This document shows, one piece after another, positions 1 through 64,000 of a stretch of DNA of 64,000 nucleotides. Location of the stretch: NCBI GenBank assembly GCA_044225365.1, contig JBGAIQ010000006.1, positions 96,001-160,000 of the forward strand. The letters are read 5' to 3'. Origin of the DNA: Planctomycetota bacterium. GTDB taxonomy: Bacteria; Planctomycetota; B15-G4; JADJEK01. A model generated the notes under the pieces. It saw only the letters and a program-made list of their open reading frames with translations, was not told the DNA's origin and searched no databases. Within the stretch, counting starts at the first letter, position 1; each line of letters opens with the position of its first letter. The translations under genes and the position numbers were made by a program.

Positions 1-82
1 GCGCCTGCTCGAAGCTCGGGCGTGGATCATCGACCCAGCGCACAGGCTCGGTTCTTGATCCAGGGATCATGGTCGCGATCAA

Positions 83-922
83 AGTTCTGAGATCGCAGGT
101 TTCATATGCCATTCGTCACGATCTCGGCGCATCGCCTGGCCAGGGGACGCGCTACCGCGAAGGTGCGCCTGCTTACCAAGCGCGATGACATCGAGCTCGT
201 CACGCTTCGGAAACGTTGTTTCCGGTGCTCGGATTCATCGACGACCTCCGCCGCTTGGACGACCTGCTCGTCCGTGACTCGCTCATCTTGATCCTAGTCT
301 GATCGGCGCGATCATCGACGAGCGGGTCGATCCGACGCCGAACGATCTGCGCGCGGGACCGCGAGTTCCACGCCGAAGTTCTGAGAGTGGAGCAGGAGTT
401 TCATATGCCATTCGTCACGATCTACGAGAAGGAAGCGGAGGAGAGGGGCATTGCCATCGGCGAGGCCCGAGGCGAGGCTCGAGGCGAAGCCCGAGGCGAA
501 GCCCGAGGCGAAGCGAAGGCGAGCTTGCTTACCAAGCGCGATGACATCGAGCGGATCCTCCAGGCGCGCTTCGGAAACGTTCCGTCTCCGGTGCTCGACA
601 GCATTCGAGGCATCGACGACCTCCGCCGCTTGGACGACCTGCTCGTCCGTGCCGCGACTCTCGACCCTCGATCTCGCGGGGCTTCACCGCCGCGCTCGTC
701 CCTACGAGAAGGACCGCCGCGCGGCGAAGCTTCGAAGCGAAGGCGAGCCTGCTTACCAAGCGCGATGACATCGAGCGGATCCTCCAGGCGCGCTTCGGAA
801 ACGTTCCGTTTCCGGTGCTCGACAGCATTCGAGGCATCGACGACCTCCGCCGCTTGGACGACCTGCTCGTCCGTGCCGCGACCTCCCTCGATCTCGCGGG
901 CTTCACCGCCGCGCTCGCCTGA
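83..922 (+). pseudogene. Fragmented, triplicated C-terminal module of an Rpn/YhgA-like (DUF4351-type tail) protein
   Basis: DREFHAEVLRVEQEFH-MPFVTIYEKEAEERG-(GEAR)n-...ILQARFGNVP...IRGIDDLRRLDDLL is typical of Rpn-family C-termini. Three copies: degenerate ~83-280, frameshifted ~357-697, and an in-frame tail 733-922 ending AATSLDLAGFTAALA*. Confidence 0.65.
459..518 (+). repeat. 12-bp tandem repeat encoding (GEAR)4-GEAK
   Basis: ggcgaggcccga/ggcgaggctcga/ggcgaagcccga/ggcgaagcccga/ggcgaagcgaag. Confidence 0.9.
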
Positions 923-1220
923 CCGCCGCGCGGCGAATTCGACGAGCGGGTCGAATCGGGCGCTCGGGCGCTCGGGCGCGGATCGGGATCGCGATCGAGC
1001 CGATCCGTTACGACCTCCGCGCGCTGTCAAACGTTGGCGCAGCCGCTTCGCAAACTCATCACGAGCCCGTGTGAGATCGTCCTCCACAAGACGGAGGACG
1101 ATCTGGAGATCGCCCATGTGGGCTCTCGTTTCGATCCGGATCTGCGTCGCCACCTCGCGATGAAGCGAGTGCTCGGAGCTCTATCCCGCGGTGCCAAGTA
1201 AGATCGCGGCGACGGAAGAC

Positions 1221-1259
1221 GCGATGGAAGAGGCGATGGAAGAGGCGATGGAAGAGGCG
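1221..1259 (+). repeat. 12-bp tandem repeat (gcgatggaagag)x3
   Basis: Three exact units upstream of dgcN. Confidence 0.9.
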
Positions 1260-1376
1260 GCTTTCGCATCGCGAGACCTCTCGAGGTCGCCTGACACGGG
1301 GAGTTCTCCCGCCCGTGTCGATTCTGCGACTGGTAGTCTTCTACGGCCTGCTCATTCCCTCCGAGAACCTCGCGCC

Positions 1377-2381
1377 GTGATCCACCCGCCCTACCTCGTC
1401 TTCCTCGGCGATGCGAAGGATCCTCTCGCGGCCAAGATGGGCATCGCGTGCGCGCAGTGGGCGCGCGAGAAGTGCGTAGGACAGATGCGCTTGCCCGGGT
1501 GCGCGGCGGATGCCGGGCTGACGGACATCACACTCGACGAAGCCCGAGCGCGCGGCGCGAAGACGTTCGTGCTCGGCGTCGTCGCGCGCGGCGGGCGACT
1601 CTCGCCGCAGTGGAATTCGATCCTCGTCGAAGCGCTCGCCCAAGGCTTCGACGTGGTGAGCGGAATGCACCAGCGTCTCGCGTCGTTCCCCGAAGTGGCG
1701 GCGGCCGCGACTCGCCACGGACGCGCGCTCTTCGACATCCGCCACACCGAGCGGGAGCTTCCGATCGCGACGGGTCGGAAGCGCAGCGGAAAGCGCCTGC
1801 TCACGGTCGGCACCGACTGCTCGTGCGGGAAGATGTTCACCACGCTTTCGATCGAGCGCGCCATGAAGGCGCGCGGAATGAAGTGCACCTTTCGCGCCAC
1901 GGGTCAGACGGGAATCCTGATCGCGGGCGACGGCATCGCGATCGATGCCGTCGTCGCCGACTTCATCGCCGGTGCGGTGGAACTGCTCGCCCCCGACAAC
2001 GCGGACGATCACTTCGATCTCATCGAAGGGCAGGGCTCGCTGTTCCATCCCTCGTATGCAGGTGTGTCGCTCGGACTCCTGCACGGTGCGCAGGCGGACG
2101 CGCTCGTGCTCTGCCACGAGCCGACGCGCAAGCACATGCGCGGGCTGCCGGGCTACGCGGTGCCGGATCTGAGACGATGCCTCGATGCGAATCTCGAGGC
2201 CGCGCGGCTCACCGCGCCGCACGTGAAGTGCGTCGGCATCAGCGTCAACTCCTCCGCCCTCGACGCTGCCGCCACCGCGCGCATCTGTTCGCAGATCGAG
2301 TCCGAGTTCGGTCTGCCCGCGCTCGATCCCGCGAAGCACGACGCGGGTCGATTCCTCGAGTTGCTCGGGAACCGCGGATGA
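1377..2381 (+). CDS. dgcN: DUF1611 family protein, D-glutamate N-acetyltransferase DgcN-like
   Basis: GTDCSCGKM, RATGQTGI, IEGQGSLFHPSY and LLHGAQ motifs. GTG 1377 (VIHPPYLVFLGD) preferred to the ORF-track start at 1191. Confidence 0.88.
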   Translation: MIHPPYLVFLGDAKDPLAAKMGIACAQWAREKCVGQMRLPGCAADAGLTDITLDEARARGAKTFVLGVVARGGRLSPQWNSILVEALAQGFDVVSGMHQRLASFPEVAAAATRHGRALFDIRHTERELPIATGRKRSGKRLLTVGTDCSCGKMFTTLSIERAMKARGMKCTFRATGQTGILIAGDGIAIDAVVADFIAGAVELLAPDNADDHFDLIEGQGSLFHPSYAGVSLGLLHGAQADALVLCHEPTRKHMRGLPGYAVPDLRRCLDANLEAARLTAPHVKCVGISVNSSALDAAATARICSQIESEFGLPALDPAKHDAGRFLELLGNRG

Positions 2382-2388
2382 GCGACCG

Positions 2389-3396
2389 ATGCTGACGATG
2401 GCGTCCGAGCGCGTCACGCTACCCCTTCGCGAGCCCTTTGCGATCTCGCGCGGCACCGTGACGCAGATCGCCGTCGTGCGCGTCACGATGCAGGATGGGA
2501 GCGCGCGCGGTCGCGGCGAGTGCCGGCCCTATCCGCGCTACGACGAGACTCCCGAATCGGTGCTCGCCGAGATCGAGAGCCAGCGAAAGGCGATCGAGAT
2601 CGATGAACCCGTCGTCTCACGAAACGATCTTCGCTCGCGTATGAAGGCCGGCGCGGCGCGCAACGCCCTCGACTGCGCGCTCGTCGATCTCGAGTGCAAG
2701 CGGAGCGGTCGCCGCGCCCACGAACTCCTCGGCCTGCCACCGACCTCGAGCTTCGTGACGGCCTTCACGATCGGCCTCGGCTCGCCCCAGAGCATGCGCG
2801 AGGCGGCGGCGCGCGCCGTGCATCGACCGCTCCTCAAGATCAAGCTCGGCGGCGAGGGCGATCTGCTTCGGGTTCGCGCGGTTCGCGATGCGGCGCCGCG
2901 AGCGACGCTGCTCGTCGATCCGAACGAAGCCTGGGGCCACGGCGAGACGGGGACGACGGCGCGACTCCAATCGATGCTCGACGCAATGCGCGACCTCGAC
3001 GTGAAGCTCGTCGAGCAGCCCCTGCATGCGTCCGCGGATGCTCTTCTGAGAACGGTTCGCCGCAGCGTTCCCGTCTGCGCGGACGAATCCGTGCATCAGA
3101 CGGCGGATCTCGCGGAACTGCGCGACCGCTACGACGCCGTGAACGTGAAGTGCGACAAGACCGGCGGGATCACCGAAGCGGTCGAACTGGCACGAGAAGC
3201 ACGACGCCTCGGATTCTCACTCATGGTCGGATGTATGCTCTCGAGCTCTCTCGCGATCGCTCCGGCATCGCTCCTCACGCCTCTCGCCGATTTCATCGAT
3301 CTCGATGGCCCCGTATGGTTGCGCGACGACATCGCGGCCGGCCTCGAGTTCACGACGACCGACGTTTCTCCTCCGACGTCCGCATTGTGGGGCTGA
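2389..3396 (+). CDS. dgcA: Dipeptide epimerase / N-acetyl-D-Glu racemase DgcA-like (enolase superfamily)
   Basis: PFAISRG, KIKLGG, DPNE, EQP, CADES and DLDGP motifs; directly follows dgcN. Confidence 0.88.
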   Translation: MLTMASERVTLPLREPFAISRGTVTQIAVVRVTMQDGSARGRGECRPYPRYDETPESVLAEIESQRKAIEIDEPVVSRNDLRSRMKAGAARNALDCALVDLECKRSGRRAHELLGLPPTSSFVTAFTIGLGSPQSMREAAARAVHRPLLKIKLGGEGDLLRVRAVRDAAPRATLLVDPNEAWGHGETGTTARLQSMLDAMRDLDVKLVEQPLHASADALLRTVRRSVPVCADESVHQTADLAELRDRYDAVNVKCDKTGGITEAVELAREARRLGFSLMVGCMLSSSLAIAPASLLTPLADFIDLDGPVWLRDDIAAGLEFTTTDVSPPTSALWG

Positions 3397-3430
3397 AATC
3401 GCTCATAGAATCCCGCGTGGAGCCCATCGC

Positions 3431-4510
3431 ATGCGTACGAGCTCGCGCCACACTCGTGCCGGTACATCGCCGGGCACGCTGATCCCGCTCTCCGGCGGCG
3501 ATCCGCCCGTCGTGAGGTCGTTCAGCTACGGTCCCGACGGAGCCGTCGAGCCGAAAGGCCTCGACGAGTCGATCGCCGAACGCGGCAAGCGCGCGGTGCT
3601 GTGGATCAACGTCGATGGCCTCGGCGATCTCGAGACGCTGAAGAAGATCGGCGGCGCGTTCGGGATGAACGACCTCTCGCTCGAGGACGTTCTCGCGCTG
3701 CATCATCGCGCCAAGATCGACCGCTACGACGGGCATCTGTTCCTACTGCTGCGGATGCCGGAGATCGGTCCCGACGGACGCATCGACACCGACCAGATCT
3801 CGCTGTTCACGGGCAGCGACTTCGTGCTGAGCTTCCAGCATCAGCACGGCGACTGCTTCGATGTGGTGCGCGAACGCATTCGCTCGGGCAAGGGCCGCAT
3901 TCGGACCTACGGCGCCGGCTACCTGCTGCACGCGCTGCTCGACGCGATCATCGACTCGTACTACCCCGTGCTCGAGAAGATCGGCGAGCGGATCGACGAG
4001 CTCGAAGACACCGTCGTCACGGACTGCCGGCCATCGCTCACTTCGGACATCCATCGCGTGCGGCGCGATCTGCTCGTGCTGCGTCGCGCGATCTGGCCAC
4101 TGCGCGAGATCTTGAACGAGCTCGTGCGCGACGAAGACACCGATCCGAAGATCGTCCCGTTCCTGCGCGATTGCTACGACCACGTCGTCGAGCTCATCGA
4201 CCTCATCGAGACCTATCGCGATCTCGCGGCAGGCCTCATGGAGGTCTACGTCTCGGTCGTTGGCAATCGGATGAACGAGATCATGAAGGTGCTCACGATC
4301 ATCGCGACGATCTTCATCCCGCTCAGCTTCATCGCGAGCGTGTACGGGATGAACTTCGACACGAGCGTTTCGCCGTTCAACATGCCGGAGCTGCATTGGC
4401 GCTACGGATACGTCGCCGTGCTCCTCGTGATGGCGACTGCCGCAGGCGGCATGCTGTACTGGTTCCACAAACGGGGTTGGCTCGTGGACGCGAAGAGCGA
4501 GGACAAGTGA
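3431..4510 (+). CDS. corA: Magnesium/cobalt transporter CorA
   Basis: WINVDG, MNEIMKVLT, GMN signature (YGMNF), MPELHWRYGY, two C-terminal TM helices. Confidence 0.95.
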   Translation: MRTSSRHTRAGTSPGTLIPLSGGDPPVVRSFSYGPDGAVEPKGLDESIAERGKRAVLWINVDGLGDLETLKKIGGAFGMNDLSLEDVLALHHRAKIDRYDGHLFLLLRMPEIGPDGRIDTDQISLFTGSDFVLSFQHQHGDCFDVVRERIRSGKGRIRTYGAGYLLHALLDAIIDSYYPVLEKIGERIDELEDTVVTDCRPSLTSDIHRVRRDLLVLRRAIWPLREILNELVRDEDTDPKIVPFLRDCYDHVVELIDLIETYRDLAAGLMEVYVSVVGNRMNEIMKVLTIIATIFIPLSFIASVYGMNFDTSVSPFNMPELHWRYGYVAVLLVMATAAGGMLYWFHKRGWLVDAKSEDK

Positions 4511-5904
4511 AGAACTCCGATCGACGAAGTTCGAGGTCGCGCGGCACGTCGCGCCGAAACCTCCTGAAGGGCGCCGCGGGGGCCGCCAGTGTGCTCGCCG
4601 CGCCCGGCCTCATGTCGTGCGGAAAGACCGGCAACAAGTCCTACACGGGCGGCCCTCCGAACATCGTGCTGCTGCTCGCGGACGACTTCGGGATCGATGC
4701 CGTGACCTGTTATGGCGCGGAACACACCACGACTCCTCGCATCGACCGCATGGCGAAGGAAGGCCTGCGATTCGGGAACTGCTATGCGACGCCGCTCTGT
4801 TCGCCGTCGCGCGTCGAGCTGCTCACGGGCCTCTATCCGTTCCGCACCGGTTGGACGCGCAACATCCTGCATCGCGTCGACGATCCCGATCGGACCGATC
4901 GGCCAGCGTTCCTCGATCCCTCGACGCATACGTTCGCGACCGAGTTGCGCGCCGCGGGTTACAAGACGTGTGTCGCCGGGAAATGGCAGCTCTGCTACTT
5001 CGACGAATATCCCGACCACTGCAAGCAGCTCGGCTTCGACGAGTACTGCTGTTGGCTCTGGCAGGTGTTCGACGCCGAACACAACACGTGGACGCACACG
5101 TCGCGTTACTGGTTGCCCGCGATCTACGAGAACGGAGTGCGCAAGCGAGGCATCGTCGGTCGCTACGGACCCGACGTCCACTGCGATTACTTGATCGACT
5201 TCATGCGACGCAACAAGGAAGGCCCGTTCCTTGCCTATGCGCCGATCGTGCTGCCGCACGAGCCGTATCAGGACACTCCCGAACAGGTCGATCCCGCGAC
5301 GGTCACGACCGAGCCGCAGGAGAACGACACGACGCACTATCGGAACATGGTCACCTACATGGATTCGATCATCGGTCGAATCCTCGATGCGCTCGTCGAA
5401 CTCGGAATCGAACGCAACACGCTCGTGTTGTTCACGAGCGACAACGGCACGCCTCCCGACATCACGGTGCGATTCCGCGGCGTGACTCGGCAAGGCGCGA
5501 AGGGCAAGTTGAGTGAGGCGGGAAGCCGCGTTCCCTTGATCGCGTGGTGGCCCGGCGTGATCGAACCCGGGCGCGGCACGACCCATCTCGTCGACTTCAC
5601 CGACTTCATGCCGACGTTCTCGCATCTCGCCACCGGCAAGATCGGCAATCCCGGAGGCAAGAAGCTCGACGGCCACTCCTTCGTTCCCGTCCTGAAGGGC
5701 GCCAAGGTCGGCACTCGCGAGTTCGCGTTCTCGATGCTCGGCGACGCCCGCTTCGTCCGCGGCCCTCAATACAAGCTCTACGACGACGGCCGGATGTTCG
5801 ACGTGCTCGCCGACCCGGACGAGCACACCGACCTGGAAAGCGACCCAAAGCTGACCGCTCAGAAGTCGAAGCTGAAGGATGCCTTCGCCAAGATCACGTC
5901 GTAG
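4507..5904 (+). CDS. Formylglycine-dependent sulfatase with Tat signal
   Basis: SRRNLLK Tat motif, PNIVLLLADD, LCSPSR (CxPxR), GKW, FTSDNG. GTG overlaps the corA stop. Confidence 0.92.
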   Translation: MKNSDRRSSRSRGTSRRNLLKGAAGAASVLAAPGLMSCGKTGNKSYTGGPPNIVLLLADDFGIDAVTCYGAEHTTTPRIDRMAKEGLRFGNCYATPLCSPSRVELLTGLYPFRTGWTRNILHRVDDPDRTDRPAFLDPSTHTFATELRAAGYKTCVAGKWQLCYFDEYPDHCKQLGFDEYCCWLWQVFDAEHNTWTHTSRYWLPAIYENGVRKRGIVGRYGPDVHCDYLIDFMRRNKEGPFLAYAPIVLPHEPYQDTPEQVDPATVTTEPQENDTTHYRNMVTYMDSIIGRILDALVELGIERNTLVLFTSDNGTPPDITVRFRGVTRQGAKGKLSEAGSRVPLIAWWPGVIEPGRGTTHLVDFTDFMPTFSHLATGKIGNPGGKKLDGHSFVPVLKGAKVGTREFAFSMLGDARFVRGPQYKLYDDGRMFDVLADPDEHTDLESDPKLTAQKSKLKDAFAKITS

Positions 5905-5939
5905 AGAACGGCGACCGCCGCAGACCGCCGCTTCTTCCG

Positions 5940-6004
5940 TCCGGACCGCCGCGCTCCAGCGCGGCTCTTCTCTTCCGGACCGCCGCGCTCCAGCGCGGCT
6001 CTTC
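5940..6004 (+). repeat. Tandem pair of 31-bp REP-like hairpin units (family B)
   Basis: tccggaccgccgcgctccagcgcggctcttc at 5940-5970 and 5974-6004, each containing the palindrome gccgcgct-cc-agcgcggc. Confidence 0.85.
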
Positions 6005-6066
6005 ATCTACCCCGTGCCCCGCCTCGGTGCGCCCCGACCGTCGCGGCGCACGGCAAATCCAACGCC

Positions 6067-6090
6067 GGGCAGACAGCCGTCTGCCCCTAC
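6067..6090 (-). repeat. GTAG-type REP-like element (family A)
   Basis: GTAG-GGGCAGAC-GGCT-GTCTGCCC on the minus strand; its TAG is the stop of the 6087-6884 gene. Confidence 0.75.
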
Positions 6091-6884
6091 GAAATCGTGG
6101 GGGTCGACGGCGGCGAGTTGCGCAGCACGATCAACGTCAGCCGCTCAAGGGCCGACTTCCAGAACTGCTTCATCCGATTCGCCGCGTCTTCGTCCTTCAG
6201 CTTCGAATGCTGAACGGCGACCGAGGCGCGCGTCTCACCTTTCGAAAACAGCATCACCTCGACGGGCGTGTTGTCGGCCCACGCGAGGCGCAGGCTGCGA
6301 TCCGGCTGCGCCTTCTTGATCGTCACCGGATCGGAGAGCCATCGCTTGCGGATCGTCTCGTCGAAGAACGCCGCGTAGATGCGCGACACCGACACTTCGA
6401 TGATCTTGCTCGCGCCGATCTGGAATCCATCGGGCCGTTCATGCTTCACGCGCAGGCCGCGCGCCTGTTCGTACGCGACCGTGATCATCTGACCCCACCA
6501 GTCGGGGTTCTTCAGCTCGGGCGCGACGAGGGTCACGATCCCTCGGTGATCGAGCGTCGCAGCGTTCTTGCTATCGAGCAGTTCGAACCACTCCGCCCAT
6601 CCGCGGCCGGTCGCCTTCATCACGGCGTCGTTCGAGATGCCGCCTGCGGACTCGACTGTGGCTTTGGGGGTCGACGCGACCGGCGCTTTCTTCGCGGGCT
6701 TCGCCGCCTTCGCGGGAGCCGGGGCAGCCTTCGGCGGGCTGGACGGCGCCTTCGGAGCCGCTTTCGCCGCCTTCTTCACCGGCTTGGAAGTCGCCTTCGG
6801 CTTCGCAACGGCTTTCTTCGTCCCCTTCGCGGCAGGCTTTGCCTTGCTGGACGACTTCGCAACGGGCTTCTTCTTCACGGCCAT
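6087..6884 (-). CDS. Hypothetical protein: Lys/Ala/Pro-rich histone-H1-like N-terminus plus DUF4287-like/SRPBCC-like domains
   Basis: About 75 aa of K/A/P low complexity, then ISNDAVMKATGRGWAEWF...WWGQMITVAYEQARG. Confidence 0.75.
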   Translation of the reverse strand: MAVKKKPVAKSSSKAKPAAKGTKKAVAKPKATSKPVKKAAKAAPKAPSSPPKAAPAPAKAAKPAKKAPVASTPKATVESAGGISNDAVMKATGRGWAEWFELLDSKNAATLDHRGIVTLVAPELKNPDWWGQMITVAYEQARGLRVKHERPDGFQIGASKIIEVSVSRIYAAFFDETIRKRWLSDPVTIKKAQPDRSLRLAWADNTPVEVMLFSKGETRASVAVQHSKLKDEDAANRMKQFWKSALERLTLIVLRNSPPSTPTIS

Positions 6885-7148
6885 CCGTCAGCTCCTCACC
6901 ACTCGATCGACTCCAAGAGTCGCGCGCGGCGCTCCTTCCACGGGAGGAGGGCGGGCGAGTCCAAGAGGGGATCGTCGAAGCGCCCCATCCTAAGCGCTTC
7001 GTTCGCGGATTTCGCGGGTCTCGACGGCACTGCGGCGGCATTATTCGCATTCCGTGCAACTTGCGTGACGGCAGCGCGATCGGATGGGAGCGACGGGATC
7101 TCCGCGGCGCGGCGGCGCGGACGATTGGAAGGTCTCCGCAGACGACCA

Positions 7149-7418
7149 TCAACTTCTGCGAAAACGGACTCCGAGGGGATTCTGGAGCAGACCGAGATCC
7201 TGCAGGATCCCGAGTCGGCGCAGGATCACGGGCGCGAGCTCGGGGTGTTCCTCGAGGATGTCACGAAGTCCATCCTCCCCTTCCTCCTCCTGGCAGGCGA
7301 TCGCCAGCGCAACGAGTTGCCGCAGCTCGCCCGACTCGACACGCGCACCCGGGGCGCTGTGCGAGTTGGGCGCGCGCTGCTGCGCACCATCGTCGGAAGC
7401 TGGATCGAGATCGACCAT
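7149..7418 (-). CDS. Small hypothetical protein resembling the N-terminal helical segment of planctomycete Ser/Thr kinases
   Basis: LVALAIACQEEEGEDGLRDILEEHPELAPVILRRLGILQDLGLL; protein-like composition in an otherwise empty intergenic gap. Confidence 0.55.
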   Translation of the reverse strand: MVDLDPASDDGAQQRAPNSHSAPGARVESGELRQLVALAIACQEEEGEDGLRDILEEHPELAPVILRRLGILQDLGLLQNPLGVRFRRS

Positions 7419-7589
7419 GACGTGCCTGAAGAGGGAACCTTTGCCTCGTGCCGGGACGGCGAATCTGAAAGAGATCTACGAATGCCACACGCATGATCCG
7501 AGGCGATTCGAGGACGTCCCGGAGTTTCTCCGAAGGAAGGGTAGATTGCGAGAGCGATGCCGAAGCTGCCCCTCACGTCCGCGTCAGGA

Positions 7590-8849
7590 ATGAAACACGA
7601 AGCGTTTCGCGTCGCTGTGATCGGCGGCGGCCCCGCCGGCCTGATGGCGGCCACCGAACTGGGTCCGTCCTGCGCCCCGCAGAACGTCGCCATCGACCTC
7701 TACGAGTCGATGCCGTCGGTCGGTAGGAAACTCCTCGTCGCCGGAGTCGGAGGTCTGAACCTCACCCATTCCGAAGCCCTCGAGACGTTCGCTGCGCGCT
7801 ACGGTGCCGAGGCCGAGCGGTTCGAACGCTTCCTGCGCATCTTCTCGCCGACCCATCTGCGGGAGTTCGCGGCGAGGCTCGGCGTCGAGACGATGATCGG
7901 AAGCTCCGGTCGCGTGTTCCCGGTTTCGTTGAAGGCCGCTCCGCTCCTGCGATCGTGGGTCCGCGAGATGAAGCGCCTCGGAATTCGCATCCATACGCGT
8001 CATCGGCTCGTCGATCTCGCGCCTGGCCCGCGGCTGACAATTCAACACGGCGACGCGCCTCCTTTCGTCGAAACGCCCGACGCCGTCGTCCTCGCGCTCG
8101 GCGGAGCGACCTGGAGGCGGCTCGGATCGGATGGTTTGTGGACGCGCCTGCTCGCGAATCACGGCGTCGATCTCCGCCCTTTCCAGCCGTCGAATTGCGG
8201 TTTCGAGGTTGCATGGTCGCCGCACTTCAAGGATCGCTTCGAGGGCACGCCACTCAAGAACATCGCACTCGAATTCGCCGGCAAGCGAGTGCCGGGCGAA
8301 CTGGTGATCACGCGTTATGGCCTCGAGGGCGGTCCGCTCTACGCGCTCTCGAAGGAGCTCCGCAGCGCCATCGAGACGAGCGGATCGGCGCGTATAACGA
8401 TCGACCTCAAACCGGCGTGGAGCGAAGGACAGATCCGCGAACGCCTCGAACTGCCACGGGGTGGACGCTCGGTCTCCGACCACCTCAGGAAGACCCTACG
8501 ACAGGGCAACGTCGCGTTCCCGCTGCTCCGCGAGACCTCGCTCGCCGCCGATCTGAACGACTCGCGGCGCGCTGCGTCGCTCGTGAAGGCGCTTCCGCTC
8601 GTTCTGCGCGGCGTGCGCTCCCTCGACGAAGCGATCTCGAGCGCGGGCGGAGTCTCGTTCCTTGCGGTCGACGAGCACTTGATGCTGACGGCCCTGCCGG
8701 GATTCTTCGTCGCAGGCGAGATGCTCGACTACGAGCCACCGACCGGCGGGTACTTGCTGCAAGCGGCTTTCACGACCGGGGTTGTCGCTAGCCGTGGGGT
8801 GGCGGACTGGCTGCGACGCCAACGATCGGCGGATCCGCCCCAGAATTGA
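7590..8849 (+). CDS. HI0933/BaiN-family flavoprotein (TIGR03862-like)
   Basis: IGGGPAG FAD motif, GRKLLVAG, GSSGRVFP, AISSAGGV, GEMLD..PTGGYLLQ. Confidence 0.9.
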   Translation: MKHEAFRVAVIGGGPAGLMAATELGPSCAPQNVAIDLYESMPSVGRKLLVAGVGGLNLTHSEALETFAARYGAEAERFERFLRIFSPTHLREFAARLGVETMIGSSGRVFPVSLKAAPLLRSWVREMKRLGIRIHTRHRLVDLAPGPRLTIQHGDAPPFVETPDAVVLALGGATWRRLGSDGLWTRLLANHGVDLRPFQPSNCGFEVAWSPHFKDRFEGTPLKNIALEFAGKRVPGELVITRYGLEGGPLYALSKELRSAIETSGSARITIDLKPAWSEGQIRERLELPRGGRSVSDHLRKTLRQGNVAFPLLRETSLAADLNDSRRAASLVKALPLVLRGVRSLDEAISSAGGVSFLAVDEHLMLTALPGFFVAGEMLDYEPPTGGYLLQAAFTTGVVASRGVADWLRRQRSADPPQN

Positions 8850-8897
8850 GGCGAACAAAGTCAAATTCATCGACAACAAGCATAATTTCTTTCACGG

Positions 8898-8925
8898 TTG
8901 ACTCTGATTCGGTCGATTTTATTCT
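8898..8925 (+). promoter_or_regulatory. Putative sigma70 promoter of glnA
   Basis: TTGACT-N16-TATTCT in an AT-rich patch about 70 bp upstream of ATG 8996. Confidence 0.5.
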
Positions 8926-8995
8926 GTTTGAGCGATCTTGGATCTCAACGCCGAGATCTAGAGTCCACGCCACCCCAAGAGCCAGGTCAACCGCC

Positions 8996-10435
8996 ATGTC
9001 TGACACACCCCTGCGCGACTTCCTCGAAATCCCCTACGACAAGCTCGAGGAGATGAACCTCGAGTCCAAGAAGGCCCGCGAGGACCGGGTCGACCCCGGC
9101 ACCCTCGGCGAACAGCGCATGCGCTACCTCACCGACGAGAAGCGCATCAAGGCCGTCACGGTCTGTTTCACCGACCTCGAAGGCCGCTTCCACATGCTCG
9201 ACTACGACAAGAAGTTCTTGTTGAAGTCGCAGGACAACCTCACGTTCGATGGCAGTTCGATCCGCGGGTTCTCGCAGCAAGCCGAATCGGACCTGCGCCT
9301 CGGACTCGACTGGACGTCGTTCTACTGGCTGCCGTCCGACGTCTTCGGCCCGGGCAAAGTGCTGATCTTCGGCGACGTGCTCGGCCGCGACGGCGAGATC
9401 TACCCCTCCGACATGCGCGCCAAGCTGAAGTCGTACATGGCCGACCTCTACAAGAAGGAAGGCTACGTCTGCAACGCGGCGAACGAGATCGAAGGGTTCT
9501 TGTTCAAGGGCCGTGACGCGGAGCGCAACTACCACGAGACGGGCAAGCTCGAGTTCCTGTCGACCGGTGGTTACTACCACTCGCTGCCAGGTGACCCGCT
9601 CCGTCAGTTCATCGATTCGGTCGCCGAGACGCAGCGCGCGATGGGCTTCGCGAACGAGAAGGATCACGCCGAGGTGGCGCCCTCGCAGTTCGAGGTCAAC
9701 TACAGCTACACCGAAGCGATCGGCGCCGCCGACCAGGTGCAGCTCTACAAGCTCGTCTGTCGCCAGATCGCGCACAAGTACGACATGACGGCGAGCTTCC
9801 TCCCCAAGCCCGTCGCGGGCGTCAACGGCAACGGCATGCACACCAACATGTCGGTGTCGAAGAAGGGCAAGAACATCTTCTGGGACAGCAAGGGCGAAGA
9901 CATGCTGTCGGCCTTCGGCTGGGACTTCATCGATCGCATCCTGACGAGCGCGACCGATATCTGCCTCACGCTGAATCCGAGCGTCAACGCCTATCGCCGT
10001 CTCGACCCGCATTTCGAAGCGCCGAACCAGATCAAGGCGTCCGCGAACAATCGCGGCGCCATGGTCCGCATCCCGACGGGCAACGAGCGCAGCAAGCGCG
10101 TCGAAGTCCGCTCGGTGGCGCCCGACGCGAATCCGTACATGGTGATGTACACGCTGTTCAAGACGGGCCTCGAAGGCCCGAAGGATCCCGCCGAGGCCGA
10201 GGCGAAGCGCAGCCGCACGCGCTTCCTTCCGGACAACATCTATGACGCGATCCGCATGTTCAAGAGCAGCAAGTTCGCGAGCGAGTTGCTCGGCGAAGCG
10301 GTCCACGGAAAGTTCGCCGACGTGAAGATGATGCAGGCCGAACGCTGCCCGAAGTCGCTCGGCGCGCTCGTGAAGACCGCCGAGGTCCAGTTCCATCACG
10401 AGATCACGAACCAGCTCCTGTGGAGCAAGTTCTGA
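8996..10435 (+). CDS. glnA: Glutamine synthetase type I
   Basis: FDGSSIRGF, HAEVAPSQFE, FLPKP..GVNGNGMH, NAYRRL, RVEVRS..PDANPY. Confidence 0.95.
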   Translation: MSDTPLRDFLEIPYDKLEEMNLESKKAREDRVDPGTLGEQRMRYLTDEKRIKAVTVCFTDLEGRFHMLDYDKKFLLKSQDNLTFDGSSIRGFSQQAESDLRLGLDWTSFYWLPSDVFGPGKVLIFGDVLGRDGEIYPSDMRAKLKSYMADLYKKEGYVCNAANEIEGFLFKGRDAERNYHETGKLEFLSTGGYYHSLPGDPLRQFIDSVAETQRAMGFANEKDHAEVAPSQFEVNYSYTEAIGAADQVQLYKLVCRQIAHKYDMTASFLPKPVAGVNGNGMHTNMSVSKKGKNIFWDSKGEDMLSAFGWDFIDRILTSATDICLTLNPSVNAYRRLDPHFEAPNQIKASANNRGAMVRIPTGNERSKRVEVRSVAPDANPYMVMYTLFKTGLEGPKDPAEAEAKRSRTRFLPDNIYDAIRMFKSSKFASELLGEAVHGKFADVKMMQAERCPKSLGALVKTAEVQFHHEITNQLLWSKF

Positions 10436-10462
10436 CGTAACGTCCAGCGAGTGATCGAACAG

Positions 10463-10504
10463 AACGCGGTTGGCGGACGGGAGTCCGCTGACCGCGTTTC
10501 GTTT
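10463..10504 (+). terminator. Intrinsic terminator after glnA
   Basis: 16-bp stem aacgcggttggcggac / gtccgctgaccgcgtt with a 4-nt loop, followed by tcgttt. Confidence 0.7.
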
Positions 10505-10871
10505 GCACTCCGCGCATTGCGGCGAGGATCGCCTGGCCGGGTGAATCCTGCCATCGAGCGCGGGTAGAATTCGGCCGTTCTTGATTCACGCCGAATGCCG
10601 GCACGACTGTGGCGCCGGCAACGGGGGACCCAACGCGAAGAACGCGATCGACGTGTGTCGATCGCGAGTTTCGCCGGGGCGAATCGACGATCGCGTCGAC
10701 GGAGACTCCATGCTCCGAGCCCGTCAGCTAACCTCGTAGGCCGACGCTGGAGAACGATGCTGCGGCTCGTTGTACCCTTCGATTCCTTCTCGCTCGCGTT
10801 CGCGAGCTCCTCACTCGGCGTTCCCTCCACGCGCGGCCGGTCGGCTTCCAACTCTTTGGGGGTCATCGGTC

Positions 10872-12875
10872 ATGTTCGATCTCGTCACGATTTCCATCCT
10901 CGTCGGCGCCCTGCTCGCACTCCTCGTGCTGCGCCTCACCATCCGCTACGTGCCGAACCAGATGGTCGGCATCGTCGAGAAACTCTGGAGCCTCCGCGGT
11001 TCGATCGAATCCGGACTCATCGCACTCGATGGCAAGGCCGGATTCCAACCCGTGGTGCTCCGCGGCGGCATTCACTTCCTCGTGCCCTTCCAGTACGCGG
11101 TCCATCGCGTGCCGCTCGTCACGATCCCACAAGGCCAGATCGGGTACGTGTTCGCTCGCGACGGCCTCTCGCTCGAATCGACGCAGTCGCTCGCATCGAA
11201 TGCGAAGGCGAGTGACTTCGAAGACGTCGCGGCCTTCCTGAAGGACGGAGGCCAGCGCGGACCCCAGCGCAAGCTGCTGCGCGAAGGCACGTACGCACTC
11301 AATCTCGCCCAGTTCGCGGTGATCACGGCCGACCGCGTCCACGTGCTCGCGCTCGATCGCACGGACACGGCGTTGTTCGAACGCATGCAACATCTGATCG
11401 CGGAGCGGGACGGCTTCCGCCCGATCGTGATTCGCGGCGCGGACGACAAGATCGGCATCGTCACCGTCCACGACGGCCCACCGCTCGAGGCGGGCGAGAT
11501 CATCGCGCCGGTCGTGGGCGACAGCTCGGGTCACGCGAAGGGCGGACACGACAACTTCCAGGATCCCGAAGCCTTCCTCCTCGCAGGCGGTCGTCGCGGC
11601 CGTCAGCTCCAGGTGCTCGTCGACGGCACGTGGTTCCTCAATCGCTTGTTCGCGACCGTCGAACTCGTCGAGAAGACGGTGGTCGAAGTCGGCTCGGTGG
11701 GCGTCGTCGTGTGGTACGCCGGCGCGACCGGACCGGACCTCTCGGGCGCCGACTACAAGCACGGCGAACTCGTCGCTCGCGGCGAGCGCGGCGTGTGGCG
11801 CGAGCCCTTGCTCCCTGGCAAGTACGCGTTCAACACCTGCGCCGGCCGCGTCATCTCCGTGCCGACGACGAACTTCATCCTGAAGTGGATTCGCAGCGAG
11901 GCCGGAGCGCACCGCTTCGACGAGAACCTGAAGGAGGTCTCGCTCATCACGAAGGACGCCTTCGAGCCGTCGCTGCCGCTCTCCGTCGTCGTCCACATCG
12001 ACTATCGCCAGGCGCCGCTCGTGATCCAACGATTCGGTGACGTGCGGCGACTCGTCGAGCAAACGATCGACCCGATGGTCTCCGCGTACTTCAAGAACGT
12101 AGGCCAGACGCGCACGCTCATCCAACTGCTGCAGGATCGCAGCGCGATCCAGGATCAGGCGAGCGCGGAGATGCAGACGAAGTTCCGCCACTACAACATC
12201 GAACTCGAGGAAGTCCTGATCGGCACGCCGACCTCGGTGAACGACTCCCGCATCGAGGAGATCCTCGCGCAGCTGCGCGCGAGGCAGATCGCGGAGGAGC
12301 AGATCGAGACCTACGTGCGCCAGCAGAAGGCCGCGGATCAGGAACGCGTGCTGCGCGAAGCCGAGTCACGAGCCCGCGAGCAGCAACGTCTCACGGAGTC
12401 CGAGATCGCGATCACGATCCGCGGCAACCAAGGCAAGGCGGAGTACCAGCGTGCGGTCGCGGAAGCGGCGCAGGTTCGGCTGCTCGCGGAGGCCAACGCG
12501 GAGCGTGAGGCGCGGATCGGCGTGGGCAAGGCGATCGCGGCCGAGGAACTCGTCCGCGCCTACGGTGGCCCGCGATTCCAGGTCACGCAGCAGGTGATGG
12601 ACCGCTTCGCCCAGGCGATCGAGACCGCGCGCGTCGACGTGGTGCCGAAGATCGTCGTCGGCGGCAACGGGCGTGAGGGTGCAGGCGAGAGCCACGGCTC
12701 GGGCACGGGCTTGATCGAGACGCTCCTCACGCTGCTGTTGTCCGATCGCATGCTGCCCGACGCGATCTCCGCCGCGGAGACGCGATCGTCACCGATCGCC
12801 GAAGCGATGCGCGCGGACCTTCGCGCGAAAATCGCTCGGAACGGCGACGCATCACCGCAGCGTCCCGCGGCGTGA
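10872..12875 (+). CDS. SPFH/band 7 (flotillin-like) membrane protein
   Basis: N-terminal TM, GIVEKLWS, GQIGYVFARDG, ITKDAFEP, C-terminal coiled coil. Confidence 0.88.
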   Translation: MFDLVTISILVGALLALLVLRLTIRYVPNQMVGIVEKLWSLRGSIESGLIALDGKAGFQPVVLRGGIHFLVPFQYAVHRVPLVTIPQGQIGYVFARDGLSLESTQSLASNAKASDFEDVAAFLKDGGQRGPQRKLLREGTYALNLAQFAVITADRVHVLALDRTDTALFERMQHLIAERDGFRPIVIRGADDKIGIVTVHDGPPLEAGEIIAPVVGDSSGHAKGGHDNFQDPEAFLLAGGRRGRQLQVLVDGTWFLNRLFATVELVEKTVVEVGSVGVVVWYAGATGPDLSGADYKHGELVARGERGVWREPLLPGKYAFNTCAGRVISVPTTNFILKWIRSEAGAHRFDENLKEVSLITKDAFEPSLPLSVVVHIDYRQAPLVIQRFGDVRRLVEQTIDPMVSAYFKNVGQTRTLIQLLQDRSAIQDQASAEMQTKFRHYNIELEEVLIGTPTSVNDSRIEEILAQLRARQIAEEQIETYVRQQKAADQERVLREAESRAREQQRLTESEIAITIRGNQGKAEYQRAVAEAAQVRLLAEANAEREARIGVGKAIAAEELVRAYGGPRFQVTQQVMDRFAQAIETARVDVVPKIVVGGNGREGAGESHGSGTGLIETLLTLLLSDRMLPDAISAAETRSSPIAEAMRADLRAKIARNGDASPQRPAA

Positions 12876-13009
12876 TGCCGTCTCGCTCGAGGAATCGCGT
12901 CGTGGATCGTGGCGCGAGTGCACGATCCACACGCGAGACCCTGATGTGAACGGACACGAAACCGCTAAGGTCGGGATGTCTGCTGCGATCGCGCCGGAGA
13001 ACCCATCCT

Positions 13010-13312
13010 ATGGTCGCCTACCTCATCGTCGACGTCGATGTGAAAGACCCCGTTCGCTACGCCGAATACGTCCAGCAGGTGCCGCCGACGATCGCGAAGT
13101 ACGGCGGCAAGTTCCTCGTCCGCGGCGGGAAGACCGAAGTGATCGAAGGAACGTGGCAGCCGAAGCGCGTCGTCGTGCTCGAGTTCGAGAGCGTCGCGCG
13201 CGCGAAGGAGTGGTACCACAGCGAAGAGTATCGCGGGCCACGGGACATCCGCTGGTCGGCCTCGACCGCGAACTTGATCGTGGTGGAAGGCGTCGCCGCG
13301 CCGATCCTGTAG
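13010..13312 (+). CDS. DUF1330 family protein
   Basis: YGGKFLVRGG...EG.W.PKRVVVLEF...AKEWY.SEEY. Confidence 0.93.
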   Translation: MVAYLIVDVDVKDPVRYAEYVQQVPPTIAKYGGKFLVRGGKTEVIEGTWQPKRVVVLEFESVARAKEWYHSEEYRGPRDIRWSASTANLIVVEGVAAPIL

Positions 13313-13349
13313 CGGATCCCCGACGGCGCGGGCCGACGTCCATCGGACA

Positions 13350-14462
13350 TCACGCGTTCCTCGCCATCGTCGCGAGATTCCCGCAGGTGATCTTTGGATG
13401 CACCGCGGGCTCCTCGTTGCTCGCGGTCGCGACGACGACGTCGGGATCGATCCATCGCTGGTAGTACGTGACGACCTTGCCGGTGTGGCCGGAATGCGCG
13501 TACTCGGTCATGCCGCCGTTGTTCGAAACCTCCCAACCGCAAGCGTAGTTGTTGAGGCCGACCGTGTAGTACTTCTTCTTCACCGCGTCGCTCAGCACCT
13601 TCGTTCCGCGCAGTGCGCGGTCCCATAGAAGCATGTCGGACACCGACGCGACGATCCCGCCCGCGCCGCGGTAGCCCCAGCTCAACTTGTCGCCGTACGC
13701 GAACCTCACGCCCTTGCCGCGGTCGTCGAGCGGCACCCGATCCATCGGCAGCTTGGGATCGCCGATGATGTACGTGTCGCTCATCTCCGCGGGCTTGAAG
13801 ACGTTCTCGTGAACGTAGTCCTCGTAGGACTTGCTCGACAGCTTTTCGATGAGAGCCGCGAGGAAGAAGTAGGCGGCGTTGCTGTACTCCCAGTTCGTGC
13901 CCGGCTCGTTCTTCACGGGACAAGCGAGGAACCATCGCATCAGCGCGTCGCGGTCATTCGCCTCCGTCTGCGAGAACTCCTTGCCGCCGTCCGACGTAAT
14001 GCCGCTCGTGTGATTCATCAAGTGCCGCACGAGGACCTTCGCCTTGTCCTTCGGGCAGTCCTTCACGAATTTCGAGAGGGGCTGATCGATGTCGATCTTC
14101 TTCGCCATCTCGAGGCGCAGAATCGCGGCCGAGGTCCACTGCTTCGTGACCGAGCACCAGTCGAAGAGCGCGTCGGGACCGATCGGCTTCTTGTTCGGGG
14201 CGTTCGCGACCCCGTAGCCCTTCTGGAGCGCGATCTTTCCGTTCTTCGCGACGAGCACGACTCCGGAGTAGCCGTCCTTGTAGTTCTGCGCGCTCGATAG
14301 ATGCTCGTCGAGCCGCTTGCCGAGTTCACCCTCGACGATCGGCTCGCCCACGCCCTTCTTCGTCTTGGCCTTGGGATCGCCGGCGAACGCCAAGCGAGGC
14401 GCCACGCAGGCCGACAGGATCGCTTGGAGCGCATCACGGCGCGAGATCGGAACCCATCGCAT
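13350..14462 (-). CDS. Serine hydrolase, beta-lactamase/AmpC-like family, Tat-exported
   Basis: SRRDAL Tat motif, SVTK (SxxK), LMNHTSG, YSN, HSG. Confidence 0.88.
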   Translation of the reverse strand: MRWVPISRRDALQAILSACVAPRLAFAGDPKAKTKKGVGEPIVEGELGKRLDEHLSSAQNYKDGYSGVVLVAKNGKIALQKGYGVANAPNKKPIGPDALFDWCSVTKQWTSAAILRLEMAKKIDIDQPLSKFVKDCPKDKAKVLVRHLMNHTSGITSDGGKEFSQTEANDRDALMRWFLACPVKNEPGTNWEYSNAAYFFLAALIEKLSSKSYEDYVHENVFKPAEMSDTYIIGDPKLPMDRVPLDDRGKGVRFAYGDKLSWGYRGAGGIVASVSDMLLWDRALRGTKVLSDAVKKKYYTVGLNNYACGWEVSNNGGMTEYAHSGHTGKVVTYYQRWIDPDVVVATASNEEPAVHPKITCGNLATMARNA

Positions 14463-14470
14463 CGAGGACC

Positions 14471-17400
14471 TCACTTCTTCGCCGGAAACTTCGGCATCAG
14501 GTAGTCCGGCGGATCGCAGGGCACGGGATCGACGAGGAGGCCCTCGATCGCATTCGCCTTCACGGTCACCGGCGAACTCGAGCGATACCACTTCCCATCG
14601 GCGATGAAGCGGATCTCGTAGGTCTCCGGGAAGACGTCGTCGAAGCGGAACGATCCGTCGTCGCCGACCGAAGCGTTCGGCCAGTAGTTCATGAGCGTGG
14701 GCTGCATGAAGAGCACCGCCGTCACGAGGCTGTCCTCGGCATGCGGGATCGCGGCGAGGTTCACCTTTCCACCGACATCGTTCACGGAGTACATGACGAG
14801 TTCGACGCGATTCGCGCCGCCATGCAGCACGACGCCGCGCTCGGTCGAGTTCCCCTCCTGCGAGAAGGATTGAATGTCGTAGGTGCCCGTGAGCAGTCGC
14901 TCGAACGTGAACTCACCCGCGTCGTTCGTGTCCGTCAACTCCGAGGCTCGGCCACCGCACTCGAGCAGACCCATCAGGTTCACCTTGCACTTGCGCGGCT
15001 TGCCATCGGGCGCCTTCACCGTTCCGGAGAGCTTCGCGCTTTGCAGGACGAAATCGGCTCGCATCTCGGGCTTCGTGACGTGGTCGAGGATTCGCGAGAC
15101 GCGAAACGCCGGATCCTTCGAGTGCGCGTCGAGGCTGATCTGTCCGCGCTCCGACTTTGGCGCGACGAATCGATCGATGCGGTACTTCCCCTGCGAATCC
15201 GTCTTCCACGAACGTCGCCCCGAGACGATTCCCTGTTCGAAGTTCTTCGCCTCGATAGAGCAATCCGCGACGGGCTGGCCGTCGAACGTGACGACGCCGG
15301 AAATGCTCATCGCCTCCTCGTCCGGCGCGGCGAAGTACGGGTCCTCTTCGTGGTAGACGAAGATCTTCCCGCCCTCGATCAGCGAGAATTGTGTGGAGCC
15401 CGCCCAGGTAATCGCGTGCGAGAGCACGTCGTTCATCGCCAAGAGCGCGGACTTGTCGACCTGGGCGATCTCACTCGACAACGAGTAGTCCCCCGGAGCG
15501 AGGCCCTCGATCGAGAATGCGCCGCGGTCGTCGGTGTCGTAGAAGGCGACGACGGGCGAGGGTTTCCCCCGCCGAACGGAACTCTCGACGCGCAGGCGCC
15601 GCTTGCTCTCGACCGGCTTTCCGCCGTTCTGAACGATGCCTTCGACGCGAGTTCTCTGCGCTAGTCGAATCGTCCGCGAGGCGACGGATTCGTCGACCTC
15701 GATCGCTTCGACGTGGTCGCTGAACGAGGGATGCCGCACGACGACTTCGTACGCACCGATCGAGAGCGACTCGATCCGGAAGCGGCCGTTCACATCCGAG
15801 GTCGTGCGGGCGAGCGCGAGCACCTCGGCGTGCGGGAGGTTCAGTTGCTCCGACAGCAGCGACTTGTCGTACTCGTTCGGCGTCTTCGAGCGGAGTTCGA
15901 CTTCTGCGCCGAGGACGGGCTTCGCGTTCGCATCGACGACGATCGCGGAGAGGTCCACTCCTCGATCGAGCACGATGTGAACGGGTTCGATCGTGGGATG
16001 ATCCACGGACACGAGGACCGGAGCGGTTCCGTTCGATCGCACGCGCAGCAGCCAGGCGCCGCCCGGAAGATCGCGCGCGACGTAGCGGTGCGGGTGGGAC
16101 GAATCCGAAGCGATCTCGAGCTTCCTCGGTTTCACGAGCTCCAACGCGAGGACTTCCCCTGTCGGATGACCGCGGAACGCGTCCACCCGCAGATCGGCGA
16201 TGGCGGCTCCATCGCGGCGCTCGATGTCGAAGGTGGCCGGGACGCTCGTCGGAAGGACGATCACGGCCTCCCTTCCCACTCGCGCGGGCTTGCTCACGAT
16301 CCAGGGATCGTCCGCCGACTTTCGCGCGGCGACGAGGAGTTCTCGATCGGGCAATCCGTCGCAAGCGAACGCGCCGTCGGCGCGGCTCGTACCCCCGGGG
16401 ATCAGAGCGTGGTACGTGCGCTCCGCGGTCGACGTGGGGCCGACGATCCACTCCGCTCCCTCGATGCCTCGCCCTTTCTCGTCGACGATCCGCCCCGTGA
16501 GCCGATGACCGCGTCCCATCTTCAGGTCGCCGACGTCGTTTGCCTTCGTGCCGTCGACCTTCGTCTTCACTGCCGCGAGAAGGCCCGGCTTCGACGCGAG
16601 GATGCGGGTCCCGATCGCTTCGAGCCCGCGCACCGTGAACGTGCCATCCGCAGCGGTGATCGCGATCGGAAGTCGCAGGCTCGCGACGAGCGCCTTCACG
16701 GGTGGCGGGACATCGACGACGTCGTAGCCGATCGACTCACCTTCTTTGCGCTCGATCGCGAATCGCGTTTCGGGGGCGAGGAACTCCAATGCGACGCCCC
16801 ACAGGATCGTGCCGAGCCCCTGGCCGTCGACCGCCGGCGGCAGTGCGACGACGCGCGCACCGGCGACGGGTTGGCCTTCTTCGTCGATGACGCGACCGCT
16901 CGCGCTTCCCCGCGCGACGAGACGGATGTCGCCGAGATCGACGACCTCCCCCGCCGCGGGCTCACGCTCGGTCGAGCGACTCACGAACCCGTCGTTTCCA
17001 CCCTCGCACACGATCAAGTGACGAGCGAGCGTACGTAGTGGTGCAACCTCGAATCGACCCTTCGCGTCGCACGTCACCGTGACCTCGCGCATGCCGGCAT
17101 CGTCGCCCGTGACGATCGTGGTCGGCGAGAGACGTCGATCGAATTCGAGTACCGTCACCGTCCCGAGTGGAATCGCGTCGCCGCGCGCGTTCACGAGTCG
17201 GCCGCGATATCCACCACAGGTCGATGCCGCGGTGAATGCACTGACCTGCTCGAACTCGACGGATGCTCTTGCGCCGGCTCGATCCTCCTCGACGAGATCC
17301 CGCGTGGCGGTCGACGTGGCCGCGACGACGATCGGTGCATTCGAGTCCGGGCTCGAGCTCGGCAGTGGATTCGCCGCCACCCGTTCCCGCGCCGCGAGAG

Positions 17401-18088
17401 AACCTCCGTCGCGCATCTCGAATAGGATCCCGATCGCGACGACGAGAAGAGCCGCGGCTCCGATCAACAGAATCTTCTTCATCATCAACGCTCCTTCCAG
17501 CGTGGCGACGAGAGACGAGGAAGTGGCGCCCTTCGAGAGGACAGGAAGCAGCGCGGCCCGCCAGTCCATGCCGCGGGCTCCGAACCGCCCTTCGAGCCGT
17601 TGGCGCAACTGCGCGAGCGCGCGCTGACTTCGACTTCGCACCGTCGATGCGCCGATCCCCAGCTTCTTCGAGATCTCCGCGGGCGTCATCTCCTCGAGAT
17701 AGAGCCAGATCACCGTCGATCGATACGGCTCCTCGAGCCGGAACACCGCTTCGAGCACGAGCCCGCGAATCGTCTCGCGTTCGAGAACGTCTTCCGGGGA
17801 CGGCAGATCGCTCGCCCCGACGACGCGCCCTTCGTGAAAGCGACGGCGACCCTCCCTGCGCAAGCGCTCGCGCAGGAAGTTCCGAAACACGGTTCGCAGG
17901 AACGAGGGGAGAGCGGCTGCGTGACGTGGCGGATGAGACGCCACGCGCACGAGCGTTTCCTGAACGACCTCATCCTGCTCGGCCGGATCGGAGAGCAACG
18001 CGCGCGCGAGCGAGCGCAGCTTCGACTCGTGCCGGAGAGCGAGGTCGAGCGCTTCTTCGGACCAGTTTCGTTCGCCGTCCATGATCAC
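14471..18088 (-). CDS. ECF sigma factor fused via a TM helix to multiple carboxypeptidase-regulatory-like (beta-sandwich) repeats
   Basis: N-terminal sigma2/sigma4 (DEVVQETL...LEEPYR..V.WLYLEEMT..EI...STVRSR..RAL), TM near aa 205-225, repeated G.V.D..G.PV.GA.V / TD..G.F motifs. Confidence 0.85.
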   Translation of the reverse strand: MIMDGERNWSEEALDLALRHESKLRSLARALLSDPAEQDEVVQETLVRVASHPPRHAAALPSFLRTVFRNFLRERLRREGRRRFHEGRVVGASDLPSPEDVLERETIRGLVLEAVFRLEEPYRSTVIWLYLEEMTPAEISKKLGIGASTVRSRSQRALAQLRQRLEGRFGARGMDWRAALLPVLSKGATSSSLVATLEGALMMKKILLIGAAALLVVAIGILFEMRDGGSLAARERVAANPLPSSSPDSNAPIVVAATSTATRDLVEEDRAGARASVEFEQVSAFTAASTCGGYRGRLVNARGDAIPLGTVTVLEFDRRLSPTTIVTGDDAGMREVTVTCDAKGRFEVAPLRTLARHLIVCEGGNDGFVSRSTEREPAAGEVVDLGDIRLVARGSASGRVIDEEGQPVAGARVVALPPAVDGQGLGTILWGVALEFLAPETRFAIERKEGESIGYDVVDVPPPVKALVASLRLPIAITAADGTFTVRGLEAIGTRILASKPGLLAAVKTKVDGTKANDVGDLKMGRGHRLTGRIVDEKGRGIEGAEWIVGPTSTAERTYHALIPGGTSRADGAFACDGLPDRELLVAARKSADDPWIVSKPARVGREAVIVLPTSVPATFDIERRDGAAIADLRVDAFRGHPTGEVLALELVKPRKLEIASDSSHPHRYVARDLPGGAWLLRVRSNGTAPVLVSVDHPTIEPVHIVLDRGVDLSAIVVDANAKPVLGAEVELRSKTPNEYDKSLLSEQLNLPHAEVLALARTTSDVNGRFRIESLSIGAYEVVVRHPSFSDHVEAIEVDESVASRTIRLAQRTRVEGIVQNGGKPVESKRRLRVESSVRRGKPSPVVAFYDTDDRGAFSIEGLAPGDYSLSSEIAQVDKSALLAMNDVLSHAITWAGSTQFSLIEGGKIFVYHEEDPYFAAPDEEAMSISGVVTFDGQPVADCSIEAKNFEQGIVSGRRSWKTDSQGKYRIDRFVAPKSERGQISLDAHSKDPAFRVSRILDHVTKPEMRADFVLQSAKLSGTVKAPDGKPRKCKVNLMGLLECGGRASELTDTNDAGEFTFERLLTGTYDIQSFSQEGNSTERGVVLHGGANRVELVMYSVNDVGGKVNLAAIPHAEDSLVTAVLFMQPTLMNYWPNASVGDDGSFRFDDVFPETYEIRFIADGKWYRSSSPVTVKANAIEGLLVDPVPCDPPDYLMPKFPAKK

Positions 18089-18148
18089 GAAGGAAGACGC
18101 CGGCGCGGCGCGGCGCGTTGCAACAAAATGACGAGACGGTCGAACCGG

Positions 18149-18745
18149 TCAGGACTCGTCGTCACCCTTCGCGTCGACGAGCCTCGCGAGTTGGGCGAGT
18201 CCCCGAAACAGCAGATGACGCACCGAGTCCTCGGTCTTGCCCATCCGTTGCGCGACCTCCGCACGCGAGAGACCGAGCACGCGCGACAGGATCACCGCCT
18301 CCCGATAGTCCGGCGACAACTGATCGAACGCGCCTTCGATCTGCTCGAGAGCTTCCTTGCCGCGCACGAGGGCGCTCGGGCCCGCGCTCTTGCGATACAC
18401 GTCGAGGAGTGCGTCATCGCCGCCGGCCTCTCGCTTCACGTCGCGCCGTTCCGCCTTCCAGAAGTTCGCGCGATCCGCGACCTTTCTCGCCGCAGCGGTG
18501 CAGAGCCAGGCGCGGAATGCTGCTTCGCCCTCCCACTTGAATCCCGAGAGGTTCGCCAGGACATCTCGAAACACGGATTGCACGAGGTCGGATGCGCTCT
18601 CCTTCGCTCGCAGCTCCGGACCCGCCTTCAGGCGCACGAATGCACGGACCTGCGGGATGTGATGCGCGATGAGAGCCTCGACGGCCTCCTTGTCCCCGGT
18701 CGCGGCGCGTGCGACGAGCTCGGCTTCGGAATCGTTATCGGTCAT
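18149..18745 (-). CDS. ECF sigma-70 factor, Planctomycetaceae-type (TIGR02984-like)
   Basis: ELRAKESASDLVQ, FRAWL, LSPDYREAVIL..V.GLS.AEVA.RMGKT..SVR.LL.RGL. Confidence 0.88.
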   Translation of the reverse strand: MTDNDSEAELVARAATGDKEAVEALIAHHIPQVRAFVRLKAGPELRAKESASDLVQSVFRDVLANLSGFKWEGEAAFRAWLCTAAARKVADRANFWKAERRDVKREAGGDDALLDVYRKSAGPSALVRGKEALEQIEGAFDQLSPDYREAVILSRVLGLSRAEVAQRMGKTEDSVRHLLFRGLAQLARLVDAKGDDES

Positions 18746-19454
18746 CGCTCGATCTCTTCGACGCCTCCGGCGCCTGTCCCATCACACTGATCGCGACGCG
18801 TCCACCGAAGCAGATCGCGACGTCGTGCGCATCCATTGCAACCCTGCGATGGTAGTCGCCTCGATAATGATACTCACCCTTCGACTCCTCGAATCGGATC
18901 GGGAGCGGCGAGGGGTCGACGGGAACGAGCGACGTACCCGGGAACGCGCTGTCGCGATCGAGATGCGGGAGATTCACGTTGGTGAGACGGCCCTTCGCGT
19001 CCTCGCGCGCCAGCACTTCGCGCAGGACGAGCATCGTCCATTCGCTCGCTCGATTCCAATCGATCTCGCGACCCCGCGCGAGATAGTGGGAGAAGGCGAT
19101 TCCCGTCACGCCGTGGAAGCTCGCCTCACGCGCCGCCGCGACCGTTCCCGAATAGAAGACGTCGACTCCGAGGTTTCCGCCGCGATTGATGCCTGACAGC
19201 ACGACGTCCACTGCCGGCACCAGCACCTCGAGTCCGAGCCGAACGCAATCCGCGGGCGTTCCATGGATCACGTACCTTCGTTCGCCGTTCGGCTCGACCT
19301 TGATCGGCTCGTGCGTCGTCACCCGATGCCCGCAGCCCGACCACTCGCGAGCCGGCGCGGCCACGAACACTTCCCCGAAAGCGGAGGCGGCGCGAGAGAG
19401 AGCTTCGAGCCCCGGAGCGTCGTGCCCATCGTCGTTGGTGAGAAGGAACCGCAT
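18735..19454 (-). CDS. surE: 5'/3'-nucleotidase SurE
   Basis: LLTNDDG, GTPADCV, SGINRGGN.G.DVFYSGTVAAA. Confidence 0.95.
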   Translation of the reverse strand: MRFLLTNDDGHDAPGLEALSRAASAFGEVFVAAPAREWSGCGHRVTTHEPIKVEPNGERRYVIHGTPADCVRLGLEVLVPAVDVVLSGINRGGNLGVDVFYSGTVAAAREASFHGVTGIAFSHYLARGREIDWNRASEWTMLVLREVLAREDAKGRLTNVNLPHLDRDSAFPGTSLVPVDPSPLPIRFEESKGEYHYRGDYHRRVAMDAHDVAICFGGRVAISVMGQAPEASKRSSDDR

Positions 19455-19618
19455 CTACGACCGAGGATAACGCAGGACGACGCTACCGCCGCCAACGAAC
19501 CGATTTCGCCGATCCACTCAAGTTGGGCGAAGGAATTGCCGATGAGGAACGCACGATCCGGCTCGACGAGACGGCGGTCCAACGAGCCCGTTGCAACCTC
19601 GCACCGAGGGAGGAACTC

Positions 19619-20083
19619 ATGTTTCATTGCGCCCGTAGAACGTCCCTTCTCGTGCTCCTCGCGCTCTCCAGCGCGGCTGTCATCGCGCATCAGCTCTTCG
19701 CGCAGACGCCCGTGATCTCGACTCCCGATACCTACAAGGAGATCGTGACGCTCACGACCGACTCGAACGGTATCCATGGCAAGGACCCGCAGTCGACGCT
19801 CTACACGGTGCCGACGAAGCGCACCTTCGTGATGACGACCCTCGTCATCGCGAACGACCAGGACAACTACACGGACGTCCTCGTCAAGGAGAACAGCTCT
19901 CGCAAGATCGCGCTGATCCGCGTCCCCCAGAACACGACGATCAGTTGCGAGTTCCCGAGCGGCGTCGAGTGGGTCGCGGACTCCAAGGTCAACGTCGAGA
20001 ACCTGGGCGGCCCGTCCGGCACGGCTCAGGGCGACATCCACGTCACGATCAACGGATTCCTGAAGAAGCCCGTCACGACCTGA
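19619..20083 (+). CDS. Secreted hypothetical protein
   Basis: GAGGA RBS, signal peptide, beta-rich body, typical codon usage. Confidence 0.7.
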   Translation: MFHCARRTSLLVLLALSSAAVIAHQLFAQTPVISTPDTYKEIVTLTTDSNGIHGKDPQSTLYTVPTKRTFVMTTLVIANDQDNYTDVLVKENSSRKIALIRVPQNTTISCEFPSGVEWVADSKVNVENLGGPSGTAQGDIHVTINGFLKKPVTT

Positions 20084-20169
20084 CCAGGCTCGACTTCGCC
20101 GTTTCCGCGGCCGGGCGGAAGGGTGTACGATTCCCCCATCGCGATCACAACATCGCGTAGGGGCGAATC

Positions 20170-20547
20170 ATGGACTTCTTCGTCGTACTGTTCGCGATCT
20201 GGCTCGTCTTCCGATTCCTCAGCGATCGCCTCGATCGAGCGCGCCTCCGCGGACACATGGTCTCGATCGGCTACGACGTCACCGAGATCCGATGGGCCCC
20301 CTTCGGACCGGGTTGGTTCGGCCCCCCCGGCGACCGCATCTATCTCATCACGTACACGGACGCGCGCGGCGAGACGTTTGGTTCGTTCGTGAAGACGAGT
20401 CTCACCACCGGGATCTTCTTCACGTACAACCGCCCCGCCGAGGCCGTTCAGAGCACCAGCCTAGAACTCGCGCAACTCCGCGAGGAGAATGCGCAGCTCC
20501 GATCGGAACTCGAAGCACTGCACGGCCCGAGTTCGACCGCGTCGTGA
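20170..20547 (+). CDS. Small membrane-anchored hypothetical protein
   Basis: N-terminal TM, WAPFGPGWFG motif, C-terminal coiled coil. Confidence 0.7.
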   Translation: MDFFVVLFAIWLVFRFLSDRLDRARLRGHMVSIGYDVTEIRWAPFGPGWFGPPGDRIYLITYTDARGETFGSFVKTSLTTGIFFTYNRPAEAVQSTSLELAQLREENAQLRSELEALHGPSSTAS

Positions 20548-20561
20548 CTTCGAGGAATGGG

Positions 20562-20594
20562 GATGAAGATGCCACGCTGGAGCGTGGCGATCCG
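20562..20594 (-). repeat. REP-like hairpin unit (family B, third copy)
   Basis: Minus strand cggatcgccacgctccagcgtggcatcttcatc, matching the 5940-6004 units with a compensatory stem change. Confidence 0.7.
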
Positions 20595-20791
20595 AGGACT
20601 TGGACCGCCCGGCATGGAATGGGAAGGAAGATGCCATGCTGAGTGAATCGAAACCGGGCGCGGATTCGCGCATCGAAGCACGGCCTCGCCCCGGCATTTC
20701 TCCGCAAGAATCTCGATCCAGTTCGCCGGCGGATGCGTAACGCTGGGCGTCTGCGGCCGACATTCACCTCGTCCTCGTTGGGAGCGAAGCC

Positions 20792-21682
20792 GTGAAGTTC
20801 CTCGTCCTCGCATCGATCTTCCTCCTTCCCGCTCAGGTCGTCGGCGATCGCGCCGAGCTGCGGCTCTCCCCCAAGAAGAACTCGTCGATCACCTACAAGG
20901 TGACGTCGGAAGTGACGCAGTCGATCGACATCGGCGGCAAGAAGGTCGACTCGACGACCGATCTCGAACGCAGCTACGTCTTCGCCTACGGCAACGCCGA
21001 CGCCGATGGCACACTGAACGCGACGCTGACCTTCGGTCCGATCAAGGGGACGCGGAAGGATGGCGCGGGCGAGGCCGTGCACTTCGACTCGACGAGCGCG
21101 GCAGCCGAGGGGAAGGCCGCCACGCTCGAAGCCGGCATCGAGGTCGCGCTGAAGCTCAGCAAGCAGGCCGACATCGTCGAAGCGAAGGGTCTCGCGGGTT
21201 CGTTGAAAGCTCGCCTCACCGATCTCACGAAGGGCGACGCGAAGGCCACCGAAAAGGTGAAGCCGCTCGCCGCCAAGCTCACCGACGATCACTCGAAGAA
21301 GGCGCTCGTCGGCCTCGTCCCGCGCCTGCCGAAATCGGCGGTCGCCGTCGGCGATCAGTTCGTCGTCGAGCACGGCTGGCACCACTGCTTCGACGTCGTG
21401 CGTTGCGTCGAGTTCGACCAGAAGTGCAAGGTCATCGCGATCGACTCGGACACCGTCACGATCGAAGTCACGGGCGACAGTCCCGCCAGCGAATCCTCGA
21501 TCCCGGCCTTCTCCGTCGGCGGCGTCTCGATGGGCGGCACCCTGGTGTTCTCCCGCAACGATGGCCTCCTGAAATCGATGAACATCCGCGAGAACGTCGC
21601 AACGACCGAAAGCACCGCCGCCGGCGGCGTCGCCACCGCGACGACGGTCACCGTGACGCGATTCGAACGCTCAGGCCGTTGA
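20792..21682 (+). CDS. Secreted hypothetical protein (DUF6263-like)
   Basis: Signal peptide, HFDST, LPKSAVAVGD and GLLKS motifs. Confidence 0.65.
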   Translation: MKFLVLASIFLLPAQVVGDRAELRLSPKKNSSITYKVTSEVTQSIDIGGKKVDSTTDLERSYVFAYGNADADGTLNATLTFGPIKGTRKDGAGEAVHFDSTSAAAEGKAATLEAGIEVALKLSKQADIVEAKGLAGSLKARLTDLTKGDAKATEKVKPLAAKLTDDHSKKALVGLVPRLPKSAVAVGDQFVVEHGWHHCFDVVRCVEFDQKCKVIAIDSDTVTIEVTGDSPASESSIPAFSVGGVSMGGTLVFSRNDGLLKSMNIRENVATTESTAAGGVATATTVTVTRFERSGR

Positions 21683-21788
21683 TGCTCGGGCCGCGGGGCC
21701 GTCCTGGCGCGCTCAGGCCGCGCGGGCCTTTCCTCCGGCGCTCAGGCCGCGCGGGCCTTTCGCTCGGGCCGCGAACTGGCCCTCGGAC

Positions 21789-22263
21789 GCTCCGGCCGCG
21801 GGGCCGTCCTGGCGTTCGCCCGCCAGCCGTGCGGGCACTAGGTTTGGATTGCCTGCGGCGGCGGAGGTCGTGCGCTCGACGTGGTGGGCGCAAGGAAGCT
21901 CCGCTCGGCTCCGCGCGCGGCGGACCGCGCATGCTCCGCTCGCGGACTTCCTCGCGCCGCCCACTGTGAGCGTTTTTTGAAAGAAGAGAAGATATGCGGA
22001 GCGCCGGGCTCCGCCCGGCAACTTCATGAGATGCCGGGCGGAGCCCGGCGCCCTTATTGAATCTCCTTCCCCATTCGCGCTTAGAGGGAAGCGCGAGCGG
22101 GAGTCCGTTCGCGAAGCATGCGCGGTCCGCCGCGCGCGGAGTCGAACGGAGCTCCCCTCGCGCACACCTCGTAGAGCGCAAACACTACGCCGCCGCAGGC
22201 AACACCAACGCAGTGCCCGCGCGGCTGGCGGGCGAACGCCAGGACGGCCCCGCGGCCCGAGCA
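21789..22263. repeat. Long imperfect inverted repeat (~185-bp arms, 21789-21972 and 22077-22263) between convergent genes
   Basis: The reverse complement of the right arm aligns with the left arm throughout. Extra partial copies of the arm start lie at 21685-21772. Confidence 0.9.
21998..22051. repeat. REP-like doublet (GGAG-CGCCGGGC-TCC-GCCCGGCA and its inverse)
   Basis: Perfect 20-bp inverted repeat, 22001-22020 and 22032-22051; each arm is itself palindromic. Confidence 0.8.
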
Positions 22264-22264
22264 C

Positions 22265-24193
22265 CTACACTTCTATCCTTGCCCCCAGCTCGACGACGCG
22301 ATTGGGCGGCAAGTCGAAGTAGGAGGTCGCGGAGGACGAGTTGCGCGAGAGGAATTCGAAGAGGAGCTTGCGCGATCGCACCACGACGGGGCCGCGATCG
22401 GTGACCACGATCGTCTCGCGGCCGAGGAAGTAGCTCACTTCATCGGGATCGATGGCGAGTCCACGGCCGCGGCAGAGCTCGAGCACGCGGGGCGCTGTCA
22501 TCGTTTCCATGAAGCCCTGCCGCGCCGTGACGCGCCACAAGCCCTGTCCGAGGTTCGTCACCTCGACGCGTTCGTCGAGCTTCACGCGAGGCGTCGGCAT
22601 CACTTCGAACGTGAGGAGGATGACGCGCTTGTGCAGCACCTTGCAGTGCTTGAAGAAGTGCAGGAGCACGTGCGGCACACCGCCGGATCGCGCGGAGAGG
22701 AAGACGCCGGTGCCCTCGACGCGAGTCACGTCGTGCTGGCGGAGGTCCTCGAGGAACGCTTCCATCGGGAACAGCGGACCGCGCGTGAGATAGGAATCGC
22801 GACCGTTCTTCCACGTGCTCATGACGAGGAAGAGGATGAGTCCGGCAACGATGGGCACCCATGCGCCGTGGAGGATCTTTGCGAGACTCGACGTCAGGAA
22901 TGGCAACTCGATCGCGATGAAAAGACCCGTGAGGGCCGCGGCGGCCCACAAACCCCAACCCCAACGCCTTCGAGCCACGACGTAGAGCAACATCGTGGTC
23001 GTCAGCATCGCTCCCATCACCGCGACGCCGTACGCGCCTGCGAGTCCGGAGGACGATCGGAACGCGAGCACGAGTGCGATGCAGCCGACCATCAACATCG
23101 CGTTGACGACGGGAACGTAGATCTGACCGCGCATCTGCGACGACGTGTGATCGACGCGCAGGCGCGGCAGATAACCGAGACGCATCGCCTGCTGCGCCAT
23201 CGAGTAGGCGCCCGAGATCAATGCCTGTGACGCGATGATCGCGGCGAACGTGGCAATGACGACGAGCGGGTAGAGGAACCAGCTCGGCGCGAGCTTGTAG
23301 AACGGATTCACCGCGGCGTCGGGACCATCCGTGAGGACGAGCGCGCCCTGGCCGAAGTAGTTGAGCAGCAGCGCGGGATACGCGATGAAGAACCACGCGT
23401 AGCGAATCGGCTTCTTGCCGAAGTGTCCCATGTCGGCGTAGAGAGCTTCGGCGCCGGTGATACAGAGCACGACCGAACCCAGGATGAAGAAGGCATCCTT
23501 GCCTTCGTCCTGGAAGAACTGAACGGCGTGCATCGGATTGATCGCACCGAGGATCTCGGGGTGTTTCAGGATCGAGGGCACTCCGAGGATCCCGATCGTC
23601 ACGAACCACACGACCATCACGGGACCGAACACGCGACCGATGTCGCCCGTCCCATAGGACTGGACGAGGAAGAGCGCGAGCAGGATGACGCATGACAATG
23701 GCACGACGAACGGTTCGAACTTGTCGGTCGCAACGTTGAGACCCTCGACCGCGCCGAGCACCGAGATCGCGGGCGTGATCATCCCGTCGCAGAACAGGAG
23801 CGCGGTGGCGAACAGTCCACACGCGACGAGCGTGCGCAAGACCGTGGGCGAGAGATGCTCGCCCTTCTTCATGTTCGAGACGTGCGGCTGGACGAGCGCG
23901 ATCAGCGCCATCAGTCCACCGTCCCCTTCGTTGTCCGCGCGAAGGACGAACGTCAGATACTTGAGGACGACGATCAACGTGATCGCCCAGAACACGAGCG
24001 AGAGCAGCCCGTAGACATTCGACGCGTTGATCGCGATTCCCGAATGCTCCGAGAAGCACTCTTTGATCGTGTAGAGCGGCGAAGTGCCGATGTCGCCGTA
24101 GACGACGCCGAGGGCGGCGAGGCCCAGAGCCATCAGTTCCTTGCGCGATCTAGGCTCGGCGTGTGCGTCCTTTGGGACGGCAACGGATTGCAT
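22265..24193 (-). CDS. kup: Potassium uptake protein Kup
   Basis: GVVYGDIGTSPLY, LRADNEGDGG, ITPAISVL, GAEALYADMGHFG, GQIYVP, LPPNRVVELG. Confidence 0.97.
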   Translation of the reverse strand: MQSVAVPKDAHAEPRSRKELMALGLAALGVVYGDIGTSPLYTIKECFSEHSGIAINASNVYGLLSLVFWAITLIVVLKYLTFVLRADNEGDGGLMALIALVQPHVSNMKKGEHLSPTVLRTLVACGLFATALLFCDGMITPAISVLGAVEGLNVATDKFEPFVVPLSCVILLALFLVQSYGTGDIGRVFGPVMVVWFVTIGILGVPSILKHPEILGAINPMHAVQFFQDEGKDAFFILGSVVLCITGAEALYADMGHFGKKPIRYAWFFIAYPALLLNYFGQGALVLTDGPDAAVNPFYKLAPSWFLYPLVVIATFAAIIASQALISGAYSMAQQAMRLGYLPRLRVDHTSSQMRGQIYVPVVNAMLMVGCIALVLAFRSSSGLAGAYGVAVMGAMLTTTMLLYVVARRRWGWGLWAAAALTGLFIAIELPFLTSSLAKILHGAWVPIVAGLILFLVMSTWKNGRDSYLTRGPLFPMEAFLEDLRQHDVTRVEGTGVFLSARSGGVPHVLLHFFKHCKVLHKRVILLTFEVMPTPRVKLDERVEVTNLGQGLWRVTARQGFMETMTAPRVLELCRGRGLAIDPDEVSYFLGRETIVVTDRGPVVVRSRKLLFEFLSRNSSSATSYFDLPPNRVVELGARIEV

Positions 24194-24296
24194 GAGCGGA
24201 CCCGACTGGCCGAAGGGCGAATCCCGACGATTCTAGGCGCGGGCGTGCGCGATGCAGCGAAAACGCGGATTCACGCGTAAATACGGCGTTAGAGAC

Positions 24297-25523
24297 TCAC
24301 TCCGTGTAGTCAAGACTCTTGCCGTGTGTCTCCTCGACGGGAACGAGCGCGAGTAACGCGATCGCGACAGCGACGACACCGACACGGAGCGCTGCACCGT
24401 CGTAGCCATGCTCGCCCTTCCACATCGTGAGCAGCGCGGTGAGGAGCGGAACGGTTCCGCGCACGAAGTTCGGCGCCGTCGTCGCGACGGTCGCGCGGAT
24501 GTTCGTGCCGAACTGCTCTGCCGCGAGCGTGACGAAGACCGACCAGTAGCCGCCTGCGATGCCGATGACGAAACAACTGACGTTGAACGCGAAGAGACTC
24601 CTCGGTCCGTAGAGGAAGTAGAGCGCCACCGCGGGAACGTGCAGTGCGAGGAAGAGAAGCACGACGCGCTTCCTCGCGCCGAAGATCTGGCTCAGGAAAC
24701 CACTGAGAATGCCGCCGATCGCAAGGCCGGTGTAGCTCCACAGGACGGCGTCGGACGATTTCGGCGTCGGGTCCATCCCGAGCGCCTTCCCGATCTCCGG
24801 TGCGAACAGCACGAGGATGCCGATCACGTACCACGTTGGCACGCCGATGAAGACGACGCCGAGGTAGCGCAGCAATCGCGCGGGCGGCCAGAACAGGAGG
24901 CCGATCGATCCGCGCTTCACGCCCTCCGACTTCGCCTTCTCGAACATCCCAGACTCGAACGTACCGAATCGCAGCGCGAGGAGCGCGAGGCCGAGCACGC
25001 CACCGATGGTGTACGCGCGACGCCAGTCGCCACCTCCGACGAGCGACGCGACGACGGCGCCGAACACGCCGACGAACGCGACGAGCGTCGTTCCATATCC
25101 GCGGGTCTCCTTCGACATCAATTCGGCGACGAGCGTCACGCCGGCGCCGAGTTCTCCCGCGAGGCCGACGCCCGCGATGAATCGCAGCAGCCGATACATC
25201 TCGATCGAATGCACGTGCGCGTTCAGGAGATTCGCGAGCGAGTACATCAGGATGGTGCCGAACAGCACGGACAAGCGCCCGCGCTTGTCGCCGAGCACGC
25301 CCCACAGGATGCCGCCGATCAGCATCCCGTACATCTGGGTGTCGATCAGCATCTTGCCGGTCGTCGTGATCGCCTCGGGATCGGTGACTCCGAGGTCCTT
25401 CAAACTCGCGACGCGTACGACCGCGAACAGGATCAGATCGTAGATGTCGACGAAATAGCCGAGCGCGGCGACGAGCACGACGAGTCCGACGCGACGCGAA
25501 TTGCGATCCTCGAGCATGCGCAC
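24297..25523 (-). CDS. MFS transporter
   Basis: GYFVDIYD, GVLGDKRGR (motif A), GLAGELG, EQFGTNIRAT; about 12 TM. Confidence 0.93.
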   Translation of the reverse strand: MRMLEDRNSRRVGLVVLVAALGYFVDIYDLILFAVVRVASLKDLGVTDPEAITTTGKMLIDTQMYGMLIGGILWGVLGDKRGRLSVLFGTILMYSLANLLNAHVHSIEMYRLLRFIAGVGLAGELGAGVTLVAELMSKETRGYGTTLVAFVGVFGAVVASLVGGGDWRRAYTIGGVLGLALLALRFGTFESGMFEKAKSEGVKRGSIGLLFWPPARLLRYLGVVFIGVPTWYVIGILVLFAPEIGKALGMDPTPKSSDAVLWSYTGLAIGGILSGFLSQIFGARKRVVLLFLALHVPAVALYFLYGPRSLFAFNVSCFVIGIAGGYWSVFVTLAAEQFGTNIRATVATTAPNFVRGTVPLLTALLTMWKGEHGYDGAALRVGVVAVAIALLALVPVEETHGKSLDYTE

Positions 25524-25597
25524 TCCCGAACGGGATTCGAGCGCGGCGCATGCTACCCGCCGCAGCGTGCGTTGAAGAGCCCGCAGGGCGCTTCAGC

Positions 25598-26272
25598 TCA
25601 TTGCACCTTCAGCCAGGTGTTCCCATCGCCGCCGAGCCAGTTGGCCTGATCGACCGGCAAGGTACCCATTCCGAACGACAGGATCGGATAGGCGTCGAGG
25701 CCGACCGGGGGCGTGTTCAGTCCGTGGTGATCGAGGAACGAAGCGTCGCATCCGACCGCCACGCCCTGATCGTTGATCGCGAACGTGCGACGCGCGGCCG
25801 AGGAGCTGCGCTTCGGCCAGGCGTAGACGATGAACTTCGATTCGGCGAGATTCGGGTCGAGGGAGCCTGCGACGAAACCCCCGCCCGCATGTTCGAGCTG
25901 AGGCGTACCGAAAGCCGCGGGCAGGAAGAGCGCAAAGCAGTAGCCGTCGAGCGAGCCGTAGCCGTTCGAGTCGATCACGCCGAGTTCGGGAGTGAAGGGA
26001 AACGCGACCTGCGACAGGAGGAGGGTGCCATCGTCGCGCAGCGGGACCTGATTCGCCATCTCGCCGAGCGAGCCGTACTCGCCGACGCCGTCGTGATCCT
26101 CATCGACGACTTTCAGGGCCTTGAAGGCCACCTCCGCGAAGTAGATCTCCCGCAGTTTGTCGAGAGCGGCTTGCTCCATCGGCTTGAGCTTCGACGGCGG
26201 GGGCGCGGCGTTCGAGCCGCCGGGAACGATGAGGACGACCGACACCGCGAGGAGGGACGCGAACCGAATCAT
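25598..26272 (-). CDS. Secreted hypothetical protein (DUF2950-like / pilin-associated domain)
   Basis: Signal peptide, DEDHDGVGEYG, GYCF, F.VYAWP...RRTFAINDQG. Confidence 0.6.
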   Translation of the reverse strand: MIRFASLLAVSVVLIVPGGSNAAPPPSKLKPMEQAALDKLREIYFAEVAFKALKVVDEDHDGVGEYGSLGEMANQVPLRDDGTLLLSQVAFPFTPELGVIDSNGYGSLDGYCFALFLPAAFGTPQLEHAGGGFVAGSLDPNLAESKFIVYAWPKRSSSAARRTFAINDQGVAVGCDASFLDHHGLNTPPVGLDAYPILSFGMGTLPVDQANWLGGDGNTWLKVQ

Positions 26273-26362
26273 GGAAGGTAGCCGTTTCTGGGCCCTTCCG
26301 TGATCGGATCGGGGGGAGTCCGAGTTGAGCGCGATGTGCGCACTTTTTTGGCCAATCCGCTT

Positions 26363-26382
26363 ACATCATCGCTTCATGATGC
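26363..26382. promoter_or_regulatory. Putative SahR-type operator palindrome
   Basis: aCATCAT-cgcttc-ATGATGc (ATCA-N8-TGAT), 15 bp upstream of the regulator start codon. Confidence 0.6.
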
Positions 26383-26397
26383 TATGTTTATCGAGTC

Positions 26398-27375
26398 ATG
26401 GCCATCGCCGATTCGACCCTTCCCGGACTGCTGAAGCTGCTCGCCGATCCGACGCGGTTGCGCATCCTCGCCGTGCTCGAGCGCGAGGAACTGAGCGTCA
26501 GCGAGCTGTGCGCCGTGCTCGGCATGGCGCAGAGTCGGGTGTCGAACCACCTGCGGATCCTGCGCGACGCCGAACTCCTGCTCGAACGGCATTCGGGCGC
26601 GAGCACGCACGTGCGGCTCGATTCCAACGCCAATGCTGCGGCGGCCCGCTTGTGGGGCACGCTGCGCGACGACGTGTCGACGCTGCCGGAGCACTCGGCC
26701 GATCTCGTTCGCCTCGACGCGCTCCTCGCGCGGCGGCGCGCCAAGGCAGGCGACTTCTTCGATCGAGTCGCCGGTCAGTGGGACAAGATCGCGGGCGCGT
26801 TCCGCACGGGCCAGGGACGCCTGCGGCTCGCTTCGCATCTCCTGCCCGCCCATTTCGTCGTGGCCGACCTCGGCTGTGGCACGGGCTACGTCGGCGAAGG
26901 ACTGCTCGGCGTCGCGAGCAAACTCATCTGCGTCGATCGGTCCGAGAAGATGCTCGCAGCCGCGAAGAAGCGGCTCGCGCGAGGACGCGCAGCGATGACC
27001 ATCGAATTCCGCCGCGGCGAGGTCGATGGCCTCCCGATCGAAGACGAAGAAGTCGACGGCGTCGTCGCGGGAATGGTGCTGCATCATCTTCCGCGCCTCG
27101 ACGGCGCCATCGCCGAGATGTTCCGCGTGCTGAAGCCAGGCGGCGCAGCGGCCATCCTCGAACTCGCACCCCACAAAGAGGCCTGGATGCGGCGCGAACT
27201 CAGCGACCGGCACCTCGGCCTCGAAGCAACCGATGTCCTGTCCGCACTGAAACGCGCGGGCTTCGTCGATGTGGTTCTCGATCCGGTCGACGACCACTAT
27301 CAGCCGAAAAAGGAAGACGGCGAGGAGGTCTCGCTGCCCCTGTACATCGCCCGTGGTCGCAAATCCATTTCGTAG
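26398..27375 (+). CDS. ArsR-family regulator fused to a SAM-binding methyltransferase domain (SahR-like)
   Basis: LADPTRLRIL, ELSVSEL, QSRVSNHL, then DLGCGTG; directly upstream of ahcY. Confidence 0.9.
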   Translation: MAIADSTLPGLLKLLADPTRLRILAVLEREELSVSELCAVLGMAQSRVSNHLRILRDAELLLERHSGASTHVRLDSNANAAAARLWGTLRDDVSTLPEHSADLVRLDALLARRRAKAGDFFDRVAGQWDKIAGAFRTGQGRLRLASHLLPAHFVVADLGCGTGYVGEGLLGVASKLICVDRSEKMLAAAKKRLARGRAAMTIEFRRGEVDGLPIEDEEVDGVVAGMVLHHLPRLDGAIAEMFRVLKPGGAAAILELAPHKEAWMRRELSDRHLGLEATDVLSALKRAGFVDVVLDPVDDHYQPKKEDGEEVSLPLYIARGRKSIS

Positions 27376-27395
27376 GGGCGCACGGCTGTGCGCCC
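27372..27395 (+). repeat. GTAG-type REP-like element (family A)
   Basis: GTAG-GGGCGCAC-GGCT-GTGCGCCC; its TAG is the stop of the ArsR gene. Confidence 0.75.
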
Positions 27396-27420
27396 GATTC
27401 GTCAACCAAAGGCCCCTCTC

Positions 27421-28902
<1,482 letters not shown>

Positions 28903-29192
28903 GCGGGTTCTAGCCGGGTGCGCGCCTGCGCACTCGTGCCCACTCCTGCCCACTCCGTCATCGCGACGCGCCGCTCGAGAGCGCGTCGATTCGCCGCGGG
29001 ATTGATTCGCGGACCCGGGATTCGTAGCGTAAATCGCGCTTCCCGGGTCGCGATCGATTCCGCGGCGTGCGTTCGCTCTCCGTTCTTCTCCCCTCCTAGC
29101 GCGCTCGCCGGCGAACCTCCGATCGCAACCGCACGCGGGCAACGTGTGGTGATCCGGGGATGGCATTGCGTACGAAAGACCGGGAGCGCGAG

Positions 29193-29759
29193 ATGACCGA
29201 AATCGACGCCGGCCCGCAGGTGCTTCCCGCGCCTGCGGCGCCGCGCATGCTTCGTCTGTCTGCGGGTTTCGTCTACTTCTACTTCGGCTTCCTGAAGTTC
29301 TACACGGACCTCAGCCCGGCCGAGCTGCTCGCCACGCAGACGATCATGCGCATCTGGCCGTGGCACGTCGACGCCCACACGGTTCTCTTCTGGCTCGCGC
29401 TCTCCGAATCCGTGATCGGTCTCGCGTTCTTGCTCAACATCGGTCTGCGATACGTGCTGTGGATCTTCCTGCTGCATCAGCTCGGAACGTTCCTGCCGCT
29501 CGTGCTCTACCCCGAGCTTTGCTTCAAGATCGCGCCGTTCTCGCCGACCATGGAAGGTCAGTACATTCTGAAGAACCTCATCTCGCTCTCGGCAGGGCTC
29601 ACCGTGATGATGCCCGCCGTTCGCGCGCGGACCGCGCGCGAGAAAGCAGAGAAGCAGCAACGCATCGCCGCGAGAAGACCGAACGCAAGCAACACAAGTG
29701 CTCCGGCCCCGCGAGAGACGGCCGTCGCACTCGAATCCACCCCCGTGAGGCTGCCATGA
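29193..29759 (+). CDS. DoxX-like / DUF417 membrane protein
   Basis: FGFLKF...SPAE, PT.EGQYILKNL, about 4 TM. Confidence 0.75.
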   Translation: MTEIDAGPQVLPAPAAPRMLRLSAGFVYFYFGFLKFYTDLSPAELLATQTIMRIWPWHVDAHTVLFWLALSESVIGLAFLLNIGLRYVLWIFLLHQLGTFLPLVLYPELCFKIAPFSPTMEGQYILKNLISLSAGLTVMMPAVRARTAREKAEKQQRIAARRPNASNTSAPAPRETAVALESTPVRLP

Positions 29760-31348
29760 ATCGATCGTCCGAGCGGATCCTCGTCGGTTGCGGGATCATC
29801 CTCACCGCGGTCGGGATGCACTGGACCTATCAGATGTACAAGGGCACCGAAGCGAGTCGCGTGCCTTCGTTCCTCCCCGAGCCGAGCGAACATTTTCCGA
29901 TCGCGCAGGCGTCTGCGATCCCCGTCGATCCGATCCCAGCTGCAACCGCAGCGCCGGCCGATCCCCGGCCGATCGCCACTGTCAGCTCACCCGAACACGA
30001 CATGCCGCAGAGGGCTCCCGAACTCCTGATCTACCCGACGATCGAGCGCGGCTTCCGCACGCCTTTCGATCTTTGGCGCTACTACGGCCGCGGGGCTTCG
30101 TCGTGGGACACGCCGCTCATGGGAATGCGCTTCGAGCAGTGGCTCGAATTCCACGACAAGCAGAAGCCGACGTTGATGCGCGAAGTCCACGACTACATGA
30201 ACTCGCGCTACGACTTCTCCGGCAAGGCGATCCCCGACCAGAAGATGTCGGGCGGCCGCAAGGCGATCATGGCAGGACCGGTCGCCCGCTTGCCGAACGG
30301 GTTCGATTCCTACGAAGCGCTGGCGCGCCTCCCGGCCAAGGAGATCCGCGAGCGCGACCTGTTCCCGTACAAGCCGCTCGCGCACCCGCTGCAGTCGACC
30401 GCACACATGGTCTTCCCCGACATGTGGATCGCTGTGCACCCGGAGCACGAGCGCTTCGACGTCGGCATGGACATCCCCGACGCATACCTTCCCGAGTTCC
30501 CGCCGCCGCTCTTCCTCACCACGCACAAAGAACTCGGCGACGTCACCTCGGGTCAGGAGGTGACGCTCGAGAACTACTACCCGATCTTCGACGGACTGTT
30601 GACGCCCGAGCAGATGGAAGGCCTCAAAGAGCTGCTTCGTCCCTCGCCGTCGACGTGGTTCAACCAGACGGACCACCGTCTCACGAAGAAACCGTCCCGC
30701 GGCGTCTCTTGTCTCGACTGCCACGTGAACGGCCACACCAACGGCGCTTTCGAGCTCGCACCCGACTCGCGCCCGCTTCTCGCTCGCCTGCGCGTCGACA
30801 CGCCCTCGCTTCGGGGAAACTACAACCTCGCGCAGCTCTCCTCGAAACGCTCGATCCGCAGCATGGACCACTTCGCCGAGGTCGAGGAGTACTTCGACGG
30901 TGATCCCGGGATGATGCAAGCGATCGGCCCCCGCGCGGTGAAACGCGAAGTCTCGACTCGCATGGGCGACTTCAATGCGATCGTGGATTATCCGCCGGCA
31001 CCAAAGCTCGATCCGCTGCAGCGCCTGCGCAAGGACCTCGCGACGGAATCGGAGCTGCGCGGCGAATCCCTGTTCCACGGCAAGGGCCAGTGCATCCAGT
31101 GCCACGGCGGCCCGGCCTTCGTCGACGACTACTTGCACGACCTAGAGGTCGAACGCTTCTACAAGGGCCGTCCCGAAGGCCCGATCAAGACCTTCCCGCT
31201 TCGCGGCATCAAGGATTCGCCGCCCTATCTCCACGACGGCCGATGCCCGACGCTCGCCGACACGATCGAGTTCTTCGATCTCGTTCTCGAACTCCATCTC
31301 ACGAAGCAGGAGAAGGGCGATCTCCTGGCGTATCTGCTTTGCTTGTGA
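29756..31348 (+). CDS. Di-haem cytochrome c of the bCCP/MauG-like superfamily
   Basis: Two CxxCH motifs (CLDCH, CIQCH), DTPSLRG, KTFPLRG..SPPYLHDGR; N-terminal anchor; ATGA overlap with the upstream gene. Confidence 0.85.
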   Translation: MNRSSERILVGCGIILTAVGMHWTYQMYKGTEASRVPSFLPEPSEHFPIAQASAIPVDPIPAATAAPADPRPIATVSSPEHDMPQRAPELLIYPTIERGFRTPFDLWRYYGRGASSWDTPLMGMRFEQWLEFHDKQKPTLMREVHDYMNSRYDFSGKAIPDQKMSGGRKAIMAGPVARLPNGFDSYEALARLPAKEIRERDLFPYKPLAHPLQSTAHMVFPDMWIAVHPEHERFDVGMDIPDAYLPEFPPPLFLTTHKELGDVTSGQEVTLENYYPIFDGLLTPEQMEGLKELLRPSPSTWFNQTDHRLTKKPSRGVSCLDCHVNGHTNGAFELAPDSRPLLARLRVDTPSLRGNYNLAQLSSKRSIRSMDHFAEVEEYFDGDPGMMQAIGPRAVKREVSTRMGDFNAIVDYPPAPKLDPLQRLRKDLATESELRGESLFHGKGQCIQCHGGPAFVDDYLHDLEVERFYKGRPEGPIKTFPLRGIKDSPPYLHDGRCPTLADTIEFFDLVLELHLTKQEKGDLLAYLLCL

Positions 31349-31367
31349 GAAAGCCGGCCGGAAGCAA

Positions 31368-31408
31368 AACGAGCGGCGCGAGCTGGAAGCCCGTGCCGCT
31401 CGTTCTTT
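31368..31408. terminator. Hairpin terminator between convergent genes
   Basis: aacgagcggcgcgagc / gcccgtgccgctcgtt stem with A- and T-rich flanks. Confidence 0.65.
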
Positions 31409-31425
31409 CGGTCTGACGAATTCGA

Positions 31426-31755
31426 TCAGCGACCGCGGTAACCGCCGCCACCGCCTCCGCCGCCCCGATACCCGCCGCCGCCACCACCGCCGCCGCCGCC
31501 GCCACGCGATTCACGCGCGCGCGCTTCGTTCACGGTGAGATTGCGACCGCCGTAAGCGGCGCCGTTGAGCGCCTCCATGGCCTTGCGGCCATCGGCGTCG
31601 TTCGACATCTCGACGAAGCCGAAGCCGCGCGAGCGGCCCGTTTCGCGGTCGATGACGATCTGCGCACTGCTCACGTCGCCGTGCGACGAGAACAGATCGC
31701 GAAGCTGGGAGTCGGTGCAGTCGTAGGAAAGATTGCCAACGTAGAGCTTGAGCAC
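31426..31755 (-). CDS. RRM RNA-binding protein with Gly-rich tail
   Basis: RNP2 LYVGNL, RNP1 RGFGFVEM, Gly/Arg tail. Confidence 0.95.
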   Translation of the reverse strand: MLKLYVGNLSYDCTDSQLRDLFSSHGDVSSAQIVIDRETGRSRGFGFVEMSNDADGRKAMEALNGAAYGGRNLTVNEARARESRGGGGGGGGGGGYRGGGGGGGGYRGR

Positions 31756-32129
31756 TGGTAAGTGACCTCAACCCGAGGACTACTAGAAACTGACGCTGAT
31801 TCCTCGGGGAGAACCGGTGTCGCAGCGAGCGGTGGATCCACGTTTGGTCCAACCGTCGAAATTCGAGACGTAGTAGCGCCGCGAACCTGGACGGAAGCAT
31901 AAACGAAAACCCGTCGATTGCGGGGGTGATTCCCGATCTTGTCGTCGTGCCCGCTCCGCGCGGTGGAATCCGCGATTCGAGGCCGTGCTCTGTAGCCGAA
32001 CCCCGTTTCGAGACGATCGCTCGTCGCGACGAACGATATCGAATCCTCGGGATCCGAGTTCGCGAACTCACGTTTCGGTCGAATGCGGTGCGAATCGCCG
32101 TCGATCCGCACCGCCGGATTGGGACGCGA

Positions 32130-33392
32130 TCAGGGCGTGTTGACGTAGATCAAGCGATCCGTCGTGTACGAGCTGCCGAAGATCGGAACCGTGTAGGGGC
32201 CGAGCAGCGGCGCCGTGTAGTTGTCGGCGAGATCGGTGAAGCCGCGCACAGGAGCGGAAGCGCCCACGTTCGCGGTCCAGCCGTCCTTCGTCGAGGCGCC
32301 GTAGTAGATCCCGATCCACGACCCGCTGCAGGGCGCGTTGTGCAGGAAGAGCCCTTCATCGACCCACGCGCACTCCTTGCCGGGATAGACGTTGCCATTC
32401 GTCCAGCAGCCGATGTTCGAAGTCGTCAGGTTGAACCACGGCAGATTCGGGAACGAGAAGTTGAGCGCCTGGAAGCTGCCGTTGACGCCGGTGGCGTCGA
32501 CGCACGAAGTCGTTCCCTGGAACGATCGGAACTGGTGATGCTTCGGAGCCGGCGCACCGGGACAGAGGCACGCGCCGCCGAGCAATCCGATCTGACCTCC
32601 GACGACGGGATCCTCGACCGCGCAGAACGTCGAGCCCGGGACGACCATCTCGCGCGAAGCCTCGGCGAGCATCGGCCCGCTCGGCGACGGATTGTTCGAT
32701 GCCACGAACGGCTGCGTCGTCGAGTGCGGCGCCACGATCGCGTACGAACGCGTCGGATGGAACTGACCTGGCCGATCGGAGAAGCCCGGCCGATGGATGA
32801 AGAAGTCGCACGCGTGATAGAGCACGACGGCGTTCTCGCTGATCGCTCCCGATCCGCACGGCGAAGCGTAGTCGACGTACCCGTAGTAGAACGCGGTCGG
32901 CTGCGTACCGAAGGGCGCGAGACAGCTCGGCGCGGGACAGGGCGGAACGATGCCGGTGAGGACGACCTGCAGATCGGCCTTTGCCACGAAGCGCCACACT
33001 TGCCGCGCGATGCCGCTCGGCGCCGTCTCCGTCCAGGTGCGCGTGTAGTCGAGCGTCACCTTACCGGTGAGCACGGGGCTACCCGTGGCGACGTCGATCG
33101 CAGTGAGCAGGGAGACGAACTCCGCGCACCTCACCGAGGACGGCGCACTCATTGTCACCGTGAGATTGTTGAGCACCGCGGGAACGCAGTTGTTCCAGCA
33201 GATGCCGAGTCCCGGCAGCGTGACGGCCGGGAACGCGGGCAAGGTCGCCGTCGTCGGCGCGCAGCAGGTCGTGAACGAGAGATTGTCGGGGCCGACGCAG
33301 AGCTGAGCGCTCGCTCGGGACGTAAACGAGAAAAGGCCGAGTCCCACCGCAAACGCGGACATGACGCGGCCAAGAAGATGCGGATTGCGCAT
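32130..33392 (-). CDS. Secreted cysteine-rich hypothetical protein
   Basis: GGAGG RBS before ATG 33392, signal peptide (ASA-Q), about 17 Cys in 420 aa. Confidence 0.8.
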   Translation of the reverse strand: MRNPHLLGRVMSAFAVGLGLFSFTSRASAQLCVGPDNLSFTTCCAPTTATLPAFPAVTLPGLGICWNNCVPAVLNNLTVTMSAPSSVRCAEFVSLLTAIDVATGSPVLTGKVTLDYTRTWTETAPSGIARQVWRFVAKADLQVVLTGIVPPCPAPSCLAPFGTQPTAFYYGYVDYASPCGSGAISENAVVLYHACDFFIHRPGFSDRPGQFHPTRSYAIVAPHSTTQPFVASNNPSPSGPMLAEASREMVVPGSTFCAVEDPVVGGQIGLLGGACLCPGAPAPKHHQFRSFQGTTSCVDATGVNGSFQALNFSFPNLPWFNLTTSNIGCWTNGNVYPGKECAWVDEGLFLHNAPCSGSWIGIYYGASTKDGWTANVGASAPVRGFTDLADNYTAPLLGPYTVPIFGSSYTTDRLIYVNTP

Positions 33393-33747
33393 TTCGATCC
33401 TCCTTCGAGGAATGGGCGAGGTGTGGGATCCCGAACGACGCCACGATCCTAACCGATAATGCCGAATTCGGCACGCGAAGGGTCGAGACCCGGCCGGTGC
33501 CCCCATGACTCTTTGGTCAGCGCCGGGCGAACCCTTGTTACCCCCCGGACGGGGCTCGGTAGACCGGTCGACACGAAACCGATCCCTCGCCGACGAACGC
33601 GCATTCGCGATGCGCGCGAATTCCGGCGACGCCATCGCCCCCACCTCTGCGACTGGCGCGAGGATCGAGAATCCTCCGCTCATCCATCCCACCGCCTCGC
33701 GAGTGGATGCGCGGTTCGACTCATCCCCTCCCGACGAAGGAGTTCCC

Positions 33748-34248
33748 ATGCGTACGAATCCAGCATTGCGGCACCGTGTCGAACAGGATCTCGCCGCGCT
33801 TCTCGACGTCAACGGAGCGCGACGACGAGCCGCGCGACTCGATCTCGTCGCATTCGGGCCTCGCGTCTCGGGTCTTCTCGAGTATCGCCTTGCTCACGGC
33901 AGCCCGGCGCAGCGGATCGCCGCTGCCCACGTGCTGAGCGACGTCCCGAGTGATCGGGCCATCCTCGCGCTGCTCAGGAGTTTCGAGGATCCCGACCCCG
34001 GCGTACGTTTCTCCGCGGCCGACGCGCTCGCGGAACATTCCGAACATGCCATCCGTCCCCTCCTGCGCGCGCTGATCGATCGCGGGCACTCGCCCTGGTT
34101 CCGCGAATGCGCGGCGCAGTGCTTCTCACGGCTCTCCGGGCGGGGCGTGCGGACGGGTGCCGGCCGCGTCGCAGCCGCACTGCTCGACTCACGCCGCTTC
34201 GTGCTGATCCCGCTGCTCGCGTTGGAAGCCCTCTCCGGCGACGGATGA
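33748..34248 (+). CDS. HEAT-repeat protein
   Basis: AAGGAG RBS; AILALLRSFEDPDPGVRFSAADAL. Confidence 0.7.
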   Translation: MRTNPALRHRVEQDLAALLDVNGARRRAARLDLVAFGPRVSGLLEYRLAHGSPAQRIAAAHVLSDVPSDRAILALLRSFEDPDPGVRFSAADALAEHSEHAIRPLLRALIDRGHSPWFRECAAQCFSRLSGRGVRTGAGRVAAALLDSRRFVLIPLLALEALSGDG

Positions 34249-34342
34249 CCCTGTGATGTGGGGCAGCCACCTGCCCCGCTTTCTCCATCTCTCGAGTACG
34301 CCAAGAACGCCCAGGCGAGCGACTCGCGTTATCCTCGGCGAC

Positions 34343-35008
34343 GTGAAATCCAAACCGAGACGAGACGACGCGGCCGCGCAGGAAGCCATCGCGAGTGACG
34401 CCGACGACTTCGTGACGATCCTGCGTCGCGAACTCACGCGGCGCTGCCACGCGAATGCGCATTACTCGCTTCGCGCTTTCGCACGCGACCTGCGATGCGA
34501 TCACTCTTCGCTGTCGCAACTCCTTCGCGGTCGCCGCAAGCTCACGCCCGCGATCGTCCTGAAGCTCGCTCCGCGCCTTCGACTCGACGCCCCCACCGCC
34601 GAGCGCCTCGCTGGGTTGGCCGCGCGAAACTCGTTCGCCGAGCCCGCGGCGTTGAAGCTCGCGAGAGCGCTCACCTGCGATGCCTGGTGCGCGCTCGCCG
34701 AGTGGCCGCATCTCGCGATCCTCGAACTCACGCGTCTGCCCGAGTTCCGCACCGACAGTCGCTTCATCGCACGCGTCCTCGGCGCCACCGTCGACGAGGT
34801 CAACATCGCGCTGCAGCGACTCCTGCGCCTCGGCCTCCTCGAGATGGTCTCGCCGCAGAAGTGGATCGACCGGACCGCAGCGACCTCGATGGACGCATTC
34901 GCGCGTGCGACCGTGCGGAAACTGCTCGAACGACTGAAATCGCTCGCGGACGAACCCGCGGCGGAACCGCAACGCAGAACGAAACCGAGAAGGAGAGTAC
35001 GCCGATGA
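34343..35008 (+). CDS. TIGR02147/DUF4423-like HTH protein
   Basis: YSLRAFARDL...SSLSQLLRGRRKLT, W.HLAILEL, ALQRLLRLGLL. Start uncertain (34253 possible). Confidence 0.75.
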   Translation: MKSKPRRDDAAAQEAIASDADDFVTILRRELTRRCHANAHYSLRAFARDLRCDHSSLSQLLRGRRKLTPAIVLKLAPRLRLDAPTAERLAGLAARNSFAEPAALKLARALTCDAWCALAEWPHLAILELTRLPEFRTDSRFIARVLGATVDEVNIALQRLLRLGLLEMVSPQKWIDRTAATSMDAFARATVRKLLERLKSLADEPAAEPQRRTKPRRRVRR

Positions 35009-35367
35009 GTCATCCCGTCACGCAGTTCCAGATCCTCGCGAAGGACCCCGAGAGCGTCGCGCGCTTCTTCGGCCGACTCTTCGGCTGGCACATCGACGCC
35101 AACAACCCTCTTGGTTACCGCAGGATCGAAACGGGCAGCAAGGATGGCATCCAGGGCGGCATCTGGCCCGCGCCTCCGCAGGCGCCCGATTTCGTGCAGC
35201 TCTTCATCGATGTGGACGATGTCGCGGCGATCGTGAAGAAGGCCGAGGACGGCGGCGCAAAGGTGCTCGTCCCGCCGACCGTGCTTCCAGAAGGCGACGA
35301 GATGGCGGTGCTCCTTGCCCCGAATCAGATGTCGTTCGCCGTTCAGCGCAAATCGAAGCGCGCTTGA
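35005..35367 (+). CDS. VOC/glyoxalase family protein
   Basis: HPVTQFQI, FFGRLFGW, IQGGI, VDDV...GAKVL. Confidence 0.88.
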   Translation: MSHPVTQFQILAKDPESVARFFGRLFGWHIDANNPLGYRRIETGSKDGIQGGIWPAPPQAPDFVQLFIDVDDVAAIVKKAEDGGAKVLVPPTVLPEGDEMAVLLAPNQMSFAVQRKSKRA

Positions 35368-35373
35368 TGGAGT

Positions 35374-36267
35374 TCAGTCCGGCTCGGGGGCGTTGCTGGA
35401 CATCCAAGCGATCGCACGCTCGATCTCGAATCGCATGCGATCGCGCGGATAGCGACAGCGCCGCCCGTGACCGGGCAGGATCCATTCGAACGACAGGTCC
35501 GCGAGCCGCTTCGTCGAGGCGATGAGCCGATCCCAGTCGTACCAGCAGGCCGACCGGAACCCGTAGACCTGATCGAGCCGCGCGCTGTACGCAATGTGAT
35601 CGCCGGTGAACAGCGCCTCGTCACGGAACAGGAGACACGCCGAACCGCGCGTGTGTCCGGGCGTCGGGATGACGAGGAGATCCCCGGCGAGTGGATGCGG
35701 CGCATCCCCCGTGATGCGAATCTCGGGAGCAGCACCCAGCGTCGCAGCGTCGCCGGCATGCATCACGCGCTCGCAGGCGAAGTGCTCGGTCCACTTCGCA
35801 TGATCGGCGACGTCGTCGCCATGGGTGAGGAAGAGCCACTTCACGCCGCCCATGGCCTCGATCTTCTCGACGAGCGGCCGCACGAAGCGCGGACTATCGA
35901 CAAGGACGTTGCCGTCCGTCCGCCGCACGAAGTAGCTCGTCGCGCCGAAGCTCTTCTCGCTGTGGAAGCCGCAGTGGAAGATCTCGTCCGTGATCGGCAA
36001 CGGGAAGTCGTGCGTCGCGGCGGCAAGCCCGCGCTTCGACTCTCCTTCGACTCCGATGGAGGCCGTCGGGCAGGCGAGGAGCGCGTGTAACGCGGCACGT
36101 GTCTCCGGCGCGCGCGGACCGGGCTGGGCGATCACCGCGGACTGCTCGCCGCTTCGCCGAAAGACTTCGGGTGCCATCCAACGACAGGTGTCGCAGTCGA
36201 TGCACGTCGAGTCGACGTAGAAATCGCCCGGAACGTTCTCCACACGACGTTGCTTCGGATTCGCCAT
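35374..36267 (-). CDS. Ferredoxin-fused MBL-fold metallo-hydrolase
   Basis: CIDCDTC...ACP Fe-S motif, THGDDVADH, TPGHT.GS, FTGDH, LPGHG. Confidence 0.9.
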   Translation of the reverse strand: MANPKQRRVENVPGDFYVDSTCIDCDTCRWMAPEVFRRSGEQSAVIAQPGPRAPETRAALHALLACPTASIGVEGESKRGLAAATHDFPLPITDEIFHCGFHSEKSFGATSYFVRRTDGNVLVDSPRFVRPLVEKIEAMGGVKWLFLTHGDDVADHAKWTEHFACERVMHAGDAATLGAAPEIRITGDAPHPLAGDLLVIPTPGHTRGSACLLFRDEALFTGDHIAYSARLDQVYGFRSACWYDWDRLIASTKRLADLSFEWILPGHGRRCRYPRDRMRFEIERAIAWMSSNAPEPD

Positions 36268-36356
36268 GATCCCTTCCTGTAGCGCGAACGGCGGCAGATC
36301 CAACTCCGGTCGGATCCGCTACCATGCTGCGCTCCCGCCGCAATCGGAGCAACCGC

Positions 36357-38633
36357 ATGGCCACGCCCGCCCATTCGCCGCTCGTCCTTCGTTCGTCCTA
36401 TCTCGCGACCTGTGTCGCCGCCTTCGCGCTCTCCGCGCTGGCCGGACCCACCAAGTCGACGATCACGCTCGAGCAGACCGCCGGGCGCGGCGGACGCATT
36501 CAATTCAACAGTTCGTTGAAGCAGTACCGTTTCGACTCCGATGGCGCACTCCTTTCCGATGGGGGTAAGCGACTCGATCCGAAAACGCTCGCCGAACTGC
36601 CCGCCAAAGCCGTGGACCCGAAGGCGGCTGGTTCGGAGGCATCGAAGGTCGAACGCCTCGATCGCGATGCGACCGTCGCCGCACTTTCGAAGCTCTCCGC
36701 GATCGGGAAGGACAAGGCCGTTTCGCTGGTCGACGGCGCGCGCGCGACATACGAACCCGCTGAGATCGCGAAGACCCGACTCGTCCTCTCCGACGGTGGC
36801 GCGTTCTACGTGAAGGGTGACACGGCGAAGGTCGTGATCGAGAGCGGCGGCGCGCCGATCGAACTGCCGACGTTCGTGAAGGCGACGAATCGCGTCGTGT
36901 TCGTGCGAGGCAACGATCTGTTCGCGATCGATCTCGTCGACGGGTCCCTCACTCGAATCACCGATACGGGCAGCAGCACGATCCTGAACGGCAAACTCGA
37001 CTGGGTGTACCAGGAGGAGGTCTACGGCCGATCGAAGTTCACCGGCTACTTCCCGAGCGGGGACGGCAAGCACCTCGCCTTTCTCACGCTCGACGAAGGC
37101 AAGGTCTTCGACTTCCCGATCGTCGACCCGATCACGCAAGGTGATTTCCGCGGCCGCCTCGAGCTCATGAAGTACCCGAAGGCAGGCGATCCGAACCCGA
37201 GCGTGAAACTCTCGCTCTACGACGTGATCGCGAAGAAGTCGGTGCCGGTCGATCTCGGGAAGTACGCCAGCGACGAACCCATCGTCGCGGTCGTCACGTT
37301 CACGCCCGATTCGAAGCTCTGCCTCGCGGTCATCCAGGATCGCCGCCAGACCTATGCCGATCTCATCGCGATCGACCCGTCGACCGGCGAATGGAAGCCC
37401 TGGATCCACGAGGGCTCGAAGTCGTGGGTCGATCGCCCCGACGAACCGCGATGGCTGAACGACGGCGGTTTCTTGTGGATGAGCCAGCGCACCGGATACC
37501 TCCACGTCTACCGCTATCTCGCCAACGGCGGCCTTCAGAATGCGGTCACGACGGGTGACGGTTCGGTCGCGTCGATCCTCGACGTCGACGAGAAGGCCGG
37601 CGAACTGTGGTTCATCGGGAAGAAGGACGGAGCGATCAACAAGAACTTGTATCGCTGCCGCCTCGACGGAAGCGGCCTCACGCGCATCACGCAGGGCGAT
37701 GGCACGCACAACGTCGAACTCGCGCCCGACAAGCAGTATCTCCTCGATACGTTTTCCTCGCTCACCCAGCCGCCCGCCGTTTCCCTCTGCGATCGCGACG
37801 GCAAGGTGCTGCGCGTGCTCGACGAGAGCAAGGTGTCGAACGACTACGAGATCGCGAAGTGGCAGCTGATGCCCGTGAAGGCTCGTGACGGCGTGACGAT
37901 CGATGCCGCATTCCAGAAGCCGATCGACTTCGACGCGACGGCGTCGTATCCGATCTGGATCACGACCTACTCCGGTCCCGCGATGCCCACGCTGTCGAAT
38001 CGCTGGTCCGTGAGTGCGTGGAATCAGTTCCTCGCGCAGAACGGCGTCATCGTGATGATGGTGAACGTGCGGTCGGCTTCCGACGCCGGCCAGTGCCTCA
38101 CCGAGTCGTGCTATCGCCAGCTCGGCAAGCAGGAGCTGATGGACATCGAGGACGCGATCGCCGCGCTCGCGACGAACCCCTGGGCCGATGGCGGCCGCGT
38201 CGGCATCACGGGCTACAGCTACGGCGGGTTCATGACGGCGTACGCGATGACGCACAGCGACAAGTTCGCGCTCGGCATCGCGGGCGGAGGCGTCTACGAC
38301 TGGCGCATGTACGACACGATCTACACCGAACGCTACATGGACCTGCCGAAGAACAACGCCGCCGGATACGACGCGAGCTCGGTGATCAAGGCGGCGAAGA
38401 ACCTGCACGGGCACCTGCTCTTCCACCACGGCGTCAACGACGACAACGTGCACCTGCAGAACGCGCTGCAGTTCGTCTACGCGCTCGAGAAGGCCGACAA
38501 GTCGTTCGAGTTCATGCCGTATCCCGAGTCCGGCCACGGCATCGGCGACCGCGATCTGGCATGGCACAACCGCCAGCTCGAGTGGAAGGAGATCGACCGT
38601 TATCTCGTGCACGGTCGCCCGACTCGGAATTGA
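36357..38633 (+). CDS. Dipeptidyl peptidase IV family (S9B) peptidase
   Basis: DWVYQEE, YPKAG, GYSYGG, DDNVH, catalytic His in SGHG. Confidence 0.93.
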   Translation: MATPAHSPLVLRSSYLATCVAAFALSALAGPTKSTITLEQTAGRGGRIQFNSSLKQYRFDSDGALLSDGGKRLDPKTLAELPAKAVDPKAAGSEASKVERLDRDATVAALSKLSAIGKDKAVSLVDGARATYEPAEIAKTRLVLSDGGAFYVKGDTAKVVIESGGAPIELPTFVKATNRVVFVRGNDLFAIDLVDGSLTRITDTGSSTILNGKLDWVYQEEVYGRSKFTGYFPSGDGKHLAFLTLDEGKVFDFPIVDPITQGDFRGRLELMKYPKAGDPNPSVKLSLYDVIAKKSVPVDLGKYASDEPIVAVVTFTPDSKLCLAVIQDRRQTYADLIAIDPSTGEWKPWIHEGSKSWVDRPDEPRWLNDGGFLWMSQRTGYLHVYRYLANGGLQNAVTTGDGSVASILDVDEKAGELWFIGKKDGAINKNLYRCRLDGSGLTRITQGDGTHNVELAPDKQYLLDTFSSLTQPPAVSLCDRDGKVLRVLDESKVSNDYEIAKWQLMPVKARDGVTIDAAFQKPIDFDATASYPIWITTYSGPAMPTLSNRWSVSAWNQFLAQNGVIVMMVNVRSASDAGQCLTESCYRQLGKQELMDIEDAIAALATNPWADGGRVGITGYSYGGFMTAYAMTHSDKFALGIAGGGVYDWRMYDTIYTERYMDLPKNNAAGYDASSVIKAAKNLHGHLLFHHGVNDDNVHLQNALQFVYALEKADKSFEFMPYPESGHGIGDRDLAWHNRQLEWKEIDRYLVHGRPTRN

Positions 38634-38641
38634 CGGCGCGG

Positions 38642-39694
38642 TCAGCGCGTGAGGTCGGCGTCGAACACGACGATCGGAGCGTCGGTCCCGGGCATCGCTT
38701 GCGAACCGTAGTGACGCTCGGAATCACGTTTGATGTTCCCGAGCTGCGAACGCAACGACTCGCCGCGATCGTCGTCGCTGTCGGGCACGCCATCGAGATC
38801 GAATCCGAACTCGCGAACGACGAGCCACGCGACGAGCCGTCCGTCGCTCGTCTTCACCGGTAGGTACGTGTCGCATCCCGCGAGCCAGTAGAAGTCCGGG
38901 CTCGCGGAGTAGACGTCGCATCGCATGTGTCCCGACGCGTCGACACGATCGAGGACTTGCAGATCGCAGTGATAGGTCGAGAAGGGAAACGGAAGGTCGC
39001 TCTCGAAGCGCACGGTGTACGTCGAGAAGCGCCCGAGATCGGAAGCGATTCCCGTCTTGAACGAGTTCTTCAGCATCCCGATCTCGAGGTACGACGCGCG
39101 GGGTCGGTCGGGATAGGTCGGATAGTCGCGTTCGACGTTCTTGATCGTGCGCAGATCCGCGAACACGAGAACCGCGCCTTGCACCAGGCAAGCCTGTTCA
39201 CCCGATCCCGGCACGCCGAGCGAGCGGCCCGCCTTCAACAGCGAGCCGAACCAGATTCCGTCGTTCCGAAGGTCCTTCTCGGGCGACCAAGAACCGCTCT
39301 TCAGACCCGAATCGGAGAGCAGCTCGAGCGCGGCTTCCATCACATCGCTCGGGAGGTCCTTGCGCTCGCGCTTCAACCTCGCGAGCCCGCTTCCCGCCGG
39401 ATCCTTCGCATCCTGCTGCGATCGCACGGCAGCGACGAGATCGCCGAAGGTCGTCGCCCGCGCCACCTCGGATGCGCCGCGCGCGGGCGCGAACGAGCGC
39501 TCGAGCAACGCCTTCGCGGTCACCAACTGGGACCGCGAATCCTGGAGCACGATGTCCGAGAGCAGGTAGCGCGTGTCGATCCCCACCTCGGCGATGCTCT
39601 TCACACGCGGGACCGCGGATCCCTGCTCATCGGCTCGATCGCCGGCAGGCGGGAGTAGCGCAGCGAACGAGAGAATGGCGTGCGCGAGCATCAT
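38642..39694 (-). CDS. Secreted hypothetical protein, last gene of the lipid-modification operon
   Basis: ATG overlaps the DUF2878 stop; hydrophobic N-terminus; no recognisable family. Confidence 0.7.
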   Translation of the reverse strand: MMLAHAILSFAALLPPAGDRADEQGSAVPRVKSIAEVGIDTRYLLSDIVLQDSRSQLVTAKALLERSFAPARGASEVARATTFGDLVAAVRSQQDAKDPAGSGLARLKRERKDLPSDVMEAALELLSDSGLKSGSWSPEKDLRNDGIWFGSLLKAGRSLGVPGSGEQACLVQGAVLVFADLRTIKNVERDYPTYPDRPRASYLEIGMLKNSFKTGIASDLGRFSTYTVRFESDLPFPFSTYHCDLQVLDRVDASGHMRCDVYSASPDFYWLAGCDTYLPVKTSDGRLVAWLVVREFGFDLDGVPDSDDDRGESLRSQLGNIKRDSERHYGSQAMPGTDAPIVVFDADLTR

Positions 39695-40275
39695 TGGGAA
39701 ACGGCTCCCGTCGTCTCCGGTCCGCCGGTGATCGCTCGAGGGGGCAAGCGAGGCGGGAGAGAGGCGTTCGACTTCACGAGCTTCGCGACGAACACCGAGG
39801 CTGCGCAGAGCGAGAGGCTCCACACGCTCGCGATGATCGGGATCGAACGCTCGAGCGGCTCGCCGAACTTCACCGCGCCGAGGCGTTGCCCGGCGAGGTA
39901 GGAGAGCGGTGCCGCGACCGCACCGAGCACGGCGGCGAGCGCGACTCGCCCGACGATCCAGGAGAACGAGTGCAGGAAGGTGGCGGCGAAGAGAACCCAC
40001 ATCGCCACGATCCACGGTGGGCAGAGATACGGAGAAAGTTGTCCGGAATAGGCGAGAGCACCGCTCGAGGCGACTACCGAATCGACGACGAATCCGAACG
40101 GGATCGCGGCGAGCAAGACCTTCGATTCGAGTCGCCGGTCGCGGACGAAGAGCAAGTGAACGAAGGCGACGGCGAGGAGCGTGAACGTCGCGATCCACGG
40201 GCGGCCGTTGCCCGCGAGGATCACCCCCGCGAACCAAGCACCCTGGAACAGCACGAAGTTCACGAAGTTGCGCAT
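39691..40275 (-). CDS. DUF2878 membrane protein
   Basis: NFVLFQ.AW, PPWI..MW..FA.T, PLSY.AG..LGAV. Confidence 0.88.
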   Translation of the reverse strand: MRNFVNFVLFQGAWFAGVILAGNGRPWIATFTLLAVAFVHLLFVRDRRLESKVLLAAIPFGFVVDSVVASSGALAYSGQLSPYLCPPWIVAMWVLFAATFLHSFSWIVGRVALAAVLGAVAAPLSYLAGQRLGAVKFGEPLERSIPIIASVWSLSLCAASVFVAKLVKSNASLPPRLPPRAITGGPETTGAVSQ

Positions 40276-41585
40276 CGACTCTCGACTCGGATGGGAATCA
40301 TCGGCGCCGCGAGCGGCGGCACGATCGAATCGATTCGGCAACGCGGCTTCGTGAGGACGACCTGCACGTCTCCGAGCACTCGTTCCTCGAAGCCACCTTC
40401 GCAATACGCGAAGTAGAACTCGAACAAGCGGCGGAATCGCGCATCGAGGCCGAGCGCAGTGAGGCGGGTTTCATTGCGCAGCATGCGCTCTCGCCAGGCG
40501 CGAAGCGTCGGGGCGTAATGCGGCCCGATGTCCTCGAGATGGAAGATCTTCATGTCGGTCGCTCGCCGGACGCTCGTTGCGATCGCTTCGACCGAAGGGA
40601 TGCAACTGCCCGGAAAGATGTATCGCTGGATGAAGTCAACCGACTTGAGTGCGCTGACGTAGTTCTGATCCTGGATCGTGATCGCCTGCAGCATCATCGC
40701 GCCACCCGGCCGCAGACGGTCCGCACAGGCTCGGAAGTAGGCGTCGTAGAATTCGTGACCGACGGCTTCGATCATCTCGATCGAGACCACCCGATCGAAC
40801 CGACCTTGGTCTCCGAGATCGCGATAGTCCTTCAGCAAGATCGTGACCCGGTCCTCGAGGCCTGCCGCCCGAACTCGCTGCTGCGCGAGCTCGAACTGGG
40901 CCGGCGAGATCGTCGTGGTCGTGACGTGGACTCCGTAGCGGCTCGCGGCGTGGATCGCGAATCCGCCCCATCCGGTGCCGATCTCGAGCACTCGCTGGTT
41001 CGGCTCGAGCGCGAGCTTCTTGCAGATGCGATCGAGCTTCGCGACCGACGCCTCTTCGAGCGTCATTCCCGGGCGATCGAACACCGCGCACGAGTACATC
41101 CATGTCGGGTCGAGGAACGTCGAGAAGAAATCGTTGCCGAGGTCGTAGTGGTCGCGAATGTTCTTCTGACTGCCCTCGCGCGTGTTGCGGCGTCGGCGAT
41201 GATAGTGCTTCAGCACGAACGCACCGAGGCGCGCGAGACCGCCCTCCATCCCATTCAGCGCCTGCCGATTCGCCGCGAAGATGCGAATGACGGCGACCAG
41301 GTCGTCGGCCGTGAAGAAACCGTCGGCGTACGCCGAACCCGCGCCCACCGATCCCTCGAAGGCGACGAGGGAGTAGAATCGTTCGTCGAGCACTCGGATC
41401 GTGGCCGCGACGGGGAACTCGTCCGTCGCCCGACCGAACTCGAACGTCCGCGGGCCATCGATGAGAGTCAGATGTCCGTGCTCGATGCGACGAAGCCGCT
41501 CCACGACCTGGCGCGCGAGGAACGACCCTCGCGAGGCTTCCGGTTTCGTCGCTGCGATGCGTTGGCTCGTATCGAATTCGCTCAT
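40260..41585 (-). CDS. Cfa/UfaM-family fatty-acid SAM methyltransferase
   Basis: HYDLGNDFF, YSCA, LEIGTGWGG, SIEMIEAVG, FIQRYIFPG, YCEGGF. Confidence 0.93.
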   Translation of the reverse strand: MSEFDTSQRIAATKPEASRGSFLARQVVERLRRIEHGHLTLIDGPRTFEFGRATDEFPVAATIRVLDERFYSLVAFEGSVGAGSAYADGFFTADDLVAVIRIFAANRQALNGMEGGLARLGAFVLKHYHRRRRNTREGSQKNIRDHYDLGNDFFSTFLDPTWMYSCAVFDRPGMTLEEASVAKLDRICKKLALEPNQRVLEIGTGWGGFAIHAASRYGVHVTTTTISPAQFELAQQRVRAAGLEDRVTILLKDYRDLGDQGRFDRVVSIEMIEAVGHEFYDAYFRACADRLRPGGAMMLQAITIQDQNYVSALKSVDFIQRYIFPGSCIPSVEAIATSVRRATDMKIFHLEDIGPHYAPTLRAWRERMLRNETRLTALGLDARFRRLFEFYFAYCEGGFEERVLGDVQVVLTKPRCRIDSIVPPLAAPMIPIRVESRCATS

Positions 41586-42400
41586 GTTCGAGGGGTCCTG
41601 CTCGGCGCTTCTTTTACGTCCCCGACCGCCTTCTGGTCGGAAAGGGTGGGGTGCGAATAGAACGTGGCGCCCTTCAGCCGCAGCCGAAGAGCCTGCCAGT
41701 AGATCGCGAGAACGACCTTCGCCGTGAGCCAAGGGTGGACGAGCAGAGTTCGAGCGAGTGAAACCGCCGACATCTCGCGACGTGATAGGGCCATCGTCGC
41801 CGCGAAGAACACGCGACCGCCGCGCGCGTTCTCCATGTGAATCGATGCTCGGTCCTCGGGCACAGTGAACTTCCAGTCATACTCGCAATCCATGGCGATG
41901 AACGGCGAGACGTGGAACGTCTTGGCGAAGTGAAACTGCAGAGCCAATGTGCCGCGAGTCGCCGCGGCCGCGGCATCCAGCACGTAGGTGTGTCGCTCGA
42001 GCCAGGGGGTGTTCGTGATCTCGGCGGCGATCGCGTCGAGAGCGCCGGCAGCGTCGTAGCAGTAGTAGAACGTCACCGGATTGAACGAGAGGAAGAACAT
42101 CCGCGGCGTCGTGAGCATTCGGACGCGTCCGTTCGGGCGCCGTCCGAGTCGTTTCTCGACGGTATCGAGGACCGCTTGCTTCAACGGGACGGCCGCGTCG
42201 CCGTGATAGTCGGCGCGCCGGAACCAGGCCAGAGCCGGACGCGACGTGGACCAGAACCAGCGTCCGGCGAAGACCGTGTCGAGTTCGTCGAGATCGAGCA
42301 GGACGAAGCAGACGTCGTACTCGAACTCGTGTGCGACGGAATCGTTTCGCGCATGTCGGACTCTGCCGAAGTAGAGCGCGTTGTTCGAGGCTCCACTCAC
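41582..42400 (-). CDS. DUF1365 family protein (UfaO-like)
   Basis: V.H.R...H.F.Y, FNPVTFY, EITNTPW.ERH.Y, K.FHVSPF, IYWQAL.L.LKG. Confidence 0.92.
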   Translation of the reverse strand: MSGASNNALYFGRVRHARNDSVAHEFEYDVCFVLLDLDELDTVFAGRWFWSTSRPALAWFRRADYHGDAAVPLKQAVLDTVEKRLGRRPNGRVRMLTTPRMFFLSFNPVTFYYCYDAAGALDAIAAEITNTPWLERHTYVLDAAAAATRGTLALQFHFAKTFHVSPFIAMDCEYDWKFTVPEDRASIHMENARGGRVFFAATMALSRREMSAVSLARTLLVHPWLTAKVVLAIYWQALRLRLKGATFYSHPTLSDQKAVGDVKEAPSRTPRT

Positions 42401-43638
42401 GACAACGCCTCCCCGAACGCCCGTGCGACGGCGAGTCCGCTCTTCACTCCGTCCTCGTGGAACCCGTAACCGAGGTAGGCCCCGCAGTAGAACGTGTTCC
42501 GGACTCCTTGGATCGAATCGACGCGCGACTGCGCTTGGATTGCGTCCCGCGTGTAGATCGGATGTTCGTATTCGAACTTCTGCAGGATCGCGCCGCTGGC
42601 GAGGCGCTCGTCGCGATTCAGGGTCACGCAGTATTCGCGCTTCGACGTGAGGGACTGCAGCCGGTTCATCCAGTAGGTCACGCCGAGTTCACCTTCTCCG
42701 TCGCGATGGTAGTTCCACGCCGCCCAGGCCTTTCTCCTCCGGGGCAGGATCGACGAATCGGTGTGCAGGGTGACGGCGTTCTTCTGATACGGGATCGCGG
42801 AGAGGACGGCACGTTCCGCGTCACTCGGATCCTCGAGCATGCGTAACGCTTGATCGCTGTGGGCCGCGATGATGACGCGATCGAATCTCTCCACCGTGCC
42901 GCCGCGCGTCCGGACGTGTACGCCGTCCGCGTCGCGTCGCACGCTCGCGATCGGGCAGTTGGTTCGAACCGAGTCCTCGAAGCCAGCGACGAGTCGCTCG
43001 ACGTAGGTCGACGAGCCGCCCTTCACGACGTACCACTGCGGACGATCGTCCACCGTCAGGAATCCATGATTGTCGAAGAAGCGCGCGAACGTCGGGAAGG
43101 GGAACTCGAGCATCCGCGAGGGCTCCGCCGACCAGATCGCGGCGCCCATCGGCACGATGTAGCGCTCGACGAAACTTCGGCCGTATCCGTGCTCGCGAAT
43201 GAAGTCACCGAGAGTGATGTCGGCGGAACCATTCGCGGCAAAGCGCGTCGCGTCGCGATTGAATCGCAGGATGTCGCGCACCATCGACAGGAAGCTCGGG
43301 CGGAGGAGATTCCGTCGTTGCGCGAAGAGGGTATCGAGCGAGGTTCCGTTGTACTCGATCCCGGAGTCCTCGCACCGCACCGAGAAACTCATGTCGCTCT
43401 TCTGGGAGGCGACGCCGAGCGCTTTCAGCAGTCGAATGAAGTTCGGATACGTGCGTTCGTTGAAGACGATGAATCCGGTATCGACCGCGAGCTCGCGATC
43501 CTCGTCGCGGACTCGCACCGTGTGCGTGTGGCCGCCGATCCAGTCGTTGGCTTCGAATAGGGTGACCTCGTGGTGCCGGCGCAACAGGTACCACGCCGTG
43601 AGACCCGAGATCCCCGCTCCGACGATGGCGATCTTCAT
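42397..43638 (-). CDS. FAD-dependent oxidoreductase (UfaD-like)
   Basis: IVGAGISG, GGHTHT, VDTGFIVFN..TYPN, GYGFHEDG. Confidence 0.92.
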   Translation of the reverse strand: MKIAIVGAGISGLTAWYLLRRHHEVTLFEANDWIGGHTHTVRVRDEDRELAVDTGFIVFNERTYPNFIRLLKALGVASQKSDMSFSVRCEDSGIEYNGTSLDTLFAQRRNLLRPSFLSMVRDILRFNRDATRFAANGSADITLGDFIREHGYGRSFVERYIVPMGAAIWSAEPSRMLEFPFPTFARFFDNHGFLTVDDRPQWYVVKGGSSTYVERLVAGFEDSVRTNCPIASVRRDADGVHVRTRGGTVERFDRVIIAAHSDQALRMLEDPSDAERAVLSAIPYQKNAVTLHTDSSILPRRRKAWAAWNYHRDGEGELGVTYWMNRLQSLTSKREYCVTLNRDERLASGAILQKFEYEHPIYTRDAIQAQSRVDSIQGVRNTFYCGAYLGYGFHEDGVKSGLAVARAFGEALS

Positions 43639-44639
43639 GATCGTTCCGGCTGCACGTTCTTCGGATCACGGGCCTCACGACGGACTCCGGCACGCTCGCC
43701 GGGATAGACGTGCGCAGGGACGGGGCGCAGATCCGAGATGAGCCCGAGAGCTTCGAGGACGCGCAATCCCAGGTACGTGATGTCGATCTCGTACCAGGCG
43801 AAGCCCTGCTTCACCGAGTGCGGGTAGTGATGGTGATTGTTGTGCCAGCCCTCGCCGAACGTGAGCGCCGCGAGCCACGGGTTGTTCCGACTTTCGTCGC
43901 CCGTCTCATAACGCCGGGAGCCGAAGCGGTGCGAGAGTGAATTGATCGTGCAGGTCGCGTGGAAGAGCACCACGGTCGAGATGAAATACCCCCAGACCAC
44001 GAGTTGCATTCCGCTCGTCCCGAGTTGCGGAGATGCGAGTTCCAGGAACCGACCGACGGCGTAGAGGGAGGCGGCGAGGATCAGGGGGGCGAAGGTGTCG
44101 AAGCGGTCGAGGAATCTCAGTTCCCTATATCGGGCGAGATCGGGAACGGCTCCCACGGGAGTCGCGAAGTTCTCCTTCGACATGATCCATCCCATGTGCG
44201 ACCAGAGCATCCCGTGCCGACCCGGTGAGTGAACGTCGTCCGCGGTGTCGCTCACTCGATGGTGATTGCGATGGTGTCCCGCCCACCACAAGGGTCCGCG
44301 CTGCGTCGCGGTCGCGCCGGTGAAGGCGAAGACGAATTGCATGAATCTCGAAGTACGGAACGAGCGATGGGAGAAGTAGCGGTGATAGAAGCCGGTGATG
44401 GCGAACATCCGAACGGCATAGAGCACGAGCGCCGCGGCCACCGCGATCGTGCTCACGCCGTAGACGAATGCGAGCAGACACGCGGCATGCAGCAGGACGA
44501 ACGGCAGGCATCGCAGCCAGTCGATCTCCTTCGTCGTCGGGTTCGCCATCGGAGCGTGCGCGTTGTCGAACCAACGCCGCAACGTCGCAAGCACACTCGA
44601 GCGAAGGCCCGTGGATCTCTCCGCCGATCGAGATCTCAC
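43635..44639 (-). CDS. Acyl-CoA (delta-9-type) desaturase
   Basis: His boxes HRYFSH, HRNHH, HNNHH. GTG overlaps the upstream stop (alternative ATG at 44549). Confidence 0.93.
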
Positions 44640-45697
44640 GAGCGCCCTCCATTGCGCTTGCTGAAGAGGTAGTGAGCGACCCACCACTCCGAGCCATCGT
44701 TCCAGGCGAACAGCTCCGCGCAAGCGAGGAAGAAGACGCGCCAGCGTTGGAACCACTTCTCGCCCTCGCCCGCGCCGTACGTGCGATCGAAGAGCGCGAT
44801 CACGGCATCGCGATGGCGATCGATCCGATCGAGCCAGGCTTCCGCCGTCCTCCCGTAGTGGACGCCGCTCACGACCCAATGGTCGTCCGCGGCGAGATCG
44901 TCCTGGAAGTGCAGAAAGAGGTCGTCGGAGGGCATCTGGCCTCCGGTGAAGAAGTACCTCCCCATCCAATCGTCGTCGCTCTCGGTCTCGAACGGATAGG
45001 CCGCCTGCTTGTGACAGAAGACGTGGAAGAACAGCTTGCCGTCGGCTTCGAGCCAGGTCGCGATACGCGCGAAGAGCTCCTCGTAGTTCCGAAGGTGCTC
45101 GAACATCTCGACCGACACGACCCGATCGAATCGCGCTTCGCCTGCGTGCTGCGGCGGCTCGAACGTGTTGATGTCGGCCGTGATGATCTCGACGTTCGTG
45201 CGCCCGATCTCCGCGAGTCGTTTCTCGATGTGCTTCTTCTGCGACGCGGAGTTCGAGACCGCGACGATCCGGGCATTCGGATACCGCTCCGCCATCCAAA
45301 CGGTGAGCGATCCCCAGCCGCAGCCGAGTTCGAGGATCCGCTGGCCATCCGCGAGATTCGCGCGTTCGCAGGTCATACGGAGCATGTCGGCCTCGGCGAC
45401 GTCGAGGTCGGCCACCCCTTCGTTGAAGTAGGCCGAGCTGTACTTTCGATGACGACCCAGCACGAGTTCGAAGAACTCGGGCGGCACTTCGTAATGCTGC
45501 TCGTTGGCAGCGCGAGTCTCGATCGCGAGCGGACTCTGCCGCAACGCCTCGATCCAACGGCGCTGACGCTCACTGCGCGCCTCGACTCCGCCGCGTTCGA
45601 GCTCGCCGATTCGACGCTTCAGGAGCCTTCGAATGCCGTAGCGGAGCATGGGCCGCGGCACGATGCCTTTGTCGATGATGGTGTCGAGGAGGGGCAA
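44636..45697 (-). CDS. SAM-dependent methyltransferase (Cfa-like, coclaurine-N-methyltransferase-like clade)
   Basis: [31 protein letters not shown]. Confidence 0.9.
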
Positions 45698-45706
45698 GTT
45701 CGAACC

Positions 45707-46510
45707 TCAGGCTGAAGTACGGGGGAACCAGGGAATGAACGGGCTCGTGGTGCGCTGATACTCGCGATACGCGTCGCCACGCGAGCGGAGCGCCTGCGTC
45801 TCGGTCGGCGGGATGCCGGTGACCTTGAGCACGAGGAGGAGCATCACCGGCGGCGCGATCCAGGTCATCCAGTCGTAACTGAAGGATCCGCCGCTCGCGA
45901 GGATGGGATACGCGAGCCAGTGCAGCCACTCGAAGAAGTAGTTGGGATGCCGAGAGTATCGCCACAGGCCGACACGACAGACCTTGCCTCGATGACTCGA
46001 ATCCGATCGGAACCTCTCCAATTGTCGGTCGGCGACCGCCTCACCGAGGATCGATGCGACGAAACAGGCACCCCCGAACGCCAGTGGCAGCGCAGTCCCA
46101 GGAGGATCGAGAAGGACACCGAGACAGGACAAGGACAGCACGACGACGGAGAGAGCCTGAGCCTGGAAGAAGCCGAAGAACCAGCCGTGCGCCGAGGCGC
46201 CTTTCGCGGCGCGGATCGCCGCATAACGCCCGTCCTCCTTCACGTGCCCGAGGACGCGGTGCGCAAGGAGATGCCACGCGAGCCGGACGGCCCACGTGCA
46301 GACGAGGACGACGACGACCCACGACGCCGCATCTCGCCGCTCGAGCGCGATCGCGTAGAAGATCGCGGTCGGCGCGAAGGCGAACGACCAGACCACATCG
46401 ACGATGCTCGCGTCCTCCCGACGCTTCTGGACGACCCACGCGGCCGCGAAGAGGACGGCAAGGCCGCCCCAAGCGAGCAGGAGGATCGAGGTCGTATGGA
46501 GCACCGTCAT
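45707..46510 (-). CDS. DUF1295 (steroid 5-alpha-reductase-like) membrane protein
   Basis: VDVVW, EDGRY, AD.QL..F, GLWRYSRHPNYFFE. Confidence 0.92.
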   Translation of the reverse strand: MTVLHTTSILLLAWGGLAVLFAAAWVVQKRREDASIVDVVWSFAFAPTAIFYAIALERRDAASWVVVVLVCTWAVRLAWHLLAHRVLGHVKEDGRYAAIRAAKGASAHGWFFGFFQAQALSVVVLSLSCLGVLLDPPGTALPLAFGGACFVASILGEAVADRQLERFRSDSSHRGKVCRVGLWRYSRHPNYFFEWLHWLAYPILASGGSFSYDWMTWIAPPVMLLLVLKVTGIPPTETQALRSRGDAYREYQRTTSPFIPWFPRTSA

Positions 46511-46528
46511 GGGAGTCTCGTCCTCCCC

Positions 46529-46556
46529 TTCGCAGCCGGCACCCAACCTGGATTCA
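46529..46556 (-). promoter_or_regulatory. Putative ECF promoter of the lipid operon
   Basis: TGAATCC-N17-CGAA just upstream of the GGAGG RBS of the DUF1295 gene. Confidence 0.5.
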
Positions 46557-46597
46557 ACCGCCTGTCTTTTTTTCGAGATGAGCCGCGTCCGTCGGGG

Positions 46598-49501
46598 TCA
46601 TGGGACCTTGCACCGTTCCAAGCCGGCCTTCGCCGCATCGAGCAGCCCGCCACGCGCTCCGAGATCGATCACGCGCGAGTAGCACGCCTTTGCGAGCGGC
46701 TTCGCATCGTCGCCCTCCGAGCACTCGTAGACGCGCCCGAGTTGGAAGAACGGCTCTGCGGTGTACGGAAAGGCCTCCGCGAGACCCCGAGCGTCCGCGG
46801 CGAGCTTCGTATCGGCGTGATCGCCGCGAGCGAATCGCTCCGTGCGCGCGGTGATCGCTGCGAGACGATCGATGTACGCAGGGGACGCCCCCTTCAGGAA
46901 TTCGTCGCTGATGCGCGTCATCGCATCGATGTCGCCATCGTTCGCGAGTCGGTCGTAGACGCGGGATCGCAACGCGAGGTTGCCGGACACCGCGAGAAGT
47001 CTCTGAGTGATCGCCGTGACATCGCGATCGACCCGGGATACGGCGTCGATCAGCGCCCGATCCACTGCGCCGGTGCAGGCCGTCTCGATCGCCTCCGGGC
47101 GCGTACCGACGAAGAGTCGGCGTCCGAGGCGTTGATCGAGGGTGTCCGCGATTCGAGCAGCGTCGTTGCGATCGTGATCGAGGCCGGAGACGACGAAGTC
47201 GCACGCCGAGACTCCGACCGCGAACTCGGCATCCGCATAGACAGCGAAGGCCGGTCGCGAGAACGGGAGTTGAGTGGGACCCGAATCGACCCACTCACCG
47301 CCCGCCGCGATCACCGTCCTCGCGACGAGCGCCGCGAGCAACGCAGCCCCTTCCGACCCGCAGAGGTAGGCCCCCCTGGTCACGCGAAGCACATCGATCA
47401 CGTCGTCGACTCCGCGCGCTTCGGTCGGCAGCGACAATCCGAATCGCTCGCGTGCCCCGTGATCCGCGGCGCCGAGGAACGCCTCGATTGCGGCCGGCGA
47501 TTCGATCGCAGCCCAAGGCGAGCTGAACTTGCATTGCGCGATCGCGTCGCGCGCGACCTCGCGCATCATCTGCGCGGACGGGAGCGCGCACGCTCCTCCG
47601 AGTCGCCGCGCGTCGTCGAGCGGGATCGAGTAGAAGTTCCACCGCGATCCCTTGTCGTCGAGCGCCGAGGTCGCTGCGAAGAGGAGCTTCCCTCCGGCGA
47701 CACTCATCCCGACGCCGTCCGTGCCGCCGAGGAGGCGTTCGCGCGAGCCGTCCGCATGAATCCACCAGATCCCGTAGGTTTCGTTCTCCGGGGCGCCCGT
47801 GAAGAGGACACCGTCGTCGGCTCGCGCCAGTTCGCGCAGGTACGAGTATCGCAGCAGGTCGGTACGCACGCCGCTACGGAGGTCCAGGCTCGAGAGGGAG
47901 CCGGGACGATCCCCCGAAACGTCGACCTCGGTGACGCCGACGTACAGGAGCTTCGCCGACGCATCGAGTTGACTATCTCCGACCCAGCCGGGTCTCCACG
48001 TCGCGATCGGTCGCTCGGCGCCATCCACTCCACGCAAGACGAAGTCGATCGGAACCGCGGTCTCTTGGACCACGAACCCGAGCGGGACGGGACCCTTCGT
48101 CGCATTCGAGTAGCGGACGAGCGCGATCCCAGAGTCGGTCTCGCCGCAGAGTCGCGTCGCGGAGAACGACACCGGGGCCTCCTGGCCTTCCGGGCCGATT
48201 CGAACGAGTCCGTCACGGCCCTGCGTGATCAACGAGTTGCCGAGCGTCGAGACTCCCCGACCCTGTACCTCACTCCCTTCGTAGAGAGGTTTTGCAGCGA
48301 CGAAGTCGCGCTCGATTCGCAGGATGGACCGGCGAGTCGTGACGAGGATCCCACCGTCGAGGGCGGCATCGGCATCGACGACATCGAAGTCGAGGCTCGT
48401 AACGAATCGGCTCGCCGAGAGGAAGGCGGCGAACTCCGCTCCAGGTGTCCTGTGCGCCTTGGAAGCGGGCGGCAGCGTGAAGGGATCGAGGGGTCGAGGA
48501 GGATCGATCGTGATCGAATCGATCAAGGCCCGACGGATGCGGGAGACGGATTCGACCGGCGCTGGGTAGATCAGTCGGATGTCGATCGTTCTCTCGGCGG
48601 AGATCTCCGCGACGATCATCTCGATCATTTGCCCCTTGTTCCCAGGCATCTGGCGGACTTCGCGCAGGGCCGGCTTTCCGGCGAGTTGGAAGCGAGTGCG
48701 CGGCATCTCGGCGGGGATCGACTCGTCGCACCCGACCTTGGCGACGATGTCGTCGAGTACTCCCTCGAGTCCCGCGGGATCGGGCTTCGAACCTCGTAGG
48801 AAGTGGACCGCCACGTCCCCGTTGGGGCTGACGAGCGAGAGCAGAGGATCGTTCGCGACCTTCTTCGCGTCGATCTCCGCAGGCACGTGCGAGACACGCA
48901 CGGCCGAATCGTCGACTCGCACGATGCGGGTGCGCGGGCGCGTCGACCGTCCCCACGGGCTCTTCGCGCTCGGGAATTCGAGAGCGGTCCGAAGCTTCGT
49001 CCCATCGGCCTCGCCGTCCTTCGCGCGATCGGCATCGATCTGGGACAGGATTAGGAAACCTAGTCCATTGCGCGATACGACCTGGACCACTGCGTGGCGT
49101 CGAACCTTGAGCTCGGTGATCTCGCACGAGAGTCGGCTCCAGTCGGTCTCCGTCGTCGAGGACTCCGAGGAGTGGAACTCGAACTCCGACGTGATCTTCG
49201 CGTCGAGATTGCGGTCGAGCGCACCGAACCAGTTCTCGATCACTCGTCGATGATCGGCCTCGACATCGACGGTTTGGCCGCACTCGACGACGAACAAGTA
49301 CGTGTACGCCTTCTTCTCGGAGTCCACCTCGCGAACGAACTGGTCGTCGCCGGCGCTCGCCACGATCCGCTGCCGCCTCCATCCCTCGTCGCAGTGCATC
49401 TTCGCGCCATGGGTCCCGATGTCGAAGTCTTCGCGCGCGATCGAGACTCGAGCCCCGGCGAGACATGCGAGCGCGACGATTCCATCGGCGATTCGGCGCA
49501 C
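46598..49501 (-). CDS. Large secreted hypothetical protein (probable beta-rich/propeller middle, TPR-like C-terminus)
   Basis: AAGGAGG RBS before GTG 49501, signal peptide, FFQLGRVYE...AKACYSRVI TPR-like end; about 967 aa. Confidence 0.7.
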   Translation of the reverse strand: MRRIADGIVALACLAGARVSIAREDFDIGTHGAKMHCDEGWRRQRIVASAGDDQFVREVDSEKKAYTYLFVVECGQTVDVEADHRRVIENWFGALDRNLDAKITSEFEFHSSESSTTETDWSRLSCEITELKVRRHAVVQVVSRNGLGFLILSQIDADRAKDGEADGTKLRTALEFPSAKSPWGRSTRPRTRIVRVDDSAVRVSHVPAEIDAKKVANDPLLSLVSPNGDVAVHFLRGSKPDPAGLEGVLDDIVAKVGCDESIPAEMPRTRFQLAGKPALREVRQMPGNKGQMIEMIVAEISAERTIDIRLIYPAPVESVSRIRRALIDSITIDPPRPLDPFTLPPASKAHRTPGAEFAAFLSASRFVTSLDFDVVDADAALDGGILVTTRRSILRIERDFVAAKPLYEGSEVQGRGVSTLGNSLITQGRDGLVRIGPEGQEAPVSFSATRLCGETDSGIALVRYSNATKGPVPLGFVVQETAVPIDFVLRGVDGAERPIATWRPGWVGDSQLDASAKLLYVGVTEVDVSGDRPGSLSSLDLRSGVRTDLLRYSYLRELARADDGVLFTGAPENETYGIWWIHADGSRERLLGGTDGVGMSVAGGKLLFAATSALDDKGSRWNFYSIPLDDARRLGGACALPSAQMMREVARDAIAQCKFSSPWAAIESPAAIEAFLGAADHGARERFGLSLPTEARGVDDVIDVLRVTRGAYLCGSEGAALLAALVARTVIAAGGEWVDSGPTQLPFSRPAFAVYADAEFAVGVSACDFVVSGLDHDRNDAARIADTLDQRLGRRLFVGTRPEAIETACTGAVDRALIDAVSRVDRDVTAITQRLLAVSGNLALRSRVYDRLANDGDIDAMTRISDEFLKGASPAYIDRLAAITARTERFARGDHADTKLAADARGLAEAFPYTAEPFFQLGRVYECSEGDDAKPLAKACYSRVIDLGARGGLLDAAKAGLERCKVP

Positions 49502-49539
49502 GGAACTTCCTCCTTCGGACGCCCGCGCGCGGGCCCGAG

Positions 49540-50316
49540 TCACGGCTGAGCGAGTGCAGCGATGCGGGATCGGTCCGAAACCACCACCCCGCCCGGTTTC
49601 TCCACGGTCACGGCGAACAACGCGGGCTCGGTCACGCGAATCTTCGCTTCGATCGGCACGATCGCGTCCGGGCCCTCGCAGTCGAACACGCCGCCATCGA
49701 CCGGGTAGCGATCGTCGCGCGTCTTGTCGAAGATCCACAGTTGGTATTGCTCGGCCTTGGCCTCGTTCGCTTTGAGGCCATGGAAGACCATGAAGCCCCG
49801 CTGCTCCTCAGAGGACCACACCACCTCGCCGTTCATACCGGACCCGGTTCCAAGCGGATCCGGCCCGGCCTTCCAGTTCCAACGCTTCACATCGTGCGCG
49901 CGCGCGACGAGGCGATCCACCTCGAGTTGCGCCGCGGCGAGCGAGCGGTCGCCGAAAGTCTCGCGGGGAGTCTTCAGCAGGAAGAGGAATCCCGTGAGGA
50001 CGACTGCGGCTGCGGCGAGATAGACGAGCGTATGCAAGCGGCGGAGTCCCTTGGGCGCCGATCGGGACTCGCCGGCCTGGGCCGTCGCCCGCAGGATCCG
50101 ATCCCGCAGTGATGGCGGTAGCGGCTCCCGATCGCGCGCAGCGATCGCAAGGTCGGCCTCGGCGACGGTCTCCATCAGCACTCGACGGGGCACGTCGCGA
50201 TGTCGCGCGAGCAGATGATCGAGTTCGCTGCGTTCCGACGCCGCGAGGCAGCCGAGGGCCTCGTCGGCGAGCAGTTCGAGCAAGCGCTCGCGCTCGGTTC
50301 GAAGAGTGCCGCTCAT
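49540..50316 (-). CDS. Anti-sigma factor, RskA family
   Basis: N-terminal ASD (LL...ALG.L...E), TM, QYQLW, FAVTVE.PGG..VS. Confidence 0.9.
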   Translation of the reverse strand: MSGTLRTERERLLELLADEALGCLAASERSELDHLLARHRDVPRRVLMETVAEADLAIAARDREPLPPSLRDRILRATAQAGESRSAPKGLRRLHTLVYLAAAAVVLTGFLFLLKTPRETFGDRSLAAAQLEVDRLVARAHDVKRWNWKAGPDPLGTGSGMNGEVVWSSEEQRGFMVFHGLKANEAKAEQYQLWIFDKTRDDRYPVDGGVFDCEGPDAIVPIEAKIRVTEPALFAVTVEKPGGVVVSDRSRIAALAQP

Positions 50317-50897
50317 GATGGGACCTCCGCCGAACCCGAAGCTCGGGGGTCGCCGGGTCGATCGTCCACTTCACCAAGGAGTCGCTTCACGGCGAGCAGT
50401 CCGCGGCGAGCGTGGGACTTCACCGTCCCGAGCGGCAGCTTCAGCAGACGGGAGATTCCGTCGTGTGAGATCCCCTTCATGATCGAGAGTTCGAGGATCC
50501 TGCGGCGTTCGGGATCGAGTGTGTCGAGAGCTTTCCGCACTCGCGAGGTCTCGTCCCCGATCTCCGCGACCGACTCCTCGGGAATGGGCGCGGATGGTTC
50601 GGCGACATTGTCGAGCGATGCGGTCCCTGCCTGACGCTCGGCCTGACGACGACGATCGACGATTCGCCGCCGCGCGATCATCGCGACGAACGCGGCCTCG
50701 GGCGCGATCGTCGCATCGAAGCGCGCGGCCGCCTTCCAGATCGCGACGAAGGCGTCCTGCGCGGCGTCCTCCGCGTCGGCGGCGCTGTACGACAATCGGC
50801 GAGCGAGCGACCAGACGAGACCACCGTAGCGATCGAGACACTCCTCGACCGCCTTGGGATCACCTCGCCCGATACGTTCCAGGATCGATTCGCTCAC
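50313..50897 (-). CDS. ECF sigma factor (SigK-like)
   Basis: GGAGG RBS before GTG, DAEDAAQDAF..IW, SH..I...L..PLGTVKS..RRGL; ATGA overlap with rskA. Confidence 0.9.
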   Translation of the reverse strand: MSESILERIGRGDPKAVEECLDRYGGLVWSLARRLSYSAADAEDAAQDAFVAIWKAAARFDATIAPEAAFVAMIARRRIVDRRRQAERQAGTASLDNVAEPSAPIPEESVAEIGDETSRVRKALDTLDPERRRILELSIMKGISHDGISRLLKLPLGTVKSHARRGLLAVKRLLGEVDDRPGDPRASGSAEVPS

Positions 50898-50964
50898 GCG
50901 CTCGCAACTGCCTCCAACGTCGCCCTGCGCACGGACTGCGCGGGACGAGGAGGATGGAACCGAA

Positions 50965-50992
50965 TTCTGCGCGGCATCGCAACCGGGAATCA
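50965..50992 (-). promoter_or_regulatory. Putative autoregulatory ECF promoter
   Basis: TGATTCC-N17-AGAA, similar to the 46529-46556 motif including part of the spacer. Confidence 0.4.
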
Positions 50993-51304
50993 GGGCGATC
51001 TCGTCGATCTCGCATTCGCGACCGTGCGGGTGCGCTCGCGCATCTCTTGCCCAGGCAGCGTGAATCACCGCGAACGGCGAAGAAGCCGCCTCGAATCCGG
51101 TGCAGGTGGAGACCAAGGTTCTCGGGCTCTCGTTTCGAGGTTCGGTCGCGCGCCGAGACGGAGTGCCTCTACGATCCCGCGCAACGGCTGTTATCCTGTG
51201 GCGAGCCCGCGACGGATGCAGCGAAGCCGGAAAGACTCGTTGCGAACGGCGATCAGGTCGCAGTACACCAAGGCGTTCATCGAGAGACGAAGAGACCGGG
51301 CAGC

Positions 51305-52717
51305 ATGTTCGAGCGATTCACCGACACGGCGGCGGAGGCGCTGCGCATAGCGGAGCGCGAGGCGGATGCCGCGTGCCGTAGTGCGGTTGGGAGCGAGCAC
51401 CTGCTCCTCGGGCTCTTCCAGGTGCGAGCCGTCGCCTCGATCGTGTTGAGACAGTCGGGGGGAGATCTCGACCGCTGCCGCGCCCATCTCGCGAAATCGA
51501 TGGGTGGCGCTCACGTCGCGATCGCACGTCACCTCCGCCGCGCGCTGCGCAAGAGCCTTGGCGACGTATCCCAGCGCTACAGCACGAACCTCGCCCGAGT
51601 GCTCGCCCTCGCGGAGGAGGCCGCTCGCGAACTCGCACACCCCAAGGTGGGGACCGAGCACCTGCTCTGGGCGCTCGTCGAACACGCGGATGGAATCACT
51701 CGATCTTACTTCGAGTCGATCGAACTCTCACCGGAGCAAGCTCGGCGACAGATCCTCGAGATGCTGCGCGTCGCGCAGACGGCGTTGAAGGATCAGGGAG
51801 CGGACGATCGTCGCGGAAGGAAGCGTCGGTCACCTCTGCTCGACATGTTCACGACGGATCTCGTGCGTCGCGCGCGAAAGAACAAGCTGCCGCGATTGAT
51901 CCGCCGCACTGCCGAGGCGCAACGCATCCACGAGGCGATGCTCCGCATGATCGCGCGCAATGCGCTCGTCGTCGGCGAGAACGGGTGCGGGAAGACCGCT
52001 CTCGTTCAGACCTTTGCCAAGGAGATTGCGCTCGGCGGAGCCCCGGAACCGCTCCTGCGCAAACGCATCCTCGAACTCGATCCCATCCTCCTCGTCGCCG
52101 GCACGAAGTACCGCGGGGAGTTCGAAGAACGGATCACGAACCTCCTGCTCGAGATCCAGAAGGCGGGCGACGTCATCCTCTTCATCGACGACGTCCATCT
52201 CCTCGCACTGCCGTCCACCCAGGGCAGGAATGACGGCGCGGCCGGTGTGTCGAATCTGATGCACTTGCTCTCGCCCGCGATCGATCGATTCGAGGTGCAG
52301 ATGATCGCGACCTGCGCCAAGAGCGCCGAGTCGCGGGTCATCGAGCAGTTCCCGACGCTCGGCACCGCGTTCCACCGTATCGTGCTCTCCCCTCCCAGCC
52401 GCGACGTGGTGCTCGCGATCCTGAACAAGAAGCGACCCGAATACGAGGCTCATCATCGCCTGCGGATCGAGCCCGCGGCGCTCGCGACCGTTCTCGCCGC
52501 GGCCGAAGCGTCGCTCGGCGTGGATCCATCGGAATCGCTCGTCGTCTCCGCACTCAAGATGCTCGATCGTGCCGCGTCGGAGGCCGTGCTCGATCGCGAA
52601 CTGCGCAACCGCGAACGCACCGCCCTCGATGCCGCAGCCGTACGCGAACTCCTCGTCCTCGCGCAGGCGAACCCGCGCCATCCAACGCCAACGGCGAAGG
52701 CGGATTCGAATGCTTGA
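51305..52717 (+). CDS. Truncated ClpC-like protein 1 (double Clp-N + AAA+ D1 only)
   Basis: MFERFT start, GSEHLLLGL/GTEHLL, Walker A GENGCGKT, pore loop GTKYRGEFEER, Walker B ILFIDD; 470 aa, no D2. Confidence 0.88.
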   Translation: MFERFTDTAAEALRIAEREADAACRSAVGSEHLLLGLFQVRAVASIVLRQSGGDLDRCRAHLAKSMGGAHVAIARHLRRALRKSLGDVSQRYSTNLARVLALAEEAARELAHPKVGTEHLLWALVEHADGITRSYFESIELSPEQARRQILEMLRVAQTALKDQGADDRRGRKRRSPLLDMFTTDLVRRARKNKLPRLIRRTAEAQRIHEAMLRMIARNALVVGENGCGKTALVQTFAKEIALGGAPEPLLRKRILELDPILLVAGTKYRGEFEERITNLLLEIQKAGDVILFIDDVHLLALPSTQGRNDGAAGVSNLMHLLSPAIDRFEVQMIATCAKSAESRVIEQFPTLGTAFHRIVLSPPSRDVVLAILNKKRPEYEAHHRLRIEPAALATVLAAAEASLGVDPSESLVVSALKMLDRAASEAVLDRELRNRERTALDAAAVRELLVLAQANPRHPTPTAKADSNA

Positions 52718-54428
52718 ACGAGCTTCCGAACGCTGCCGCGACGCGCTCGAACGGGCGCGGCAACACGCCCTGCGGTTCCGCCACACACGGATCGGCACTT
52801 CGCATCTCCTGCTCGGCCTGCTCGACGAGGGCGCCGGCGTCGGGACATCGACGCTCCGTCACCTCGGTGTGGAGGTCAAGGTCGTCCGCGCCGAGATCGA
52901 GAGTCGCCTGCAGCCGGGAGCCGGAGTGATCGGGCGCAAGGCGATGCCCTTCGACGAGGAGTGTCGTGCGGCGCTCGCCGCGGCCGTGGGAGCGGCGAAG
53001 GAGCGCAACAGCCCCTACGTCGGCACCGAACACCTGCTCCTCGGTCTGCTCGCCGACGCTCACAGCTTCTCCGCTCGCGTACTCGACAAGTTCGGGATCA
53101 CGCACAACGACGCCGCCGCGGCAGCCGCCGAGTTGAAGGCGGATCCGCAGCGCCCCGCGTCCGCCCGGGCGCAGGATTCCCGGGATCGCAAGCCGCGTTC
53201 GCCTCGCCTCGGACCCACGAGCCAGCTCGACACCATCGCCGTCGACCTCGCGAATCGCACGCAGCGCCGTCAACTCCGTCCCGTATGTGGTCGCTTCGCC
53301 GAACTCGAACGCATCAAGCACCTCCTCTCCCAAGAGCCACGCACTTCGGTATTCGTGCTCGGCAAGAGCGGAGTGGGCAAGACGTCGGCAGTGTTCGCGC
53401 TCGCGCGCGACATCCTCATCGGCAGCGTCCCGTCCGCACTCCTCGGCAAGCGCATGCTCGCGATCGATCCCGTACGACTTGCCGCGGGATGCCGGCACAA
53501 GGACCAGCTCGAACAACGCGTCGACGAGATCGTCGCGCAAGCCGAACGCGCACGCGACGTGATCCTCGTGTTCGACGATGCCGGCTGGCTCTTGAACGGG
53601 GTGCATGACATTCATGATCACCACGACGGCCACATCGGCCACTTCGAGGGAACGACGCACTCGCTCCAGCGCGGTCGCGAAGCGCGCGACGACGCGCCAG
53701 CCGGACTCGAGAGCGAACGACCGTCCAACCCGGACGTCACCGACATGTTCGCGCGCTTCCGACCGGCGCTCGAAGCGCGCCGACTCCAGGCGATCCTCAC
53801 CCTCGCGCCGAACGGCGAACCGGACGCGGAGAGCAAGCTCCTGCGGGCGAACTTCGGTGATTGGTTCGAATGCGTCTCGCTCTTCCCGGCCGACATCGAT
53901 CGGACTCTGATGACGGTCTACGAACTGCGGGAGCAACTCGAGAACCATCATCGGGTGACCATCACCGAAGATGCTCTGAAGACCGCCGTCCAACTCGCCG
54001 TTTCGGCGGGCGACAAGAACGATCTGCTCACCACCGCGCTCCGCCTCGTCGACGAAACCGGAGCACGCCTCACCGCACGCGCTTTCACCCCACCCGTTCG
54101 CGCCACCAAGCTGGTTCGCGAGATCGAGAAGCTCGAGGCCGCGCGCTCCGAGGCGTTCGAGCGCAAGGATCATTCCGACGCCGCACGACGCTTCGACGAA
54201 GCTCGCGCGAATCGTGAGCTGCTCGAACAGATCGAGCGACGCTGGCGCACGGAGCTTCGCGAGAAGCTGCGGGTCGTCGACGAGACCGCGATCGCGGAGA
54301 CCTGGTCGATCCACGGCGGTTATCGTACGGCTGAGCCGAATCGAGCGACGCCGCGGGCCGACGCTCCATCGTTCGAACCGCCCACCGAACCCACCGAGTC
54401 CAGCAAGCCATCGGACGGCGGCGCATGA
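52710..54428 (+). CDS. Truncated ClpC-like protein 2 (Clp-N + D1 with His-rich insert + UVR/M domain)
   Basis: GTSHLLLGLL/GTEHLLLGLL, GKSGVGKT, ILVFDD, UVR-like coil; 572 aa, no D2. Confidence 0.85.
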   Translation: MLERASERCRDALERARQHALRFRHTRIGTSHLLLGLLDEGAGVGTSTLRHLGVEVKVVRAEIESRLQPGAGVIGRKAMPFDEECRAALAAAVGAAKERNSPYVGTEHLLLGLLADAHSFSARVLDKFGITHNDAAAAAAELKADPQRPASARAQDSRDRKPRSPRLGPTSQLDTIAVDLANRTQRRQLRPVCGRFAELERIKHLLSQEPRTSVFVLGKSGVGKTSAVFALARDILIGSVPSALLGKRMLAIDPVRLAAGCRHKDQLEQRVDEIVAQAERARDVILVFDDAGWLLNGVHDIHDHHDGHIGHFEGTTHSLQRGREARDDAPAGLESERPSNPDVTDMFARFRPALEARRLQAILTLAPNGEPDAESKLLRANFGDWFECVSLFPADIDRTLMTVYELREQLENHHRVTITEDALKTAVQLAVSAGDKNDLLTTALRLVDETGARLTARAFTPPVRATKLVREIEKLEAARSEAFERKDHSDAARRFDEARANRELLEQIERRWRTELREKLRVVDETAIAETWSIHGGYRTAEPNRATPRADAPSFEPPTEPTESSKPSDGGA

Positions 54429-55942
54429 TCGATGCAAATGCCGCAGGAGCGGAGGTCCAGGCATCCGCCCTCGAAGAAGCCATGACCGACACGACCGCGC
54501 CAGCTCCCACCGGATTGCTCAGCATCGCGATGCACGAAGCTCGCGAACTGTCGCACGATCACGTGGGAACCGAACATCTCCTGCTCGGACTCCTGCTCGA
54601 AGAAGGCGGAGCCGCACGGGCGATCCTGAACGAGCAGGGCATCACGGCCGAGCAGCTCCGAGCCGAGTTGAAGCGGGCGATCGGCGCGTCGACCGAAAAG
54701 GCTTCGAACAGTCCGCTCCCCATCACTCCGCGAGTGAAGCAAGCCCTCGAGAGCGGCGCCGAGGCCGCGCGACGCACCCATCACGGCGACGTTCGGTCGG
54801 AGCACGTGCTGCTCGGACTGCTCGATCAGGCCGATGGCCTCGCGCGGCGCGCGCTCGAGCGTTTCTCCGTCGACATCGATGAATGCCGCCGCCGCACGCA
54901 GGAGCGCCTGCGAAGCGACGCACAGAACGACGACAAGCCCGAGCCGCGCGAGGCCGAGATCCCGGCGCTCGAAGCGTTCGGCGAAGAAGTGGCGGTTCGC
55001 GAATCCGAGAGCCTCGGGCTCGCGCCCATTCCGCCATTCGACCATGCAGTGCTCGTCGGACTCCTGCGGCGGGAGAATCGGGCGATCCTTCTGTGCGGAG
55101 CGAGCGGCTGCGGAAAGACGAGCGCCGCGAAACGGCTCGGCGCCGCATTGCGTTCACGACGCGGGGCGTTCGAACTGCCGCTGCGCCGTCTCGTCGCGAT
55201 CCCGCTGCCCTGCATCGTCGCCGGCGCGCGACACCGCGGGCGAGTCGAGGAACGCCTGCGCATCGTGTTCAAGGAAGCGGCGGAGAGTGGCGACGTCGCG
55301 CTCTTCTTCGACGACTTCGAGTGCGTCCTCGGCTGCAACGAACTCGCGCTCGCGCTCGAACTCGCGATGGCGGCTTTCACGATCCCGATCGTCGCCGCCA
55401 TCGATACGGTGGCTCTCGAGACGCTCGCTCGCAATCACCCCTCGCTCTACTCGCGATTCGTGCGAATGGCCGTCCCACCGCTCCTCGAGACCGCGCTCGA
55501 TGCCGCGCTTCGCGAGCAGGCGAGGCGACTCGAGCAATTCCATTCGATGCGGATCACGGATGCTGCGCTCGTCGCTGCCGCCGATGCCGGTTCGGCCGAT
55601 TCCCGCGGCCACGGCGCGTCGCGCCTGTCGAACGCGATCACGTTGCTCGACCGCGCGGCCGCCGCGGTTCGCGCCGCGATGCTGCGGCCGTCGCCTGCGA
55701 TCAAGACCGTGCTCGCGGATGCGATCCGCTTCGAGCGCGAGGCCGATCAGGCCGCCGCCGAGGGTGACGAGCGCCGATGCGCGAGTCTCGCCGCCAAAGC
55801 AGGCGCCTCGCGAGCGACCGCTCACGCGCTGATCCTCGCGTTGTCCTCCACGGCATCTTCGGTCGAACTCACGGCCGAACACGTCCAAGTTGCGCGTCGT
55901 CGCGCCACCGCACGTCCGCCTTCACCCAAGATGCACACCTGA
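54425..55942 (+). CDS. Truncated ClpC-like protein 3 (Clp-N + degenerate D1 + M-like coil)
   Basis: GTEHLLLGLL/SEHVLLGLL, GASGCGKT, GARHRG.VEER, ALFFDD; 505 aa, no D2. Confidence 0.85.
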   Translation: MIDANAAGAEVQASALEEAMTDTTAPAPTGLLSIAMHEARELSHDHVGTEHLLLGLLLEEGGAARAILNEQGITAEQLRAELKRAIGASTEKASNSPLPITPRVKQALESGAEAARRTHHGDVRSEHVLLGLLDQADGLARRALERFSVDIDECRRRTQERLRSDAQNDDKPEPREAEIPALEAFGEEVAVRESESLGLAPIPPFDHAVLVGLLRRENRAILLCGASGCGKTSAAKRLGAALRSRRGAFELPLRRLVAIPLPCIVAGARHRGRVEERLRIVFKEAAESGDVALFFDDFECVLGCNELALALELAMAAFTIPIVAAIDTVALETLARNHPSLYSRFVRMAVPPLLETALDAALREQARRLEQFHSMRITDAALVAAADAGSADSRGHGASRLSNAITLLDRAAAAVRAAMLRPSPAIKTVLADAIRFEREADQAAAEGDERRCASLAAKAGASRATAHALILALSSTASSVELTAEHVQVARRRATARPPSPKMHT

Positions 55943-55952
55943 CAGGGCCAGA

Positions 55953-57440
55953 ATGTTCGAACGCTTCACCGATCGCACGCGCCGCGTGCTCGTCCTCGCG
56001 CGCCAGCACGCCCATCGCATGCAACACGCGGCACTCGAGGCGCATCACCTCCTGCTCGGAATGCTGGAAGAGGCGAAGGCGACCGACGGCAGCGCGGAGC
56101 GACTCCTCGGCATCGACATCGAGAGCGCCAAGGCGATGGTCGATCGGATCGCGCCGCTCGGCAACCGTCCACCCGACGCTCACGACGCGCTGCCCTTCGG
56201 TCCGTCCGCGCGTGCACTCCTCGTGCGCGCCACCGCCGAGGCCGATGCATCGCGTTCGGAGGGCGTCGATCTCGAACACCTCGTCCTCGCGCTCGCGCTG
56301 GATGAGAGCCACCCGGCGGCCAAGCTCGTCGAACAGAACGGACGATCGCTCGAACAGGTTCGTCGCGACGTGCGGGACATCCTCGCCCCGCGCGCGCACG
56401 AGCTCGAGTCGGTCGTCGAGGAGACGCATCGCACGCCTGCCCTGGATGCGTTCTGCCACAATCTCGTCGATCGCGCTCACCAAGGCCAGCTCGACCCGTT
56501 CGTCGGCCGAGGCGCCGAACTGGAACGTCTCTACGAGATCCTCTTGTGCCGCCGCGACGCCAACGCGCTGCTCGTCGGATCGAGTGGTTCCGGCAAGACC
56601 GCGCTCGCCCGCGGTCTCGCGATCGCCATCGCCGAAGGCACGGCTCCCACACCGCTGCTGTCGGCCAAGCTCTTCGCCGTCAACTCGCTTGCTCTTCTCG
56701 CCGGCACGCGGTATCGCGGGCAGCTCGAAGAACGCGTGAAGGCGCTGCTCTACGAAGCACGCAAGCTCTCGCAGGTCATCCTCTTCATCGACGACGCACA
56801 AGCGTTGCTCGGCGAAGAGGGCGCATCGACCGCTTGGCTCACCCACGACGTCCCCGGCGCCGGCTTCCTCTCGATGTTGAAGCACGCCTTCGACGCCGCC
56901 GAGACGAGGTTCATCCTCGCGCTCGACAGTGCGGCGCTCGCGCGCTTCCGCATCGCGCAGCCTTCGGCGCAGCGCCACCTCCAGGAGATCGACGTCGCAC
57001 CGGCGAGCAAGAGCGAGACCGGTGACATCCTTCGCGCACTGAAGCCCCAGTTCGAGCTCTATCACGACGTCCGCATCGACGACGCCGCTCTCGCGACCGC
57101 GGTGCTGCAACGCCCGCGCCTGCAATCGCCGGGAGACCCCAAGGACCGTGCGCTGCCGGGTCGAGCCGTCGATCTCATCGATCGGGCGTGCTCGGAGATC
57201 GCGCTCGCCTCGACCGAGCCGACCGAGGACCTGAAGCAGATCGAATCCGAGATCGCGCGACTCCAGCACGAGGAAGCGGAGAACGTGAAGGCGCGCGAAT
57301 ACATCGCGGCCGCCGCTGGCCGCGAAGCCCTCGACACCCTCGAGAAGCGCCGGGAGCGAATCCTGTCGGAGCGTCGCGGTCAACGCGCCGTCGACGCCGC
57401 CGCGATCGAGCGCGCGGCGGCCAGTCTCGCCGGCGTCTGA
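55953..57440 (+). CDS. Truncated ClpC-like protein 4 (Clp-N + D1 + UVR/M domain)
   Basis: MFERFTDR start, LDPFVGR, GSSGSGKT, GTRYRGQLEER, ILFIDD, LPGRAVDLIDRA; 495 aa, no D2. Confidence 0.88.
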   Translation: MFERFTDRTRRVLVLARQHAHRMQHAALEAHHLLLGMLEEAKATDGSAERLLGIDIESAKAMVDRIAPLGNRPPDAHDALPFGPSARALLVRATAEADASRSEGVDLEHLVLALALDESHPAAKLVEQNGRSLEQVRRDVRDILAPRAHELESVVEETHRTPALDAFCHNLVDRAHQGQLDPFVGRGAELERLYEILLCRRDANALLVGSSGSGKTALARGLAIAIAEGTAPTPLLSAKLFAVNSLALLAGTRYRGQLEERVKALLYEARKLSQVILFIDDAQALLGEEGASTAWLTHDVPGAGFLSMLKHAFDAAETRFILALDSAALARFRIAQPSAQRHLQEIDVAPASKSETGDILRALKPQFELYHDVRIDDAALATAVLQRPRLQSPGDPKDRALPGRAVDLIDRACSEIALASTEPTEDLKQIESEIARLQHEEAENVKAREYIAAAAGREALDTLEKRRERILSERRGQRAVDAAAIERAAASLAGV

Positions 57441-57448
57441 ACGAACGC

Positions 57449-58831
57449 TCAGCCGTCGAGCGGCAGGAGCCGCACGTTCTTGAAGTGGATCTCCGCTCCT
57501 TCGGACTGCAGGCAGATGTGGCCCTTCACGCGGTCGGCTTCCGAGCCTTCGTTGAGAATCGTGCCGTTCACGGAGAGAACGACCGTTCCGTGATCGACCG
57601 TGATGCGGTAGTGGTTCCACTCGCCGATCGGCTTCTCGAAATGCTCGCCCGCATGCGTGCGCTTGGTGTTGCGGCCGTTCTTGCGATCCGCCGCGGTCTT
57701 CACCGGGAATTCCTCGATCTGCCAGAAGTCACCCGCGCTGTCGGACTCGAGCTGGGCTTCGAGGGACTTCGGCCACACCATGTCCTTGCCCGTCATACGC
57801 ACGAGGACGCCGCTGTTGCGGCCGCCCTTGTCGCTCGGCTCCCACTGCCAGTCGACTTCGAGGATGTAGTCCTGGTAGTCGGCCTCGGTGCGGATGTAGC
57901 CGGCCGGGTTGCCCTTGCACACGATCATTCCGTCGCGCACCGACCACACCTGATCCATCTTCACGTTTGGATCGGTGAGGCAATAGGTCCAACCCTTCAG
58001 ATCCTTGCCATCGAAGAGATCGATCCACGTGTCCTTCACGTCGCCCGTCGCGGCCCATTCACAGCCGCGAACCAGGAGCCGCTGGAACTGCCAGTCCTCG
58101 TGGGACGTGTGCGTCTCCGGCTTGTCGCGCCATACGTGGCCGAGGGGCGTGTGGAAGACACGCGCCTTGCCGTACTGACCCACCATGATCATCGGTTCGT
58201 TCTGACCCGTGCCGCCTTCCTTGGGATCGGAGAACGCGGTCGCGAGGACGGTGTAGGGCACGTTCTGCGCGTTCACGAGTTTGTGATACAGCTCGTCGGG
58301 ATGCTGGCGCACTTCGCCGAGGCCGCGGGTGATCGGATGCGTGTAGTCGCCGATCGTGAGATCGAAGGGATGGTAGGTGCCATGGCCCGTCCCAGCGCGC
58401 CACAGGTGCCCGACGATCTTCTCGTACTCCGTGAATCCCGGGAACGCGTTGTTCGCTGCATGGATCACGGCGACGTTGACTCCACCGGCGACCGCCGCGA
58501 CGAAGCCCTTGTTCGCCGCATCGCTCCACGGCTTGCCGTTGTAGTCGAGCAGGATGAGCTTGTACTTCGAGAGCGCCGCCGCATCGGCCAGCGTTTCGCT
58601 CGGCGTCGTCGTGATCGTGACCTCGAACTTTCCGCTTCCCTCGAGCACGCGCTTCATGCTGCGGCTCGTGAAATCGAAGTCGTGGTTGTTCTCTCCGGTC
58701 ACGATGAGCGTCGGGATCTTCTCGGCGTTGGCGCGAGGGGCGATTGGCGGAACGTCGGCGGCGGACGCTCGATTCATCGTGAAGAGCGAAAGGGTGGCGG
58801 TCACGAGGGCGAGGATGGCGCGAACATTCAT
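57449..58831 (-). CDS. ThuA-like domain + DUF1080 (3-keto-disaccharide hydrolase-like) secreted protein
   Basis: TGENNHD, HPIT.G, DELY, RVFHTPLGH; LFDGKDL.GW, NSGV, GEWN, LQSEG..I.F.NV. Confidence 0.88.
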   Translation of the reverse strand: MNVRAILALVTATLSLFTMNRASAADVPPIAPRANAEKIPTLIVTGENNHDFDFTSRSMKRVLEGSGKFEVTITTTPSETLADAAALSKYKLILLDYNGKPWSDAANKGFVAAVAGGVNVAVIHAANNAFPGFTEYEKIVGHLWRAGTGHGTYHPFDLTIGDYTHPITRGLGEVRQHPDELYHKLVNAQNVPYTVLATAFSDPKEGGTGQNEPMIMVGQYGKARVFHTPLGHVWRDKPETHTSHEDWQFQRLLVRGCEWAATGDVKDTWIDLFDGKDLKGWTYCLTDPNVKMDQVWSVRDGMIVCKGNPAGYIRTEADYQDYILEVDWQWEPSDKGGRNSGVLVRMTGKDMVWPKSLEAQLESDSAGDFWQIEEFPVKTAADRKNGRNTKRTHAGEHFEKPIGEWNHYRITVDHGTVVLSVNGTILNEGSEADRVKGHICLQSEGAEIHFKNVRLLPLDG

Positions 58832-58956
58832 GACGAAGGGGGCTCCTGGCCGAACACTGGGATCGGCCGGGATGGTACTCTTATCCCTGTCCGCGAGAAA
58901 CCCGGAGTCGGTTCGCGACCGCACGGGATCTTCTGTGGAGAAGGAGCGAACCAATC

Positions 58957-59880
58957 ATGTTCGATTCAACGGGTACGCGCCGAAACGTCCGTGTTTCGCG
59001 ATGGATCGCCGTCGCGTCGCTCGCGGCATCCCTGTTCGGGGTCGCCGGGATCGCCAGCGCTCAGGTCGGCAAGCCGATCCCCCACCCGCCGAAGCTGCCC
59101 CCGAATCCGCTGAAGCAGAACCCGTACAAGAAGAGTTGGCTGAATCGCGACAAGAACGCGCCGTCCAACACCAAGTCGGCGGACGACAAAACGCCGGTCG
59201 CGGCGGTCGGCAACTTCGATCTCGGCCAACGCATTCGCTGCGATCTGCCGAACAAGGGCTCGCGCGGAACCGCGCGCTTCAAAGCGATCAAGGGAACGAA
59301 GGTCAGCTTCTCCGCGGCGACCACCGGCAAGGTCGGCAAATCGACCGTCAGCCTGACGAAGGAGGACGGGTCGATCGTCGCTCCCTTCAAGCAGGATGGC
59401 CGACGCTTCGAGATCGTCGACGTCGAGATCCCCGAGAGCGGCGCGTATCACGTGAAGTTCCTGCATGACGGCGACGGAGCCGTGCAGTTCGTGATGGGGA
59501 CCCGCGCCGAGATCCCCGAGACGTTCGAATCCACCCTCGGGATCGCCACCGACGGCGCGCGAAAGGTCGAGATCCCCGGTGGCGAGGGTCGCTCGATCCG
59601 GAGCATCGAGATCGTTCCCGTCGCTCCTGGCGAGACGATCGATGCCCGCGTCACGATCACCGACGACCACCACGAGAAGATCGCTTCGCTCGAGGGTTTC
59701 GGACTGAAGCCGTTGAAGCCCGATCTCGAGATCGCGAGGGCGATCTCGATCGATCAGTACATCTCGTATCAGTGCGACGTCTGGCTGGTGCGCGGAACCT
59801 CACCGCAATCCGCGATCGTGCGGGTTCACTTCGTGAATCCGCCGAGCGCGACGGGTACGGTCGATCTGCGCGTGCCGTGA
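58957..59880 (+). CDS. Secreted hypothetical protein
   Basis: AAGGAG RBS, signal peptide (ASA-Q), Pro-rich linker, beta-rich body. Confidence 0.7.
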   Translation: MFDSTGTRRNVRVSRWIAVASLAASLFGVAGIASAQVGKPIPHPPKLPPNPLKQNPYKKSWLNRDKNAPSNTKSADDKTPVAAVGNFDLGQRIRCDLPNKGSRGTARFKAIKGTKVSFSAATTGKVGKSTVSLTKEDGSIVAPFKQDGRRFEIVDVEIPESGAYHVKFLHDGDGAVQFVMGTRAEIPETFESTLGIATDGARKVEIPGGEGRSIRSIEIVPVAPGETIDARVTITDDHHEKIASLEGFGLKPLKPDLEIARAISIDQYISYQCDVWLVRGTSPQSAIVRVHFVNPPSATGTVDLRVP

Positions 59881-59905
59881 CGACGCCGCGTTCGTCGCAT
59901 CGTCG

Positions 59906-60739
59906 ATGAGATGCGTCGTCACCGGCGGCAACGCCGGAATCGGGCGCGCCACCGTCGCGGGACTCCTGCTCGCGCAGGCCGAAGTGACGATGATCTGTCG
60001 GGACCGCGCACGCGGCGAATCCGCGCAGCGCGAACTCGAGCGCGAAACCGGAAGACGCCCCGATCTTCATCTCGCCGATCTCGCCCATCTGCGCGACGTG
60101 GAAAGCGCCGGCAAGGACATCGCCGACCGATACGGAGCGGTCGATGTCCTGATCAACAACGCTGCGATCCTGCCGAAGCGCCGTGAAACGAGCCGCGATG
60201 GTTTCGAACTGCAATTCGCCGTCAATCATCTCGCGTACGTCGCACTCACGAACGCGCTCCTCCCCGCGCTCGAGAAGAGCGGCGCGGGACGCGTCGTGAT
60301 CGTCGCCTCGAACGCGCATCGGCGCGCCACGCTCGATCTCGACGACCTGCAGGCGAAACGTCGCTACCGCGCTGGACGGCAGTATTGCGCGACGAAGCTG
60401 ATGAACGTGCTGTTCTCGAATGCCCTCGCCAGACGGGTTCGGAACGTCACGGTGAACAGCCTGCACCCCGGCGTGATCGGAACGGGACTCCTCTTGAACT
60501 ACCTGCCGCTCGGTTTCCTCCTTCGCCCGGTCATCGGACTGCTTGCCGACGAACCGAAGAACGGCGCGAAGACCTCGCTCCACCTTGCGCTGTCGCAAGA
60601 CGTCGCGAGCACCACGGGGAAGTACTTCCAGGATTGCGTCGAGACCACGCCATCGAGCGCGGCGCTGGATGCGGAACTGCAATCGAAGCTCTACGATCGG
60701 ACGCTTTCGATCCTCGAGGCGGCTCGCACCTCGAAGTAA
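59906..60739 (+). CDS. SDR oxidoreductase (retinol-dehydrogenase-like)
   Basis: TGGNAGIG, LINNAA, YCATK (YxxxK), LHPG. Confidence 0.93.
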   Translation: MRCVVTGGNAGIGRATVAGLLLAQAEVTMICRDRARGESAQRELERETGRRPDLHLADLAHLRDVESAGKDIADRYGAVDVLINNAAILPKRRETSRDGFELQFAVNHLAYVALTNALLPALEKSGAGRVVIVASNAHRRATLDLDDLQAKRRYRAGRQYCATKLMNVLFSNALARRVRNVTVNSLHPGVIGTGLLLNYLPLGFLLRPVIGLLADEPKNGAKTSLHLALSQDVASTTGKYFQDCVETTPSSAALDAELQSKLYDRTLSILEAARTSK

Positions 60740-60760
60740 CCGTGAAGCCCAAGGTCTTCC

Positions 60761-62065
60761 ATGGCGATGGTTCCAAAGTCCCAGCTCGCAGCGCACGATG
60801 CGGCCCGCCGCCGATTCCTCGCGACCACGGCGGCTGCGTGCGCTCTGCCGCTCGTCGGCAGTGAGCTCGCCGATGCGCGCGCCGCCGCCGAGGAACAGTT
60901 CCCCGAACTCGTCGACGAGCGAGGAGCGCTCGAAGGCATCCGTCCCGAAGAACGCGCGGCGCGGCGGAAGCGACTCGGCGAGATCCTCGCGAAGAACCAA
61001 CTCGACGCCTACCTGTGCGAGGACGGTCCCACTCTCCATTATCTCGCGGGAATCAACTGGGGCCTCTCGGAACGGATCTTCGCGCTCGTCGTCCTCGCCG
61101 ACGGATCGCACTTCTTCCTCTCGCCCGCCTTCGAGGCGGAGAAGGCACGCCTGCGCATCGAGGGCAAGGATGGCCCCGGCGGCGAGATCGTCGCCTGGAA
61201 CGAAGACGAGTACGCCTGGAAGCCGCTCGCGGCCGCGCTCAAGAAGCGCGGCGCCGAGCGGGTCGCGGTCGATCCCTACCTCCGATTCTTCGCCGCCAAC
61301 AACCTTGCACGCGAGATCGGCGCGGCCAATGTCGTCTCGGGACAAAACGTTCGCACCGAGCTTCGCGGAGTGAAGGACCGTCGCGAGATCGAGCTGTTGC
61401 GACGCGCCTGCGAACTCACGCAGAAGGCACTCGGCGCCACCGCGAAGCGCGTGAAGATCGGGATGACGGGCGCGGAGATATCGCTCCTCATCGATACGGC
61501 CCTCAAGAAGACCGGACTCACGAGCACGTGGAACCTGTCGCTCGTCGGTCCCGCGGCGGCCTACCCGCATGGCGGCTCGTCGTCCGCAAGATTGGAGAAG
61601 GGCCAATTCCTGCTCATCGATTGTGGTGGCGAGTATCACGAGTACCAGAGCGACAACACGCGGACGTGGTGCGTCGAAGGTCCGCCCGATCCTGAAGCGT
61701 TGAAAGCCTGGCACGCCGTCTATGACGCGCAGCGTCGCGCCTTCGATGTGGCGGCGGCGGGGAAGGTCTGCGGCGACATCGATCGCGCCGCTCGCGAGGC
61801 GATCGAACGCGCTGGATTCCAGAGCGACTACAAGAACTTCACGCATCGCCTCGGCCACGGCATCGGAATGGAAGGTCATGAAGACCCGTATTTCGACAAG
61901 GGCAGCAAGGTCGTGCTCGAGCCGGGCATGACGCTCTCGAACGAGCCCGGCCTCTACTTCCTTGGACGATTCGGCATCCGCCTCGAGGACATCCTGCTCG
62001 TCACGAAGAACGGCAGTGAGTGCTTCGGCGCGCCGCAAAACGTTCCGGATCGTCCGGTCGGCTGA
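60761..62065 (+). CDS. M24 Xaa-Pro peptidase, Tat-exported
   Basis: ARRRFL, YQSD.TRT, HRLGHGIGMEGHE, SNEPGLY, GIRLED. Confidence 0.93.
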   Translation: MAMVPKSQLAAHDAARRRFLATTAAACALPLVGSELADARAAAEEQFPELVDERGALEGIRPEERAARRKRLGEILAKNQLDAYLCEDGPTLHYLAGINWGLSERIFALVVLADGSHFFLSPAFEAEKARLRIEGKDGPGGEIVAWNEDEYAWKPLAAALKKRGAERVAVDPYLRFFAANNLAREIGAANVVSGQNVRTELRGVKDRREIELLRRACELTQKALGATAKRVKIGMTGAEISLLIDTALKKTGLTSTWNLSLVGPAAAYPHGGSSSARLEKGQFLLIDCGGEYHEYQSDNTRTWCVEGPPDPEALKAWHAVYDAQRRAFDVAAAGKVCGDIDRAAREAIERAGFQSDYKNFTHRLGHGIGMEGHEDPYFDKGSKVVLEPGMTLSNEPGLYFLGRFGIRLEDILLVTKNGSECFGAPQNVPDRPVG

Positions 62066-62078
62066 AACGAACCGACCC

Positions 62079-62621
62079 ATGGGAATCCTCGACCTCTTCC
62101 GTCGCGACAAGTCGGGCCTGCTCATTCGCTGCGCGATGTGCAAGGTGCACACGACGTATCCGCTCACGCAGAGAAACGAGTTCGTCGTCCATTCGTGCGA
62201 TGCCGACATCCTCGTTCGAGAACGCGACGAGTCTGCGGACGAAGCCGCGCTCGACCACTTCGTCAAGGCCTACGAGAAGGGTCCGCCGGAGAGCGACGAT
62301 CTCGTCGCCCTGCGGGATCGACTGCTCTACGAAACGGGCGAAGGCGCGATCCCCGGGCTCGAGGATCTGCTCTATCGCATCAAGTACGAGCTCGGCGAGC
62401 CCTGGCCCTTCTCCGAGATCTCACGCCGCGTCGCGGACGTGAAGGCGATCCCGCTCCGCATCGACTGGGGCAACGAACTCGAGATGGTGCTGCATCGCAT
62501 GAAGAAGTTCGCGATCACACAGCGGCAGTTCACCAGCGTGGCTCCAAGTGCGCGCCCGATCCTCGCCGACAAACTCGCTCGATTGAAGAAGGAGCCCTTG
62601 GTCCCGCTCGAAGAGGATTGA
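62079..62621 (+). CDS. Hypothetical protein with N-terminal CxxC
   Basis: 180-aa ORF with typical codon usage; CAMCK...HSC. Confidence 0.7.
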   Translation: MGILDLFRRDKSGLLIRCAMCKVHTTYPLTQRNEFVVHSCDADILVRERDESADEAALDHFVKAYEKGPPESDDLVALRDRLLYETGEGAIPGLEDLLYRIKYELGEPWPFSEISRRVADVKAIPLRIDWGNELEMVLHRMKKFAITQRQFTSVAPSARPILADKLARLKKEPLVPLEED

Positions 62622-62738
62622 AACGAACTTCACTTTGAACTCGAAGAGGGTCCAAGTAGAACGTTCCGTTCCACGGAAACGACTCGTTCGTGAATTCCGA
62701 AGACGCGCGAGGCGCGGGAATTCGCACCCCCACCCCAC

Positions 62739-63689
62739 ATGATGCTTCGCCGCAAATTCCTCGTCGCTGGTCTCATCGTCGCCGGTCTCGGTTACGGCGC
62801 GTTCAAGGTCCATCAGAAGTACGTACCGGATCCGGCCGCGAGCCATGCGATCCCGGCGTTCACGATTCCGCCGAAGAAGCCGGGCGAGACCTACATACGC
62901 TTCTTCGCCTTCGGCGATTCGGGTACGGGCGGCAAGGGGCAGAAGAAGGTGGCGGAGGCGATGCAGGCCAATGTCGCCGAGGGCCTCGACTTCATCATCC
63001 TGCTCGGGGACAACTTCTATCCCGACGGCGTGAAGACCGCCGACGATCCGCTCTGGAGGCCCTATATCGCCGAGCCCTACGAGGTCTTCGGCAGGCCGAT
63101 CTATCCGAGCCTCGGCAATCACGATCACAACGGGAATTGGCAGGCGCAGGTCGACCACAGCAAGCTCGACTCGCTGTGGCGAATGCCCGCCGCGTATTAC
63201 ACGATGACGCAGGCGCTCGGCGATGGCCAGGAAGCGCTCTTCGTCGCGATCGACTCCGACTCGATCGGCAACAAGGCGGCGGGCGGCGACACGCAGAGGG
63301 CGTGGCTCGAACAGGTACTGAAGGCTTCGACGGCGCGCTGGAAGATCGTCTACGGCCACCATCCGCTGTATTCGACCGGTGAGCATGGCGATCGCGATTC
63401 GATCCGCGGCCGGCTCGAGAAGATCTTCGTCGACAACGAGGTCGACCTCTACTTCTGCGGCCACGATCACTCGCTTCAGTTCATCGGAGACCGCTCGGGA
63501 GTTCGCTACGTGGTCTCCGGCGGCGGCGGTGGAGAGGACAACGCGACGAACGTCGACTGGCGCGACGACATCCAGTACGCCGCGACGCGCGGCGGCTTCG
63601 TCGCGGCGCGCTTGTCGAAGGACGAGTGCGTGCTCGAGTACATCCGTCCCGATGGGAAGGTCCAGTACGCGACGTCGTGGACCAAGTGA
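62739..63689 (+). CDS. Metallophosphoesterase (purple/tartrate-resistant acid phosphatase-like)
   Basis: GDSG, GDNFY, GNHD, GHHP, CGHDH. Confidence 0.93.
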   Translation: MMLRRKFLVAGLIVAGLGYGAFKVHQKYVPDPAASHAIPAFTIPPKKPGETYIRFFAFGDSGTGGKGQKKVAEAMQANVAEGLDFIILLGDNFYPDGVKTADDPLWRPYIAEPYEVFGRPIYPSLGNHDHNGNWQAQVDHSKLDSLWRMPAAYYTMTQALGDGQEALFVAIDSDSIGNKAAGGDTQRAWLEQVLKASTARWKIVYGHHPLYSTGEHGDRDSIRGRLEKIFVDNEVDLYFCGHDHSLQFIGDRSGVRYVVSGGGGGEDNATNVDWRDDIQYAATRGGFVAARLSKDECVLEYIRPDGKVQYATSWTK

Positions 63690-63705
63690 GACTCGGGGAA
63701 TTGGC

Positions 63706-64000
63706 TCAGCGGCCGGAATCGACCTCGTCGCGATCGATTCGCTGATAGGACGTGCGAACGCCCGGCCCGATCTCGGTGTCGTAGCTCTTCAGATCCGCAA
63801 GGTCGACGCGCGCGCGAAACCAGCCGGGAGGTGCGGCGACGGGGACATCGATGAAGCCCTCGGCATCGATCGTCACGCGGAGTTGAATGTCCGCGAGGAG
63901 ATCGCCGTCGTGCGAGCTGAGGCGCAGTCGCACCGGCACCGCACTCGGGACCTTCCATTCCCAGCCGTCGTGCAGCCTGGCCTGCAGATGCGTCTCGGCG
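63706..64000 (-). CDS. 3' part of a hypothetical gene running off the window
   Basis: The frame stays open from the window end (AETHLQARLHDGWEWKVPSAVPVRL...) to the stop at 63706. Confidence 0.55.
   Translation of the reverse strand, partial: AETHLQARLHDGWEWKVPSAVPVRLRLSSHDGDLLADIQLRVTIDAEGFIDVPVAAPPGWFRARVDLADLKSYDTEIGPGVRTSYQRIDRDEVDSGR

Follow-up and report, generated by a model that had tools for sequence, protein, structure and literature searches.

Bacterial protein quality control depends centrally on Clp/Hsp100 proteins, which are also drug targets. The known Clp accessories are small adaptors or paralogues that consist of the N-domain only. The mycobacterial protein ClpC2, to our knowledge, has no AAA module. 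AAA+ folds that bind ATP and do not hydrolyse it are found in the D2 ring of NSF, the D1 rings of Pex1/Pex6 and the delta subunit of clamp loaders, where they have assembly or scaffold roles. In ClpC, assembly is controlled by contacts of the N-domain and the M-domain, and in the Staphylococcus aureus protein the aromatic residue at the M-domain tip serves the M-domain contacts, according to PMC12583610. The loop (L/I)GF, which docks ClpP, sits in D2, as described in a study of ClpI proteins (PMC10149685), which reports that shorter sequences were put aside as possibly fragmentary. In Nannochloropsis the plastid clpC is disassembled (PMC3999925), and its separate D1 and D2 proteins are proposed to rebuild a two-ring Clp.

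Here we describe four neighbouring genes (A to D) in a window of 64,000 nucleotides, the whole stretch of DNA that was analysed, from a planctomycetotal genome. Each encodes a ClpC-like protein that has the D1 half, ends at the D1/D2 boundary and is without the D2 half. Literature searches found no published description of such proteins. A to D probably act by binding and not by unfolding, as a kind of Clp accessory that has so far gone undescribed.

Gene set and domain architecture

The carrier is a metagenome-assembled genome (103 contigs, 94% complete), with the operon on contig C63. The features are as follows.

49540-50316, minus strand: RskA-type anti-sigma factor beside the ECF sigma gene (context)
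50313-51116, minus strand: ECF sigma factor, divergent from gene A (context)
51117-51304, no strand: spacer between gene A and the divergent ECF sigma gene, presumed to hold the promoter
51305-52717, plus strand: gene A, 470 aa; Clp_N, D1 AAA and lid, without M-domain
52710-54428, plus strand: gene B, 572 aa; two Clp_N, degenerate D1, lid and M-domain
54425-55942, plus strand: gene C, 505 aa; two Clp_N, degenerate D1, lid and M-domain hairpin
55953-57440, plus strand: gene D, 495 aa; Clp_N, D1, lid and M-domain with conserved tip aromatic

Open reading frames and junctions were re-read directly from the DNA and agree with an initial reading made from the sequence alone (the sequence-only reading), which had described four packed, co-oriented genes: A and B overlap by 8 nt, B and C share an ATGA overlap, and C and D are separated by a gap of 10 nt. 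The start of gene C is ambiguous, as its orthologues begin ~19 residues later and an internal ATG ~19 codons downstream is the alternative; residues 1-27 of its AF2 model have low confidence. Peculiar to gene B is a His-rich insert behind Walker B (approximately residues 297-370), and gene D is the least diverged among the four.

Clp_N, AAA and AAA_lid_9 are matched by Pfam in all four proteins (Clp_N E-values from 4e-6 to 1e-25). AAA_2 and ClpB_D2-small are matched in none of them, and AAA_2 has no match anywhere on contig C63. The domain content that the sequence-only reading had foreseen is found, with the exception of UVR, for which Pfam gave no match in A, B, C or D. The ClpB/ClpA/ClpC-type models of NCBIfam agree with the absence of D2 that had been proposed for all four: A to D match only their first ~270-470 positions, with scores of 75-212 bits that are far under the equivalog cut-offs of 885-1900. 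Aligned to the genome's own ClpC, the proteins B, C and D end at or just past the D1/D2 linker, which was also the earlier view. Because the ClpP-docking loop belongs to D2, it is absent from A to D as well.

AF2 models of D and C (pLDDT 91.0 and 89.8) both contain the two-repeat Clp_N fold, and the two-helix hairpin of the M-domain is predicted at residues 425-477 of D and 424-477 of C. The hairpin can be aligned in B and is absent from A. The closest fold matches of the D model are ClpC structures, among them its resting state and the complex of ClpC(1-485) with MecA.

Catalytic and pore motifs

Motifs were compared in one alignment of 19 members of the four families (A 5, B 4, C 4, D 6) and 13 full-length Clp proteins. 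Walker B reads DD in 19/19 family members and DE in 13/13 full-length Clp proteins. The arginine fingers are lost in A (0/5) and B (0/4), a single Arg is found in one of the four C proteins (the window copy only), and all six D proteins retain the first of the two Arg only. Taken together, DD in every member and the loss of fingers in A, B and C argue against an active four-subunit motor and favour non-hydrolysing scaffolds. It is worth noting that an Asp at the position of the Walker B Glu could perhaps sustain slow hydrolysis, the non-hydrolysing state being deduced from general knowledge of AAA+ proteins. Walker A (GxxGxGK[ST]; GxxGxGKT in gene A) is kept in all four window proteins, and its Lys is replaced by Arg in 4/19 family members. 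With the Walker A fold kept, nucleotide binding would still be expected.

The pore-loop Tyr is present in A (5/5) and D (6/6), in one of four B proteins and in none of the four C proteins, which all have His instead. In the window copies the pore-1 loop reads K-Y-R in A, R-Y-R in D and R-H-R in C, and is degenerate in B. The sequence-only reading had assigned a Walker A, a pore-loop region and a lid to each protein; Walker A and lid hold for all four, whereas a canonical pore-1 loop is found in A and D only. The DD state of Walker B had escaped it. The tip aromatic of the M-domain is kept in 6/6 D and 3/4 B proteins and is missing from C, while A has no M-domain to carry it.

Orthologues, descent and selection

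Each gene has 3-5 metagenome orthologues of the same size, at 41-59% identity:

A orthologues: P0125-P0128, 50-58% identity
B orthologues: P0281-P0283, 44-57% identity, 489-508 aa
C orthologues: P0243-P0245, 41-46% identity
D orthologues: P0006-P0010, 55-59% identity

In a tree, each of the four families is a clade with 100% SH-aLRT support, and all 19 rows cluster together with a support of 88; the stems measure 0.9-1.4 changes per site. Judged by these sequences, A to D derive by duplication from a single D1-only ancestor. Metagenome contigs of equal size hold different families: those of 8936, 32058 and 55109 combine A, C and D; 15719 combines A and B; 28242 and 16710 combine A and C; and 13083 combines A and D. 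Co-inheritance is here read from these seven equal-sized contigs across families, known without gene order, with B traced for three representatives. Compared with strains of ~95% identity, 35 of 39 in-gene differences are synonymous (among 40 listed of 302 sites, with few listed variants in A (1), B (4) and C (5)). Within families, the identities of N-domain and D1-large are 0.64 and 0.60 in A, 0.50 and 0.42 in B, and 0.58 and 0.44 in C, against 0.70 and 0.81 in canonical ClpC; in A, B and C, the N-domains are conserved at or above the level of the ATPase core. At the level of sequence, these data establish A to D as a vertically inherited operon under purifying selection.

The strong divergence of the four sequences, their degenerate catalytic motifs and the metagenome-assembled carrier with its many contigs could suggest misassembled full-length clpC copies, or pseudogene remnants that drift neutrally. 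However, the probable source run has been assembled independently by Logan, and the resulting contig (18,334 bp) covers positions 51000-57600 with 0 differences, so that the misassembly which the sequence-only reading had named as a reason to abandon its view is not seen. All three junctions (A/B, B/C and C/D) are bridged by ~94-96%-identical contigs from three other studies. The predominance of synonymous changes, the open frames with same-size orthologues and a codon-position GC that is the same as in real genes point the same way. As far as present data go, an artefact or decay is already refuted, and we give it next to no chance. All four genes are real and intact as well as diverged and conserved, hence neither misassembled full-length clpC nor recent debris; the independent contigs, the synonymous changes and the orthologues bear out the earlier impression of copies that are diverged yet open.

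Several searches for relatives returned ordinary Clp proteins. Among 40 relatives from the same family and order, the closest matches of D are full-length ClpC (33-37% identity), and the short frames seen there are either cut off at a contig end or encode several Clp_N domains and no AAA module. A phylum search with the D1-only metagenome protein P0367 as query (301 genomes, including G000) gave full-length ClpC only among the matches listed. Five phylum genomes with 4-5 AAA_lid_9 matches contain full-length frames only, plus one broken remnant. Scans of genome contigs with the D family (53 loci) and the A family (17 loci) found ordinary Clp only, at 22-39% identity, and a scan of metagenome contigs with the D family yielded no more than one full-length Clp and a fragment at a contig end.

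Genomic context

In the host genome, mcsB and clpC form a canonical pair, and there are two genes for ClpP. No MecA was detected in it, at a completeness of 94%. The mcsB-clpC pair is on a different contig from A to D, and the operon is tied to ClpC by descent alone. A scan for promoters and terminators gave 0 promoter-like sites (no sigma-70-like site) and 2 terminator-like sites, versus 3.9 expected, and by eye no ECF-type -35/-10 pair with normal spacing was seen upstream of A. The divergent ECF sigma factor may control the operon, as its adjacency in this one genome suggests. The sequencing runs listed as holding these sequences include no RNA run. An anti-phage role had also been considered possible, but it finds no support: PADLOC 2.0 gave weak matches at the P-loop level only (mad8 5e-5, TRIP13 8e-5, IetA 9e-4), and none at all for B and C.

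Possible functions

Our preferred explanation, a tentative one, is that A to D are ClpC-derived scaffolds that bind ATP without hydrolysing it, co-assemble, and hold clients or tune the McsB-ClpC-ClpP pathway. With little or no hydrolysis expected, they would be ATP-locked scaffolds rather than unfoldases. The tightly coupled genes would yield the four proteins in a fixed proportion, perhaps with expression driven by the divergent ECF sigma factor, and the proteins would form a hetero-oligomer through ordinary AAA+ D1 interfaces. Its working surfaces would be four differing N-domains, together with the pore loops that A and D retain and the M-domains present in B and D. The hetero-oligomer may hold or sequester ClpC clients; alternatively, it may dock on the host ClpC by M-domain and N-domain contacts and so tune the pathway. 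Four different subunits have no simple mapping onto a hexamer, which counts against a hetero-oligomer. A more specific version, which we regard as rather doubtful, is a "pseudo-unfoldase": A-B-C-D would form a single ATP-locked ring or spiral derived from ClpC, and its four N-domains and two surviving pore loops would trap particular proteins, perhaps marked by phosphoarginine, during a stress response governed by the ECF sigma factor; these proteins would then be kept from, or handed to, ClpCP.

Each protein could instead be an independent modulator of the housekeeping ClpC, entering its hexamers or resting-state spirals via D1-D1 and M-domain contacts as a subunit without D2, with the result that ClpCP is lowered or retargeted with four N-domain specificities. 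This would fit the bit scores, in which each of A to D is closer to the genome's ClpC (163-241) than to its own paralogues (63-148), as well as the tip aromatic retained in D and most B proteins and the contacts that govern ClpC assembly (PMC12583610). In addition, D1-only ClpC-like genes with a degenerate Walker B are widespread in metagenomes, often single and unnamed, so that an array is not required for function. However, A has no M-domain and C no tip aromatic, and D1 identity to ClpC is only 26-41%, so that interfaces with ClpC may no longer fit. The tight translational coupling and the co-inheritance of all four suggest a single complex and not four free agents, and on balance we think independent modulators unlikely, if conceivable. 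It is less probable still that the proteins act as decoys or sponges and take up ligands of the ClpC N-domain (such as phosphoarginine-marked proteins or natural products that target it) in the manner of ClpC2, with the dead D1 used for oligomerisation only. As an example of such binding, cyclomarin A is bound by ClpC2, which is a partial homologue of ClpC1 (PMC10030653). McsB is encoded in the host genome, which makes phosphoarginine marking likely, and the N-domain is the best-kept part of A, B and C. Among residues of the phosphoarginine and MecA sites, the comparison covered the equivalents of T7, E32, K85, E106 and F436 only, with two to three site residues that bear on a decoy; the Glu of the second repeat is kept in 19/19 proteins and that of the first repeat in A (5/5) and C (4/4), but in 0/6 D and 1/4 B proteins. 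N-domain identity to ClpC is 34-37%, which is poor for a mimic, and a pure N-domain decoy leaves the conserved pore loops, lids and M-domains unexplained.

The D1-only proteins might also rebuild a two-ring Clp in trans by joining a separately encoded D2 protein. The genome's only stand-alone protein of the D2 type, encoded on contig C35, has both Walker motifs intact, carries AAA_2 and ClpB_D2-small and matches ClpB model positions 550-852, and in the plastid clpC of Nannochloropsis N, D1 and D2 are separate genes (PMC3999925). However, this D2-only gene is on another contig than A to D, and in PADLOC it scores best against PDC-M37B (1e-32) and DolB (2e-25), which points to another system; PADLOC found no DolA-like match among its two neighbours, and a Dodola-like system there is not established. 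Furthermore, the D1 parts of A to D are catalytically degenerate, unlike those of a working split enzyme, and there are four D1 genes for one D2. A split unfoldase is accordingly very improbable.

Significance

In this operon a whole D1 module has been under selection long after the loss of the motor chemistry and the protease-docking half, and it has been multiplied to four co-inherited subunits. If A to D assemble and bind clients or ClpC, this would be a new regulation of an AAA+ protease by catalytically dead copies of its unfoldase. The same logic may cover many unnamed "ClpC" proteins of ~480-500 residues in metagenomes, which at present are labelled ClpC or set aside as fragments. Should the pseudo-unfoldase exist, it would be the first case in which an entire AAA+ unfoldase ring has become a client trap or regulator without motor activity, and it would supply a function for the large, unnamed class of ClpC paralogues in several phyla that have D1 only and a dead Walker B.

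Comparison with known systems

With ClpC, A to D share the N-domain, the large and small subdomains of D1 and, in B, C and D, a predicted or aligned M-domain hairpin, and the descent is clear. Unlike ClpC, they are without the D2 ring, D2-small and the ClpP loop, the Walker B Glu is changed to Asp, and the fingers are mostly lost. The non-hydrolysing folds of NSF, Pex1/Pex6 and clamp loaders are inside an active machine, whereas this operon encodes no active partner. The ClpI proteins of Actinomycetota are, in PMC10149685, also extra ClpC-like paralogues defined by bioinformatics, with variable N-domains and subtypes without the ClpP loop, but they are double-ring enzymes with intact ATPase motifs. 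In Nannochloropsis, the plastid clpC (clpN, clpC1 for D1, clpC2 for D2) likewise has D1 in a separate single-AAA protein; there, however, the pieces are complementary machine parts, with a separate N-domain and a D2 gene present, as given in PMC3999925. In contrast, A to D keep the N-domain fused to D1, have no linked D2 gene and have lost catalytic residues. The mycobacterial ClpC2 is (PMC10030653 and the 2026 preprint PMC13345244) a non-proteolytic partial ClpC paralogue with a ClpC-like ligand-binding domain that acts by binding, a role that A to D would share. They differ from ClpC2 in that they retain a whole, though dead, D1 and lid, together with the M-domain except in A, and in that they are four co-inherited paralogues.

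Gene organisation and domain composition

Four adjoining genes, A to D, each encode half of a ClpC protein, consisting of an N-domain and D1.

Genes A to D and their flanks (window coordinates)
42397-51116, - strand: cluster of ECF sigma factor, RskA-type anti-sigma factor, 979-aa protein, DUF1295, methyltransferase and amine oxidase genes
51305-52717, + strand: gene A, open frame, 470 aa
52710-54428, + strand: gene B, open frame, 572 aa
54425-55942, + strand: gene C, open frame, 505 aa
55953-57440, + strand: gene D, open frame, 495 aa
57449-58954, - strand: ThuA + 3-keto-disaccharide-hydrolase fusion protein, directly downstream of D and convergent

The junctions are exactly those of the sequence-only reading (an 8-nt overlap of A with B, an ATGA shared by B and C, and 10 nt between C and D), and codon-position GC (GC3 0.78-0.82, GC2 0.46-0.52) matches that of genuine genes in this genome (65% GC). 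Pfam detects Clp_N, AAA and AAA_lid_9 in all four proteins and AAA_2 and ClpB_D2-small in none, as had been anticipated. NCBIfam models of the ClpB/ClpA/ClpC type are matched over their first halves only, at 75-212 bits (cut-offs 885-1900). A whole-genome family search found no AAA_2 on contig C63 either, of which the window is positions 96001-160000, and a hidden or frameshifted D2 is thereby excluded. All four proteins had been read as ending around the D1/D2 linker; when aligned with the genome's ClpC, B, C and D do stop there or a few residues past it, while in A a shortened lid comes last.

AlphaFold2 models of C (pLDDT 89.8, pTM 0.64) and D (pLDDT 91.0, pTM 0.70) combine an N-domain with a D1 large subdomain, followed by a lid that carries a two-helix M-domain hairpin. 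In a Foldseek search with the D model, ClpC structures rank top (9a66_A best at 5e-30), and the S. aureus MecA/ClpC/ClpP complex, the ClpC resting state and the ClpC(1-485)/MecA complex are among the other leading matches. Gene B also carries a His-rich insert (53598-53820, with about 8 His in 20 residues) in the region of the pore-2 loop, past Walker B; it is missing in the three B orthologues, is covered by contigs of about 95% identity from other studies, and is possibly a metal-binding loop.

Integrity of the region

The carrier genome consists of 103 contigs and is 94% complete, and an artefact or gene decay behind A to D is extremely improbable. The probable source run has an 18,334-bp Logan contig, made by an independent assembler from the same underlying data, that covers 51000-57600 with no differences. 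Low-depth contigs, 94-96% identical and derived from three runs of three other studies, tile the region and bridge all junctions.

Junctions bridged by contigs of other sequencing runs (X3 to X5)
A/B: X3 record 11, X4 record 19
B/C: X4 record 20, X5 record 29
C/D: X3 record 14, X4 record 23

Of 302 variant sites 40 were listed, 39 of them within the four genes, and selection on these genes is seen in that 35 of the 39 are synonymous (A 1/1, B 4/4, C 3/5, D 27/29); the sole in-gene indel among the listed variants amounts to +3 nt in total. These observations uphold the sequence-only reading that the copies are not recent debris, and a misassembly of full-length clpC is not borne out, since contigs from public runs cross every junction.

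Catalytic and functional residues

The 19 members of the A-D families (A 5, B 4, C 4, D 6, window copies included) were compared in a single alignment with 13 full-length Clp proteins, namely ten ClpC from the searches and the genome's ClpC, ClpB and third two-ring Clp. Walker B is DD in every A (5/5), B (4/4), C (4/4) and D (6/6), against DE in 13/13 full-length proteins. Both arginine fingers are present in the full-length rows and missing in A (0/5) and B (0/4); C has one Arg, in the window copy only, and D has the first Arg only (6/6). The pore-1 Tyr, found throughout the full-length rows save ClpB (Phe), is kept in A (5/5), D (6/6) and one of four B, and is His in C (4/4). Walker A Lys is replaced by Arg in 4/19 members (metagenome proteins P0125, P0127, P0245 and P0010). 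This loss of catalytic residues, as judged from the alignment, had been overlooked. In AAA+ proteins the Walker B Glu activates water, arginine fingers work in trans and the ClpP loop resides in D2; from this established knowledge, A to D should be unable to thread substrate into ClpP and should hydrolyse little ATP, very probably not at a useful rate.

Within-family identity in the N-domain and D1 large subdomain is 0.64/0.60 for A, 0.50/0.42 for B, 0.58/0.44 for C and 0.61/0.63 for D, compared with 0.70/0.81 for canonical ClpC, and by this measure constraint in A to D is shifted toward the N-domain. The M-domain is missing from A, and its tip aromatic is present in D (6/6) and B (3/4) and in no C; one study reports that this residue in S. 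aureus ClpC, F436, mediates M-domain contacts, and that E32 and E106 are the two glutamates mutated to abolish the ClpC phosphoarginine sites (PMC12583610). The E106 equivalent is present in 19/19 members, and that of E32 in A (5/5), C (4/4), one of four B and no D (0/6).

Orthologues and descent

A collection of 5.8 billion proteins yielded same-size orthologues of all four; all other matches are full-length Clp sharing at most about 35% identity.

Metagenome orthologues of A to D
A: P0125-P0128, 469-494 aa, 50-58% identity
B: P0281-P0283, 489-508 aa, 44-57% identity
C: P0243-P0245, 459-479 aa, 41-46% identity
D: P0006-P0010, 487-494 aa, 55-59% identity

The recorded size of the longest carrier contig coincides across the families, which is indirect evidence for their linkage; B entered with three representatives only, and its absence from other rows carries no meaning.

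Lengths of the longest carrier contigs and the families that share each length
8936: A + C + D
32058: A + C + D
55109: A + C + D
15719: A + B
28242: A + C
16710: A + C
13083: A + D

Among reference genomes the set is rare: 40 relatives from the same family or order have no orthologue, and pattern scans of 185,579 species genomes, run twice, found none. AAA_lid_9 matches number 7 in this genome against 2 in most of 121 sampled genomes of the phylum, and five phylum genomes with 4-5 matches have full-length frames only.

For each of the four proteins, the genome's ClpC gives a better score (163-241 bits) than the paralogues do (63-148 bits). The N-D1-M region was used for a maximum-likelihood tree (58 rows and 490 columns, from a quick search with SH-aLRT as the only support). 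In this tree each family is a 100% clade, all 19 rows cluster together at 88, and A and C are sisters at 85; the A-D stems measure 0.9-1.4 changes per site, against 0.03-0.17 on planctomycete ClpC end branches. Branching inside the families agrees with the contig groups: carriers 8936, 28242 and 32058 are near one another within A, C and D, and 13083, 16710 and 55109 form an outlying lineage in A and C, whose D copy (P0009) joins the window D with weak support (80). The pattern agrees with a single D1-only ancestor and three duplications predating the split of these organisms, followed by inheritance as a unit.

D1-only ClpC-like proteins beyond A to D

A representative search with B found many proteins of about 440-510 aa matching across the N-domain and D1, a large metagenomic class without a name. 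The sample, picked by size and match pattern and no census, comprised 27 besides the three B orthologues; P0307 and P0361 were left out, as they resemble ordinary ClpC that has been truncated or frameshifted. A majority of the 25 aligned proteins stop no more than about 20 residues from the D1/D2 linker, and their Walker B is DE in 2, DD in 7, ED in 4 and other in 12. P0302, P0304, P0306, P0339, P0367 and P0416, among others, have about 480-500 aa and an M-domain; their Walker B is degenerate, and their N-domains are near-canonical for planctomycete ClpC. Ten that were looked up come from contigs 2-48 kb long and carry the annotation 'ClpC' or 'AAA family ATPase'. ESM Atlas clusters with Clp_N + AAA + AAA_lid_9 have 55-185 members (representatives 433-578 aa; some of the clusters are labelled fragments) from Actinomycetota, Acidobacteriota, Planctomycetota, Pseudomonadota and others. 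The sampled proteins sit at at least three places on the tree, and D1-only forms therefore probably have more than one origin. A fifth such gene is present in this genome (contig C70, 55320-56441, - strand; also locus L058, 6129-7442, - strand), whose 437-aa protein has Clp_N and a degenerate AAA with Walker B ED and a degenerate pore loop; it stands alone between thiamine-phosphate-synthase-like and AIR-synthase-like genes, with XPB-type helicase genes near.

Genome context and possible function

The canonical clpC (838 aa) is directly 3' of a McsB-type arginine kinase gene (contig C97, 35574-39110, locus L059), and phosphoarginine marking is therefore likely used by this planctomycete. The genome further encodes ClpB, a third two-ring Clp, ClpX and two clpP; MecA was not found in this genome, which is 94% complete. 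Proteins of Clp_N repeats only (at least three repeats, 470-640 aa) were also found, among them P0246-P0251; in two relatives belonging to the same taxonomic order (G020, locus L060, 7951-9459; G029, locus L061, 5776-7194) their genes lie just 5' of canonical clpC. The A-D operon is divergent to the ECF sigma factor and RskA-type anti-sigma factor genes. The 979-aa protein (46598-49537) has no Pfam, NCBIfam or PADLOC match and is followed by DUF1295 and a cyclopropane-fatty-acid-synthase-like methyltransferase, with the amine oxidase farther along on the same strand; the cluster is reminiscent of ECF-controlled clusters for oxidative or singlet-oxygen stress. PADLOC gave no meaningful match with A to D.

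We tentatively prefer a reading in which A to D co-assemble into an ATP-locked hetero-oligomer, which would act via its N-domains together with the A and D pore loops and the B and D M-domains, and would hold clients or tune McsB-ClpC-ClpP. That they are instead free-standing modulators entering ClpC assemblies is a weaker candidate. Decoys for N-domain ligands, like ClpC2, would draw on the N-domain constraint and the E106 equivalent, and are rather improbable alongside the pore-1 Tyr kept in A and D. A split enzyme, completed by a stand-alone D2-type Clp of 462 aa on contig C35 (locus L056, 1328-2716, + strand), is very doubtful. That protein has an unassigned N-terminus of about 115 aa, then AAA_2 and ClpB_D2-small with Walker A and B intact, and by eye a C-G-F tripeptide at the position of ClpC's ClpP loop; PADLOC matches it best to PDC-M37B (1e-32) and DolB (2e-25) and found no DolA-like match in the gene's two neighbours.

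Full-text searches brought up no article about D1-only Clp proteins whose Walker B is dead. Among the nearest items are ClpC2 (PMC10030653) and a 2026 preprint whose topic is ClpC2 and phosphoarginine (PMC13345244), and the plastid clpC of Nannochloropsis is described as disassembled (PMC3999925). Also near are the ClpI proteins, which are double-ring enzymes; shorter sequences were excluded from that study as possibly fragmentary (PMC10149685). The four-gene feature is real, conserved and unusual, and belongs to the Clp/Hsp100 kind. A to D can also be compared with NSF D2, Pex1/6 D1 and clamp-loader subunits.

Follow-up and report, generated by a model that had tools for sequence, protein, structure and literature searches.

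A putative operon of four half-length ClpC relatives with a family-wide Glu-to-Asp change in the Walker B motif

The Clp/Hsp100 ATPases are two-ring motors, and most of the threading in the known Clp members is driven by the second ring (D2), on which the ClpP-docking loop also lies. The mycobacterial ClpC2 is said to lack an AAA module entirely. Several AAA+ assemblies are known to contain non-catalytic subunits, such as: the clamp loader with its delta/delta' subunits; NSF with its D2; and Pex1/6 with its D1. TorsinA, together with LAP1/LULL1, is reported as a further assembly of this type (PMC4999309). For AAA1 of ClpB the residues described include R331/R332 as trans-acting arginine fingers, E279 as the Walker B Glu and Y251 as the pore-loop Tyr (PMC6593972). 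In the mutants ClpB E279A/E678A and PspF E108D/Q/A hydrolysis is reported to be lowered, with ATP-dependent engagement remaining (PMC4132715, PMC6593972).

Against this background we describe four tandem genes, A to D, on the forward strand of the window (the whole 64-kb stretch of DNA analysed, to which all coordinates refer). A first-pass annotation of this DNA had noted four Clp-like AAA modules here; these are present, as four separate genes and not as modules of one or two proteins. Gene A (51305..52717) codes for 470 aa with Clp_N, AAA (D1) and lid domains, and with neither the M-domain coil nor D2. Its start, MFERFTD, agrees with those of its orthologues, while its raw ORF runs from 50519 and thereby includes a long 5' extension antisense to a sigma-factor gene. 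Gene B (52710..54428) codes for 572 aa: two Clp_N repeats, a degenerate AAA (D1), the lid, an M-type coil and a disordered tail. Gene C (54425..55942) codes for 505 aa if its start is the ATG at 54425; the alternative ATG at 54482, which fits the orthologue N-termini, gives 486 aa. Gene D (55953..57440) codes for 495 aa with Clp_N, AAA (D1), lid and an M-type coil, and ends at the D1/D2 boundary. A and B overlap by 8 nt, from the ATG of B to the stop of A, B and C share an ATGA overlap in which the ATG at 54425 meets the stop of B, and D begins 10 nt past the stop of C. Given these overlaps, the short gap and the common strand, A-D are best read as a conserved four-gene operon. In GC3 (0.78-0.81) B, C and D resemble the neighbouring genes; the raw frame of A failed this filter.

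Divergent from A-D, on the reverse strand, lies a gene for an ECF-type sigma factor (50313-51116, the start being approximate), which is adjoined on the same strand by one for an anti-sigma factor with an RskA_C domain (49540-50316). The gene downstream of D is convergent. A neighbouring protein of 1046 aa had no match in Pfam, NCBIfam or PADLOC, and its Atlas scores did not exceed 0.75. A promoter and terminator scan of 50800-57700 yielded nothing exceeding shuffles. A known defence system was considered for the locus and rejected: PADLOC gave weak generic AAA matches alone (E 5e-5 or worse).

The domain composition of the four proteins points to half-length relatives of ClpC, in which an N-domain, D1 and lid are present and the second ring is missing. 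The Clp_N double repeat (PF02861) is detected by Pfam in all four (E 5e-6 to 1e-25), as is the D1 module, namely PF00004 (AAA) with PF17871 (AAA_lid_9), the AAA match of B having 17.1 bits, under the Pfam cut-off of 21.2. The D2 families PF07724 and PF10431 have no Pfam match in A-D, and when aligned with ClpC all four stop at the D1/D2 boundary. The top PDB match is ClpC for A (E 1.5e-57), B (E 3.4e-53) and C (E 1.3e-39), and D matches residues 1-477 of M. tuberculosis ClpC1 (E 1.8e-59). The alignments of B, C and D cover the M-domain of ClpC, and A terminates shortly past the lid. In the AlphaFold model of D (mean pLDDT 79.9) the closest folds are ClpC chains and residues 425-477 are predicted as long helices. 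The NCBIfam models of ClpB, ClpA, ClpV (TssH), ClpK and ClpG give best scores of 110-212 bits, against cut-offs of 885-1900. Because the second ring, with its motor and ClpP-docking loop, is missing, A-D cannot, on their predicted architecture, be Clp protease partners of the usual type. The first-pass annotation had made no mention of this larger change, the absence of the whole D2 ring from each protein.

A truncation falling exactly at the D1/D2 boundary might also arise if A-D were the N-terminal halves of split ClpC genes, with D2 halves encoded elsewhere and joining in trans. We regard this as improbable: no D2-type gene (AAA_2, ClpB_D2-small) was found among the scanned ORFs of the window, the gene after D is convergent with it, and a split would leave both the four copies and the remodelled D1 site unexplained.

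Orthologues of each gene were recovered, all of them from metagenome clusters: three for A, five for B, four for C and five for D. With the window genes these make up a family of 21 members (4 A, 6 B, 5 C and 6 D), in which orthologues are 37-62% identical and come from several metagenome lineages, and the four groups are mutually 29-36% identical. The family is rare: neither NCBI nr nor UniRef occurs as a source among the family members listed, and a profile search of genome contigs with the D-group alignment returned 53 loci, all at no more than 39% identity and none of them orthologous, which are ordinary or other Clp ATPases. The ESM Atlas holds clusters of Clp_N + AAA + lid proteins of 433-578 aa from several phyla, which by their domain layout are candidates for comparison with A-D. 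The longest contigs of orthologues of different genes are repeatedly of the same size: 28242 for A, B and D; 8936 for A, C and D; 32058 and 13083 for B, C and D; and 55109 for C and D. From these equal sizes we infer that the genes are adjacent elsewhere too.

Common descent of the A-D family, on a branch adjoining Planctomycetota ClpC, is well-supported. All its members group to the same side of one branch, which has SH-aLRT 99 in a quick tree of 51 rows and UFBoot 97 / SH-aLRT 97 in a careful tree of 31 rows; the fragment P0256 was excluded from both, and P0129, P0249 and P0010 from the careful tree. Two further half-length ClpC derivatives with a degenerate Walker B, P0281 (DD) and P0277 (DT), have N-domains very close to those of ClpC. 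In the quick tree they lie within the Planctomycete ClpC; in the careful tree they are basal on the ClpC side, adjoining the family, with weak support (52/68, 57/97).

The nucleotide site of this family is altered in a specific manner. Walker A is intact in all four window proteins, as had been noted: GENGCGKT in A (51974..51997), GKSGVGKT in B (53361-53384), GASGCGKT in C (55097-55120) and GSSGSGKT in D (56577-56600). The four Walker B strings of the first-pass annotation are likewise borne out by translation and motif mapping: ILFIDD in A (52175-52192; Asp codons GACGAC), ILVFDD in B (53562-53579; GACGAT), ALFFDD in C (55298-55315; GACGAC) and ILFIDD in D (56778-56795; GACGAC). The positions it had assigned to them (52187-92, 53574-79, 55310-15 and 56790-95) cover the two Asp codons only, the full motifs being longer. 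The second Asp is a property of the family as a whole: DD is found in 21/21 members, whereas DE is found in 362 of the 366 other ClpC-like proteins in which both motifs were located (357 by regex, plus five regex misfires whose sequence reads DE). Of about 36 alignment columns in which 18 or more of 20 family members agree, five set the family apart from ClpC. The Walker B E-to-D column, identical in 20/20, belongs to these five. There is thus no free alternation between DE and DD among close homologues, even across groups as divergent as these four. The Walker A Lys is retained in 18/21 and replaced by Arg in the other three (A_P0253, C_P0249, D_P0013), which suggests that some subunits may bind nucleotide non-canonically.

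The remaining catalytic elements have drifted. The finger segments, PTLGTAF in A (52352..52372), ANFGDWF in B (53847-53867), PSLYSRF in C (55439-55459) and PSAQRHL in D (56961-56981), align with ClpC 'ALxRRFQ', such that RRF has become TAF, DWF, SRF and RHL respectively; these segments are eroded, as first described, but the arginines are not all gone, as C and D illustrate. Across the family there is free variation at the finger positions of groups A-C. The first finger Arg is present solely in D (6/6), the second in 3 of the 14 A-C members that have the segment, the C protein of the window among them, and both together in no member. The sensor-1 'GATT' is degenerate in every group. Pore loop 1 is differentiated: it reads AGTKYRG in A (52097..52117) and AGTRYRG in D (56700-56720), with the aromatic residue retained in 4/4 A (one of them Phe) and 6/6 D, and AGCRHKD in B (53484-53504) and AGARHRG in C (55220-55240), with His at that position in 6/6 B and 5/5 C. 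Since DD is fixed throughout while the fingers are free to vary in A-C, selection for Asp combined with a relaxed constraint on trans-activation is supported. The first-pass proposal had gone further, to selection for nucleotide-binding pseudo-ATPases; this is a probable reading, qualified by the strict retention of Asp, by the finger Arg kept in D and by the Walker A Lys-to-Arg changes in three members.

These same changes bear on whether the genes are functional. Loss of D2, degenerate fingers and sensor-1, and long branches would all be expected of decaying clpC duplicates, effectively pseudogenes in which the motif changes are neutral erosion. This is very improbable indeed, given that the four ORFs are intact, that B, C and D have a coding-type GC3, that diverged orthologues of each gene persist in several metagenome lineages, and that group-specific motifs are fixed beside DD itself (RH[KR] in 11/11 of B and C, RYR in 6/6 of D).

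As to ATP turnover, the hhhhDD form of Walker B is used by some P-loop NTPase classes, such as STAND/NB-ARC. A-D might be working, slow ATPases, with the second Walker B Asp acting as catalytic base and the Arg of D, or another basic residue, completing the site of a neighbour; the proteins would then form a single ring in which one site or a few are live, and which would work as an unfoldase, a disaggregase or a timer. The finger Arg kept in D and the aromatic pore loops of A and D are compatible with this, as are the full-length Clostridia Clp proteins with a D1 DD, which have fingers (ERRF in L016, SHRF in L022/L023). Indeed, DD alone is no mark of a dead module, since among the Clostridia D1 rings that of L016 reads DD and that of L010 reads DE, and both have RRF intact. 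Moreover, as Asp alone is seen where a site used for ATP-binding only should tolerate Gln, Ala or Asn, slow or regulated hydrolysis is possible. The lost and variable fingers of A, B and C, the degenerate sensor-1 of all groups, the replaced Walker A Lys in three members, the missing D2 motor ring and the lowered ATPase reported for PspF E108D (PMC4132715) nevertheless speak against working ATPases, and we consider this reading unlikely.

The N-domains bear on a different possibility. They are the best or near-best conserved part of the proteins, with 58-66% inside each group, and all members compared (20/20) have the EH motif of repeat 2. Together with the position of the family next to Planctomycetota ClpC, the coil by which B, C and D match the M-domain of ClpC, and the existence of P0281 and P0277, this could indicate regulators or decoys of the cell's ClpC, which would use their N-domains to compete with it for adaptors or tagged clients, or join ClpC resting-state assemblies through the M-type coil, and so tune ClpCP proteolysis. 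A precedent is the mycobacterial ClpC2, described as a phosphoarginine-binding paralogue of the N-domain that is non-proteolytic (PMC13345244). Conversely, no ClpC, ClpP or adaptor gene was found in the 64-kb window, the coil is missing in A, and the need for four distinct paralogues is unaccounted for; we therefore hold direct action on ClpC to be a tentative possibility. It fits with the explanation that we prefer and makes a sharper claim on the target.

That preferred explanation, which we consider on balance probable, is that A-D form a conserved operon whose products are non-proteolytic ClpC derivatives that bind ATP, hydrolyse it poorly and probably act together. The P-loop and the Mg-binding Asp are retained, the catalytic Glu has been replaced by Asp and then fixed, and sensor-1 and the trans-acting Arg, except for the one Arg in D, have been freed from constraint. 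For the subunits, ATP would be a bound cofactor of assembly or conformation, with turnover that may be slow or limited to particular interfaces. They would act jointly, probably as a mixed oligomer; such co-assembly is suggested by the operon structure and the complementary retention of motifs. A complex prediction for the AAA cores of A (185-427), B (179-454) and C (168-396) with D (170-416) as partner scored 0.00 against a mark of 0.32, without controls, and speaks neither way. The well-conserved N-domains would offer the binding surface for clients or adaptors and the differentiated pore loops would grip rather than thread, so that the complex would serve protein quality control as a holdase or a regulator and not as an unfoldase. 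A more speculative and, to our mind, rather doubtful extension is a single-tier hetero-oligomeric Hsp100 ring of four paralogues with nearly all sites structural, in which one composite site, formed by the Arg of D in the DD pocket of its neighbour, would serve as a slow switch; such a ring may derive from a ClpC within Planctomycetota via single-copy half-length forms like P0281 and P0277. If true, it would parallel, in a prokaryote, the subunit specialisation of eukaryotic AAA+ rings.

In either form, the family would illustrate how, in nature, a two-ring motor can be reduced to its regulatory half and become four fixed paralogues, the active site being altered in one specific way, Glu to Asp, and then held while other catalytic parts drift. 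It thereby offers a natural experiment on the role of a D1 ring once freed from ATP hydrolysis, and its members are candidates for a new class of Planctomycetota regulators that act in protein quality control and are non-proteolytic. In the literature on pseudo-ATPase or degenerate Walker B AAA+ proteins and on truncated ClpC we found no matching description.

Comparison with known systems places the family near ClpC. The ClpI class of Clp unfoldases, defined from sequence only, belongs to another phylum, Actinomycetota; it was rejected as a match, the portion of the source available grouping it with the ClpB and ClpC unfoldases and mentioning no truncated or degenerate form (PMC10149685). TorsinA, the clamp loader, NSF and Pex1/6 share with A-D the idea of AAA+ modules, whether they bind nucleotide or not, used for assembly or activation in place of hydrolysis, but their clades are unrelated and none consists of four D1-only Hsp100 paralogues. 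The two-ring Clp ATPases of Clostridia MAGs L016, L022 and L023 (3/53 loci) have the same D1 E-to-D change but, unlike A-D, keep a D2 with DE and at least one finger Arg; L010, closely related to L016, has DE, and DD is therefore not a fixed trait in those proteins. The ClpB and PspF mutants are engineered changes in working motors, whereas the Asp of A-D is natural, fixed, and accompanied by the loss of fingers and D2. The mycobacterial ClpC2 is, like A-D, described as ClpC-derived, with its N-domain retained and unable to drive proteolysis (PMC13345244); A-D differ in retaining a full D1 with a P-loop and belong to another lineage. Closest of all is ClpC, which is at once the best sequence match of A-D (28-36% identity; PDB E 1e-39 to 1e-59), the best fold match and the nearest tree branch: the Planctomycetota ClpC (e.g. 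P0022 of Humisphaera borealis) and the ClpC/ClpC1 structures 8a8u, 6em8 and 3j3s share with A-D the Clp_N double repeat, D1, the lid and, except in A, the short M-type coil. In contrast to ClpC, A-D have no D2, a Walker B with DD in place of DE, degenerate fingers and sensor-1, His for the pore-loop Tyr in B and C, and an arrangement as four specialised paralogues in one apparent operon.

The four tandem genes A, B, C and D form an operon and encode half-length ClpC paralogues, which make up a rare and so far undescribed subfamily. They lie consecutively on the + strand (51305-57440): gene A (51305-52717; 470 aa); gene B (52710-54428; 572 aa); gene C, with two candidate starts (54425 or 54482 to 55942; 505 or 486 aa); and gene D (55953-57440; 495 aa). 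B begins with an ATG that overlaps the stop of A, one candidate ATG of C shares the sequence ATGA with the TGA of B, and 10 nt separate the end of C from the start of D. Coding frames were picked by third-position GC in this window of about 65% G+C; long antisense ORFs over A-D lack this coding GC pattern.

Each protein comprises Clp_N, AAA and AAA_lid_9 domains, and Pfam detects no family of the second AAA ring (D2) in any of them. D aligns with Mycobacterium tuberculosis ClpC1 over ClpC1 residues 1-477 (E 1.8e-59), and ClpC chains of known structure match A, B and C (1.5e-57, 3.4e-53 and 1.3e-39, respectively); the AlphaFold model of D (mean pLDDT 79.9) likewise has ClpC chains as its top PDB fold matches. 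All four score well short of the NCBIfam cut-offs for ClpB, ClpA, ClpV, ClpK and ClpG. On alignment with full-length ClpC, all four end at the boundary between D2 and the first ring (D1), and A additionally lacks the M-type coil. B carries a 29-residue insertion with seven histidines (GVHDIHDHHDGH...; 53598-53684, residues 297-325) directly after Walker B, which is missing in all five B orthologues and in ClpC; a metal-binding loop and recent slippage are both possible explanations.

The motif strings quoted in the first-pass annotation are all found in the window translation, and its Walker B coordinates mark the two Asp codons: all four proteins have a canonical Walker A and a Walker B with terminal DD. 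At the position of the ClpC 'RRF', A (TAF) and B (DWF) retain neither Arg, C (SRF) keeps the second and D (RHL) keeps the first. Sensor-1 ('GATT' in ClpC) is degenerate, and pore loop 1 reads KYR in A, RYR in D, RHK in B and RHR in C.

Very few orthologues were recovered from 5.8 billion clustered proteins and 1.84 billion representatives: P0009-P0013 for D (55-59% identity); P0128-P0132 for B (50-57%); P0247-P0250 for C (41-46%); and P0253, P0254 and the 208-aa fragment P0256 for A (47-59%). All come from metagenomes (Logan, JGI), with no NCBI nr or UniRef source among those listed. Beyond them, identity falls to about 36% and full-length ClpC predominates, often with a Planctomycetota label; a scan that took one genome for each GTDB species yielded no orthologue, its best match showing 39% identity. 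Orthologues of different genes have equal-sized longest contigs (28242, 8936, 32058, 13083 and 55109), suggesting that the cluster is conserved.

In a single alignment, DD is family-wide (21/21 members). Among 377 other ClpC-like proteins, both motifs were located in 366, of which 362 have DE; the remaining four are P0281 (DD), P0277 (DT), P0304 (DR) and P0400 (DG). About 36 columns are common to at least 18 of 20 family members, and five of these, including the Walker B E-to-D change, differ from ClpC. Asp (GAC here) and Glu are a single third-position change apart; hence, fixation of DD reflects selection rather than lack of opportunity. The earlier proposal of selection for nucleotide-binding pseudo-ATPases is supported as regards selection for DD, while the pseudo-ATPase half is putative. 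The Walker A Lys is present in 18/21 members (Arg in A_P0253, C_P0249 and D_P0013). The first finger Arg occurs in every D member (6/6) and nowhere in A, B or C, and the second in 3 of the 14 A-C members covering the segment. The pore loop is aromatic in A (4/4) and D (6/6), with His in B (6/6) and C (5/5).

Pairwise identities are 29-36% among A-D and 28-36% between them and ClpC. A quick 51-row tree places 20 family rows on one side of a branch (SH-aLRT 99), and a careful 31-row tree does so for 17 (UFBoot 97, SH-aLRT 97; 98% of 200 bootstrap trees), support that long branches may inflate. The common truncation point, common DD and operon arrangement point the same way, to a single origin. 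Each group has support of 99-100, the order between groups lacks resolution, and the nearest rows are Planctomycetota ClpC, which makes a planctomycete the probable host.

Without D2, A-D lack the main motor and presumably also the ClpP-docking loop, which sits in D2. The D1 pocket keeps its P-loop and both acidic residues, with trans-activation probably lost in most subunits. In PspF, the Walker B changes E108D, E108Q and E108A all lower ATPase activity and leave ATP-dependent target engagement in place (PMC4132715); in ClpB AAA1, activity requires fingers R331/R332, Walker B E279 and pore-loop Y251 (PMC6593972). The simplest reading of these motifs is that A-D are ATP-binding, hydrolysis-poor subunits acting together. 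Translational coupling and complementary features (an aromatic Tyr/Phe in A and D, against His in B and C, and a single Arg in D) suggest a mixed oligomer; the strictly kept Asp and the Arg of D leave room for one slow, regulated site. The business end would be the N-domain, which shows 58-66% identity within groups and an invariant EH motif in repeat 2. A putative role as regulators or decoys of ClpC is also plausible.

Upstream of A, a divergent operon (46598-51116, - strand) encodes an ECF-type sigma factor and an RskA-type (RskA_C) anti-sigma factor, followed by an ORF of 1046 aa that begins with a signal-peptide-like stretch and has no family match in Pfam, NCBIfam or PADLOC (Atlas scores at most 0.75); this operon may or may not control A-D. 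Downstream of D is a convergent ThuA/3-keto-disaccharide-hydrolase gene. No ClpP, ClpC, ClpS or D2-only gene was found among the window ORFs scanned. Elsewhere on the - strand are a lipid-modification gene run (40260-46546: two CMAS-type methyltransferases, a flavin amine oxidase-like protein, a fatty-acid desaturase domain protein and DUF1295) and a 1205-aa ORF (14471-18088) with N-terminal ECF sigma regions 2 and 4, then CarboxypepD_reg and other beta-sandwich repeats, which is an unusual fusion unless two genes have been merged into one ORF.

Two metagenomic proteins outside the family, P0281 (481 aa; DD; finger RW; contig of 23807 bases) and P0277 (487 aa; DT; finger RQ; contig of 3841 bases), are complete half-length ClpC derivatives retaining the first finger Arg only, with nearly ClpC-like N-domains. 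Both fall on the ClpC side of both trees; the careful tree sets them, weakly supported, at the base of that side, adjoining the family. They could represent stem relatives, or they could have arisen independently. Bacilli/Coprobacillus-type MAGs contain stop-to-stop ORFs some 430-680 aa long (L025, L033, L036, L037, L039-L041, L043, L046-L048, L050 and L051) that resemble single-ring Clp-like proteins or fragments: all have a single Walker A and RRF fingers, and all read DE in Walker B except L043, where the regex misfired. The ESM Atlas holds several clusters (55-185 members; 433-578 aa) with Clp_N and AAA_lid_9, most commonly from Actinomycetota, Acidobacteriota, Fervidibacterota and Planctomycetota; in four of them, just 49-61% of members have an AAA Pfam match. 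Half-length, degenerate Clp-like proteins may thus be more widely spread than the A-D family. Among 53 Clp loci, three from Clostridia MAGs (L016, 9956-12232; L022, 5686-8436; L023) encode two-ring Clp proteins of full length in which D1 has DD and D2 has DE, whereas L010 (526-2853), closely related to L016, has DE at the D1 Walker B; hence, outside the family DD occurs unfixed and alongside intact fingers. These two-ring proteins resemble A-D in the DD of D1 but, unlike them, possess their own D2 with DE.
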